Positions 1-64,000 are shown, counted from the first letter of the stretch. The stretch is 64,000 nucleotides of DNA from Octopus sinensis (GCF_006345805.1 NC_043003.1:30256001-30320000), one strand, 5' to 3'. Notes: generated by a model from the sequence alone, not told the origin. Program-made: numbers and translations.

Positions 1-559
1 TATTTATTGTAATCGAAATGTTTTCCTGTTACTGTTCTCATTTTTTGTTCCTTCGACTTAGCTGTAACCCATTTAAAAAAAAATTATATATAATATATAA
101 TGACAACAAATTAAATTGAAGTTGTTGGAGTTGATTAAATGAGTTTAGTTTTGTAGAAACGGTTTCCTGGATACACTTGGTTATCCCCGGGTATCTATAT
201 TCCATGTACATTACTACTCTGAGTTTCGAAAGAAAGGTTTCTAGTTTTAATCTAGTCCATAACTGGTCAAAGCTTATTCTAATGACCACATCATCTGTGG
301 ATACTCAGAGGCTAGCACTGCTCACTTATTAGATGAAGTATGTTTTACATATAGTGAATGTAAAATGATTTTTAGGGTTGATGTCATTATTAGAGGACAT
401 CTCAAAGTATGTTAAATCAATGTACAGGAGTCTTCACCAAAATTTTTAACTTGCTTCTCACAGTGATTATTACATGCTTCAAACTAGGGACTGTTGTGAC
501 AGTACTTTAGTTATTACTTGTATCTGTTCAACACTCATTGTGATCATTACGAAGTATCA

Positions 560-1250
560 TTGCTTATTGTGTTATACTGACAAAGATATCCTAGAGTATC
601 ACCAATTGGAATGGAGTTTTCACTTGCTCTTATAGCAAATGATGGTCTGTGAGCCTTGTTCCATGAATTGAGAATATTAATTGGTTTAAGAATACTTGGA
701 ATTTGATATTTTTTATGTCATCCTGATTACTTTATACACCTTTATGCTGACTCATCTGAATGTTGCAATATTGTTGTTTTTATTAACAAACATACCTCAT
801 TATTCATGCACAATCTTGTTGGAAAATACATCGATGCCTGTTGGAACTTCATTTCCACCTACTGCTCCAGGGCAATTGAAGTTATAAAAATATTAGAAAG
901 AATTGATGAGATAGTCTTTCAAAAGATTGTTCAACAATATCTTCAGAAAAAATGTAAATTAACAAACTAAATTTCTGGTGTATCATGCTGCTGTTCCAAC
1001 CTTACTTGTGGAAATGGTCTTTTGAGTCTTTAGGAATAGCTGAAATCAACAGCATTGAAATCATCATCAACAAAAATCAGTTTACATGGACAGGTTATGT
1101 ACACTAAATGAGCAACAGCAGGCTTCTCCATTAGATCTTTTACAGTAAACTCAGCACCAGCAAAAGACCTTGCAAGTGCCCTCTGTGATGTTATATAAAG
1201 ATTAACTCAAACTATGAAGAAGACTAACATCCACTTCAAAACTGAGGAAG
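560..1250 (+). mobile_element. Highly decayed RTE-clade LINE, reverse-transcriptase C-terminal region
   Basis: Manual translation gives LLCYTDKDIL (~564-590, resembling LLYADD) and SIEIIINKNQFTWTGYVH*MSNSRLLH*IFYSKLSTSKRP (~1051-1180). The latter matches the RTE C-terminal pattern (..QLRWxGHVxRM..RLPxxIFYxEL..GKR). Many stops. Confidence 0.5.
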
Positions 1251-1559
1251 TACTAGTAACAGATTACAAATTCTGACATCAAAATTATCTCAACTGCTAC
1301 AGAATTGTTTGAAGAACATTATCACAGAAATAAAGGTGAAAAATCTGTCACTCCCAATCATGTCTTATTTTGCCTGCAAAGTGCAGCTTATATGAATGCC
1401 TGTTTCATCAAGAGATTGGTTTTCTCACTCAGCAAAAGTAACATCACAACAAATAAGAAAGGAAAAGCAAAAATCAAATTTCTGAAACAAAGATAGCTGC
1501 CAATGACAATGACTCACATCATTATACATAGGTTTTGTATCAGGCTACCATATTTCTAC

Positions 1560-1880
1560 TCTTACTCCTTCTGTAGTGCCACTCATCACCTCAACCCATT
1601 ACTTTCTTCTCAAACTCACATTTCCCATTGGCCATGTTATCACTTTTGTTCACCATTTACTACATTTACTTCTATCTCAATCTCTAAACATCCGTCACTC
1701 TCCTCTCACATGCTTGCAAACTTATATACCCACCCTTCCCAATCCTCTGACCCCATTCTCTCTTCTAATCAGTTTCTTGTACCCTCTTTATCTTTCTCTC
1801 CAGCTACTCCTGCACACCCTTATATAATGTTGGGTAGCCCTGTATCTCCTCTGCAGCAAGACACCTATTCATATCCTTCT
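1560..1880. repeat. Interspersed repeat fragment shared with ~20870-21110 (inverted), possibly Penelope-derived
   Basis: TCCAGCTACTCC..CCTTATATAATG..TGTATCTCCTCT..CAAGACAC at ~1799-1866 recurs as the reverse complement near 20876-20945. Confidence 0.35.
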
Positions 1881-2049
1881 GTCATACTTTAACCTAGGCA
1901 TGGGCAACCTTTTACAAGAAGTGGACTGCATGAAACATGGCTCATCATTAGGTAGGTTGCATGACTGCTTTAACCTTTGGACACCTGACGTAAATCCACC
2001 TCCCTCTCTATTACAGGCCCACTCAGTTGAGTTGGTTTTTAGTGTTGCT

Positions 2050-2203
2050 AGTTACACAGTAATTCCATTAATGCTAGTGTCATGAAAAAAAGCAACTGGT
2101 ACACTCTGTAAAGCAGTTGATGTTAGAAATAGCATCCAGCTAAATTGGAGTTTGATGCAGTCCTCTGACTAATTGGATCCTAGAAGACAAACATTAAATG
2201 ATG

Positions 2204-2204
<1 letters not shown>
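2050..2204 (+). repeat. 5'-truncated 3'UTR copy of the local RTE LINE family, ending in (GAT)n
   Basis: Decayed match to the 3' end of the element at 55344-57678 (..AAAAAGCA..GTACACTCTGTAAAG..GCATCCAGCT..ACATTAAATGATGAT). Confidence 0.55.

Positions 2205-2255
<51 letters not shown>
2205..2255. repeat. (TAA)17 microsatellite, serving as the 3' tail of the adjacent CR1 element
   Basis: Perfect TAA run read directly from the sequence. Confidence 0.95.
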
Positions 2256-2256
<1 letters not shown>

Positions 2257-3777
2257 TGTGTACAGTGCTCAGGTGCACTACAACTCATCGAAAGTGTATA
2301 TATAATCAGGTGTAGTTTCGGCGGATTTCGGAAAGCATGAGGGCCTTAAAAGATGCAGTGTCATGGCAGTCAACAACTGACGCAGGCAGTTTATTCCATG
2401 CTTCAGCAATTCTGAGCGTGAAAAAATGTTTCCGAAAGTCATGGGAGCTGTGTTGTTTTCTGACTTTGTAGGCATGTCCACGTGTGTTAGATACATGGAG
2501 ATCAAAAAGGTGTTCAGTGTTGTTGTTGGTGAGGCGGTTGATAACTTTGTGGGTGCTTACCAAGTCCGTCGCCAGACGCCGGAGCTTCAGTGAATCCATG
2601 CCCAGGGAAACAAGGCACTCAGAATATGGTAGGTGTCTGATGGAGGGTATGCGTTTGGTTGCACGTCTCTGGACAGATTCCAGGAGGTCAATGTTCTGAG
2701 CAAGATAGGGGTTCCAAACTGATGATGCGAATTCCAAGTGTGGTCGTACCATAGCTGTATACAGTTTTAAATAGATGGCTGGAGAGCGGCTAACAAAAGT
2801 CTTGCTGAGTGATGCCAAGACACCCTCAGCCTTCTTGACAATTTTAGAGATATGCTTTGTCCAACGCAAATCACTGCTGACAGTGATGCCTAGGTCACGC
2901 TCGCAAGAGGATTTCTTGATATCAGTGTTGTGGAGGGAGTATGTGGACGCAGGGTTTTTTCTCCAAAAATGCATGGTGGTACACTTGTCCACAGCCAGTT
3001 TCAGTTGCCAGTCTGTGATCCATTGCTGCATTGTGTCTAGGTCTGATTGCAGGAAAGAGTTGTAGACATCAGGATCTGTCCTCTTGATTTCAAGGTACAG
3101 CTTGATGCCGGCTGCATATTTCAATACTGTGGCATTCTTTAAATTGGCATCTATGTCATTAATGTATGCCACAAACTAGAGGGGACCAAGGACAGATCCC
3201 TGTGGTACACCCGATGACATCTCATATGGTGTAGAGTGCTGTCCTAGAACTGTGACTACCTCCTTTTGGCTGAGGATTTCAACCAGTTAAAAAGGTCATC
3301 CCTCACACCCATTGCAGAGAGTTTCACCATAAGCCTTTTGTGTGGCACAGAGTTGAAAGCCTTAGCAAAGTCATGGTAGACAACATCCACCCATGAGCCA
3401 CTGTCAGTGATCTGAGTAATGTCCTCAAGGAACTCGATAAGCTGATCACTGCAGCTGGAGTTAGGGACAAATCCATATTGTGAGGGTCGGATGAGACTGT
3501 GAGAGCTCCAGAAGTTCCAGAGTGTTTCTCTGAAACACGATTCCATCAGTTTTGCAATACAGCTAGTGAGACTGACTGGGCGATAGTTGACAGGGGATGT
3601 GCGGTCGCCCTTTTTGAACAGAGGAATGACACTGGTAGTTTTCCACTGCTCCGGAGTAGCACCATTGTTGAGACAGTACTGGAAGAAAATAGAAAGCTGG
3701 TGTAAAAGGAAGTACCTGCCATGTTTGAGAAGCAGGTATGTAACTCCATCGAGACCAGGGGAGGCATAGTTGCGCTT
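2256..3777 (-). mobile_element. 5'-truncated CR1-clade LINE (RT domain plus short 3'UTR), inactivated
   Basis: ORFs 3256-3819 (KKGDRTSPVNYRPVSLTSC, QYGF, VDVVYHDFAKAFNSVPHKRL) and 2306-3172 (YINDI, ERDLGITVSSDLRWTKHI, VRPHLEFASSVWNPY, LESVQRRATK, RKHFFTLRIAEAWNKLP). They are joined through GVPQGSVLGPL* with a frameshift and an in-frame stop. YADD reads YAAG. Ends in an (ATT)n tail. Confidence 0.93.
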
Positions 3778-6699
3778 ATTTTGCAGTTTCCTACCAAGCA
3801 ACATTATATTCATACACAAGTATTATACAATTTACTCTTCGTTTGTTGATAGACATTTTTTGTTGCTTGCAGTGATGTCAGCTCCCTAAACTTTTCCAGC
3901 CCTAATCTTACTCAGGCTACTACACATCTGTCACACCAACTTCCACTGATAATTGAGTTACCTATGTAAAAGCCAATCATAAATTCCTTTGTTTAGGTTT
4001 TAAGGACTAAGTAAACAGGAAAAGACCTGAAAACCCCCTTCTGGTGGACACTCACCTTCATGCTAAATTCTTTGAACTTATTGCCAACTCTTACCATGCT
4101 GGCAGTAACTCTGTACATGGTTTGCACAGCTCACACATGCAATTTAGCTATATGTATTTTAATTAGCAATCACAAACTACCAAGCACAGAACCCTATCAA
4201 AGACATTTTCCAGATCAACAAACATAGATATAGTGGCTTACTCTTGAAGTTGTCTCATTAGGACAATAACATCAGTGGTATCTCATCCTGGCACAAATTC
4301 AAATTGTGTATCATCTATGCTAATTCTCTTCTTAATCAGATGTATTAAAACTCTTTACTATTTCATAACTTGGTCCCTTAGTTTGCCTTTGTGATAGTTA
4401 ATGATGAAACTGTTGTGCAAAGTCATTGAGTTTAACATCTCCATTTTACTTGCTGGAGTAGCTTAAACTCTACACTACAACAGTTTTTTTATGAGAAACA
4501 TCTATAGCAATGAAAATTGTAAATTCCTGTAAATTTGTCACAGTGCATCATATTTAAATGTTGATTAAATCATTTAAAAGTTCTTCGCCATTTACTTCAA
4601 AACTGTACATTATAATTTATCCTGTTATTCTTTCTGCGATAGTTCATTAAAACTTTGCACAAATGTATCAGCACCAGAAATCTTAAAACAAAATAAAAAA
4701 TTACAAATAACAAAAGACATAAATCTTGGATATTATAAAAATACATCTATTCAATTCTTTTGTTTTTTGTCATGAATCTGACATGGAATCTCTCTTAACA
4801 ACCTAGCAATCAAAGTAATTATAGTAAATGCAATACTTTACACTTGATCTTCATCAATGGAAGTGAATAGTCCATGTCCTGTTGAGAATGTGCATGCTGA
4901 AATGTCTGGATGAGATGTTAGATAAATGGACTTTTACACACATGCATATGCAAATGCATGCATATACACACATACAAGTGGAGGATCTAACAAAACGTTG
5001 CACTCAACACATTAAGTTAGAGTTGTGTTTCATAACAGGTAGATTCAGCTTCATCGTGCTTTAAGTTTTGTGGGTGTGAAATGCACCTACACCCTCAGAT
5101 GTATGATGTAAAGATGATGAGAACTTTTTAACCAGTTAAAAAAATTTTTAATGGTGAGAATATTTAATCAATTCAGGTTATGTGGATCCTTTAATTAGGC
5201 AGGGACGGTGATTCTTACATTATATGCTCCATGTGAAAGAGCAGACAAGATGTCGGTGTCAGCAATCTGTTAGATTTGACAGCTAACACATGACAAAATA
5301 AATGTTTTTAGGGTGTCAGATTACATATCAATTTGTGCGTTGACCATGACTGTATGATACAAATATAGCTGGTGTTAGTAGGTCACAGTGATAACATACT
5401 GAAGAGGAAATAATCTTACTGCAGGCAAAAGAAGATAATATACCCTGAAATTGTGCATGGGCCAGTTGGCACTAGGGTGGTCTTTTCAGATTATCAGTGT
5501 CCTACAGTTTCAAGTTCATTAATAGGGTATATCTTTGGAGACAACAATAGGACAGATCGTTTTTCCTGCTGATACATATTCAGGTTGTTGCAGATTATAG
5601 TTTCCCACGGAAATGGCCACTGTGAACATTGGATAAGGAGGTCCCAGTCAAGAGTACTCCATGTGATGTTTAGGAAGTTATTTCCAAGGTCTCAGAGTCT
5701 CCAGACAAATACAGGACAGTGGGATGCAGTTTCCTGTTTCCATACTCCTGAAAAAGTACATGTTTTGCATATATATGTGTGTGTATGTATATATATATAT
5801 ATCAGTGGTATACAAGTCATGCACACTGCAAGCCATAAATAAATTTAAAATATAAATTATCTCCAACAACATTGAAAAGTTGTCAAAATCATTAGCGACT
5901 TCATTGCTGAAACCGTTTCTGATCTCATTTCTCACCCCTTTAAAAATATATTTGAAGGTCATGCAATTTCAAAAATGCATATAACATTCTCTCTTTCTGT
6001 TGATACTGCTCTCTCTGCTGTCATCTTCATAACTGATGTCACTAAACAATCAACTGACCTGATGTTTGATCATTTGACCTCAAGTGAAACATGTAGAAAA
6101 GCTCTAAATTTAAAAATAGAAGTTTAACCTCTCACAAAGATATTTTGACCTCTCTGTAGAGTGTTCCTTTTCTGCATAGAAAAGAATTAACATACCAAAG
6201 AAATACAAGAGAAAGACTTTCAGGGTTGAGTCTTATGTCAAATGAAAAAAGTTTACTCCAACAACTAATTAAAACAGAAAACTCCTATGAGAATGTAATA
6301 AATATATTTGCCCTGAAAGATCAAAGAACTGAATTAATTCATAAAGGAGTTAAATAAATAACTGGGCATTTTTTAAACATCTTTTAAAAAATGTTATATG
6401 TATTAAACAGCAATCTCCATGGCCATATTATGAAACTAAATGGTTTGTCTTCTGAGACCCTTGTTTCTCAGTCTACATTTGTTGTACATAGTCAGGAATC
6501 AGGATGATTCTGGGACTGAAAATCTGCCCTTCATTTAATTCTTGAACATTCAGCATTAGGATCTGATTTCAAAGCATTTGGGTTGCTATTTGTAGCAGGT
6601 AAAGTAGCTGCAAGAGGGTTCAGTGCCGTAGTATTACTACGATAGGAAAACAAGAATTACCTTCCTTAGCTTAAGTTTTACTAAGGAATTTAGTGACTC

Positions 6700-6902
6700 T
6701 TTTATATTTTTCAGTCATAAGACTGTGACCATGCTGGAGCACTGCCTTAAATAATTTCAATCAAACAAATTGACACCAGTTCTTTCTTTTTTATGCCTGG
6801 TACTTTTTTTATCGGCTTCTTTCACTGAACTGCTAAGTTATGTGAATGCAAACAGACCACCAGTTATCAACTGGTGATGGGGAACAAACACAGACACAAA
6901 AC

Positions 6903-6915
<13 letters not shown>
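6700..6915 (-). mobile_element. tRNA-derived SINE, 3' half
   Basis: TCAGTC..GACTGTGACCATGCTGGAGCACTGCC..GGTACTT..ATCGG..GAACTGCTAAGTTA is the reverse complement of the 3' half of the complete copies at 34748-35098 and 45925-46310. Confidence 0.7.
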
Positions 6916-6977
<62 letters not shown>

Positions 6978-6978
6978 A

Positions 6979-7225
6979 TCTTCTATAATAATAACTACTG
7001 AGTTTCTTAACTCTTTGAATCCTCCTGGAATGCCTTCTCACAAACTGACATTGAAGAAAGGAGCTCCAATTATAATTTTGAGAAATCTGGATCTCTCAAA
7101 ACTGTGCAATAGAACATGACTGATTGTCAGGCAAATGCATCCACATCTATTGGAAGCAACAATCCTCACTGAGCAAGGAAAGGGAGAAAATGTGTTAATA
7201 CTCCTTACATCAGAGTATTTAAAAA
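6979..7225 (+). mobile_element. Internally deleted Helitron: 5' terminus joined to a PIF1-helicase fragment
   Basis: A|TCTTCTATAATAATAA (Helitron-type 5' TC terminus after a TA tract) is followed at once by [51 protein letters not shown], a Helitron PIF1 C-terminal motif. Confidence 0.85.
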
Positions 7226-8139
7226 GTAAAACATACACAAGTCTGTATGGTTAGAAAGAGAGATGCATATTGCCTTAGGCAAGACAATATCATCTTTAAA
7301 CAATCATAATGTACCTCCACATTCGATATCCATGTTTTCATCTGCAACATTTCTTTTAATCCACTAATTTTATTTACATCACATTAAGGTAATCTAATCA
7401 GCCAAATGTTTCACACTGGTTTAATTTAAACTCACATTGTAAAAAGACAACTATGCATTACCTAACATTTTCAATTCTGACTTTTATGTATATACAATAT
7501 ATTTAAGATACACTTAAATAGATACTTTGGGTGGCAGATCTAACCTGTTGCCCAGTTTAGCACCACCACATAGCCTTTGGTTGTTTTTAACATATGGGGT
7601 ATCAAAAGATTCAGTAATCTTTCAGCTACCAAATAAACTTTATTTTCATTTGCATATATGAATCACAAAAATTTAATATAATCTTTCTATAAGTCAACTA
7701 TCGTAAATGCCTTTTTATACCAACACCATGATGATGATTATGTTACATTTTCTATATGAGTGTGTGTGTGTTTGCATGCTCATTACGTACTTTAAACCAA
7801 TGACTAAGAAGTATATGTGTGAGTGTATGTGATGGTGTATGTGTGTGTGAACATACATACATTTTTGTGATGACTCACACACACACACATCTAAAGAGAA
7901 AGAGACACACACAGAGGGACAGATATATGCCTGAGGTGTGTGTGAATGTATGTCTTTCTGTGTCTGTTTTAGTATATGTATGTGAGTGTATGGCAGACTA
8001 TATGTGTGTACAACTGAGATAATTTTTATGTGTTAGGCCTCAGACAATTAAACACACATATCTACACATACATGTGTATGAGTGTGCATGGTTTTCCGCA
8101 TTCGTTATGTCTATAGTAAACAACATTTTATGCTGTTTT

Positions 8140-9062
8140 ATTGAATCCACATCTAATGAAGTAGTCATCTTTGTGGTAGGTAATCCCCATGAAAATCATG
8201 ATATTCTCATTCGTGCTTGAGATAACAACCTTAAGAGTGTTTCAGATAATCATCCCTCTTATGATGCACTCCAGTATCCTCTTATGTTGTGGAATGGACA
8301 AGATGGGTATCATATTCCACAGATTGAACCTGCAACAGAAGAGCCAATTACAAACAAAAAGGTGTCATCAAATGACTTCTATTCTATTTCAGCAATACCT
8401 GGTTGATATGTATGCTAAAGTTGAGAGTCAGCATCACCTCTACATTCATAACAATTTAAAAAAAGTTAAGGGCTAAAAATTATGTTCATCTCCAAGACGT
8501 TCTGAGGACAGATGGTGATATTCAAAACATGGAGCAACTTATAATCCTCCCATCATCATTCACAGGTGGCCCTCAATATATGCATGAATGAACACAAGAT
8601 GCTATGACATATGTCAAGTCATATGGAAAACCAGATTTTACTACTTTCACCTGCAATCCTAAATGGGAGGAAATAAAATTTAACAATCGTCCAGTGTTGC
8701 ATTTTCTCGTATTGCAGCTACCTTCCTCAATAGGGGTAGAATTGCTCATTCCACGTTCAAGCTCCCTCTAAACCTTGTAATGAAAGAATCTCAAATCTGG
8801 AATATTTCCCAAAACTCTGCAATGGCAACAGTTCTCCAACAAACTTGCCTCATTGTTTGGGATGAGTGCACTATGTCATATTATGGAGCTCTAGAGGTAC
8901 TTCACCCTACTCTCCAAGACATAAAAAATAGCAAACTCATGGGAGGAGTAACAGTTCTTCTTGCAGATTTTTGTCAAACATTGCCAGTTATCCCCAAAGG
9001 ATCAAAAGCTGATGAGGTCAATGTATGCTTACAAAAATCATACCTCTGGAGACTTGTTGATC
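8140..9062 (+). mobile_element. Helitron RepHel fragment (Rep region fused by deletion to helicase motifs), pseudogenised
   Basis: Translations include NEVVIFVVG..HPSYDALQYPLMLWNGQDGY, ILPSSFTGGPQYMHE*TQDAMTYVKSYGKPDF..TFTCNPKWEEI, then IAATFLNRGRIAHSTFKLPL and LIVWDECTM..MGGVTVLLADFCQTLPVIPKG. Confidence 0.88.
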
Positions 9063-9069
9063 AAAAAAA

Positions 9070-9615
9070 TAACGAACACAAACACCGTACTTTGGTCACC
9101 ACCTGGTGCCATACTATCTTTAGTACCAACTGACATCCTAAATATCAACTTTCACCTCTGAAACACGGACCATACTTTCAAACCCACCACTGTAAACACA
9201 AGCATAACGTGTATTTATACGTAAACAAAATAAGAACTACTGCCTAAATTTGCCCTTCCTAAAAAAACTCACCCTTAGAACGAATTTACCTACCTATTTA
9301 CCACTGGACAAAATAACATGAATCTTGGAAGGCAACACTTGAAGTCTATGACTTATTTCCCTTTCCTATACCTAATCCATTTTACTCCTCTCACACGCTA
9401 AGTCTTGCTCCTATTCAATAAGAAAAATATACCGTACCTATTGGTAACTGACTTTTGTATGTATCGACTCTCCTAAACATTTGGACCCTCTGATGATGCT
9501 TAGAGGCACACTCACCATCCAAACTCTATCTACCCATCCCTACAGAACACTGAAGTGATGGAGCTAACATGCAGGATATCGTGGCCTCTTGGCAGAAACA
9601 GCCATAAGGAACTGA
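9070..9615 (+). mobile_element. Probable 3' end of a Penelope-like element
   Basis: Weak C-terminal remnant (..HCKHKHNVYL) followed by a non-coding tract that ends in a hammerhead-ribozyme-like core. Confidence 0.45.
9487..9609 (+). ncRNA. Degenerate type I hammerhead ribozyme with extended stem II
   Basis: Layout: CCT (9487-89), CTGATGA (9490-96), stem II TGCTTAGAGG/CCTCTTGGCA around a 78-nt loop, GAAAC (9595-99), AGCC, ATA, AGG (9607-09). G16.2 appears mutated to A. Confidence 0.55.
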
Positions 9616-9811
9616 TCTTTTAATCTTTTACCCTTTTATGTATTACTAGTATATATTTCTGTAGCACAGTCTTTGCATGTGTATGTATTCTTATAACACT
9701 CCCTTTTGTTTTGGAATAAAAAGCCATAATAGAATGTCTACTGACTGATGTGTCATTTTTGCATATCCCCATTTTCTTTTTGTCATATATATGTATATAT
9801 ATATATATTTA

Positions 9812-10050
9812 CAGGAAGTTAATTATATGGCCGGTCATAGAGTGACCAATGGTTTTACATCCATAAAGCGCTTAGTCTTATATATGACTTGTCAGACTCC
9901 AATGGCCAGATATAACCTCTCTTCAAATACTTTGAAGAGAGATTATAAACCTGTAATCATCGGAGTCTGACAAGTTGTCTATAAGGCTAATTGCTTTATG
10001 AATGCGAAACTATTGGTCAGTCTACAACCAGCCACATAATTAACCTCCTG
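9812..10050. mobile_element. Fold-back Tc1/mariner-type MITE with TA target duplication
   Basis: TA|CAGGAAGTTAATTAT...ATAATTAACCTCCTG|TA. The whole element is an imperfect palindrome (~116-120-bp arms) centred on CTTCAAA-TAC-TTTGAAG (loop 9928-9930). Confidence 0.85.
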
Positions 10051-10269
10051 TAAATATATTACTGCCTTAACTTTTAGAGTGTGCTTCTTTTTCATATATA
10101 TGATCCACTGATGATATATATATATATTAAGACACATGTGCTTGTCCCTGTATCATACTTTAACCTTCAAAACCTGGCATAAAGAAACTCTTCCCTCTCA
10201 AATACACTCCTACTCTGTCAAAGGGATTTTTCCTGTTCCTTTCTTTGCTTTGCAAGTTACTTGATGATC

Positions 10270-10452
10270 TCACTAATGCTAGTGTCACAGAAAAAAAAAG
10301 TACACACTATAAAATGGTTGGCATTAAAAAGGGCATCTGGCTGTAAAAACCACACCATAACTGAAATTAGGGCGTAGCACATCTCTGCAGCTTGTTGGAT
10401 CCTGTCAAACCATCTAACCCAAGCCAGCATGGATAACAGACATTAAATAATG
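10270..10452 (+). repeat. RTE-family 3'UTR fragment
   Basis: GGTTGGCATTAAAAAGGGCATCTGGCTGTAAAAACC..TCAAACCATCTAACCCAAGCCAGCATGG..GACATTAAATAATGAT. Confidence 0.6.
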
Positions 10453-10619
10453 ATATATATATATACACACACACATACTAGAGATGGCAAACCTGATATG
10501 TGTGTCATTGCCAACATAAGTGAAGCTTTTAAGTGACATGTAATAGGCTTTAAAAAAAAATCATACTGCCATATCATATCATAAAATGTGTTTCAATAAG
10601 CATTTACCTAAAACTACAT

Positions 10620-10686
<67 letters not shown>

Positions 10687-11422
10687 AGCACTTCAGTTAC
10701 AGGATTATCAAATCAATTCAACATATCAGACTAAAAAAAGATTCACTCTTACTGAAGCACATGTAGATTCTTTGGATGGTACCTATGAATGAAAATTCTA
10801 ATATTAATTTGTAGAATAAAAGTATTTAAGATGAATTATGAAGAGCTCTAAGTAGTAACCCTGTCAGTAAAATGAGTTTATAATCAGATTACAGGTTAAA
10901 ATTATTTTCTAATAAATCAGTAGCAAATTTAACAGACAATTACATTTGAATGTCAATAATTTAAAACAGAATTTTAAATATTTATATAATTCAGATTTTA
11001 GAACAAAGTTTACACAGACAAGTTGCAGTTTCTGTCTATCTGAAAAAGTAAAATTAACTAACGCAAGGAAATAAAATGTAAACATTACATTGTGAAAGAT
11101 CTGTGCTTGGATATTTTCAAAATTCCTTACTACACAAATATGTGAGAGGATGAAAAAAGACAGTTGTACAGAGTCAAGAGTGCTGGATATTACAGCCATG
11201 TATTTTATAATTTCAAATCAAATAGTACAAATATGACAAACATAATAAAACAGTATAGATACTATCTTCATTCATTTTTCCATGACAAAACAATAAAACA
11301 GTATAAATACTATCTTCATTCATTTTCCCAAAATTTACTATAAATTCAAATGTAATTACATATCACAGATGTATCCAATAGTGGCTTGATGTAATATTGT
11401 GAAATATTTCTCAATTTTAATA

Positions 11423-11590
11423 GGCACAAGCATAGATGTATGATCAATAAGTTTGCTTCCCAACCATATGGCTTCTTGTTCAGACCCACAGTGCCGCACC
11501 TTAGGCAAGTGTCTTCTCTTTTAACCCTGGGCCAAACAAAACCTTGTGAGGAGATCTGGTAGATGTAAAGTGAAAAATACCATTATATGT
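11423..11590 (+). mobile_element. tRNA-derived CORE-like SINE, 5' half
   Basis: tRNA-like head followed by CACCTTAGGCAAGTGTCTTC (CORE-domain-like motif) and AAAACCTTGTGAG. Confidence 0.65.
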
Positions 11591-11619
11591 ATATGTATAT
11601 ATATAAATTTGGAAATATG

Positions 11620-12058
11620 CTGTGTGTGAGAATACCCGGCAGGACAAGTGAGACCATAACCCGTGGCCTTTACCTGTGATGTAGCCAGTCCACTTATGCA
11701 TACCTTTCTTTCTTTGGACACAAAACTTTGCTTGTGAAGACCTGTTGAGGCAAGTGAAATTGAAATCGATCAAAAATCAATGGAAATTGTAGTTGTGATA
11801 CCAGTGCTGGTGGCATGTAAAAAGCACCATCCGAACATGGCTGTTGCCAGCTCTGCCTCAACTGACTTCCATGCTGGTGGCACGTAAAAAGCACCCACTA
11901 CACTCACGGAGTGGTTGGCGTTAGGAAGAGCATCCAGCTGTAGAAACACTGCCAGATCAGACTGGAGCCTGGTGCAACCTCCTGGCTTCCTAGACCCCGG
12001 TCGAACCGTCCAACCCATGCTAGCATGGAAAACAGACGTTAAACGACGATGATGATGA
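11620..12058 (+). repeat. RTE-family 3'UTR copy (longer), ending in (GAT)n
   Basis: Reverse complement of the 3'UTR at 55344-56060. Contains two GCA(C/T)GTAAAAAGCACC units and ends GTTAAACGACGATGATGATGAT. Confidence 0.85.
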
Positions 12059-12483
12059 TATATATGAGTGTGTGTGTGTCTGTATTTATTTACATCTGAA
12101 CTTGCTTATTTGAAAGTCACATCATATCTGTGGTGTTCTGAAGACATTTCTCCTGTCAACAGATTGCCCAATCACTTCTGCCAAAGTTATGTGGAATAAG
12201 AGATCCATTACTTGAAAAACAAGCAAAGATAAGCATCAGAATGAGTATCTAGCCATAAAAGAATGCCTCAGTAACATGTTTGTCTAACTCATGCTAGTAC
12301 GTAAAAAGGGATATAAAACAGACAAATAAAATTGTTGTTTAAATGTATTGCTGACAAATTACATCAGTATTTTGAGATTATATTTTGCCACAAATCTCAA
12401 ACTTATTTGGTTTATTATTTTTGAACATGCATAGAACAAGTTGTATGAGCATTCTGAAACAGAGACACATCTATCCACAGAAG

Positions 12484-14181
12484 TTACAGTGGTATGGTTT
12501 CTTTCTTGCATGGGGATATTTGTGAAGTCAATTCACTATTACGAGAAAATTTATTACCAGATATCACAGTATTATAGTCTCTTGTGTGAACACGCATGTG
12601 AGTAGTCACATTTCCATTACGAGAGAATGCTTTACCACAGATATCACAATGATATGGTTTCTCTCCCGAGTGAATACGTTTATGACTAGTCATATTTCCA
12701 ACAGAGGAGAATTTTTTGCCACAGATATCACAATGGTATGGTTTCTCACCTGTGTGAATACGTATGTGCCTAGTCAAATGAAAATTACGGGAAAACTTTT
12801 TACCACAGATATCACAATTATATGGTTTCTCACCTGTATGAATACGTTTGTGAAGAGTTAGTTTAGAAGTAGAAAAAAATGTCTTACCACAGATATCACA
12901 AGGATAGAGTTTCTCACCTGTGTGATTAAGCATATGAGAAGTTAAACTAGGCTTTTGGGAGTATGCTTTACCACAAATATCACAGTGGTATGGTTTTTCC
13001 CCTGTGTGACAACGTTTATGAATAGTCAATTCACCGTTACGTGAGAATGTTGCACCACAGATATCACAATGGTATGGTTTCTCACCTGTATGTATACGTT
13101 TGTGAACTGTCAAAGCACTACTACATGTGAAAGTTTTACCACAGATATCACAATGGTAGGGTTTTTCACCTGTGTGAGTACGTTTGTGAACAGACAAGGT
13201 ATTACTACGAGGAAATGTTTTCCCACAAATATCACAGTGGTATGGTTTCTCACCTGTGTGACTACGTTTGTGAATAGTCAATTCACCATTACGAGAGAAT
13301 GTTTTACCACAGATATCACAGTGAAAGGGTTTCTCACCTGTGTGAGTACGTTTATGGTTAACTAAATGTACATGCATATAAAATTTGTTACCACAGATAT
13401 CACAATGGTATGGTTTTTCACCTGTATGCTTACGCTTATGAACATTCACTTCATAATTACGAGAGAATGTTTTACCACAAATATCACAGTGGTATGGTTC
13501 CTCACCAGTATGAGTACGTTTGTGAACAGTTAAAATACCATTACGAGAGAATGTTTTACCACAGATATCACAATGGTATGGTTTCTCACCTGTGTGAATA
13601 CGTTTGTGACTAATCACATTTCCATTGTATGTGAATGATTTACCACAGATATCACAATGGTATGGTTTCTCACCTGTGTGAATACGTTTGTGACTAGTCA
13701 AATGCTCATTCCAAGAAAAATTTTTACCACAGACATTACAGTAGTATGGTTTCTCCCCTGTGTGAGTACGCTTATGACTAGTTAAATAATCATTCCGAGA
13801 GAATGTTTTACCACAGATATCACAGTGGTATGGTTTCTCACCTGTATGTGTACGTTTGTGTCTCATCAAAATTCTACTGTTAGAAAATGTTTTACAACAT
13901 ATATCACATTGGTATAGTCTTTTAACTGTGTGAGTACATTTGTGTGATAACAATGAACCCTTTGTAGTGAACCCTTTGCCACAAACTTTACAATGGTAAA
14001 CATTTGGACTTGTGCAAAGTGACTTGTGTTTACTAATATATTTATGCCTTATAAATGTTTTTTTCTTGATGTCACAGTGTTCAGATTTCTTCTTTAAATC
14101 TTCCTTAGTTTTGTGAGAAAAGTCATTAGTCTCACAATGTGTGTCATTATAAACTTGATTTTCACACAGTTTCTCCTCCAT
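12484..14181 (-). CDS. C2H2 zinc-finger protein (ZNF-A), 565 aa, 17 canonical fingers, no KRAB/ZAD/BTB/SCAN domain evident
   Basis: Open frame with 17 C-x2-C-x12-H-x3-H repeats, mostly joined by TGEKP linkers. ATG taken at 14181 (MEEKLCENQ) by homology with paralogs B and C; the track's start at 14205 is a non-ATG codon. Confidence 0.95.
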   Translation of the reverse strand: MEEKLCENQVYNDTHCETNDFSHKTKEDLKKKSEHCDIKKKTFIRHKYISKHKSLCTSPNVYHCKVCGKGFTTKGSLLSHKCTHTVKRLYQCDICCKTFSNSRILMRHKRTHTGEKPYHCDICGKTFSRNDYLTSHKRTHTGEKPYYCNVCGKNFSWNEHLTSHKRIHTGEKPYHCDICGKSFTYNGNVISHKRIHTGEKPYHCDICGKTFSRNGILTVHKRTHTGEEPYHCDICGKTFSRNYEVNVHKRKHTGEKPYHCDICGNKFYMHVHLVNHKRTHTGEKPFHCDICGKTFSRNGELTIHKRSHTGEKPYHCDICGKTFPRSNTLSVHKRTHTGEKPYHCDICGKTFTCSSALTVHKRIHTGEKPYHCDICGATFSRNGELTIHKRCHTGEKPYHCDICGKAYSQKPSLTSHMLNHTGEKLYPCDICGKTFFSTSKLTLHKRIHTGEKPYNCDICGKKFSRNFHLTRHIRIHTGEKPYHCDICGKKFSSVGNMTSHKRIHSGEKPYHCDICGKAFSRNGNVTTHMRVHTRDYNTVISGNKFSRNSELTSQISPCKKETIPL

Positions 14182-14631
14182 GTTGTTTGTTAAAAAAAAG
14201 AACAACTATAATTCCTTCCTTTATTGTTATTTGTGAAGTCAAATTGGTTGTTCATAAGGGGTATGCTAAACTACTGAGCACAAGGTCATGAAATAAAAAC
14301 ATACTGTTAATGGTAGTCTATTTAATCTGACAATTAGAATATTTTAAATGTGTCTCAGCTATTAATAAGCTTCTTTTAAATATATTGGAGAACAGTCATT
14401 CCTCACAAGACATTACTCATTAGCCATGTCAAATCTTCTATTAAATTTCTTGAGTTCGATCATCGTATAAAATCAGCCATGGAATTTATTTCAATGGACC
14501 TCAGAAAATTGCTGTAAAGTTAGATAACACTGTTTTATTTTCTATAAAACCATTCTTAAAACTTTCATATTCTTCAAAGATTTGTTGATGTGTCTTGGGT
14601 GAAAAATTGTCACCTCAAGTTACCAGATAAC
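14182..14631 (-). other. Putative 5'UTR part of the last exon of ZNF-A, starting at a conserved splice acceptor
   Basis: TCTCTTTATTTCAG|GTTATCTGGTAACTTGAGGTGACAATTTTTCACCCAAGACACATCAAC matches the acceptor regions at 24040/24041 (B) and 37688/37689 (C). Confidence 0.6.
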
Positions 14632-15464
14632 CTGAAATAAAGAGATAATAACTCATATCAGACAATTAAATATCATCACAAATGATATTAGAGAAAAATA
14701 TTGAGAGAAAACATGATGTGAGTTTTGATTTGTGGAACAACACTAGGTTATCATGTATCTATTCGAGAAAATTATCAAAGTTTCATGGTGTCATTGGAAA
14801 ATTGGAGTGAAGCATGAAGGTTGCATGGATGAATGATACCTGTGTACAGAAGAGTTATAAGGAAAGAGTAATATCATCTACATACGAATGTGTGTTACTA
14901 GAGCTGACAGCAAGTAAGTAGTTAAAGTACAAAAACAACGTATTGGAGAAAGTTCTGCCAACATAGATATCAATAATGCTGTCATCTATTAAGTTTCTGA
15001 TCCAAGGAGAATATTGAAGCTGAGTTTCAAGATTTAGTCAATATTTATTTTAAGTTTCTGGATTTAGTCATGCACTATTTTTCCATGAACCTCTTTCATT
15101 TGACTTAAATATTTTAAATTTTTGTAGCATTTCTGATCTTTCTGATGTCTAAGGATGGACATTAATGTGTGTGTGGCGTTTTTCAAATGTAATTCTGGAT
15201 AATTAAAAGGGCAAATTTACATTATCTTACTAATTTTGCCCCAGCAAAATTAGTAAGATAATTAGCCAAAAAAAGAACAGTGATAATTTTCTGAAATAGT
15301 GTTCTGAATATATTATTGTTTTTAATACATTTAGAGAAGGTCATTTGCTTCGCTGATATAGGAATTGTAAGGAGGTGAACATTTATAAAATATATTATTT
15401 CTCAAGGTCAGAAGCACATTAAATATTCCTCATTGCCCTCTTTGTTAAAAAGTTTATCTTTTAT

Positions 15465-15693
15465 CCTTTACTTGTTTCAGTCAATTAAACTGCAGCCATG
15501 CTGGCAGTCTTGAAGAATTTTTAATCGAATGAATCGACCCGAGTATTTTTTAGCTTGGTATTTATTCTATCGGTCTTTTGCTGAACCGCTAAGTTACGAG
15601 GGCGTAAACAAACCGACACTGGTTGTCAGTGATGAGGGACAAACACAAAGACATAAACACATATATACATACACACACACACACACACATATA

Positions 15694-15747
<54 letters not shown>

Positions 15748-15890
15748 AGGTTTCTTTCAGTTTCCGTCAATCAAATCCACTCACAAAACTTTGGTCAGCC
15801 GAGGCGATAGTAGAAAACCCTTGCCCAAAGTACCATGCAGTGGGACTGAACCCTGAACCATGTAGTTGGGAAGTAAACTGATCAAACGCA
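15465..15890 (-). mobile_element. Full-length tRNA-derived CORE-like SINE with internal (TA)n/(CA)n tract
   Basis: Reverse complement of the 34748-35098 and 45925-46310 family, from the head GGTTCAGTCCCACTGCATGGTACTTTGGGCAAG to the tail CAGCATGGCTGCAG..ACTGAAACAAGTAA. Confidence 0.85.
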
Positions 15891-16078
15891 AGGCTTGCAC
15901 CTCGTTGAAGTGCAAGAGACTTTCAAAGTGAACCAACTCGGAACAGTCTGATAAAAGTGTCAATTAATGATAACGATATTTGCCGGAGGGTGACCCTGGC
16001 TAAGAATAACGATATTAATCTACATAGGTCTGTAGATCTACGACATTATATCAGCAATAGATAGATAGATAAGGAAAG

Positions 16079-16172
16079 GGCGGAGGTAAACAATACGCAC
16101 ACCACCCGACTTCGGCGTAACCCTAAACCTAACCGCCGAAAACGGGAGGTGTGTGTATTCTTTACCTTCACC
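16079..16172. mobile_element. 94-bp palindromic mini-MITE with 9-bp target-site duplication and telomere-like loop
   Basis: 39-bp arms (32/39 complementary) with GG...CC ends and loop TAACCCTAAACCTAAC. A perfect TAAGGAAAG direct repeat flanks it at 16070-16078 and 16173-16181. Confidence 0.85.
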
Positions 16173-16545
16173 TAAGGAAAGATATGACATTCATTTCTTC
16201 GCAGCGTCGCATGTTTTATGTGATTCATTCCGACGATCATTTGATCAGTTGTATTTAAAATGGCTACCAATTGACATTTATAAAAACAAATTATTATTCG
16301 GCTAAATAACACTTCTGGAGTAAAAGAATACAGTCCAATAAAGATTCACTTGAATAAATGTTTACTGTAACACTTCATTGGACTTGAATAAATTCCTTAC
16401 TCGACTCATAACTTCGTGTGATTTTAAAGCACTTTTGCAAGATGCCTTCTTTTATGTCCATCGGTTTCTTCACTTTATCTTACTGAACTCATCAAAACAA
16501 ACAAATGACATGTGGAAGAAAGACAGGTATATCAATAATACTTAC

Positions 16546-16722
16546 ATATTAATATAGACCTATGTAACAATATTAGAACGTAAGTTGTAATGTGACAACG
16601 ACAGCTTCCAAGCTTTTGCAGCAAACATTGATTTCCATTTTCAAAGCAACAAAGAATCTGTACTGTTCCTCTACACAGTTAATTAGCAATCGATCCAACT
16701 GAATGGCAGATATAACCAAGAA
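16546..16722 (-). other. Putative internal non-coding exon of ZNF-A
   Basis: Acceptor TTTTCTCTAACAG| (16723) and donor AT|GTAAGT (16545). The sequence is homologous to 19726-19931 (+) and ~31295-31495 (+). Confidence 0.55.
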
Positions 16723-17754
16723 CTGTTAGAGAAAAATAACCAGCTAAGAAGATTAAGACGAGAAAATTTGGGAACAATAAACCGACAGGGGAAATAACTC
16801 TAATTGTATTTTATTAATAAGCTACTGTTCTAAAAGAATTCTACGTGACAATTCTTCATTAAAACTACTAGTTTCACATTAATTATTGTCACTATAATCA
16901 TCAAATATATATATTTTTCTATTTTAGTATAAGTTTGTGTGGCTGCCAGTGAAGAAACCATGTTTAGGCTGATGGGAATGTTTTTTATCCAACGAAGTCA
17001 TAGTACAAATACTAGTTTCGAATTTAAAAAAAATCTAAAATACGAGAATATTTCAAGTATTAAATTTTTCTATTATGAAATAAAACAATAGAAAATATTC
17101 TTTATATCTTTGTATAAAGATGTAAAACACAAGAGTATTTCAGTCATCTTTCTATTTTATTTTTATGAAGTAAATTTACTCAATGCTTTTCAATAGCCGG
17201 AGGTTAAATAACTTGAAGATAATAACTACAAATAAATTGGAAAATCTCACGATCAAGTTGCTGATTAAGCTATGATCTGCGATCTACAAAAAACAAAATA
17301 ATCATATATTCATTTCTCTATGTTAGCTTTCAGCCACCAAGAATTAAAACTGAACTATTAATTGCCAGTAAGGAGACTATCTCGTTTTGCGACCATAATA
17401 TACTATCAAGCCTATTGAGCGTTTATAAATGAATAGTGTGCCTTTATTATTATTAATTGATTTTTATTTTGCAGCGTTATTGTTCCAGTGTACTCAATTA
17501 CATAAATATTCCACATTAAAATACACATCGAAAACCAAAGATAACACAATCATGAGCGAAAAAAAAAAGAAAGAAGAAAAACATCAATTCAACACTAAGC
17601 GTCTCAGTCGATCGCGTGCAATAAGGCTCAACGAAACCTATTGAAGCAAGCCAACACGCTCGCAGCATTACCGCAGATGATGGCGAGGTTACGGCGCTGT
17701 AACAGCCAGGCACCCACACTGGCATTACCTGACACCTCAGTAAGGCGAGCTGCT

Positions 17755-18115
17755 AACGATGACAGGAACTTCGCTGTCAGCTGCACAGCTCTTCCAAATA
17801 TCTCAAAAGTCACAGGCCGGGAGAAATGGTTCACCGACAAGTTCCGATACTTAGGGATTTTGTTCCGATGTCCTCCGACTCATTCGAGTGACTACTTATA
17901 CTGGCCCGACCCATAAGGTAGGTGCCTCATCTGAGACGCCAATCAGTGACTCCTTTGCCACCCTAACATCCTGGATGCTGTAGTAAACGGGTGAGTCTTG
18001 CTTCTGTAGCCGAACGGAACAAAATCCTAAAATATCGGGAATTGTCAGTAAGCCCTTTCTCTACTTTGTGACCTTTGAAGGAGCTGGGCCGCTAACAAGA
18101 GTTCTTGTCATCGTT
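17755..18115. promoter_or_regulatory. CpG-rich imperfect inverted repeat: likely bidirectional promoter with mirrored first exons of ZNF-A and ZNF-B
   Basis: Arms 17755-17867 and 18015-18115 are reverse complements around a 147-bp spacer containing CGCCAATCAG (CCAAT at 17939-43). Donors sit at homologous positions in the arms: CG|GTGAAC (-, 17834) and CA|GTAAGC (+, 18048). CpG density is high relative to the flanks. Confidence 0.65.
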
Positions 18116-18531
18116 TTGTGTTGGCAGTCCATTGTTTCCATTTTAAGTTTATCTCTACTGGGTTTGTACAGAGTTCAGAGCCAGCCCTGAAAGTTATGAC
18201 ATTTCTATACGAATACGACTATGTAAACAATGAGATCGAAGACAGAAAACATAGGTAAAGCGTGTATATGCATATTTCAAAAGTTATTGTTTTTTCTTCA
18301 GCACCACATCCAAGTCATCTACAAACGCTTTGGTTAAATATCCATTAAGTTTATGTGTGTAACGCTATTGGATAGACCAATTTACATATTCAACACATTC
18401 CTTGTAACTGAAACTTAAATATTAATTCCTAACAAGGAGGTAGTATTTCGTTTTGCAACCTTAAAAACTAATGTGTGTGCGTGTGAAAGAAATGTCAGCT
18501 TTTTTTTCTATTTTAAATAAATTATATTATT

Positions 18532-18936
18532 GGGATCTTTTCGGTTTGAACGGCAGTTTTTAACATAATTTCTAGGTAACTAAAAAATTTTAAACTTCGT
18601 ATACTGGTAGAATGTGTTTATAAAATATCTTTTTCTCTTGGCTTTATTGAGAAAATTCTATAGTTTGTAAGATATTTGGTTTTTAATTTCTTGCATTTCG
18701 GCAATTTCAACCAATCAATGACAATCTATTGAGGTGAAAACATTCTGTACCGTATGAATATGTCCCTCGTTTAAGAAACAGATTGGGTTTATTTACATTT
18801 GTGAAGAAAAAAAGATACCCTTCCCCTAACCCTAAAATAGATTGAAATGCAATAGATCGATACTAGGGTCATAATTATGGGTGACAATTTCATATGACAC
18901 CGCTAGAAAAACTGCCGTTCAAACCAAAAAGATCTT
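18532..18936. mobile_element. Non-autonomous DNA transposon (MITE), ~405 bp
   Basis: TIR GATCTTTT(C/T)GGTTTGAACGGCAGTTTTT at both ends (28 bp, 1 mismatch), with ATTATT on both flanks. Internal CCCCTAACCCTAAA at ~18824. Confidence 0.8.
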
Positions 18937-19725
18937 ATTATTGTCCTCAGACAGAGAGAGAAATCCATTTCTCTACCGTAAGCTTTCATATATTCTTGTT
19001 TACTTTTCGAAATGACATCAGTTTGCAATTACTTTTTAGTGTATTTGTTTGTTTTTGTCTTTTTCAACAGAAAAAAATGTTTTGTTTTCAATAATGTAAC
19101 CCGTAATGATGTTTAATTTCAAGTACTTGTTGTTCGTTTCACTCCTGCTTGATGTCCATGTCTATTTTTGTAGATTCTCTGTTTCAGTTTTTCCATTTTC
19201 AATTGCTCACTTAGATCCGTACTCCTAATTTTTTTTTTAATTAGCTAACCAGTGTCAAATATATAACACGTTACTGACATTTACCAACTCATTATTTTAA
19301 CCATGAGAAATATTATTTTCTATTATTTAATCTTTTAGCGTTAAAAATATCAAATAATTGAAATCATAAAAAGTAGAAGTATTTTTGTAATTTGCTCCAT
19401 AAAAATTATTTCAGCAACATTACCTTACAAAAAATTAAAATTTCCATTCTTTTAAAATGTTTTAAACAAAACAGTATTTATAAAGCGAATAAATATTCGA
19501 AACTTAGGCTATGAAAACGAAACTATCTGCCAGTCTTCCGCCAATCATCAAAATCACCAAAAGTAAATATTAGACGAAGTATATTCATCATGTCGAAGAT
19601 GATAATGAAGTGTGGAAAATCATAAGGCAACTTATAATAATCAAGTACACAGCTTTTAGACTCCTTGACAATAGAGATACTTCTCTTGACTCTTAAATTT
19701 TCACAAATTCTGTTCACATCTATAG

Positions 19726-19931
19726 CCGTCATCTGTACTTAACTATCATTTAGACGATGAATTTGAATATAGTTGATTGGTAATGAACTCTGTAAGACAT
19801 ACAGAATTCTTGATTAGTGAACTTAAGAATAGAAATTAACGTTTATCGTAAAAGGCTGAAGTTCTCTTGAAGCTATCATTATCCACTCTTACTTGAACAA
19901 AGGCAACATATTACACATTGTGACTACGTAT
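19726..19931 (+). other. Putative internal non-coding exon of ZNF-B
   Basis: Acceptor TTCTGTTCACATCTATAG| (19725) and donor AT|GTAAGT (19932). TGATTGGTAATGAACTCTGTAAGAC..TACAGAATTCTT mirrors the ZNF-A exon. Confidence 0.55.
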
Positions 19932-20134
19932 GTAAGTATGTTAATATAATTATCTACATAGTACTACGTTATTTTTCATACGTTTGTTTTTATATGCTTA
20001 ATAATAATATAAATTTTACGAAACTAATTGATATTCTCATGTTAGACTAATGATGCTGTTATCCTCTCTCCTGCCTCATCTGATTATCTTCACACTACAT
20101 AAAACATGAAGGTTCGCAGAGAAAACAGAAATTG

Positions 20135-20625
20135 ATGTAGAAGGGGAAGGTGGCGAGGAGGGTATCGAGGTAGGCAGTGATAAGTTCAGTATGGTCAGTT
20201 ATTAGTGGAGACAATTGGGCAACTGGGGTTTTGGGGTTTATGGATCGATTAGGTTGGAAGTAGTGGGGGAGGAGGGCACGGGGCGATGGAAGGAGTTCCA
20301 CAAATGTACCACTGCATTTCTGTAGAGGTTGGCCCGCCATACCACCACGTCAGCGCCCTTGTCCGCCGGTTTGATGACGATGCCGTCGCAGTGAAGAGGG
20401 GAATAGAGAGTGACAAGTTCGGTTCTGGAGTTGCTCTTGCGTTATGATGGTTTGGGGAAGTTGAAGTGGTTAATTGCATGGCGACCAGCATCACTGAATA
20501 GATCCAGATTGCTGAAATGGCTAGGAATCGGTGGTGACCGAAGCAAGTGAAGCAACTGGAAGCAGTTGGTGCAGGAGAACTGTTGCCATAAAAAGCATAT
20601 AGCTAGATACAGTGCAGAAACCATT
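20135..20625 (-). mobile_element. Penelope-like retroelement fragment (N-terminal RT region)
   Basis: The minus strand reads ..GIVIKPADKGADVVVWRANLY.. and ..TELITAYLDTLLA.., both characteristic PLE RT motifs. Confidence 0.8.
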
Positions 20626-23539
20626 CAATTTTAGTATGGGTTTGGAACTGTGTCCATCTCCAATGTTTGTTTTGGCATGGTTTCTATGGTTAGGACACCT
20701 TTCCTAAAAACCAACTGTTTTACAGTGAATTGGGTGATTTATCTATGAGACCAGCACTAGTGAGGTTGACAATTACTTGCAAGACAGAAAAGACTCTGAG
20801 TGGGATTGAAGTAGATGGGGAAGTGGCTTTATGTCAGGTGTTGAAAGACAGAAGTTTGATAGAGGTACAGGCACAAGTGTCTTGTTATAGAGGAGATACA
20901 TGTTTATCTTGCATTATATAAGGATGAGTGGGAGTAGCTGGAAAGAAGACAATGATGGTGATGGCAAGGTGTCAGAGCATACTCTTAAGATAGAAGAAAG
21001 TGAATATGAGGGAATATAGACAAAGAATCCGGAAGTGTGGGTAGGTAAACTCATTAGAGTGTAAGAATGGCAGATGATTAGCGTTGGGCATAGAGGTCAT
21101 TGCAGTAAATGGATCAAAGAAACCTGATGGAGAGAATGAAAGTCATACTTGTAATCTTTTTCTCAGACTTTGTATTATCTAATTTGTCTGTACACTTTTA
21201 ATTCTGTATGGTGTTTGTTGAGGGAAGATTTGGCTGCTATCTCTAGCAGGTTGAGCAACCACATAGAGACTCATTTGCTAGCTTGTCTACTTTACTCTAG
21301 TAAAGTCTATATGTGTGATTTCTCTATATGTTCAGCAACTGTTTAAAACTGAAGTATTTTATAGATCTAAGCATGAGCCTCAATCTTTATGATGTAGCCT
21401 TTAAAATATATTGTTTCTATAAAGGTTAAAGAGATTTTAAAACCTCTCATTGTAATGAGCATTTATGGATGTCCTGTTTGAGTGTGATTTGTTGGTACAT
21501 ACAGTTTGTGTTTTTGTTTAACAAGACCAAATTATCAAATCCCAATTGTATGATGTTTTTCAGGTCCTTTTCATGGTATATAATCGCATCATGTAGGAAA
21601 TGTTGATGTTTTGTTTGAATAGGATTTATATACAGAAGATGATGCAATAAAGATTAAATTAAATACGGAATGCGTAGGATTAGGTTGAGAGTGGGTTAGT
21701 AATGCAGTTAAAGAACTGTCTCGGAGAGATAACATTGTTCTTAAATATACCCAATTGATAGAGTATCTGTGGTAGTGCTCTGAGTGATAATTAAGTTGGT
21801 AAAGTGATACCACGAGAGGAGAATGATTGAAGTGAAAATCATGTAAAAAAAATAACAACTTAGCTTTCACCATATTTCTGACAGGGAGAGACTAGTGATG
21901 AGTAATGTTCAAAAGAAATAATCTAATGACTTGAGCTCTACAGATCATATACTGGTGATCAAGAAATTAAACAATCAAAGTGTAAGCTCTGCATGTTTGT
22001 GCATGAGTTTAGGACAGCTTGCACAATGTACTTAGCTATAGAGAATGATTCAAGATATAAACATATTTACTACACTAAGTTTTGATGTTAGATTGATTAA
22101 CCAAACTCATTTACATTATAATTGGGATTACTATGTGCATTTAATATTATTAATACTTGTTAAGAACTTTAGAATAATTGTTAAGGGAAAATGGCAGTAG
22201 AGGATTAGATGGAAAGTTGTGTACAGTCAGTGGGTTGAAATAAAAGTAGACTCTGCTGTAGTAATAGTAGCATATACAACTTTATAGGGAAGTCAAATAA
22301 CCTCTTATGATTACAGTCCAGAATATGTTGGTATGAATGATCAACTGTTGGACATATTTGAACATTCTGTAATTTTATTGTGTTTATTGCCTCATGCAGT
22401 TGACTGAAGCACTTCAGTGGGAGTAAATGAAGTTGCAATATGTAGTACCTGGTTACTTCGTCCCACAGGAAAGTATAAATTTGACAATTTGAAACTTCTC
22501 ATCCCATTTCACATGTTATGACCAGTTCTCTGCCTCTGGTCTGTTCTCTCAAACGTCTACACATCTTCCCACAGTGCTCTAGTACTTCAGTTAACTCAAT
22601 AATTCTAAACCAGGGTGATAGCACCCCTTGGTTGGGGGTGCTACCGGCTAGGTTTAGAATAACTGTGGTATTGTAAACTCATAAAGAGGTATTATAAGAA
22701 GTACTAGGTGTTTAAATGCTGTTATTTTCCTTAGAAATAAAATATTTAAACAAAGTGCAATACTTATATTTCATATACATTTTCAAAAGAACTTTGTGTC
22801 AAGCATAAAATATAATACATTGTTTTTTCAGTGAGCAGAAGTATGTGTTGATGTGACAGAATAAAAATCTTATTTTATTATATAAATCACCACCTTCTCT
22901 AGTAATTTTCATAAAATTCAACATAAGGAATAATAATCCAGGTAAATATTTAAAAGAAGGCATAGATAGGATAATATAAGGAAATATGAATGATAAACCA
23001 TAGCATGAAATTGCCGATTTCATTTAGATAATCTGCTTTTGATTTATTTAATTTGTAAAATATGGGAGGAGGTGTGCCATTTGGAGGAAAGGAGCATTAA
23101 GCTACAAAATGATGAAAAGCATTGAATTAACTGATCAAGTTCCACCACTTCTGAGACAACTAAATATATATGTAACTAACACCATCTTCCAAACTATACG
23201 CCTTTACATTCCTCATACAACTAAATCTTTTAACTCTCAAATGTTTTTTTTTTATTGCTACTGAGTTGTAGTAATATTATCAGTGAACACTGCAAACAAT
23301 TCCTGGAGGAAGACACTGGTACCAACCTGATTATCAAACTTTAACAACCTTTTATTAATTATATATATGTTCTGTTTATTCTATCATTCATAGACATTGC
23401 TTCATCATCATCGTTTTAATTTTTATGGATGGATACTCTTTCTGTTGCAAACTTACAAGCAAGCTAATTTCCCTATGGCCATTTTCACAAAAGATTGGAA
23501 ATGAAAGAACTGCTTTTATGATGGTGATGCTCATTTGCA

Positions 23540-23770
23540 ACTATCACATGATGTCGAGACAAGGCAATACAAACACACACTCTCTCTCTCACACATGCAC
23601 ACACACACATACATACACAACAGATTTCTTTCGGTTTCTGCCTACCAAATCCACTCACAAGATTTTGGTCATCTCTGGATGACACTTTCCCAAGGTGGCA
23701 TGCCATGGGACTGAACTTGAAACTGTGCTTGGGAAGCAAATTTCTTAACCACACAGCTATATCTGTGCCA
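23540..23770 (-). mobile_element. CORE-like SINE, 5' half
   Basis: CCAAATCCACTCACAAG..GACACTTTCCCAAGGTGGCATGCCATGGGACTGAAC..TTCTTAACCACACAGC. Confidence 0.7.
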
Positions 23771-24040
23771 TAAATACATAAAGAAGATTTCACTCTGTGT
23801 TTGTCTATATTTATTATATTCTGCTTCCCTTAACTTCTCATCCCATTTCACATGATGACCAGTTCTCTGCCTCTGGTCTGTCCTCTCAAACTTCTATTCT
23901 TATCTATCATAAATCTCATGATATTTTTCCATAGTTTTCTTCAGTCTCTTTCTTCCAGTTCTATCTTTCATTATCTCTGATGTCTCTTCTTTGTTCATAT
24001 ATAATTATCTCTCATTTTTTACTATCTCTTTTTTTTTTAG

Positions 24041-24526
24041 TGTATCTGGTAATAACTGAGTTGACAATTTCTCACACAAGACACATCAAGAGATTTATGA
24101 AAAATATGAAAAGCTGAAGAATGACTTAATAGAAAAAATATAACAGTGGTTATATAACCTAAAGAAATATTTCAACATTTTTTGAAAATGAATGGAAAAT
24201 TTAGCACAGTTGATGTAAATATTAGCCACATGTTGTATGCTTGAGCTGAGTCATATAAATTCAAGGATTAAATCTTGGAGAAGAAATCTGTCCTCAAACA
24301 TACTTGAAAGATGTTATGTATAACTGAGACAAAAGTACAAATATTTTCAAATATTTATGTCACATAAAATAGACTGTATTATCAGTAAGTTTTGATCTCC
24401 TGATTATTCAGTAGTCTAGCATGTTAATCACAGTGTCTCTTTGCCTTCTAACCACACAATTTATTTTCACAAAATTATATAATAATAATAAAAAGGAATA
24501 ATATTTTATGACCGACAAATCACATA
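24041..24526 (+). other. Putative 5'UTR part of the last exon of ZNF-B
   Basis: Polypyrimidine tract plus TTTTAG|TGTATCTGGTAATAACTGAG..TTTCTCACACAAGACACATCAA, homologous to A and C. Confidence 0.6.
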
Positions 24527-25801
24527 ATGGAGGAGAGACTGTCTGAGAATCAGGTTTCTAACGAAACACAATGTGAGAATAATGAGTTTAATCACCAAAC
24601 TGAAGAAGATGTAGGGAAGAAATCATACCACTGTGACATCGAAGGAAAGACATTCATGAAAAGTAAGGACTGCAATGAAGACAAACCATTTCAAGCAGGT
24701 TCAAATGTTTACTGTTCTAAAATATGTGGTAAAGGATTTATCAGAAGTTGTTCTGTATCTCCACATCAATGTATTGAGACATGTGAGAAACAATATCACT
24801 GTAATATGTGTGGTGAAGCATTTTCTTGGAATAAAGATGAACATTCAGCTAGTCATGTATGCACTCACACAGGGGAAAAATCATACTGTTGTGAATTCTG
24901 TGGCAAAACATTTGCGTACATCGGAATTGCAAATACCCACAAACGTACACACACAGGTGAGAAACCATTCCGCTGTGATATCTGTGGGAAAGTATTCTCT
25001 CGTAAGGGTATCTTAACTGTTCACAAGCGTACACACACTGGTGAGAAACCATACCACTGTGATATCTGTGGCAAAACATTCTCTCGTAATAGCCAAGTGA
25101 TTGTTCATAAACGTAGTCATACAGGTGAGAAACCATACCAATGTGATATCTGTGGTAACAAATTTTCTATGCATGTACATTTAGTTAATCATAAGCGTAC
25201 TCACACAGGAGAAAAACCCTTCCACTGTGATATCTGCGGTAAAACATTCTCTCGTAATGCTGAATTAACTATTCATAAACGTAGTCATACAGGTGAGAAA
25301 CCATACCAATGTGATATCTGTGGGAAAACATTTCCTCGTAAAAATACCTTGACTATTCACAAACGTACACACACAGGGGAGAAACCATACCACTGTGATA
25401 TCTGTAGTAAAACATTTTCTTGTAATAGTGACTTGACTGTTCACAAACGTATTCACACAGGTGAGAAACCATACCCTTGTGATATCTGTGGTACAACATT
25501 CTCTCGTAATGATAAATTAACTATTCACAAACGTAGCCATACTGGTGAGAAACCATTCTCCTGTGATATCTGTGGTAAAACATTCTCTCAGAAGCCTAGT
25601 TTAACTTCTCATATACTTACTCACACAGGTGAGAAACAGTACCCTTGTGATATCTGTAGTAAAAGTTTTTCTACAAATTCTAATTTAACTATTCACAAAC
25701 GTATTCATACAGGTGAGAAACCATATAATTGTGATATTTGTGGTAAAAAGTTTTCTCGTAATTTTCATTTGACTAGACACATAAGCATTCACACAATTTA
25801 A
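24527..25801 (+). CDS. C2H2 zinc-finger protein (ZNF-B), 424 aa, 11 canonical fingers plus 1 atypical; paralog of ZNF-A
   Basis: Open frame. Fingers are colinear with A4-A15 (e.g. MHVHLVNH, QKPSLTSH and RNFHLTRH are shared). N-terminus MEERLSENQ. Confidence 0.95.
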   Translation: MEERLSENQVSNETQCENNEFNHQTEEDVGKKSYHCDIEGKTFMKSKDCNEDKPFQAGSNVYCSKICGKGFIRSCSVSPHQCIETCEKQYHCNMCGEAFSWNKDEHSASHVCTHTGEKSYCCEFCGKTFAYIGIANTHKRTHTGEKPFRCDICGKVFSRKGILTVHKRTHTGEKPYHCDICGKTFSRNSQVIVHKRSHTGEKPYQCDICGNKFSMHVHLVNHKRTHTGEKPFHCDICGKTFSRNAELTIHKRSHTGEKPYQCDICGKTFPRKNTLTIHKRTHTGEKPYHCDICSKTFSCNSDLTVHKRIHTGEKPYPCDICGTTFSRNDKLTIHKRSHTGEKPFSCDICGKTFSQKPSLTSHILTHTGEKQYPCDICSKSFSTNSNLTIHKRIHTGEKPYNCDICGKKFSRNFHLTRHISIHTI

Positions 25802-26712
25802 AAACTATAATACTGTAAAATCTGATAATTCAGTTTCTAATTATGGTAAATTGACTGTTCATATACCTACCTACACAAGTAAGAAACCTTCGTTTTTTAC
25901 CTGTGAGTTGCTTGGTGAAAACATTCTCTTGATTGTTCATATATAACTTGAGAATTGATACCACAGGGAATTCTGTGTTCAAACAGTCTCTCAAAATGTT
26001 AATTTGACTTATAGACATATTTACATCATCCACATCATCATTGTTATTGTTTCAATGCCAGATTTACCATGCTTTCATGGGTCATATCGAATTCATTGAT
26101 CAGATTTTCTATGGCTGGATGCTCTTCTTGTCACTAACCCTCATCATGGCTGGACATGTTTTCATGAAAGACACCACTTGTATGATGGTAGTGCTTGTTT
26201 GTAATTGACACCAAATTTCCAGAAAGGGAGAGACACACACATATGCATATGTAAATATATAATAATCTTCCAGTTTCTAACTACCAAATCCACTCATAAG
26301 GCTTTGGTAGGCTTGGAGTTATAGTAGAAAATACCTGCTCAATGTGTCACAGTGGGATTGAACCCAAAACCACTGTGTAATAAATCAAACCATTGAGTAA
26401 GCATTTCCCTGATATCTATGGTTAAGTTATTTGAAAGATTAGGTTGATTAATCACAAATTAATCTACTCAGGTGAAAAAGCAATCCACCATGAATTCTAT
26501 GGGCATACATTGCCTCAGAATGCTCATTCAGCACATGATATATTCATGTATATAATAACCAAACCAATGTGAGATTTGAGGGAAAACATTATCTCAGTAC
26601 TAATTTAATTAGTCACAAATATACTTAAAACTCATGAAAGATATTATCACAAAATTATATCAAACCACAGAAAAGTAGTTGGGGAGATGTACTTCAGTGG
26701 AATATTTGTCAT

Positions 26713-27110
26713 CATCATCATCATTTAATGTCCATTTTCCCATGCTTCCATGGGTCAAATAGAACTTGTCGAGGCAGATGCCCTTCCTGTTGCCAACCCT
26801 CACCTGTTTCCAAGCAAGGTAATAATTTCCCTGTAGCCAGACATATTTTCAAGGAAGACTGGAAATGAAGGACACCGTTTGTATGCTGGTGACATTTGTT
26901 TACAACCATTGTGATAACCAAACAAATGAATACTAACACACACACACATACACATTTATGATAGGCTTTCAGTTTCTATGCACCAAATACACTCACATGG
27001 CTTTGGTTGGCCCAGGGCTCTAGAAGAAGAGACACTTGCCCATGGTGCCATGCAGTGGGACTGAACCCAAAACCATATAATTAGAAAGTAAATTAAATTA
27101 CATAGCTCCC
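26713..27110 (-). repeat. (CAT)n-tailed retroposon 3' fragment followed by a SINE 5' half
   Basis: CATCATCATCATCATTTAATGTCC..GATGCCCTTCCTGTTGCCAACC, then GACACTTGCCCATGGTGCCATGCAGTGGGACTGAACC. Confidence 0.6.
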
Positions 27111-28442
27111 ACCCTCTGGGAAAATGGGTAATATGAGAATTTATTCATTTTGATTGTGAAATACTATATCATTTCAGAAATTTTTGTCGTATTTGAATTT
27201 TATTGAAAAATTACTAATACACAACTGTCATGTTTAGCATCACTTATTCTTATAAGTTTGTCGTACAACTCATCTCTGTGGGTGAGAACCTTTTTGAAAA
27301 TATCCACACATTGACCTTTTCTTCTAATTAAAATATACTTTTTATATTTTTCAAGTGATTAAATTTTAACTTTTATGAAAGACAGTAATTTCAATTTAAT
27401 TATTTAAACCTTGTCTCAGAATCTGAATTTTATACACACACACACAGAGTTTTAAAATTAGCATTAAAAATATTTGGCTGATATGTTTCCTAATTATTTA
27501 TTTGAGAATGATTTGATTACAAACTCACAATCATCAGTTTTGTTGCTACGAGCATTTAAAAATTCATATTAAGTGTACTTTTTACTGTGATGTAATAACA
27601 CCGGAATTATGTTTGGTGGGTGCTTATGTTAATAGCTGCCATTTATTCTATATTAGACTTTGCCAAAATATATTATCCTCTATTTAAGACACATACAAAA
27701 ACAGTAGAAAAATAATGAGTTGCAGTTAACTTGTCAAAGGCAGAGGTCAAGAAGCTAATTTTACCTCAGTTATAAAAACTCTGAGAACTTCTGTAATTTC
27801 TGTTTATATATATCAAAAAAGGATCAAAGGCTCTTCATGAGCCATAAGCTCATAAGGCTAGTTTCCCAGATTCTATTGCGTATACATTCCCCACTGGACG
27901 GACACCATTGCAGGATTTCTCATTTTAACAGTCGAGTGCACTAGCACAATATGAAATGTGTTTTGCTGAAGATTCTAATGCATTGCCCACTCCAGCAATT
28001 GAAACCACTATAAGTTTTCTTAGATACCAATTCAATTAATAAACATTAAAAGCTGATTGAGCAACTATTTTTAAACTAACAGTGTATAGTTGGATGAAAT
28101 GGTGATTGTAATGGAACAAAATATAGGTGGGCAGGGCAGTAAGGAATATTTACTGCATTTTTGACTTTGGGAAAAAAATTTTTTTACAAATGGCAGAGTT
28201 TCTACAGCTGGATGCCCTTCCTAACGCCAACCACTCCGAGAGTGTAGTGGGCGCTTTTTATGTGCCACTGGCACGGGGGCCAGCCAGGTGGTACTGGCAA
28301 CAATCTCACTCGAATAAATATATAAATTCTTTTAAAACTGTCTTGCAGTTATATTTCCAACATGGTTTATTCGAGAATATTTAAAATATCTTATGTGGTT
28401 GCATATGCTTATCAGTATCTTACTGCTGTGAACAGCTGACAA

Positions 28443-29985
28443 CACTGGGGAACATGGTTTTTGTTGTCTGATGTTAGAGACATATTCCCTAGTAATTTTT
28501 GGGTGGTGATTTCAAAAAGGAAATCCATTTTGCTCTATCATATCAAGATTTTTCATAAACTCAGAAGTCCATTCTTCAACATTTCCAATAATGTTACAAT
28601 TTCTAAGGATATTTGGCTTCATCAAATGCCAACCCATGATATATCCTGAAATGACTTTGAAAACAGTTTTTCAATGTCATTTTAAATAAATGCAACTACG
28701 AAAGTGAAAAAAGTTATGATTTAATATCTTCAGTAATTATGATCCATTACATTATACGTCTCATACTTGTGGAATCTGCTGTATGTCAGTAGATATGTCC
28801 ATGCTGTGCTTGATTTCATGTGACTCATTGCAAAACAGGTGAGATGTGTTTTGTTGGACCTTTAATTATTTATGAAACTTGGTACTATGAATGCTCTCTT
28901 AATGTTGTAATTGTTAAGTCACATAGGTCAAGGTCACTTTTTGTCAAGTATGGTCTAAGAACTGTAGAAAAAACTTCATGCTATGTATACTCGTCATGGA
29001 ACTTTGCCATCACAAATCTGCATTTGCTTACTTTATAATTGCTGACAATTCTGAGAATATTTTCTCGTGTAACAACTGGCTTGAATATGTTTCATATTTC
29101 AGAAATATGACCAGTTGTGAGAGAGAAAAAATGCAAAACAGCCCAGATGTCTTACCTTACTTTTACATGAAACTGGGTGATCAAGATAAAGCCTGGGCAT
29201 CCTATATAGTGTGTAAAACATGTAACACTGAGACTGCATAAGCAAAGAATTTCTGGCCTTGTCTTGTGAGAAAATTAAGGTTGGTGTTTGATGGGCCACA
29301 GATTAGGTGACTATTGCAAGACAAGCAGTATTTAGAGACCATGTCTGGCATTTAAAAAGCATGGAATGCTTTTGCTGCATTTGTGTCTGATTTCGTGAGA
29401 AACAGACAGTCATAAAATTATGAAGAATTTGTGCAGACCCTATTAACCAGTTTTTAAGCACTGGACTGCAACACGAAAGTAAATGTGCATTTCCTGCAGT
29501 TGTCTGATCTACTTCCTTGAAAATCTGAGTGCTATGAGTGATGAGCAAGGAGAATGATCTCATCAAGACCATAGAGACTAGGTATCAAGGCAGGTGGAAC
29601 ATAAACATGATGGCTGACTATTGCTGGGGTCTACAGAGACTGTCATGATGCAAGTTATTCACACAAAGCAGCAATGAAAAAGTTCACTTCATGAGTAGCT
29701 TAAACTTCAATTTGCCAGAAATATTTATCCTAAAATGTGTAATATATTTGTTAAACAATAAAAAGTAGTTTGATTTGTGTCAGTTTCTTATTTCAGTATT
29801 GCATTTAATGGTAAAATTTACATTTACATTTTGGAAAAAAAAAAAAGAATTTTTGTTTTACAAGAAACCTTGAAGTGACTGGACATTTCTGCAGGCATTT
29901 CTGAACTCAGCACCATCATATTAGGTAGGGCTAGTTGTAAAAAGCAAGTCAACTAAAATTTTTTTTTCGAATATGTTCCTCAGTA
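28443..29985 (+). mobile_element. Internally deleted Chapaev3-like (CMC superfamily) DNA transposon
   Basis: TIR CACTGGGGAACAT / ATGTTCCTCAGTA with CAA and TAA flanks (TWA-type TSD). Remnants MKLGDQDKAWASYIVCKTC (N-terminal zinc region) and ENLSAMSDEQGE..RYQGRWNINMMADYCWGL (C-terminus). The superfamily is assigned from recalled motifs. Confidence 0.7.
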
Positions 29986-30169
29986 TAATTCATCTAAAAT
30001 GATGGAATTATTGCAAAATATGTCTCCTGTAATTTCTCTCTCAATATGCTCCTAGATATTTGAGACCACTTAAAGAAGCATTCTCTGTAATAAGTGAGGT
30101 GAATACAGTTAATATTCCCTTTGAACTGTAGTGAATTAATATTTGAATAGTGTTATTAGGAATAAAGAC

Positions 30170-30600
30170 ATCAAAAGGACATGCTCATGTAAATACCCCA
30201 GACAACTTCTACTGTGTCTGCATACAATATACACCTATACTATAGCAAAGGAATGTAGCCACAGCATCAAGGATAAAACTTGTCTACAAGTACTATTTTG
30301 GTTGTAAAGAGGAACATACGAGTAACTGGACATTACATATTTGCTGTGCACTGTTTAATACAATGTTAACAGATTGATTGAATTGGGAAAGAAAAGTTAT
30401 GCCATTTGCATTCCCATGATTTGGTGTGAACCCACAAATTACATGATGATTGTTATTTTTGATTGATAAGTAGCTAATTTCACGAAGAAAAATAATTCAA
30501 AGATCAACTACTCATACTGCTGATTAGCCTTAAAGTCTATACTACATGATGAAGCAAACCCATTACCAGTTCCCTAAAGAACAATTTTGAAGATTTAGCA
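30170..30600 (+). mobile_element. Second Chapaev3-like transposase N-terminal remnant
   Basis: Frameshifted VNTPDNFYCVC, YKYYFGCK, WTLHICC and MPFAF..PMIWCEPTN..DDCYF motifs. Confidence 0.6.
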
Positions 30601-31294
30601 GTGGTATGGAAGCAGAGAAAGGTAGCTTGCATGTTCCAGATGCAGATAGTTCTTCACATTTGCTAGTTCAAGCATAGTTTGTGGTTGAGCCTGTGGCAGT
30701 GGATACCTCCAGTGTTCTTCGCTCTTGGATCTCATCCCTGCTCTCTACTATTAGTATGGTTATGGTTATCCACAAGTTTGAGCCCCATGATTCAGAGTGG
30801 TTGTAATGTGTTACACAGAAGTTTGAAAAAAAAAAAAAAGAAGACCTGTCAAATCAAGAACTAACAAACGTCTCCCCTGGGATGACCATGAGAAAGCATC
30901 TCCAAACTAACAAGCACAATACTAATGAGAATCTTCAATACTTTTAGCCTATGCTGCTAACATTATTTACATATCTAACCCTTGCTAACAATAAAAGTAG
31001 CATACTTTGCTTAGGCATTAGAAACCATGAAAGAAAAGAAACAAGGAGTTACAGAAAATCTGCAACTAAGAGATAAATTTGGTTGTAAGATCTGAATTGA
31101 GCATAGCTGATTTAATTAGAAACAGCGGTCCACTTGTGTGTAGCAGAAAAAGTCATTTGCTGCATAGCAAATTCGGTGTTAAAATTTTTTAGTTAACTGT
31201 AGAATTATGTCCCCTGACAATTTGTTAAATCCCTATTCCGTTCAATTGCTGCAGTTGTTTGGTTTAAATTGATATTCCTTTGTCAGTTTTAGTC

Positions 31295-31730
31295 TAAAAC
31301 TGCTACATAGTTGGATCAAACTAAATATAGTTGATTGGTATTTAACCGAGTATGGTTTCTTTATTACGTTGAGCCAAAAATGGAAATCAAGTTTTGTTGT
31401 AGAATCCTGAAGCTGTTATTGTTCACTAGCACTTAGGTTGTTAATGCTTAAGCAAATTTAACATCTTCCATATTAAGTCTATATTAACATTTATACCCAG
31501 CAATATTGTATACATGTCATTTTTCATGCATCTTTTTGTTTTGATATTGCTTATAATTGAAATAAAAGAAAGAAGCTGAAAGAACATAACATGAATTTTA
31601 CGAAACTAATTGTTATGACATCTCACGAGATTCTCGTGTTGGACCAAGGTTGCCGTTATCCTCTCCTACTTTATTAATTCTGCACTTCATAACAAAACAT
31701 GAAAGTTCATAGAAAATTAAAAAGAGAAAA
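31295..31730 (+). other. Paralogous copy of the ZNF non-coding exon and following intron (unit C)
   Basis: AAAATGGAAATCAA..GAAGCTGTTATTGT..GTCTATATTAA matches the ZNF-A exon (16546-16722). TTTACGAAACTAATTG..GTTATCCTCTC..AAAACATGAAAGTTC matches 19995-20115 in ZNF-B. The GTAAGT donor is not retained here. Confidence 0.65.
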
Positions 31731-32010
31731 AAAATTGCAGTGAATTGATTTTGTGGTGAGGTATGAAATGTCTAATGTCTCGAACATTCGTATAGAAAGA
31801 ATATAGAGGCTAATACCACGATCGCAGGCAGACAAGGCAAACTGCTACGCTTAGGAATTTTATGGATTAACTTTTGCCAACACAGACCACTACCACCAAC
31901 AACACCATTCCCTTGGATTTAAGATCTTAGCTTCTCATAAAATATGGCGGACATTGGGGAATTGAACCCCTCCTCTCTGACAAAACTTATAGCTTCTCGT
32001 TAAAGTGAGA
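31615..32010 (+). promoter_or_regulatory. Candidate promoter/first exon upstream of the Tigger ORF
   Basis: TCTCACGAGA (one mismatch to TCTCGCGAGA, ~31621), locally raised CpG, AATATGGCGG (YY1-like, ~31942) and a possible donor AAA|GTGAGA at 32005. Confidence 0.4.
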
Positions 32011-32364
32011 GCGTTTCATTATTTTTGTGAGATAATACATTTTTCTTGGTAAAATGAAAAATTAGTATTGACTTGCTTTCTTCATATATATGTATATATA
32101 TGTGTATATATATAGAGAGAGAGTCGCTTATTATAATCACGGATTATGTTATCAAAGGTTATTGTCATCAAAATGAAACTTTTCTAAATACTTTATTTAA
32201 TGTAAAGTTATTCACTTACTGCTCTAGAGATTGTTATCAAATTTTTCAGTTAAGCTGTTTTCGTTGACATTTGTCAGAGACCAAACAAAGTTGTGATATT
32301 GATATTTATTTATATTGTTTCCTAATTAAATAAAGTGAGCATAGGCGACTATTAAAACTTCATC

Positions 32365-33903
32365 ATGATGAAAGAGGTAAATAAGAAACGTAAAGATTTG
32401 TCTTTACAAGAAAAACTAAACATATTGGGGTGTTATGATAAGTTACCGAAAATGAGCCAGCGCAGTGCTGCTGTTTACTTAAATATTTCTCAACCACTAT
32501 TGTGTAAGATTTTAAAAAACAGATCTAGTATTGAGAAATTAGCACTTTCTAATGAGAACATAGATCGTAAGAGAGTACGGTCTGGCAAAGATAGTCAAAT
32601 TGAGTCAGCATTGAAAATTTGGTTTGGCAATGTTCGTGAAAAGAATACAACAATTAATGGCCCGCTGATGCGCCAAAAAGCAGAAGAGTTTGCAAAAGAA
32701 ATGGGTAAAACAAATTTCACACCAACTGAAGGTTGGTTTAACAGATGGAAAAGACGAGAGAATATTGTATACAAACGTGTTCATGGCGAGGGGAAAAGGG
32801 CTAACGTTTCATCAGCTGAAATGTGGATTAAGACAGAATGGCCAAAAATTATTGCTGAATATTCTCCGGAAGATATTTACAATGCAGACGAAACAGGGAT
32901 TTATGTTCGAGCAATGCCGGAACATACTTATTCGTTAAAAAATGAAAATGCCAAAGGATTTAAATGTTCAAAAGAGCAAGTGACAGTTATATGTTGCGCT
33001 AATATGAAAGGGCAGAAACGAGAGCTTGCGGTTATTGGAGAAAGTAAAAATCCTGTGTGTTTTAAAGGTGTCAAAAGTTTACCTGTTCGTTACTGTTCAA
33101 ATGCTAATGCTTGGATGACTACAGATATTTTTAACAACTGGTTACTTATGTGGGATTTGGAATTAAAGCGAAAAATTGTATTGTTAGTTGACAATTGTTT
33201 GGCACATAGAAATAATTTGTCATTAAAGAACATCAAATTAATTTTACTACCTTCAGATACAACATCATTAATTCAGCCATGTGACCAAGGCATCACACGG
33301 GCTTTAAAAGCTTATTATCGTAGAGAAATTTGTACAAGAATTTTACCTGAAATTGATGATAGTCAAAGTCAGTCGGATGTAAATGCAATCGCAAAACAGA
33401 TTTCCCTTCTTGATGTATTGCATATGCTAGCAATGTCATGGGACCAAGTATCAGTGAAGACTATTGAAAACTGTTTCAAAAAAAGTGGATTTTGTAAAAC
33501 AAACACAGAAACCCTTGTTAACAATGAATTAGAACTTATTACAAACGAAATTCTTGACAGAAACCCAGATGAAATGCAAAAAGAAGAGTTTGACTATTGG
33601 TTGGCTATCGATGACAAAGTGGAAGTGGAGGCTACAATGACAGTGTCAGAAATATGCCAGGCTGTTACTGATACATATTCTAAATTAGAAGAGAATGAGC
33701 TGAATCCTGAAGAAGAAATTCCAGAAGTTCCAACAAATGCTCAGATGCGAGAAGCTCTAAAAATACTTCGTCGTGGTGTGCAACATCGATCAGTAGAATT
33801 TCAAAAGCAGTATGAGTATGAGCGGTTTGTTAATGAACTACTAAATGTAAACAGTATGCACAATCAACAATGGGTAAGTTATTTTTCTTCTTTAAATAAA
33901 TAA
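32365..33903 (+). CDS. Tigger/pogo transposase-derived protein (TIGD4/TIGD6-like architecture), 512 aa, intact DD30D triad
   Basis: CENP-B N-terminal HTH (KRKDLSLQEKLNIL..), HTH_Tnp_Tc5 (ALKIWF..GPLMRQKAEEFA..GWFNRWKRR) and DDE_1 domain. Catalytic Asp residues are in YNADETG (32887), LVDNCLAH (33190) and QPCDQG (33283), with 30 residues between the last two. No stops or frameshifts. Confidence 0.93.
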   Translation: MMKEVNKKRKDLSLQEKLNILGCYDKLPKMSQRSAAVYLNISQPLLCKILKNRSSIEKLALSNENIDRKRVRSGKDSQIESALKIWFGNVREKNTTINGPLMRQKAEEFAKEMGKTNFTPTEGWFNRWKRRENIVYKRVHGEGKRANVSSAEMWIKTEWPKIIAEYSPEDIYNADETGIYVRAMPEHTYSLKNENAKGFKCSKEQVTVICCANMKGQKRELAVIGESKNPVCFKGVKSLPVRYCSNANAWMTTDIFNNWLLMWDLELKRKIVLLVDNCLAHRNNLSLKNIKLILLPSDTTSLIQPCDQGITRALKAYYRREICTRILPEIDDSQSQSDVNAIAKQISLLDVLHMLAMSWDQVSVKTIENCFKKSGFCKTNTETLVNNELELITNEILDRNPDEMQKEEFDYWLAIDDKVEVEATMTVSEICQAVTDTYSKLEENELNPEEEIPEVPTNAQMREALKILRRGVQHRSVEFQKQYEYERFVNELLNVNSMHNQQWVSYFSSLNK

Positions 33904-33914
33904 TTGTTAATAAG

Positions 33915-35098
33915 ATGTGGGTGTGTGGTTAAGAAGTTTGCTTCCCATCTATATGGTTTCAAGTTCCACCCCACTACATGACATCTTGGGCAAATGTCTT
34001 CTGCTATAGCCTTGTGAGTAAATATGGTAGATAAAAACTGAAAGAAGTCCATCATTTATACACACACATACATATGTCCATGTGTATGAGTCTCCTCTTC
34101 ACATCACATGCTAGTTATAAATGAGTGTTACTCATTTACTGTGAAAACATTCTTTTTTCAGTCATTTGACTGTGGCCATGCTGGAGCACCACCTTTGGTC
34201 AAACAAATAAACCCCCCAGGACTTATTCTTTGTAAGCCTAGTACTTATTCTATTGGTCTCTTTTGTGAAACCACTAAGTTACAGGGACATAAACACACCA
34301 ACATTGGTTGTCAAGCGATGGTGGGGGTGACAAATACAGACAGACAAACATATACATCAGGCTGTTGCTGATGCAGATTCTAAATTAGAAGAGAATGAAC
34401 TGAAGATATTCCAACCAATGCTCAGGTGCCAAATCCACTCACAAGGCTTTGGTTGGGCTGAGGCTGTAGTAGAAGACATTTGCCCAAGGTGCCACACAGT
34501 AAGACTGAACCTGGAACCATGTGGTTGAAAAGCAAGCTTCTTACCATACAGCCACGCCTGTGCTTATTTACCATGTGGAAATATCTTGCTTGGAAACAAG
34601 TGAGGATTGGTAACAGGAAGGGTATTCAACTGTAGAAAATCTGCTTCCACAAACACTGTCCAACCCATGCAAGCATGGAAGAGTGAATGTTTAAACAATG
34701 ATGTCAGTTTCTAATTCATTTAAATAATAATTTGAAGTTAATTAATTTCATATCCTGGCATAGCTGTGTGGTAAGAAGCTTGCTTCCCATTCACATGGTT
34801 CCAAGTTCAGTCCCATTGTGGTACCAATCTTCTATAGCCTCGGGTCAACCAAAGCCTTGTGAGTGGATTATGTATATATGTATGTATATTTGTGTTTTTG
34901 TTTTTGTGTTTGTTTTTCCACCATCGCTTGACAACCGATTTCAGTGTGTTTACGTCCCAATAACTGAGTGGTTTGGCAAATAGACTGATGGAATAAGTAC
35001 TAGGCTTACAAAGAATAACTCCTAGGGTTGATTTCTTTCACTAAAACCCTTTAAGGCAGTGCTCCAGCATGGTCACACTCAAATGACCGAAGCAAGTC
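33915..35098. mobile_element. Cluster of CORE-like SINE copies: ~33915-34060 (+), ~34140-34565 (-), ~34748-35098 (+), plus an RTE 3'UTR piece
   Basis: Repeated head (TGTGTGGTAAGAAGCTTGCTTCCC), CORE-like CTTGGGCAA(A/G)TGTCTTC and tail GTGCTCCAGCATGG..AATGACCGAAGCAAGT. Confidence 0.8.
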
Positions 35099-35429
35099 AT
35101 TATATATATATATATATATATACACACATTATGTGTGCAGCTCAGTGGAAATAGGTAGTGTACTTTATTCACTGATCTTGTTGGTTCAAGTCTTGTGTGT
35201 GCTTTTCACCTTACCATTGCCACCATAACAACTGCCACTGATCATTACCAATGCTACTTAGAACTAGCATTACTAGTTCCAGTACTACTATCACTGTTAA
35301 TTATGTGTTGCCAGGACCAATACAGATGATGGCAAGATTAAAGCTGCAGGTATATTAGCTACAGAGAGTTTCTAGTTGTATGGTGTTGGTGGTGTATAGC
35401 AGTTGTGATGATGGTGCAGTGTAAAAGCA

Positions 35430-35790
35430 TGTTGGTGTTTGGAATGGAGATAAGTTGGTCCATGTGGCTGGGTATACATATATACGACAATGATCTCATT
35501 GTTGCTGCTAGGGACTTCAATGACAACCTCATGGCATCTTTCAAAATATACATAAAACTTTGGATATGGTACAAGGGATCAAGGCTTCTGGAGTTTTGAG
35601 ATGCAAATGACCTAACCATTTACAACATAAACTTCTGGAAACCTACCAATCCAATGAACACAAAACCCAGATAGACTTCATTCTCACCAGTAAATGGAAT
35701 AAACAGATGGCTGTGAATTCTAAGCTTCTCTTGGTTGAGAATGTTACTCTCAGCAGAGGTTAGTGATTTTTGATTTTAAAGTAAGAGCTA
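35430..35790 (+). mobile_element. RTE LINE apurinic-endonuclease fragment
   Basis: LIVAARDFND..GSRLLEF*DANDLTIYNINFWKP..TQIDFILT. Confidence 0.6.
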
Positions 35791-36966
35791 GATGGAATCA
35801 GAAATTCGAGTCAGCTTGGTAAAAAAAGATATAAAAGCTCAAAGAGCCATCAAATAATCAGCAGTTTAGAGAAGTACTCTTCAAATTATTTGACAAGTGG
35901 GAAGAGGAGATAGAGATCTATAACATAGAAAAAAAACAACTTAGAGTTTCTATGTGACATTCTGCTGAAAACCACAAACTAATGTGGCCAATAAAAGTTG
36001 GAATGTGTTGAAAATAGGGCTATAAATGATAAGATACAGGCTGGATTGACTGGAAGAAAATAGATAACGTAGAAAAATATAATATAGTTAGAAGAGACAC
36101 TAGATATCCAATTTGTCCTTTCCCACCACCCAGGAAATTCTCATTACTTTTATCCTCTACTGTAGAGACTGAGTTTTGTGATGTTTGCCCAAAACATGGT
36201 GTCAGAAAGGGATGAATATCTCATGCATATATAGATAAGTTGTCAGGATAGGAGATTAACAGTAACTTTATAGCAAGCTGTCAAAGACACCACATCAAAG
36301 TATGAGAATCTTGTTGTACTTTGATGTCATATCATTTTTACTTTAAATTAAGATAGTGGCTTTTATAAATCTTTACAAAAAGTAATGCCTAAGTTTTGTT
36401 ATAAACACAGAGTCTTGTATTTCTATTGAACTTATCTATGCAATGCAAATTATCGTGAAATTCTTGTAATTCTTTGTGTTCTGTCATAACAGTGTTGATA
36501 GATTACGAAAAAGTTCACATATATATATATCTAATAAACATAAGGTAGTGCTCTAGCATGACCACAGTCAAATGACTGAAACAAGTGAAAGAGTAAAAGA
36601 ATACATTTAGCCTTACTGTGAAAATAGACCCTTATGGTTTGCTGTCTTGACAAAAGTTGTCAGTGAGAGAGAAAGTAAGCAACTTACAATTACTTTCAGA
36701 AACTGCATTGTGTAACATGTACCAATTTACATTCACTGGCAGTGTATATTAAATAAAGTATCGACACAGCTTGTTTGAGGGTAAACTGAATGAATTCAAA
36801 TACACACATTTAATCAACATAGCTATGTGTTTAAATGACGAATCTCTCTCCAAGATGAGCCTAAGAATAAATTGACTTTGATTCTTAAGTACAGTTCCAT
36901 ACATACTTCAACTTTGTATACTGTTAGCAGCTATTTATTGTGCTGTACAATATGTTAAAAGCTTTA

Positions 36967-37190
36967 GGACGGCAAGCTAGCAGAATTGTTAGCATGCCGG
37001 GCGAAATGCTTAGCAGTATTTTGTCTGCCATTACACTCTGAGTTCAAACCGCTGAGGTTGACTTTGTTTTTCATCCTTTTGGGGTCAATTAAATAAGTAC
37101 CAGTTATGCACTGAGGTCAATATAATTGACTTAATCTCTTTGTTTGTCCCCTCTATGTTTAGCCCCCTGTGGGCAATAAAGAAATAAATA
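36967..37190 (+). mobile_element. Second tRNA-derived SINE family copy
   Basis: GGCAAGCTAGCAGAATTGTTAGC (A-box-like), GAGTTCAAACC (B-box-like) and 3' end TTTAGCCCCCTGTGGGCAATAAAGAAATAA. Confidence 0.75.
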
Positions 37191-38073
37191 TATTAAAAGC
37201 TTCATCATGTTTGAATGAAGTCCTCCTCTTCATACCTACACCCAGTCACATTTGGGAAAAATGTAGTGTCTCGTTGGTAGCAGGTAAAATATTTTAGACT
37301 GGACAACAGCAGTAGCTGTTTGCACAGATCTTCAGATACTTCAAGTTAGCTGACTGGTTGATAAAAAATGTGACCTGCATAATTATCAAACCTTGATAAC
37401 ATATTGTTATTGATTACATGAAAGCTTCACTTACTGTCTGAAGTGAGTTGGGACAAACCTCTCATCCTAACTCACTTGCTACATCTGGCTGTCTTCCTTT
37501 TCTCTATCATGCTCAAACTTTCAAGCTTTTTCTGTCTTAAATCTTATGATTATTTTTCACATGGTCATACAAAGTGTCTTTTCTCTAGAGACTTTTTCTG
37601 TCACTTTTCAATGTCTTCAGTAAAATCTATTCTGTTATATCTTTGTATTGAAATGTGTTTCATTGTTTTTACTTTCTCTTAATTTTAGTGTGTCTGGTAT
37701 TACTGAGGTGATCATTTCTCACACAAGTCACATCAACAGATCCATGAAGAATCAAAAAAATTGAAGAACTGGTTTAATAAAGAAGACATCACAGTGGTTA
37801 TCTAAGTTAATGAAACTTAGGGAATAAAAAAACTTAGGGAATAAAAAACTGAGGGAATAAAAATTATCCCTTAATATATTTGAAAAGATTTATTTATACT
37901 TAAGACATAACTACAAATATTTTCAAACATTCATTATTTGAAGAGAAAATAGACTATTATAATCTGTAAGTTTTGATCTCATGATCTTGTGCTCAATAGT
38001 CTAGCACATTAATCACAGTGTCATTTGCCTTATAAAACATTATATTTGTGTTCTATGAACAACAAATCACATT

Positions 38074-39260
38074 ATGGAGGAGAGGCTGCATGAGAATCAG
38101 GTTTATAAGGAAATACAATGGGGAAATAATGAAATTTCCTTACCAAACTGAGGAAGATGAAGAGAAGAAATTATATGTCTGTGATATCAAGGGAAAGACA
38201 TTTAGAAAATGTAAGGACATCAGTGAACACAAATCACTTCACACAAGTTCAAATATTTACTTTTGTAAAGTTTGCTGTAAAGATTTCATTATAAATGGTT
38301 CTTTGTCAGTGCACAAATGTACTTACATAAGAAGAAACCACACCATTCTATTAACTGCAGTAAGACATACTCTTGGAGTGATTATTTGACAAGTCACAAA
38401 CATATTCACACAGGTAAGAAAGCATAATGTATTTGTGGTTAAACATTTTCTTATCGAAAATCAACTCCTCACAATATTTACTCAAGTGAGAAAACTTGTC
38501 TGTGCTACGTGGTAAAACATTCTTTCTTAATAGTGAATGTTCATAGGTGTCATACAGATGAAAAATTATACCACTGTTTCTTATTTAAAAAAAACTCTGG
38601 TTAAGATCACTTGACAAGTCACAACATACACGTACAGGTGAGAAACAATATCACTGATATCTGTGGTATAAAATTCTCTCAATAATACCTGACTGATTGC
38701 AAATGTACTCGTGCAAGGGAGAAACCATACTACTGTGATGTCTATTATGAAATATTCATTTATAGCAGTGAACTGATTATTCACAAACATAATCACACAG
38801 CTGAGAAACCATATCACTATGATATATGTGGAAAAAATATTCCTTCAGAAATCTTAACTCCCCATATAAATATTGATATAGACAAGAAAATGTAACTTTG
38901 TGATATCTTTTGGTTATAGATATTCTGGTCCTCATACATGCGAGAAACCTTACCACTGTGATATCTATAGAGAAAAGTTTTAGACATATCTGTAGTCTCA
39001 CTCATTTATGTCAGGAACTGAACCATTGTGATGTCCATGGTAAAACATTCTCTTATATTAGGAATATAAACTAGTCACAAACAAATCCCCTCAGATAAGA
39101 AACCAAAACCTTGAATTCTGTTGTCAAACATTCTTTAAGAATGCTTACCCAACTCATAGACATATTCATACATTAAATAAACCAAACCATTGTGCTGTCT
39201 GTTATTAAACATTATCTCAAAATACTGATTTAATTGGTCACAATTTACTCAAGAAACTGA
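38074..39260 (+). pseudogene. C2H2 zinc-finger pseudogene (ZNF-C), paralog of A and B
   Basis: Starts ATGGAGGAGAGGCTGCATGAGAATCAG (MEERLHENQ) and frameshifts after ~20 codons. YVCDIKGKTF..YFCKVCCKDF follows in another frame, then a run of broken GAGAAACCATA..CACTGTGATAT repeats with multiple indels and stops. The upstream acceptor TTTTAG|TGTGTCTGG at 37688/37689 is conserved. Confidence 0.9.
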
Positions 39261-39797
39261 AAACTGTTATTACAATAATATATCAAGCTACAGTAGGATG
39301 GTCATGATGAAAGTTCACTGGAGCTTCTGGTTTACTTCAGGAAATGGATGAATGTTGTATTTATAGAGTTTCATTGTGAAATATTACCATTTTGTTTCAG
39401 AATTGTTTCCCATATTTATGATTTTTTTATATAAAAATTTTAATTTACACCTTTAATATTTTGCAACCATCATTCTCTGCAATAGTCCTTATTGCATGAG
39501 ACATTTGTAGTTCAAAAATTTTGGAAATATCCATATACAGATTACAAACTTTTTTTTTTTTTACTATTGTAATATTTACATTTTCCCAATGGTTTAAATT
39601 TTTATGGAAGTCAGAAGCTACAATTCATTTTTACAACTTTCATTTCAGAATATGTGTGTGTGTGTGTGTATATATATATATAATATATATATATATTCCC
39701 TCATATTATTATTATATATATATAAAACTTACTTGGAAAAGGATGCGTGGCATTCGATCATAATAATATAAATAATATATAAATATATGCACATACC

Positions 39798-39853
<56 letters not shown>

Positions 39854-39989
39854 AATAAACTGAGGAAAAGAAATCCTTCAAAGGGGTGTGTTAAACATCC
39901 AATTCACTGGTACTTCAGTTGGATACCATATAAATATTGGTATAATTCAAAAATAAAGATAAATTAAGTATTGAGATATTCTTTTCACA

Positions 39990-41200
39990 TTCAACAGACA
40001 AAAGCGAAATCCCACAAAAATTACCACACAGATCCTTTGGCCCTGATTTATACAATGAGACTAAAATGTCAGTCTGCACTTTCCTTTTCAGCTTTCTGTA
40101 AGCTTTATTTGAGTTGGGGTTCAAGGACTGAGAAAGAAGTGTATTGACTTAGTTTTTTTTTTTCTAAAAGTAGATCATGAATTTCTGCTGATCTATCTGA
40201 GAACCAGTCACTGGACTTATGTGATTTAAATCCCACACAAGAACTAGCAGCCTGAAATACTTTTGTTTTGAAATCTTCCCATAGATTGCTTGGGTCAAGA
40301 TTACTACTTTCTATAGCATCTTGGAGTCTTCACAAATTGCTTGATAATTTAAAGTTTGCAACATTTAACTTCTTGGGTACCTTAGAACCAGACTGTGAAT
40401 TTTTAGGCATTATCGAAAAATCTATTTTTCCACGCACTAGGTGATGGTGAGTCCAACTCTCTGCTCCTCTCTTGGCCCAAACATTAGAAACGTCTTTCAT
40501 ATCATGTTTTCTGATCAGAATATAATCTATGAGATGCCAGTGCTTAGGTCTTGGGTGCATCCAGGTGGTTTTATATTATTCTCAGTACAAAACGTCAAAA
40601 GAGCTACTCCATTTTTATAACATTTTCCAATCCCATGTCAACCTAAAACAGAGCAAACCCAACACCAGATTCTCTACGTTGACCCTTAGGTAGGCCTCTC
40701 CAAAAGATAGTACATCCATAAGTAGGTTCATTTACTTGAACCTTACCAGAGAGACGAGTTTCAGAGAATGCAATTATATCAAAGGAATATTTCTTAAGCT
40801 CACATGCAATATGTGCAGTATATCTTTCTGGCCTCATGTTGAAATTATCATCAAGAAGTGTGTGCACATTCCAACAGCCAAAATTCAAAGGATGTTTATT
40901 TTCACTTTTCCTTGAAGATTGTTGCACCACAGTGGCAGGATGACGACCAGGCCCAGCCTGTGATACACTGGAACACCTGTCAAGCCAGACCTGTTCCCCT
41001 GATGTTCCCAAGCCTTTTTTCCCATTTACTGAATCTGTTTGAGACATTTTAGAGTAAGTTACAAGTGCATTTTTAAGTTTCTACCAACCAACCAATTCGA
41101 TGATTTTACATAAGATTTGGTGTACAGGAAGTACCTGTGCAGATGAATAATTTTCAGTGAGTGTAGCTTGCACTGCACTACCCCCACCTATTGGTCCAAG
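39990..41200 (-). mobile_element. Deleted RTE/BovB-like LINE (endonuclease plus start of RT)
   Basis: LNFGCWNVHTLLD..ELKKYSFDIIAFSETRL..TIFWRG..RESGVGF; MHPRPKHWHLIDYILIR; LYKSGPKDLCGNFCGISLLSV. Confidence 0.88.
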
Positions 41201-41594
41201 AAGACTTTCACCAGTGTGACATGAAAATTGACAAAACGAGGAACTTCCAAGGCCTCAGGTTTTATTTCGGAGATTTCCTTCTAGGTATTTTACCAACCAA
41301 GGTTAAATAGCTTCTACCTGCCCATATGGTAAGCTATCCCATTCCAGACACCAAACCAACACTCACTCTATAAAGTGATCAAATATCACTCTGGTGACTG
41401 ACGCGGAGTAATTCATTCATACATTAAAAAAAAAAAAAATGATGTGTGATTTGCAAATATAAATAGGAATTAAATATAAATCTAAAAAAGTAAAAGATGC
41501 GCAATTTAAAAATATAAAGTAAGATTTAAATACAAATAATATGTATATAAAAGTAAAAATATACAATATGTGAATATATATATATATATATATA

Positions 41595-42142
41595 TCAGGT
41601 CATCCCGTAAGTTCTGTCTGAATTTTTTAATAAAGAAAACAAGTGATTGAATATTATATTTAATCATCAATGTACTTTCCCTGATTATCTATGACTTCCT
41701 TCCATTGATGGGATTAAAAAGCTTGTAGCTTTCTAATCCCATGAATGTAAAATACTTTTGGTTTCAAAGTGAAGAACTCTGTAATGTCAGTTTCGACCTA
41801 TCCTGGTTTACGAAACAATCTTCTGCAAGTTCTTTCATTCAAGCATTCTTTCCCATAAACTGAGTGTATGTTTCAAGTTGCTTCAGCTGCAAAGTTTCCT
41901 TTTTTGTACTCATAAAGCATTATGTGCCTCAAATGCTCTTTGGATACTTCCATGTTAGAAAGGGTTTTAATCTAAAAAATTTTAATTCTATTATTCTGTA
42001 AAATAATATTTAATTAGTTTAAATGTACACAAATGCATAAAAATAATTTTAAATTCCATTAGACATTAGACATTCTAAAATACTATTAAATTCTATTCAA
42101 TTTTAAAAAAGGTAAAATCAGACAGAACTTATGGGATGACTG
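41595..42142 (-). mobile_element. Internally deleted mariner element
   Basis: TIR TA|TCAGGTCATCCCGTAAGTTCTGTCTGA / TCAGACAGAACTTATGGGATGAC-TG. The minus strand joins the N-terminus (EVSKEHLRHIMLYEYKK..AAEAT*NIHSVYG..ERTCRR) directly to the C-terminus (EFFTLKPKVFYIHGIRKL..WKEVIDNQGKYIDD*). Confidence 0.85.
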
Positions 42143-43288
42143 TCCTTGCACAGAGGCTATCCGACTCCCGTTTGTGCCGTGAACAGGGATTAATCTCTCT
42201 TTGCTCCTTTGTGCCACATAGGCTCAACTCTCCTCCCCTCGCCTCTCTCTCCCGCCCACCTCTCCTCTTCACTACTTTCTTCTCTTCACTCCTACCCACC
42301 TCTTCTCCTTTCCCCTTCATCGTCACCCCTCTCTCATAAGCCCACCTCACCCCTACACATTCCACCCCCACTCATCGATTTTTTTTTTTTCGTTTTTGGA
42401 GAACTTAAGGCATTCAAAGGTCCCATGAGTCCTAAGTGATGCTGGCATCAAGGTTGAACAAAATACATCAAAATTGTTAAAAGTTATGGTTGAAAATGTA
42501 GCCAGTTTTATTTAAAAATCCTATAAGGAATCGGTTTATCGATTGATTTTTTTTTTATCCTGATTAAATGGAAAACCCCATAAGGAATCAGTTTATTGAT
42601 TTTTCACCCGACTTAACCGAACACAATATTGCTAATTCAAAACATCTGGTTTTCACACCCAACCTAGTTCTGCAGAATCAGTATCACAATGGGAGCACAT
42701 GGGTTGGGAGTTTGATCAGGCTGCACATACCAGCCCTTTGAAAACCCCACCCCCATCATCTAACCCCACTTTGCCCATGGGTTTGGAACCCTTCCAGCAA
42801 GGAAAATAGAATGCCAAAAGGGGCTTCCGATTCTGTCAGAAGCAGTTATGTTTAGATCACAACTAAGTCTTAAGTATATATATATATAGGCAACACACAC
42901 ATGTACATACATACACCTATTGCATACATGTTTGTGTGTGTGTTGCCCATATATCAATAAAACACTTTTTTTCCTCAATGGAGAAAAAAAAAAAAAGAAG
43001 TCGTAAGAAAAACCTACTCATCACTAGAAGGGGACTTAACTTCTGATTATAAACAATGTTGATTTCTCCGACTTGAAAATTGTTAACAGTTTTGGTTGAA
43101 AATTTATTTTTACTGCTATTTGCTGGTGCCTCTGGGAAAAATAAATTAAGGAAAATACAGCTAGGGTCGTGATGGATGTCCTAAAATTGGAGCGACATGT
43201 GTGCTAATTTGTGGACATGCATAAATTACATTCATGTACACATACACATCCTTCTTTTTATATATATAGATGTGTATATCCTATACAA

Positions 43289-45880
43289 ATGGATTTGAAA
43301 TGCTATGACCTGGGATATTCAGCAAAGAATATCCTTACACCACCAAATGAGCTCTACGCAAAGCTACTGCTGGAGAAAATTATTGATTTGATCAAGCAGA
43401 TGAGATGGAAGGCTTTTTAGTTTAACCAACCCAAACCACCAATGGAAGCCAAATAGTGTGGGCTTAAATCCAGGAAGTTCCCACTGAAGATCAGGGAACT
43501 AGAAGCCTTTGAGAATAACCTGCAGAATATAATACTCTGCCTGAAACTCCATAAGTCCTCAAACCCTTTCCAAGATAAACTTTGAGTAGACACCTGCATG
43601 CTTAAATCTTCTGATAGGACTATTCTCTTCTCCGACAAAATAAAAAATCTCTATAGGATAGTTAGTGACACACATACACAGCTCTTTAATAACAGCATCA
43701 CACAAACATACAGGAGAGTCAACCCCCACACATATGCATCTAACCCCAAGTGCAAGCTGATAAACCCAGTGAAGTCTGAGATCAGCCAGGTGAGCAAGCA
43801 GCTTATCAGGAAGATCTGTAATAGCATCAGAAATGCCTCTGATCTCACCCTATAGTGCAATTCTAATGAGATCATTACCTGGTTTAAGGACAGCAGCAGC
43901 AAGGGTAGAGCTATGTTTACCCAATTTGATATAGTGGACTTCTACCCATCTATATCAAGGAAGCTCCTATCAAAGACACTCAACTTCACCAGAACCTTTA
44001 CTGAGATCAACAACAAGGATACACACATTATCATGCACACCAGGAGAACTATTCTCTTTAGTAAAGGGTCCACTTGGACCAAACACACTGGCCCAGAGGT
44101 CTCCTTTGATGTGGCAATGGGTGCTTTTGATAGTGCAGACGTGTGTGACCTTGTTGGTTTATTTATCCTGGACATACTTAAAAAGAAATTCCCTTCTACT
44201 AGCTTTGGCCTATATAGTGATGATGCATGAGCAATTTCAAGATGTGCTAATGGCCTTACACTAGATAGGCTCTGAAAGGATCTCACAGCCACCATGAACT
44301 CCCTCAGACTGAAGGTCATTATAAGAGACCGACCTGAAAATGATTGATTTCCTTGACATGATTCTGATTGAACCTAGATTCAAGTGCCTATAGGTCTTTT
44401 AGAAAACCAAATGAGAAGTTATCTTATATTAACACAGGTTCCTACAATACTGCCTTAGTTTTGAAGAACCTGGTTAAGAGTGTCTGCAGGAAAATCTCCA
44501 ACTTGTCTTCAAGCAAGAGACCTTCGATGCTGCCTCCCAACCGGGCTCTGGCTGCCAGCAGTTTCAAGGATAGGATTAGTTACATGCCAGACCCTAGCCC
44601 CACCAAGAGAAAACACCACAGGAAAGTATTGTGGTTCATGCAGCTTTTCTCTTTAAATGTTAGGACCAGAGTAGGTAAGATCTTTCGTAGCTTAATTAAC
44701 AGACTCTTGGTTTGGACCAATAGATTCTATAAAATATTTAATAGGCATAGCTTGAGATTATCCTTTAGCTGTGCACCTAGTGTAAAAAAGGTTCTAGTAG
44801 GTAGACCCAGACCCAAGACTGAGGCTAGATGCTCATGTAGGGGTAACACTAAACGGGCAATGCAATATGAAAACAGTTGTCTACAAGGTAGCAGGACCCA
44901 GTGAACAACAGAGCATGCGGAAGTATGTGGGGGCAACAGAAGCCCCCTTTAACAACCACAAGTTCTCTTTTAACATTCCAGAGATGGAATGCCACAATCC
45001 TAGCCAAGCACATCTGGGTTTTAAAAGAAAGCACCACACAGAATACAGCATCAAGTGGAAGATCTTAGAAAGATGCAAGCCATACTTCAATATTAGCAGC
45101 AAGTGTAGATTGTGTCTGGCCAAGAAGAGGGTAATCTTAAAAAGGCACCCAACACCCAGATATTTACCTCAATAGCAGGAGTGAGGTGTTTAATCCTTGT
45201 CCACATGAAAGAAAATACATTGTCATATCTGCATGACCCACCATGACTGTAATCACGGGTCCCCTGCCTCATCCTCCCACCAAGGCCCTTGGGGCTGTCA
45301 TAAAGAGATTGACCAAGGCATACACCAAAACACCCATGTTCACAAATACACACCCATAAGACAGACATCCCGTAGATAACCACCCCCAGCACATACCCCT
45401 TCATACAAATTCTACTCCCACATAAACAAACCAACACACAGTACTCTTACACATTATACATTACACACCGTATGCCCTACACTTTACGCATCACATTATA
45501 CATTTCACACCATGCAGTTATATATAAAAAAAAAAAACACAACTTTATCCTTTACACGCACCCCACCTCCGCAGAGAAACCACACAATTTTAATGCAACC
45601 TTTCCCCACTTCAAAATTTCCTTTTGCCAACTCAACAGCAAACATAACCAAAGGATATAACTCATAATAGACTCCACTGGAACTTTTTTCAGCCTACCAC
45701 CTTTACACAGCAGACGCCGACCGGTCGTGCTCATTTCCACCTCCAGCAGTGGAGAGCGGTCGCTATTTCCCATTCCATGTTGGCTATCTCTGACGAGCAT
45801 ATATAACTGGTTTGTTGCCTAACACTCCATTGTTTAATTTCACGTGAAATCGATTGGTAAGACCAGCCGTGATGGATAAT
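43289..45880 (+). mobile_element. Near full-length, degenerate Penelope-like element of Naiad/Chlamys type (RT plus C-terminal GIY-YIG)
   Basis: YSAKNIL..QMRWKAF, FDIVDFYPSI, FDVAMGAFDSADVCDLVGLFIL, GLYSDD, RKVLWF..NVRTRVGKIF, CSCR..VVYKV..KYVGATE..NHKFSF, IKWKIL..KCRLCLAKK..LNSRSE..CPH* (stop ~45234). Many stops and frameshifts. The 3' region ends in a hammerhead core. Confidence 0.85.
45787..45862 (+). ncRNA. Type I hammerhead ribozyme-like motif at the 3' end of the Naiad-like element
   Basis: Layout: TCT (45787-89), CTGACGA (45790-96), GC..GT (weak stem II), GAAA (45846-49), near-palindromic stem III ATCGATTGGT, A17 (45859), AGA (45860-62) closing stem I. Confidence 0.55.
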
Positions 45881-45924
45881 TAACACTATAAAATTCAGAC
45901 ACTATATATATATATATATATAAA

Positions 45925-46310
45925 TGCACAGGAGTGGCTATATCATAAGAAGCTTGCTTCCCAACTACATGGTTGCTGGATCAATCCCACTTGGACAAGT
46001 GCCTTCTACTATAGCCTTTGGCCGACCAAAGCCTTTTGAGTTGATTTGGTAAAGAAGCTCGTCGTGAATCAACCTCAGCACACATAGACACACATATGTG
46101 TCTGTGCTTGTCTCCCATCACCGCTTGACAACCGGTGTTGGTGTGTTTCTGTCCTCGTATAATAGCGGTTCGACAAAGAGTTCAGTTAAATAAGTACCAG
46201 ACTTTAAAAAAGAAGTACCAGGTTTGATTCATTCAACTAAGAATTCTCCAATGTGGCGCCCTTGCATAGCCGCTGTCTAATGACTGAAACAAATAAAATG
46301 ATATATGGAG
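45925..46310 (+). mobile_element. Full-length CORE-like SINE
   Basis: GCACAGGAGTGGCT..AAGAAGCTTGCTTCCCAAC..TGGACAAGTGCCTTCTACTATAGCC..TAAGTACCAG..AATGACTGAAACAAATAAAA. Confidence 0.8.
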
Positions 46311-46350
46311 AGATAGGGGTAGGGTGCAAACAGCTGTATTAATTTACTCT

Positions 46351-46395
46351 TTACGTCACTTCCTTTCCTTTTCTTCCGGTAGCGAAGGTAACAAA
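46351..46395 (+). promoter_or_regulatory. Candidate promoter/first exon of ZNF-D with overlapping CRE-ETS motif
   Basis: TTACGTCACTTCC (46351-63), a pyrimidine tract, CTTCCGGT (46373-80) and donor AAG|GTAACA (46388). A further donor AT|GTAAGT lies at 46567. Confidence 0.5.
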
Positions 46396-47352
46396 GAAAT
46401 TAGTTGTGGTTCGCCATTATTGATTAATCTTGGAAATTCTTGACGATAACTTATAGAACCTGGCTATTTCGTTGAACAGCTCAGTGGTAAATGGACTGGT
46501 TTCATCCTCATTAGGCAAAACTTCTCTGCACATTCGACAACTTTTGTATTCACCCTATATTGATATGTAAGTATTAAAAATATCGACCTATGCAGTCAAT
46601 ATTTTTTCGAAAATAAAGCTACATTTTAGTCTGCAGGTGTTTAGTTCCAGATCAGAATTGGTCTGGCAGACTTATTCTAAAAGTTGTTCCAGCTGTGATC
46701 ATCCCCACCAAATTTTCAGCTAGAACATGCTGTCTCTGGTATTAGTTTGACAACCGAATGGAGGTGATAATGACACATAAACATAGTGATTGAATATTTG
46801 CGAAGATTATGATTACTATTAGTAAACAGTATGTTCTGAAATTATGTATTTCATCATAGATTTATTCTCCCTCGATTTGCTGTAAATGACGATGATCGTG
46901 TATTGGCTAAAAGTATTAAATCATTTGTTTACAATTATTGATACCAGTGTTACCCCTTCACCTGACGGGAGTATGACAGTAGTATCGAGAGATGGCATAC
47001 ATACAATAACTATAACTTCATTTTTATCAAATTTCTGAATGCATTTACAAAATGATGAAATGAATACTAATTTTCAGAAGAAAAATATTTAATACTTTAA
47101 AAATTAAATGAAACATAAGGTTGTTCAGAAAGTGAAAAAAAAAAGGTTGAAAGCAAAAAATAAAATTCTGTGTTGATTTTATATTATGAAGTTCTCTCTC
47201 ACCTTGTATGTATATTCCCTCCCATGCTTTGTCTTTTATTCTTTCAGTATTTGTAGTGTTCATTTATTTATTGCTTGCTATGTTAATTGTCTTTTACTAT
47301 CACTTCCTCTCTGTATGTACAGTGTAAATTGTGTAAACGAACCATCATTCAT

Positions 47353-48362
47353 GGCATAACTACAGATTTCTGTCCCCCCTCCCGGACTTTGGATGATCAT
47401 AACTTTCAGAAAAAAGGATATTTTTTAATGAAATTTTCTACGAATATGTGTTATATCAAGTAGATTCCGAATATACAAATTTGGGTGTGGGGGGTTTCGG
47501 AAATTCACCGGAGTCCACTTCAATTCGTGTTAACTTTCGAGAAAATGAATATTTTTTTATGAGATTCTCTACAAATATACATCGGACTATGTAGATTCCA
47601 AGGACATAGGAATTTTGGGGGAAAACAATTGGGGTTTATTTTTGAGAACCGTTCCCCACTCGGGTGTTTCGGAACGTGCATTTGTGCATCCGTAGATTTC
47701 CACACACACTTGTAATTAAAAAAGTTAAAACGGGGAATTACTTAATTCACTATCATGTTTATTATAGAGAGTATGTAACAAATTACACTTGTGCGTGTAT
47801 ATTCCTTATTTTTGCTTCTGGTGTCTTCTGCCTTTCTATTAGAAACGTTTACCTGAGAATTTACTTAAAGTAAAAAAAAAAAATCGTATGCCACAGATAA
47901 GTCGTCTTAAAAACATATTTCTATGTACCAGACATTTAACTTTTATTTTTAGCTCAACGAATTTTCTGGTGAGGGCTTCCTTCATTGCCTGTTTGTTGCT
48001 TCAGTAGAAATCTACAGATGCACAAAACGAAGAAAATGAAACAAATATGGACGACTTGTTCCGAAACACCCCCAAGTGAGGAACGGTTCTCAAAAATAAC
48101 TCCCAGTTGCCCCCCCCCCGCCAATTCCTGTATCCTGAGAATATACATAGTCAGAGGTATATTTCTAGAGAATTTCATTAAAAAAATATCCATTTTTTTT
48201 TTAAAGTTAAGATGAATTGGACTCCGGTGAATTTTCCGAAATCCCCCCCCCCCTTACATGATATAACACATATTTGTAGAAAATTTCATTAAAAAATATC
48301 CATATTTCTGAAAGTTATGATCATCCAAAGTCCGGGGAGGGGGCGAAATCTGTAGTTATGCT
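47353..48362. mobile_element. Non-autonomous DNA transposon with ~350-bp terminal inverted repeats (Mutator/Merlin-like)
   Basis: Arms ~47353-47702 and ~48004-48362 are reverse complements (GGCATAACTACAGATTTC..CCGGACTTTGGATGATCATAACTTTCAGAAA..). Flanks are TCATTCAT and ACATTCAT (8-bp TSD, 1 mismatch). Confidence 0.85.
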
Positions 48363-48751
48363 ACATTCATATCATCTATAGAAATGTGAATTAAATATTT
48401 GATCACATTTCATCTTAAAAAGATGTGACAAACAAGCTGGCTGCTGCACAATATTATAAAATAGATAACAATTTTGAGTTTTGGAATACAGACATCACTA
48501 CCTTATGGGGAAGGGACTACCAAAACAGATGCAGAGTTTAGCTATTCTTTCACCCAACTTTTATTTTCTGATATTTTCTTCAGAATGCTGTTTTAAATAT
48601 GGAAGATTGCAATTTATTTTTGTAAATGTATATTTCAGGTTCTTGATGCAGTGACTTTTTCAATTTTGACTTAATATTATCTAAGGATGGTTGGTCATGA
48701 TAGAACTTACTTTGAAATACAAAAACTGAATTGGACTCTCAAGTAATGTTA

Positions 48752-48980
48752 TCATCATCATCATCATCATCGTTTAGCGTCCGCTTTCCATGCTAGCATG
48801 GGTTGGACGGTTCAACTGGGGTCTGGGAAGCCAGAAGGCTGCACCAGGCCCAGTCTGATCTGGCAATGTTTCTACGGCTGGATGCCCTTCCTAACGCCAA
48901 CCATTGCATGAGTGTAGTGGGTGCTTTTTACGTGCCACCGGCACGAGGCCAGTCGGGCCAGCGCTGGCAATGGCCACGTT
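48752..48980 (-). repeat. RTE-family 3'UTR copy
   Basis: CATCATCATCATCATCGTTTAGCGTCCGCTTTCCATGCTAGCATGGGTTGGACGG..GGTGCTTTTTACGTGCCACCGGCAC. Confidence 0.85.
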
Positions 48981-50399
48981 ATGTTTATGAAAATTTCTGA
49001 TTCAGACCATCATGAGGTATATTAAAAATAAAAATGAGACTAGGATAATATAGTCTAGAATACATTTGGCTTTAAAAATGTAAGAAAAATTAGAATAGTC
49101 ACATTTGGGATGTCTTTTATCATATGTTTTCTCAGTCAGGGCTGACTTGGACCTAAACATATTTCTGCAAATTTGAATATGAATTGCACGTGTGCAAAAT
49201 TCAAATTTGAAATAGACTATCCAGTTAAAATTTTTGAAAATGTCTAATTTAAGTACATAATAAGAATAGTATTCAAGATATTCATAACCACCTATCAGTT
49301 TAACTGCTATTAAATGAGATTTATGTTTTTCTTAGTTCAGTCATCTTTACTTCATTTATCAATATAATACCTTCTTGTTTGGTGTGTCATAAAATTCATA
49401 GCATCCCTGAAAACAATTCAAGTGAAGAGAGACCCTCTAACATCTAGAAATAGCAGTTCATCAGATTTCCATCATTTCACACCAATCTGTCTTAAAAAAG
49501 GTCATATTAGAAAAGGATGTTGTCCTTGATACACTGTCTGAATAAAAATCGAAGTGATTATGGCTGGAATGCTTTTCATCACAGATCTAACCTTTCACTG
49601 CAACAACCAAGCCACAATGAATAACATATCTGGAATAAGAATTTTATGGTTCGCTATTGTTTAGTTAAACAATCTGGCATAGTACACACTCTGACATTGT
49701 TGTATTTTACAAATGAAAAGAGTTCACACAAAGTTGTGTGAAGTTATGTCAATAATAAATTAGAAATTAAAGCTTAAATATTCAGGTAAATGTTTATATT
49801 TATTGTTTAGAAATGTAACAAAGTTTGTATTGCTGAATCTCTGTTGTTTCTAACACTGTTTCTTTATAATTTCAGCTGACATTGGCATAAAATGATTCTC
49901 TCCTTCATATAAATCACCAATGTTTGTCATCCTTTTCAAAGATGTTATACAGAACTGATGAGACTTTGTTTATATAAATCTATGGTGGAATTACCGTGAA
50001 ATAATTCCTTTGACCTGATATTATTAATAATATTTCTCTACTTTCTGGAATAAATACAAGATAATTTTGCATTCTAATTAAACTTGGACAAATTTACCTC
50101 AGAGACATAACTGGCTTCTCTTGACAGAAATTTCATGTATATCTAGGTAACTGGATCTATTTTAGTGTTACCATATGCATTGATTTCTTACTACAAGACA
50201 GACTTCTGTAATAAAACAATCTTGGAATACTTGCACAGAAATCATTTCTTATGATAAATCACCATGTAAGTAACCATTTGTTGCATCTTCAGACATCATC
50301 AAAGATCAGAGTTGATGGAAATAAAGTTCAAGAAATGTTTGTTGAAATATAAAGCCTAACACAAGAAAACTTTGTATATTGTGGTAAGATAAGAAAATT

Positions 50400-51602
50400 A
50401 TGGAAAATGAATTATGTGACAACCAGGATGAATATAAAATACAGTCAAGGACTGATTTTCCTGATAAGACACTGAAACAAATAGAAAAGTTATCAAAACA
50501 CAGTGATGTTTCTAAGCTATTATCTGAAAAAGGTACCTTAACTAAACATAAACCTATTCATGCTGGAGGGAAACCATATCACTGTGATATCTGTGGTAAA
50601 TCATTTTCTCAGAAGGGCTCCTTAACTACACACAACCGTATTCATACAGGAGAGAAGCCATATGACTGTGATATCTGTAGTAAATCATTCTCTACAAAAG
50701 TTCATCTAGCTACTCACATACGCATTCATACAGGAGTGAAACCATATCACTGTGATACCTGTGATAAATCATTCTCTCAAAGCAGTTATTTAACTACTCA
50801 TAAACGTATTCATACAGGGGAGAAGCCATATCACTGTGATATCTGTGGCAAATCATTTTCTCGCAATGGCAAATTATCTACTCACAAACGTATTCATACA
50901 GGAGAGAAGCCATATGACTGTAATATCTGTGGTAAAACATTTTCTAGAAGTGATTATTTAACCACTCATAAACATATTCATACAGGAAAGAAGCCTTATG
51001 ACTGTGATATCTGTGATAAATCATTCTTTCGATATAGTGAATTGACTACTCACAAACGTATTCATACAGGAGAGAAGCCATATCACTGTGATATCTGCGG
51101 TAAATCATTCTCTCGAAGTGATCACTTAACTACTCACAAACATATTCATACAAGAGAGAGGCCATATCATTGTGATATCTGTGGTAAATCATTCTCTGTA
51201 GATAGTCACTTAACTACTCACAAACGCATTCATGCAGGGGAGAAGCCATATCAGTGTGACATCTGTGGTAAATCATTCTCTCAAACAAATATCTTAACTA
51301 CTCACAAACGTATTCACACAGGAGAGAAGCCATATCTCTGTGATGTATGTGGCAAATCATTCTCTGTACCATGTAGTTTAACTAAACACAAACGTATCCA
51401 TACAGGAGAGAGACCATATCGCTGCAGTATCTGTGGTAAATCATTCTCCATAGATAGTCACTTAACAACACACAAACGCATTCATACAGGAGAGAAACCA
51501 TATCACTGTGATATCTGTGGTAAATCATTCTCTCGAAGTAGTTATTTGAATACTCACAAACGTGTTCATACAGAAAAGAAGCCAGATGACTCTGATATAT
51601 AA
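50400..51602 (+). CDS. C2H2 zinc-finger protein (ZNF-D), 400 aa, 12 fingers
   Basis: Open frame with 12 C-x2-C-x12-H-x3-H repeats and TGEKP-type linkers. N-terminus MENELCDNQ. Confidence 0.95.
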
Positions 51603-52599
51603 AGTAAATAATTCTCTTTAACCATTTGGAAACACATTCACATATTTGTTGCTGGATTTAGCATCACAATCTGGCTGTTGTGTTATTTTAGTGACGACTA
51701 CTGTGTTTGCATTCAGGACAGGTGTTAGATCTGAGAATACTTATCTATTTTCATTTGAGTGAACTATGAAAAGTCTGTCCTATAAGAGAGAATCTATATC
51801 TCTGTTGAAAATACTTCTCTCTAAAATGTTGAGTTAATGAGATACAAGAAAAAAGCTGTCACTCTCACTTGCATTAAATCATTCTCATAAAATTATATAG
51901 CCATATTTTCATATTACAACAAATATATCTATATTGGTGCTGTTAAAACTTATCAGTGTGATATTTCTAATAAATACTTGCTTTCAAAATGCTCATATAC
52001 ATATATATATACATTTTAGAAATGCCTAGAAAAGAGAAAAGATACTCTTGGTTTATTTGAAATTGAGAGTAAATAATATGGAAATGTATTTACTGATTAA
52101 CATTACACAAGCCTTAATAAAATGCATTTCATTATAGGATAATATGTATTAGATCTTATATTCTAGTTCTTTTTATGCAGTCAGGTCTTGGAACCTATTT
52201 TGATAAAAGAAATTTAAAGTATATGTCTTTAAGAAACTGATTTTATTTGGAAAATCCATCTAATTTATCATTTCTCTTATGCTTAAGCAAATGTTAATTT
52301 GCATGTATCAAGGTCTATGATACAGCAGATCATCACTCTGATTTGACTTTTGACATCTCATCTGTAATGCCTTGCACCCTGAGATCTGACTGCATCACTC
52401 TATTGTTTATATGTGTGGTTGTTTTAAATAAAGAAACTAAATCTCTTTATGAAGATGTAAATATTTCTATCTGAAAAATGTATGATGAAGATAAATTTTA
52501 GATTAAATTATTTTTAATCTCCTAACTTATGAAGGCAGTAACTGCATTACTCTGTTGTTACTTAATACTGTTGCATATACTATTGATAGTATACATCAT

Positions 52600-52810
52600 T
52601 CTATGCACACTTAGTCATGCAGGAGAGAAGCTATACATTTGTGGATCTTGTTTTCTAAGCAGTAAATTAAACAAACATCAGCACATTCAGAAAGAGAAGC
52701 AATATCTCTGAAATATCTATTGTGTATCATACCCTAAAACTGGTAACTTCATGAGACAGGAGAGGAGCTGTATTTCTATGACATCTTTGGACATATTCAC
52801 CACAACTATG
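52600..52810 (+). pseudogene. Decayed zinc-finger repeats downstream of ZNF-D
   Basis: SHAGEKLYICGS..SKLNKHQHIQKEKQYL, followed by another ACAGGAGAGGAGCTGTATTTCTATGACATC linker-like repeat. Confidence 0.55.
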
Positions 52811-53149
52811 TTTTTATTGAAGTAAAGTATATGTAACAGAGTTCAGCACATATTACGTGTAAACCACTAATGCGTTGGTAATTTCTAAAAATACTTTCCA
52901 CACATGTGCATTATCTACCTAAATACCCTACCCCCAATCACTCACTGAATCTAGGAACAGACCTTAAAAGCATCTTCCAACTAAGTCATGACATCCTTGT
53001 CACTTTAACAACACACTAAATTACTAGACTTATCAATAAAACATGTTATACCACATAGTTTGTAGTCATGAATAACAAATCCCTCAGTTACACTTGTTAG
53101 GTTTTGCTATCTTTGATGTCATCATATTGTATTTCCACATATATAACAT

Positions 53150-53480
53150 TAATAAACTATCACAAATACTAGGATTCTTGTTTAGAACCAGGGGATTAAC
53201 AACCTCAGATCAGTTGTTAAATCTATACAAAGCTCAAGTAAGACAAACATTGAAGCAGTGTGTATATCTATGGGATGGAATCCTAGAGCAAATTCAGAAG
53301 AAAGTAATTTAACTGATTCAATCACAAAGAAGCTTCAACCACTATCTCATGGAAACAATTTGTTCTCTCTCTGTTGTTACTGCAGTGGTATCTCTGAAAT
53401 ATCTGAACATCTTCCCTTTCACATTACCTTTCTGCCCATGTTTTTCCCAATGAATCTTCAAACTGAATATCAAAATAACC
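53150..53480 (+). mobile_element. CR1/L2-group LINE C-terminal fragment
   Basis: KLSQILGFLFR..DQLLNLYKAQVRQTLKQCVYLWDG..LEQIQKKVI..LQPLSH. Confidence 0.55.
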
Positions 53481-55343
53481 CTACCAATCTCACCAGTCTG
53501 GAAGCACCTTCAAAGATCAATAACTGACAAAAACATCAACAAATAGATAACTTACCACTGTGATATTTTTAATAAAGCACTCTTAAAATATTTATTTTCT
53601 CTCTTAACATAAGAAACATACTCTCACAACTTGATGATAGCATCACTGCACAGTTATATAAATAAATGTGTGTACCTGTTTTCACTTCACTTTGCACCAG
53701 TTCTGATTGTTGATTAAAAATATTGAGTAAAACAATCATTGAAAAAATATTTCTTGGCTAAAAGCTATTGAATTAGATTAATCTCAGGAGTGTCATAAGA
53801 TGTATTATGTATATTTATCTGAATGATAAAAAAAATCATTTTAAAACTAGAAAACTTCAGTGTACATAAATATTATTAATATTTTTTTTTAACAGTGATA
53901 TACTTGCTACACTTTATTCTTGATAGAGCTACATGCATATAAATAGCTTGGTGTGGAAGAATGGTATTATTTTACTACTCAGTGATACTAAAGATTATTG
54001 ACAGCCATTGTGAAAGCCACTCAGACTGATAGCTGTGATTGCCACTAGAATAAGAAAGTCTTGGTTTCATTCTTTGCACCAGGACATGTTTTGTATAATG
54101 TTCACCTCTAACAATGGTGTCTTTAGTCATATCAGATAAGCGTGAGTTCAAATCCTATGGCTTATTTAAATTTCACAATATCATGACAGCTCCTCCAATT
54201 TTCAATGTCAAGCTATTGTGGTGTGCAAGCAGTCCACTGAATCTACAACTGTTTTAGTTAATTGAAAAGACATACTTGATGTCTGTCCAATGCATAGATT
54301 CATCTGTAGAATTCCTTTAATTATTTATAAACCTTACATTAAGTAACTACAGTGGTAAATGCTGGAAAAGCAAAAGAAACATAGAAAACTAAAACCTGCA
54401 GCAGATCCAGCCAATTCCATGGAATAAATTTACCCATATATTTCTAAACATTCTTATGACATTCACTTTTGTAACTAATATAGATCTAATCACGAGCACA
54501 AGATAGTAGCATTCATTTCATAAGTAGTATTTCTGGTTCAAGAAACACGGAAATAAGCTTTTTGACACATACATGGGGAATATCATTGGTGCAGAAATTT
54601 CATTATTAGATACTTTTTCTACCTTATATGCAAAAATGTTCAGAACTAGTAGAAGTCTAATTTACATATATTATTCAACAATAAATTTCATAAACATCGC
54701 ATGACTTAGACACAGGAGGTTAAAGTATGTTCCGGAGACTAGGTGTTGAAATGGCTGTGTAGTTAAGTTCACATCCTAACCACATGGATTTGGGTTCAGT
54801 CTTACTGAGCAGCACTCCAGATGTCTTCTACTAAAGCCCTGGGCTAACCAAAACTCTAACTGAGTTTAGTAGATTGAATCTAAAAGAAGCCTGTCGTGTA
54901 TAAATATATTTATATGTATCTTTATCTGGACATTGCATGCTATTTGTAAATAACTATCACTGTTATTCATTTGAACTCTGCCATGGGGAAATGTTACCTT
55001 GCTTGGAAATAGGTAAGGGTTGGTGAAGGAAGCACATCTTGATAATGTTGACGGCACCCTTCAGTCATAATTCACAAATCAAAGGATATAAACAGAAAAA
55101 TGTTAAACTTATCAGCTGACAGCCATCTTCTTAAAGGGAATGATCAACTGAAGTACATGAAACAACACAAAAGACATTAAACCCAGGAAGACTAATATCA
55201 GCTTGTACAACCCTCCATACAATCTGCCTGTGACTGGAAATGTAACAAGTAACTTACTGACATTGGTCACCTAATGATTTTGCAGCAACAGAAATACCAC
55301 AGTATCCCTGATAAAAGTGTAAATATATACAGCTATATAGATA

Positions 55344-57678
55344 ATCATCATCATCGTTTAACGTCTGTTTTCCATGCTAGCATGGGTTGGATGGTTCGAC
55401 CGGTATCTGGGAAGCCAGAAGGCTGCACCAGACTCCAGTCTGATCTGGCAGTGTTTCTACAGCTGGATGCCCTTCCTAACGCCAACCACTCCATGAGTGT
55501 AGTGGGTGCTTTTTACGTGCCAGGCAAGGCTGGCAACGGCCACGATCGGTTGGTGCTTTTTACGTGCCACCGGCACGGAAGCCAGTCAAGGCGGCGCTGG
55601 CATCAGTCATGTTCGGATGGTGCTTTTTACGTGCCACCAGCACAGGGATCACAACTGCATTTTACATTGATTTTTTAATGTTGATGTACTTGACTCAGTA
55701 GGTCTCCTCAGGCACAGGGTCGAAACGGTGTTTCTTTACTTGCCACCTGCACAGGAGTCAGTCCAGCGGCACTGGCAACTGCCGGGTGCCAGTCATAGGA
55801 TTGGTTCAATTTCAATTCCAATTTCACTTGCTCTAACAGGTCTTTGCAAGTAGAGTTTAGTGTACAATGAAGGGAGGTTGGCATGGGTGTCAGTTGTCGG
55901 ATAAGGTTCAATTTCAAATTCAACTTCACTTGCCTCAATAGGTCTTCGCGTGTCCAAGGAAGAAAAAGCATGCATAAGTGGGCTGGCAAAGGACATGGGA
56001 TGGACTCACTTGTCCTGCCGGGTCTTCTCACGCACAGCATATTTCTAAAGGTCTCGGTCAATAGTCATTGCCTCAGTGAGGCCTAATGTTCAAAGGTCGT
56101 GCTTCACCACCTCATCCCAGGTTTTCCTGGGTCTACCTCTTCCACCGGTTCCCTCAACCGCTAGGGATTGGCACTTTTTCACACACCTATCTGCATCCAT
56201 TCTCGCCACATGAACATACCAGCGTAATCGTCTCTCTTGAACACCACAGCTGATGCTTCTTAGATCCAACTTATCTCTCAAGGTACTTAAACTCTGTCGA
56301 GTATGTATACTGACATTACACATACATCGGAGCATACTGGCTTCATTCCTCATGAGCTTACGCATGTCCTCAGCAGTCACAGCCCATGTTTCACTGCCAT
56401 GTAGCATGGCTGTTCGTACACATGCGTCATACAGTCTGCCTTTTATTCTGAGCGAGGGGCCTTTTGTCACCAGCAGAGGTAAGAGCTCTCTGAACTTTGC
56501 CCAGGCTATTCTTACTCTAGCAGTTACACTTTCAGCACACCCGTCCTGCTACTGACTTGGTTACCTAGGTAACGGAAGCTATCAACTACTTCTAGTTTTT
56601 CTCCCTGGAAAGTGATGGAAGTTGTTTTCTGCACATTTTCAGTGTTTATCGCTCCTGAGCATCTGCCATATGCAAAAACTATCTTCCTAGATAGCCTTCC
56701 TTTGACATTGCTGCACCTCTTATGTGTCCATAGCTTACACTGGGTACATCTTATAGAGTTTCTACCTACGCCTTTTCTACAGATTGAGTAGGGCCATCTA
56801 CCTGAAGGCGTTTGTGGTTTGTCTACCTTCCTACTTATTAGGACTTTTGTTTTAGCAAGGTTGACTCTAAGGTCCTTCAATTCTAATCCTTGCTTCCACA
56901 CCTGAAACTACTCCTCCAGTTCTGATAGTGACTCAGCAATTAGAGCAAGGTCGTCAGCATAGAGGAGCTCCCAGAGGCATCCAGTCTTGAATTCCTCTGT
57001 TATTGCCTGGAGAACTATGATAAATAGGGGGGGGTGAGGACTGAACCTTGGTGGACTCCTATCTCTACCCGGAATTCTTCACTGTACTCGTTGCCAACCC
57101 TCACCTTACTAGCAGCATCCCTGTACATGGCTTGCACGGCTCTCACTAACCATTTATCTATCCCTAGTTTCCTCATTGACCACCAGATAAGGGATTGGGG
57201 GACCCTGTCAAAGGCTTTCTCCATGTCAACGAAAGCCAGGTACAGAGGTTTATCTTTGGCTAGGTATTTCTCCTGCAGCTGTCTTACCAGGAATATAGAA
57301 TCAGTGGTGCTTTTCCCTGGCACGAACCCAAACTGCATTTCATCTAAACTGACTCTCTCTCTCTGATTAGTTGGGCTATGATCCTCTCCGTAACCTTCAA
57401 TACTTGATCCAGCAACTTGATACCTCTGTAATTATTTGTATCTAAGGCGTCACCTTTGCCTTTGTAGTAGTTGACTATTATGCTGCTACACCAGTCATTG
57501 GGTATGACTCCTTTGTGTATCACCTGGTTAACTATACAGGTGACTAGGCAATAGCCGACACTGCCAGATATTTTGAGCATCTCTGCAGTAATTCCTGATG
57601 GGCCTGGGGCTTTCCCTGTCTTCATGCTTCTAATTGCCTTAACTACCAAGGAACTGTCAACTCGGATAGCTGGTCCCT
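55344..57678 (-). mobile_element. 5'-truncated RTE-clade LINE with RT domain, long 3'UTR and (GAT)n tail; source family of the many CATCAT-headed repeats
   Basis: KAPGPSGI..NYRGIKLL; QFGFVPGKST..AFVDMEKAFDRVP..GVHQGSVL; LLYADDLAL; FRYLG; LYDACVRTAMLHGSETW..RRLRWY..GRGRPRKTW. Frameshifts and stops are present. Confidence 0.93.
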
Positions 57679-58129
57679 ATACACTTAAATCTCACACAAT
57701 AACAAAATGCTCAGAAATCTGAATATAATTACAAAACTTCACTCAATGGAAAATATCTATTGAATTTTATACATAAAACTGTAGTAAAAACAAGCGAATA
57801 TTAAAATGGCATATATACAGCTAACAGAAAACACTTGAAATATACTTGGTGCGTTTCTTCAAATCTACAACTTTATATTGCTGTCAAAAGACATGTAGAG
57901 GCTAAAAGTTGGAGGAATTAACAATATATGAACAACAATGTTGAAAACATTAAATCATACATCAATGCCGGTAAGAGGTGCAACTGGTGAACCATTAAAA
58001 ATTCAATATAGTTATAACATCAAATAACAAGAGTTATTTAGAGCATTCTGGAAAAAAAACTTACAATAAATATGCTGGATAATACTGGGAGGCAGTAGGA
58101 GATGCACTATATGCTGTGTGATTTTACAA

Positions 58130-58330
58130 TCATCATCGTTTAATGTCCATGTTCCATGCTGGCATGGGTTGGATAGTTTGACAAGATTCAGGGTGTCAAA
58201 GGACTGGATTGTGCTCCAGTGTTTGCTTTGGTATGGCTTCTATGGTTGGATGTCCTTCCTAACATCGACTTCATAATGTGCATTAGATACTTTTTTGTTT
58301 TTTTATCATGCCACCAACACTTGTGAGGTT
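58130..58330 (-). repeat. RTE-family 3'UTR fragment (decayed)
   Basis: CATCATCGTTTAATGTCCATGTTCCATGCTGGCATGGGTTGG..GGATGTCCTTCCTAAC. Confidence 0.6.
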
Positions 58331-59204
58331 ACGTACAGCTTGCAAGACTACAAACCCCAAGGGAGAAGCTTTATTCTCAGTGATGAGAAATTAAAATGTG
58401 AGAGAAGAGGTCAGAGCAGAATCTACAATCATTGTGGATGTAGTTATTTCTTATGCAATTATAGGTAACTATATAAGTAACATGAAGAAAAACATTATTA
58501 AAGTACATGATCTGATGTGGCTAATGAAAATAACGTGATAATTCTGTTTAACTTCCAACAGATTCTCCATCTTACTGGAGTTTTTCCAATAGTAAGGTTA
58601 TTGCAAATCCCAGACAAAACTGAGTTAAACAGAAAAATAAATATAGCCTGTGAAACTTCAATGAACTGATAAATGTTATTGTATCTGGTGGTTGCAGGAG
58701 GGTTATCATACCAATGAATGTATGTAAATATATATTCATGTGAATCTTTACGTGTGTGTGTGTCTATGTTTAATGTTTAGGTTGTAACTGGTAAAAGGTT
58801 TGGGTTAGGCAGTATGTGGCAAGTTGAGAAGGCTGATTGAGAAAAAGTTGCATATTGCATAGTCAATCATTCTCCGGTGCATTGAAAAAAAAATTGATGC
58901 AAGAAATAGTTCATACTTATTAGAGATTTTATTCAATTGTTACAAAGTTTTCCCCACCTCTGATGAACTGGAAGTAAATACAAATGTTAGTAAGTTTTGT
59001 CAAGAGAATTTCTTGTTGTACAAATCTACTACTAAGTTTTGTGAAAGGAGGAAAGTAATGGTATGAAGCTTGCCATTGATGACAACTTACTTGTCTACTA
59101 GTAGCAATCAGAAAAAGGAGAGAAAAAGAGAATGGCATTCTACCCAATGTATTGAATTCTATATCAAATAGTTTGATATACATTAGAATGCTTATGATTG
59201 TCAT

Positions 59205-59820
59205 CATCATAATTTAATATCTGTTGTTTGTGTTAGCATGGGTTGGACAATTTGACTAGGGCTGGCAAGCTGAGGGGCTGCACCAGACTCCAGTCTGATT
59301 TGGCATAGTTGCTACAGCTGGATGCCCTTCCTAACACCAAACACTCTGAGAGTGTAATGGATGCTTTTACATGGCACAACTACGATTTCACTTGGCTTAA
59401 TGGAACTTCTTCTCAAGCATGGCATATTGCCAAAGATCTCAATCATTTGTCATTGCCTCCATGAGGCTCAGCACTCGAAAGGTGCTTTTTATGTGCCACT
59501 GGCATGGGTTTCAGTTACATGACACCAGCATCAGCCACAGCTACGATTTCATTTGGCTTGATGGGTCTTCTCAAATACTTGTCTTAGTCACTAGTCATTG
59601 CCTCTGTGAGACCCAACATTCAAAGATCATGCTTCACCACCTCGTCCCATGTCTTCCTAAGTCTACCTCTACCACAGGTTTCCTCCACAGTTATAGATTG
59701 GCACTCCTTTACAGAGCTGTCCATGTCCATATGCATCACATAACCATACCAGTGCGGTCATCTCTCTTGCACAACACATCTGGTGCCTCTTATGCCCAAC
59801 TTTTCCCTCAAGATGCATAC
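59205..59820 (-). mobile_element. Older RTE-family copy (C-terminal coding remnant plus 3'UTR)
   Basis: 3'UTR head followed by CATGCTTCACCACCTCGTCCCATGTCTTCCT..TCTACCTCTACC (GRGRxRKTWDEVVKHD on the minus strand). Confidence 0.75.
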
Positions 59821-61644
59821 ACTTTATCTATCTCTCTCCCATTTATAAAAAACAAAAGATCTTGAGTAAGTTGAGAAAGAAAATATTTTGAAAGATCAAT
59901 CATAAATATCAGGCAGTGACAACGGAAAGCACACTTGCCTTTTGTATGTGCCACTATTTGAGCAATTAAAAATAAGGAAAAGAAGGATTTCTTTGTTAAA
60001 TTCAGTACTTATTTCGGGAATTTTTCGACAATTGACCATGCAAATGAAAGCTCTAAACAGCTGTAAATTTCTTTCAGAGAAAATGAAAACTGTAATCAAT
60101 AAAAAATGAAAGGCAAAAATACGAAAAAACGAGAAATTTTTTTCTACTTCAAAAATCTTGCCTTAAATTTCAAAATCATTTTCCATGCTTAAATTACAAA
60201 TCCACTTCCACTTTACCATGTTGGAAATTTAATTGAAATTGGGCAAAAGGTGTCCAATTTAGACCCCCAAGTGTCTCCAAACATCAATAAAATCCCCATT
60301 TTCATAGCAAAGCAACCACTGTAGCACCCCAAAACGTCTCCCAATCAATTTCTCACCTCAAGTTACTCCCACCTGTAAATTGTTATCCCCTTCCAGCCCC
60401 ATTTAGACCCCTTTTTACAGAAAAATCCAATTTATATCAACGTTCGCCTTCTTCATTTTATAGATTAGATACCTGGACTTGCTCGGGATTAAAATAGTTT
60501 ATTATTGTTTTACTTGTTTCGGTATTATAACCTGATTTCATTCGGGTCTATGCAGGCCACATTTTAAAAGATGAGGAATTTTACCCTAGAGGCCATGCCT
60601 TTCAATTGAGCAAATTCAAAGTTGCCATGCAAATTCGCTAGCACTTTTAACATAGGTGTGCATATTTTCAGCTCAATCCGACCACATATGCACACATTAT
60701 ATATATATAAAGTTTCACTGCAGACATTAATATATTTTGTTTCATTAAATATTTTTTCATCTTTAATCAGATGAACATCCCAGACTAGCTGACAATCTCA
60801 ATTGCCATGTAATTTGTATGTTTTCACTACAATCAATTGAAACCATCTTGATTAGGGATACAATTTGCACTGCATCACAAAATTTCATAGTAAATTTTAA
60901 TTTGTAGTTTTCTTTTATTAAATATTTGCATCCTTATAGATTTTGAAAGATTTTTATCATTACTCAAAAAATAAATTATGATTTTCATCACCTCATGTCT
61001 TGAAGATAAAATATTTTTTTAAAGTTGCTTTCTATAAACATCACCAGTGTGCAGAGAATTGCTGGATAAATTTGGTTAAAATTATTTTTTTTGTCCTTAA
61101 AGGTTCAAAATTTTTATTATTTATTTCTTTAAAAAAAAAAAAGTGAAAACAAATGATAAAGGAATGAAGTTATATTTATTGTATGGTAACAGATGTCTGA
61201 AATTCTGCCTTCAGAACTGTTCCCAATGATATATATAGAAATAATTTTTGTTGCTTATGCTTGTAGTCTGTATTGTTCTCATCTGGAAGTGTAGACATAG
61301 AAAGTAGGGCAATTCTTAAATTGGTTGAAATGAGAAAACTTATGTAAATAGTAAAAGATAATGAAGAATATATACCTTACAATAAAATTTCTTGTGATTG
61401 ATATTGTAATCCCTCCATGTGTTTTTTTCTTTTTTTTTTTTGTGCTACCAGCATTTGTGAGATTGCCAACTTTTGATCAAGGAAAGGAAAAGGAAAATGC
61501 TCCTATTACTAAATGGGTGAGCAGGGTATTTGAAAAGGGCAGATGACTTTATGCAGAATACTGAAAGGTTAAAGTAAGATAGTAAGACAAGCACTGGTGT
61601 CTTGCGACACACAAATATAAATAAACAAATAAATATATATATAT

Positions 61645-61870
61645 CATCATTGTTTAATGTCCGTTCTCCATGCTTGCATGGGTTGGACAGTTCAACCAGG
61701 GATCTGGGAAGCCAGAAGGCTGCACCAGGCTCCAGTCTGATCTGGCAGTGTTTCCACAGCTGGATGCCCTTCCTAACGCCAACCACTCCATGAGTGTAGT
61801 GGGTGCTTTTTACGTGCCACCGACACAGGTGCCAGGCAAGGCTGGCAACGGCAACGATCAGATTGGTGCT
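61645..61870 (-). repeat. RTE-family 3'UTR copy
   Basis: CATCATTGTTTAATGTCCGTTCTCCATGCTTGCATGGGTTGG..GGTGCTTTTTACGTGCCACCGACAC. Confidence 0.8.
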
Positions 61871-63447
61871 TTATATATATATATATATATAATGTATATT
61901 ATTTACAAAAAAATGTGTATATAAATTGTGTTATATATATATATGAACAACAGCCATTTACAATTCATAAAAATTGTTCCAATAAGAAAGCGAAAGATAC
62001 ATTTTAAATTTAAACAAAATATATTGTTTATTATAAAATTTTAAAATATACAATTACAATCAGAAATTTTATAGTTAATTAACCTAAATTTGTAATCATT
62101 ACTTATAACCTACAAATTAAACTATTTTGACGTTATCACCAAATATCATTACAAAATATCTGGAAATATTGATTACTCTTTTAAACATTTTACAGGTGTT
62201 CATATAGTGTTTAATAATGTTACTATGATTCTATATAAATACATTTGTTAGTGATTAATAATTATTACGCTGATAACAAACATTTGTTTGTTTGATAATG
62301 TTATTATGGTGATAGTCAACATTTACTGTTAAAGAAAATAGCTAATATCTTAGCTAAGTCACTACAGGATAATGTTAGCTTGGATGTAATTCATGTTCAT
62401 GTGTAGATGTAGAGTCAGAGATGCCATGTTTCTATAAGGACAACTGCAAAAGGTTTTAAGAATAAACCACTTAATCAATCTGAAGAATACTTCTAACAGG
62501 ATCTCACCTTATGCAGTCTTGTGTGTGTACTAACACTAGGTACAGATGTAGCCTTGTGAGAGACACTTCACACCAAATATATACAAAAGTAATTGAAAGA
62601 AACAAAGGTTTTGTGGAAGGCTGACTAAGGACTGAAACATCAGATGCTCTATAAGTACATGAGTAGTTAAAAGTAGCAGGAGCTATAAAACAACTGGAAA
62701 ATAACAACTTGCAGCAAATTAAGCATATGCAAGCCTTCACCTAGAATTTGTCTAATTCCACTTCTGTTCATTATAGTTCTGTGTTACAGAATTATAACGA
62801 ATTCAAACTATCATAACACAGAGTTCAAAATTATTGATAATCTGGTTGTAGAAGCAGAATTTGTCAAACAAGTCATGGAATATTTTTTTTTAATTTGGGA
62901 GAATGATCAGGAGTATAGAGACCTAAAACGTGGCAAAATTCAAAAATCTACTTAGAAACACAGAGTACAAAATGTGTAGGTTGCTCAACATAGAGGTGGG
63001 AGTTCAGTATTATGCCTAAAAGTTTATGAAGGTTTCTGGCAGATTGACTGAGGTTGGGGCATAAAATGCTCTTTAAATACTACATTAGTTAACAGTAGTA
63101 GCATCAGCCATTGAATATTCAACTGGCCAGAAACTCAGTGCAAATAAATGATGCTAAGTACCTCAGAAAAGCTGCAAGCATTGAAGATTAAAATACAAAT
63201 AATGTTGATGAGAACTGTATTCTAGAAAAAATCCCCATATATGTATATATAAATTTATCATAAAATATATTGTTGATTGTAGAAAACATTTTGCCAAAGC
63301 ATCTATGGAATTTTCACCTATAAATAATTTCTAAATAAAGTTCCACTACAGGTACCACAATGGTATGGTCTTTCACTTGTCTGAGCTAAGTTTGTGTTAA
63401 AATAAAGAACCGCCTTAAGAGTATGTTTTACTACAAATATCAGAGTT

Positions 63448-64000
63448 TTATGGGCTTTCTCCTGTATGAACACGTATGTGAGAAGACAAATGACCTCTTT
63501 TAGAAAATGTTTTACCACAAATATCACAGTGGTATGGGCTTTCTTCTAAGTGAGTGTGTTTGTGGGAACATAGCTCAACATTTGTAGAAAATGATTCACT
63601 ACAGATATCACAGTGATATGGTTTCTCTCCTGCATGAATATGTTTGGGAAAAGATAAATCATCACTTCTAGAAATTGTTTCATCACCAGTATCATACTGG
63701 TATGTTTTCTCTCCAGTGTGGATACGTTTGTGGGAAGATAAATTACTATTTTGAGAAAAATTTTTACCACAGATGTCACAATGATATGGTTTCCCTCCTG
63801 TGTGAACAAGTTTGTGGCAAGACAAATCACCATTTCTAGAAAATGTTTTACCACAGATATCACATTTAAATGGTCTTTCTCCAGAGTGAATATGTTTGTG
63901 GCGAGTCAATGAACTGTTTCTAGTGAATCTCTCATCACAGATATCACAGTGATATGGTTTTTCTCCTGTATGAGTAAGCTTGTGAGAAGACAAATGACTA
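63448..64000 (-). CDS. C2H2 zinc-finger protein (ZNF-E), 3' part only; the frame runs off the window
   Basis: Five complete fingers, one degenerate finger (YQYDTGDETI..) and a partial finger at the window edge (..SHLSSHKLTH). Stop after TGESP, with decayed finger sequence continuing to ~63290. Confidence 0.85.
   Translation of the reverse strand, partial: SHLSSHKLTHTGEKPYHCDICDERFTRNSSLTRHKHIHSGERPFKCDICGKTFSRNGDLSCHKLVHTGGKPYHCDICGKNFSQNSNLSSHKRIHTGEKTYQYDTGDETISRSDDLSFPKHIHAGEKPYHCDICSESFSTNVELCSHKHTHLEESPYHCDICGKTFSKRGHLSSHIRVHTGESP

Follow-up and report, generated by a model that had tools for sequence, protein, structure and literature searches.

An inverted pair of C2H2 poly-zinc-finger genes in Octopus sinensis, probably the product of one old duplication and divergent from a putative CCAAT bidirectional promoter

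The gene pair and its surroundings

The stretch of DNA analysed here, called the window in the following, is 64 kb of the Octopus sinensis chromosome CM016865.1 (about 30.246-30.310 Mb). Gene A has its CDS on the - strand and gene B on the + strand, and their predicted first exons diverge, which makes the two a head-to-head pair (Table 1). Protein A has 565 amino acids and 17 C2H2 fingers. Protein B has 424 amino acids and 11 canonical fingers, and ends early relative to A. Both are of the C2H2 poly-zinc-finger class, with tandem fingers, TGEKP linkers and matches to Pfam PF00096/PF13465 at E values of 1e-61 to 1e-134. Only zinc-finger families match in A and B; KRAB, SCAN and BTB effector domains were found in neither (PF01352 and PF02023 are absent). 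A search for homologues with full-length A returned generic vertebrate and invertebrate poly-zinc-finger proteins only, and searches with an alignment of the N-termini of A and B, or with the N-terminus of A alone, returned zero candidates.

Table 1. Positions in the window of the features of genes A and B, the region between them and copy C.
Feature	Position	Strand	Remarks
Duplicated unit A	10818..17874	-	whole gene, exon 1 to ~1.7 kb beyond stop; from colinear mirror chain and whole-window self-comparison
Last exon of A	12390..14631	-	acceptor 14631, 450-nt 5'UTR, CDS 14181-12484, AATAAA at 12416
Predicted non-coding exon 2 of A	16546..16722	-	acceptor ...TCTCTAACAG/, donor TAT/GTAAGTAT
Left arm	17755..17867	-	predicted exon 1 of A (~17867 to 17835) and first ~80 nt of intron 1
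Spacer, putative bidirectional promoter	17868..18014	.	147 bp, non-palindromic, within the most CpG-dense 500 bp of the window
TATAAG box	17895..17900	-	28-33 nt upstream of inner edge of arm A
CCAAT box (GCCAATCAG)	17939..17943	+	~72 bp from either arm edge
Duplicated unit B	18008..27582	+	mirror copy; from colinear mirror chain and whole-window self-comparison
Right arm	18015..18115	+	predicted exon 1 of B (~18015 to 18047) and first ~68 nt of intron 1
Predicted non-coding exon 2 of B	19726..19931	+	acceptor ...ATCTATAG/, donor TAT/GTAAGTAT
Last exon of B	24041..26400	+	acceptor 24041, 486-nt 5'UTR, CDS 24527-25801, AATAAA at 26379
Copy C, tandem third copy of the A/B gene unit	31200..39654	+	pseudogene
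Parts of copy C			exon-2 homologue 31290-31570; acceptor and UTR block 37528-38047; CDS remnant 38048 to ~39100; 3' flank

The reverse-complement homology between A and B takes in the non-coding parts of the genes, which makes this an inverted duplication of a whole gene. From the hinge outward the arms, an intron island, exon 2, the acceptor with the UTR, the CDS and the 3' flank follow each other in one colinear mirror chain. The preliminary description of this DNA had traced the mirror symmetry through exon 2, the last-exon acceptor and the finger arrays. All of these are colinear, and the symmetry reaches further, into about 1.7 kb of 3' flank (10818-12566 of A matches 26410-27582 of B), so that inverted homology is present outside the CDS in the arms, exon 2, the acceptor/UTR block and the 3' flank. 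Unit B exceeds unit A in length owing to insertions in the introns and the 3' region of B, where fragments of LINE and SINE-like elements occur (20.1-21.1 kb, 23.4-23.8 kb, 26.0-27.1 kb).

The mirrored exon 2 and last-exon acceptors also hold. All four exon-2 boundaries in A and B are canonical (AG and GT), the donor being the same in both genes. The two exon-2 regions show a low but genuine homology to each other (local z 17), and both also match copy C. The last-exon acceptors are canonical and homologous, and the block of acceptor and UTR is kept in A, B and C, with similarity dropping upstream of the AG. All told, the proposed splice sites are canonical in 8/8 cases and lie at homologous positions in A and B.

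The finger arrays contain 11 paired fingers with 86% nucleotide identity over 988 nt. Recent gene conversion was considered as the source of this identity and was rejected, since Ks between A and B (0.50) equals the divergence of non-coding sequence (UTR, K2P 0.47) and the high identity comes from a low Ka. The similar divergence across neutral compartments is that of a single event. Ka/Ks is 0.27 overall and 0.20 in the fingers, a pattern of purifying selection on both genes, and by this measure both remain functional, with DNA-contact residues partly diverged. Colinear homology all the way from exon 1 into the 3' flank, together with the agreement of coding-synonymous and non-coding divergence, supports the view that the inverted duplication behind A and B took in the entire gene unit, beyond the CDS alone.

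Copy C is the sole decayed member among A, B and C. The GT of its exon-2 donor is mutated to TT while the acceptor is retained, its CDS remnant is frameshifted, and neither BLAST (word 7) nor nhmmer (--max) found an exon 1 or arm for it in the window; it is a pseudogene. That C lacks an exon 1 could simply reflect decay once it had become a pseudogene, and need not be what made it one. Copies C and D lie in tandem orientation within the window, and the 5' exon architecture of A and B is not shared by D and E.

The hinge between the genes

The left arm aligned with the reverse complement of the right arm gives 113 alignment columns with 70.8% identity including gaps, or 78/101 = 77% at aligned bases. 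The inverted repeat is significant (BLAST E 5e-12 against the whole window, summarised as about 1e-11; local-alignment z = 25 against shuffles), and nhmmer extends it slightly, to 17746-17874 / 18008-18116. It is unique in the window as well: neither BLAST (word 7) nor nhmmer (--max) found a further copy or half-copy of the arm in the 64 kb. The Rfam scan of the window gave no hits, and the repeat is therefore none of the known structured RNAs. The splice donors which had been proposed at matching positions on opposite strands are borne out by the arm alignment: the donor of A (TCG/GTGAAC, G at 17834, - strand) and that of B (TCA/GTAAGC, G at 18048, + strand) share one aligned position, with 214 bp between them. 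The arms are more similar than the UTR (77% vs 65%, p=0.0055), and their similarity above the neutral level is presumably due to splicing and promoter-proximal functions.

The preliminary description spoke of a palindromic bidirectional promoter, and here it has to be corrected. What is palindromic is not the promoter; it corresponds to predicted exon 1, the donor and the 70-80 nt with which intron 1 begins. Palindromy of the spacer itself was rejected, its self-reverse-complement score being no better than that of shuffles (p about 0.3).

The spacer agrees with what had been reported of its length, CpG richness and CCAAT box. It has a GC content of 0.51 and 6 CpG (o/e 0.64), against 0.35 and an o/e of 0.34 for the window, and 17551-18050 is the top 500-bp segment by CpG density in the 64 kb (27 CpG, o/e 0.93). 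The peak of CpG density, at 17500-17900, is not centred on the spacer but displaced to its left. The CCAAT box coincides exactly with the centre of symmetry: position 17941 is the midpoint between the two arms and also between the two donors. The TATAAG box predicts a transcription start site (TSS) of A near 17865-17870; an equivalent was not found on the B side of the spacer, nor was a recognisable TATA or Inr for B.

The predicted first exons of A and B, 147 bp apart at the arm edges, thus flank the strongest CpG island of the window, and the intergenic region between them is GC-rich and carries a CCAAT element, as is typical of bidirectional promoters. Together the exon-1 spacing, the CpG island and the central CCAAT support a standard bidirectional-promoter anatomy with TSSs at predicted positions, and the spacer region is probably a two-way promoter shared by A and B. 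Such promoters driven by CCAAT/NF-Y are documented, e.g. for Mrps12/Sarsm (PMC1802594). The more specific proposal of one shared core promoter is less secure. The two halves of the spacer differ, the TATAAG box being confined to the A side, and two back-to-back core promoters with a common proximal CCAAT would fit at least as well. It should be noted that a published survey finds cephalopod C2H2 paralogues mostly in different co-expression modules (PMC12513265), which counts against co-regulation of A and B.

Origin of the pair

The reading we prefer, with a probability of about 0.68, is that a single old inverted duplication produced A and B, which are transcribed divergently from a probable CCAAT bidirectional promoter. 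The event would have copied a complete three-exon C2H2 poly-zinc-finger gene, made up of two short non-coding exons and one exon with a long 5'UTR and the entire CDS, and its hinge would have been just upstream of exon 1. That one old event copied the whole three-exon unit is suggested by the agreement of Ks with the non-coding K2P. The outcome would be the paralogues A (-) and B (+), divergently transcribed with first exons ~147 bp apart. Between the arms there would be a small unmethylated CpG island, most likely a bidirectional promoter, in which one central CCAAT box of the NF-Y type would act in both directions, being ~70 bp upstream of the predicted start site on either side. Each side would have its own start site, TATA-assisted on the A side only. 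Transcription of the predicted exons, the TSS positions, promoter sharing, NF-Y use and an origin as an inverted copy are all what we infer from the sequence.

The spacer (147 bp or less) shows no mirror homology, as would be expected if it had remained single-copy. The neutral intron beside the arms is equally unalignable, and a single-copy spacer is therefore indistinguishable from two decayed promoter halves. At a Ks of 0.5 the junctions of the duplication are eroded, and no junction signature, such as template-switch microhomology, survives that would bear out the fold-back proposed in the preliminary description. The very short hinge favours a duplication born inverted, and head-to-head duplicates are common and mostly inverted from birth (PMC3194840).

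A different history, which we consider possible and clearly less probable, has a tandem duplication followed by inversion of one copy and then by a deletion which brought the first exons within 147 bp, with no fold-back or template switch. The tandem copy C of the same subfamily adjoins B, so that tandem duplication has operated here. A, B and C are roughly equidistant (K2P 0.45-0.58) in an unrooted three-taxon set, a pattern compatible with more than one order of events, and a once-mirrored promoter may have decayed, neutral sequence of such age being unalignable. This history needs two or three events, however, with breakpoints falling by chance just upstream of both first exons, and comparative work finds most inverted duplicates to be born inverted rather than later inverted (PMC3194840).

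A somewhat weaker objection concerns the predicted 5' exons, which might be unused: A and B would each start near their own coding exon, and the arms and the CpG island would be a relic or belong to another (non-coding) transcription unit. The 5'UTR of the last exons is already 450-490 nt long and full of stops, and an internal promoter nearer the CDS is compatible with the data; intron 2 of A has another CpG-rich patch, at 15751-16250, and the gene calls on record for A and B cover the CDS alone. We regard this as unlikely in view of the arm identity, which is above neutral, the GT donor conserved at the same aligned position, the canonical AG/GT of exon 2 in A and B with the acceptor kept in C, the last-exon similarity, which in three copies sets in precisely at the AG of the acceptor, and the position of the strongest CpG island of the window over the arm region.

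That a foldback/MITE-type transposon (~360 bp) inserted between already divergent genes, with the arms as its terminal inverted repeats, is very improbable: the geometry would fit (100-nt arms, 147-nt loop, DNA hairpin z = -6.2) and the window has other palindromic repeats (9803-10059, 34152-35096, 47354-48361), but the arm ends lack a target-site duplication (no matching flanks at three candidate boundaries), further copies or half-copies number zero in the 64-kb window against 5-8 recurrences of its real SINE-like families, the arms lie exactly where the colinearity of exon 2, acceptor and CDS places exon 1, and their divergence (JC 0.27) is unlike that of a young insertion.

With the single inverted duplication as the preferred reading, A and B are a tidy but ordinary gene duplication; many head-to-head pairs of paralogues are found in animals. 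The preliminary description saw in them a general mechanism for zinc-finger gene expansion in cephalopods, which goes too far: it is a single case, C and D are in tandem and the arm sequence does not recur in the window. One ordinary head-to-head pair does not explain the expansion. If the promoter is shared, A and B are a clear case from nature of a gene copy that receives its regulation through inverted duplication, and the neighbouring promoter-less copy C is a decayed comparison. The pair could also be the starting point for surveying, across the genome, how genes in cephalopod zinc-finger clusters are oriented and how their 5' exons are built, which the published surveys examined do not address. 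A bolder idea, which we think improbable, is that the exon-1 arm with its central CCAAT is a recurrent hinge and that octopus zinc-finger gene promoters are preferred fold-back sites. If it were true, many clusters would hold divergent pairs of paralogues that had a promoter in common from the outset, copies duplicated without the promoter module (like C) would die, and there would be a promoter-centred rule for the survival of new zinc-finger gene copies.

Comparison with known systems

Divergent histone H2A/H2B pairs are paralogues that arose by inverted duplication and diverge from a short shared intergenic region. A and B likewise resemble pairs of the collagen IV COL4A1/COL4A2 type, which are inverted-duplicate paralogues divergent from a short intergenic region (bioRxiv 10.1101/2023.10.18.563013 / PMC12141075). 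They differ from the collagen IV and histone pairs in being lineage-specific poly-zinc-finger genes in an octopus cluster, with tiny non-coding first exons and a promoter sharing that is putative.

Bidirectional promoters of the vertebrate type have TSSs less than 1 kb apart, a CpG island and CCAAT/NF-Y, and are mostly TATA-less. The A/B pair is like them in its head-to-head order, the 147 bp between predicted first exons, the local CpG island and the central CCAAT; NF-Y use at the octopus promoter is assumed. Most described bidirectional promoters pair unrelated genes, whereas the partners here are duplicates, with a TATA-like box on one side. Head-to-head genes make up ~10% of human genes (PMC3082894).

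In animals, head-to-head linked pairs account for 10-21% of linked duplication events (PMC3194840). Like the born-inverted duplogs of that survey, A and B are a linked head-to-head multi-exon pair with a dS within the surveyed range of 0-0.6. They are unlike the surveyed duplogs in that the hinge is within ~150 bp of the first exon and the copies abut at their 5' ends; promoters were outside the scope of that survey. The account of cephalopod C2H2 zinc-finger gene expansions (PMC12513265) describes tandem duplicates and divergent expression modules and has 0 occurrences of orientation, exon structure or promoters. With the cluster expansions described there A, B, C, D and E have in common that they are KRAB-less poly-C2H2 genes, clustered on one O. 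sinensis chromosome.

Inverted duplication of the gene unit

Exact matches of two encoded proteins locate the window on Octopus sinensis chromosome CM016865.1 (GCA_006345805.1), where window position p corresponds to 30,246,000 + p, in line with the cephalopod origin assumed in the preliminary description. The zinc-finger genes A (minus strand) and B (plus strand) stand head to head and are an inverted duplication. The inverted repeat of the preliminary description is real. When the two arms are aligned as reverse complements they give 113 columns with an identity of 70.8% with gaps counted (78/101 aligned bases), and the match is significant (BLAST E 5e-12 for the whole window, nhmmer E ~1e-10, local-alignment z 25 against shuffles). 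In the sense of the gene each arm has 33 nt of predicted exon 1 and then runs across the donor into intron 1 for 68-80 nt. The donors, described as sitting at matching positions, are canonical and fall in the identical aligned column (A TCG/GTGAAC, B TCA/GTAAGC, the slash being the splice boundary). Mirror homology is also found outside the CDS, as proposed: the match is strong in the acceptor and 5'UTR block (67%, E 2e-43), significant though weak in exon 2, and present in the 3' flank. Together these matches form a colinear chain that leads away from the hinge.

Canonical signals are present at every proposed splice boundary of A and B. The exon-2 acceptors are AG with pyrimidine tracts, the exon-2 donors are alike (TAT/GTAAGTAT), and the last-exon acceptors read ...TTTCAG/gttatctggt and ...TTTTAG/tgtatctggt. 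Many stops interrupt the frame 5' of both ATGs, so the CDS lies wholly inside the last exon in both genes. The gene calls on record are coding ranges only, and the proposed untranslated exons are outside their reach. Part of the extra intron length of B is a GC-rich segment (0.44-0.50) of intron 2 with a strong G-over-C skew; it is taken as a LINE 3' fragment because of its reverse homology to a segment adjoining LINE reverse-transcriptase ORFs.

The arms do not behave as a high-copy MITE in the window, where they are unique: a search by nhmmer --max with a cut-off of E <= 10 found no further copy, they lie outside all interspersed-repeat families of the window (three families recur 5-8 times), and no target-site duplications were found at the arms. 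Their identity (77%) is above that of the UTR (65%) and of synonymous sites (~63%; binomial p = 0.0055), and neither the intron beyond the arms nor the spacer between them can be aligned. The arms thus stand as a conserved island, as would be expected of a used first exon, its donor and promoter-proximal sequence.

Table. Coordinates of features in the window
Feature	Position	Strand	Remark
Arms	17755-17867 / 18015-18115		A side / B side
Acceptor and 5'UTR mirror match	14263-14709 / 23959-24422		A / B
3' flank mirror match	10818-12566 / 26410-27582		A / B
CpG-dense segment in A intron 2	15751-16250
Microsatellite (AT)n/(CA)n	15652-15745
LINE 3' fragment, B intron 2	20100-21150	+	matches 1653-2141 in reverse
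Finger remnants 3' of B stop	25802-25929, 26385-26661	+
SINE-like insertions beyond B stop	26035-26372, 26709-27075
Copy C, pseudogene of A/B unit	31200-39654	+	tandem orientation, downstream of B
Copy C exon-2 homologue	31290-31570	+	donor mutated GT>TT
Copy C acceptor and UTR block	37528-38047	+
Copy C CDS remnant	from 38048	+	frameshifted
Copy C 3' flank	to ~39654	+
Tigger/pogo-type transposase ORF	32365-33903	+	copy C intron 2
Self-complementary segments	9803-10059, 34152-35096, 47354-48361
LINE fragments	2306-3819, 40643-41047	-	first: RVT_1
SINE-like family	11834-12059, 28191-28327, 48757-48980, 55335-55717, 58129-58295, 59201-59377, 61613-61878		~180-260 bp
Second repeat family, e.g.	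6698-6990, 15464-15748, 34154-34356, 46097-46298		5-8 copies
Third repeat family, e.g.	11400-11618, 15711-15925, 23574-23793, 26946-27104, 34429-34584		5-8 copies

The spacer as a putative bidirectional promoter

The region between A and B has the anatomy of a bidirectional promoter and probably functions as one: the genes are head to head, only 147 bp separate their predicted first exons, and there is a local CpG island, in a genome depleted of CpG, with a central CCAAT box. The 147-bp spacer (17868-18014) has a GC content of 0.51 and a CpG o/e of 0.64 (window averages 0.35 and 0.34), and the densest CpG 500 bp in the 64 kb is 17551-18050 (27 CpG, o/e 0.93). The CCAAT box GCCAATCAG at 17939-17943 includes position 17941, which is midway between the arms and also between the donors, and is ~72 bp from each arm edge. 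NF-Y sites are usually found at such a distance from start sites. An outward-facing TGAGTC is present on each side, 10-18 nt before the arm. A bidirectional promoter driven by CCAAT/NF-Y has been described (PMC1802594).

The preliminary description made the promoter itself the palindromic part. The mirror symmetry is in the exon and intron sequence of the arms, and the self-complementarity of the spacer is at chance level (self-RC score 13 versus 11.7 +/- 2.9 in shuffles; half versus half p = 0.37). It also postulated one shared core promoter. The spacer is asymmetric: in the A sense a TATAAG box precedes the arm edge by 28-33 nt, with the predicted A start near 17865-17870, and there is no equivalent box on the B side of the spacer. 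On account of this asymmetry we favour, over a single core promoter, two back-to-back start sites, one per gene, which would have a proximal CCAAT element in common.

The CpG depletion of the window as a whole is strong and consistent with heavy germline methylation, and the putative A/B promoter contrasts with it. The 500-bp stretch that ranks second in CpG density (23 CpG, o/e 1.0) lies within the predicted intron 2 of A, adjoins a microsatellite and coincides in part with a SINE-like copy. An alternative, internal promoter could be located here.

Age, selection and origin of the pair

A and B are separated by a Ks of 0.50 (0.43 in the fingers, 0.75 in the N-terminal part), which matches the non-coding K2P of 0.47 in the 5'UTR and acceptor block, so the whole unit is of a single age and the duplication old. 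Ka/Ks is 0.27 overall and 0.20 in the fingers, and the finger arrays owe their 86% identity to purifying selection; recent gene conversion as its source is rejected on the strength of these ratios and of the equality of Ks and non-coding divergence. The 11 finger pairs are colinear, with DNA-contact residues identical in four and different in seven. A has additional fingers at both array ends, and B stops prematurely (HTI and stop, versus HTGEKPY in A) with remnants homologous to the last two fingers and tail of A 3' of its stop. SINE-like insertions are also found there. The predicted proteins are related and not redundant.

What stands of the fold-back duplication proposed in the preliminary description is the inverted duplication of the gene unit. 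The fold-back itself is plausible, since the 5' ends abut across at most 147 bp and since comparative work has found that inverted duplicates are mostly born inverted (PMC3194840). Junction microhomology could not have survived at Ks 0.5, however, and that the spacer shows no mirror homology is uninformative on fold-back because an equally old neutral intron is likewise unalignable. A less likely route is a tandem duplication with a later inversion and deletion.

Copy C, the cluster and known systems

No exon-1 or arm sequence was found in the window for copy C, which makes this pseudogene a natural comparison for the fate of a copy with no detectable first exon or promoter. By K2P (0.47, 0.45 and 0.58) A, B and C are about equidistant, and either the inverted or the tandem duplication could therefore have come first. 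The more distant zinc-finger genes D (50.4 kb, plus strand) and E (63.4 kb, minus strand) have none of the 5' architecture of A/B. From the cluster order <A B> C> D> <E just one inverted duplication is seen, and the general mechanism of cephalopod zinc-finger expansion which had been suggested is unsupported by a single case in an otherwise tandem cluster.

The transposase gene in intron 2 of copy C seems intact, with an uninterrupted ORF (512 aa, HTH_Tnp_Tc5 and DDE_1), and may belong to a DNA transposon that was active recently. Next to it, on the 3' side, inverted SINE-like copies make up a self-complementary segment of ~950 bp. This is one of three self-complementary segments (260-1000 bp, arm identity 63-79%, unrelated to the zinc-finger arms), and the region is thus rich in inverted repeats. 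The SINE-like family has 7-8 copies with 68-92% identity, and none of the three repeat families has a match in Rfam. A public 749-aa minus-strand gene model with a range of at least 12484-45801 covers the whole A-B-C locus; given the LINE fragments on this strand, it may be an artefact in which parts of transposons have been joined. Of the minus-strand LINE fragments the second has no Pfam match at E<=0.001 and is endonuclease-like by eye only.

The survey of the cephalopod C2H2 expansion makes no mention of orientation, exon structure or promoters, and reports that paralogues are usually in different co-expression modules (PMC12513265), a reason not to take co-regulation of A and B for granted. 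In animals, 10-21% of linked duplication events are head-to-head pairs (PMC3194840), and in humans ~10% of genes share bidirectional promoters (PMC3082894). A textbook case of a head-to-head paralogue pair with a shared promoter is the collagen IV genes; A and B are likewise head-to-head paralogues, and their locus is a well-resolved further case of such known pairs.
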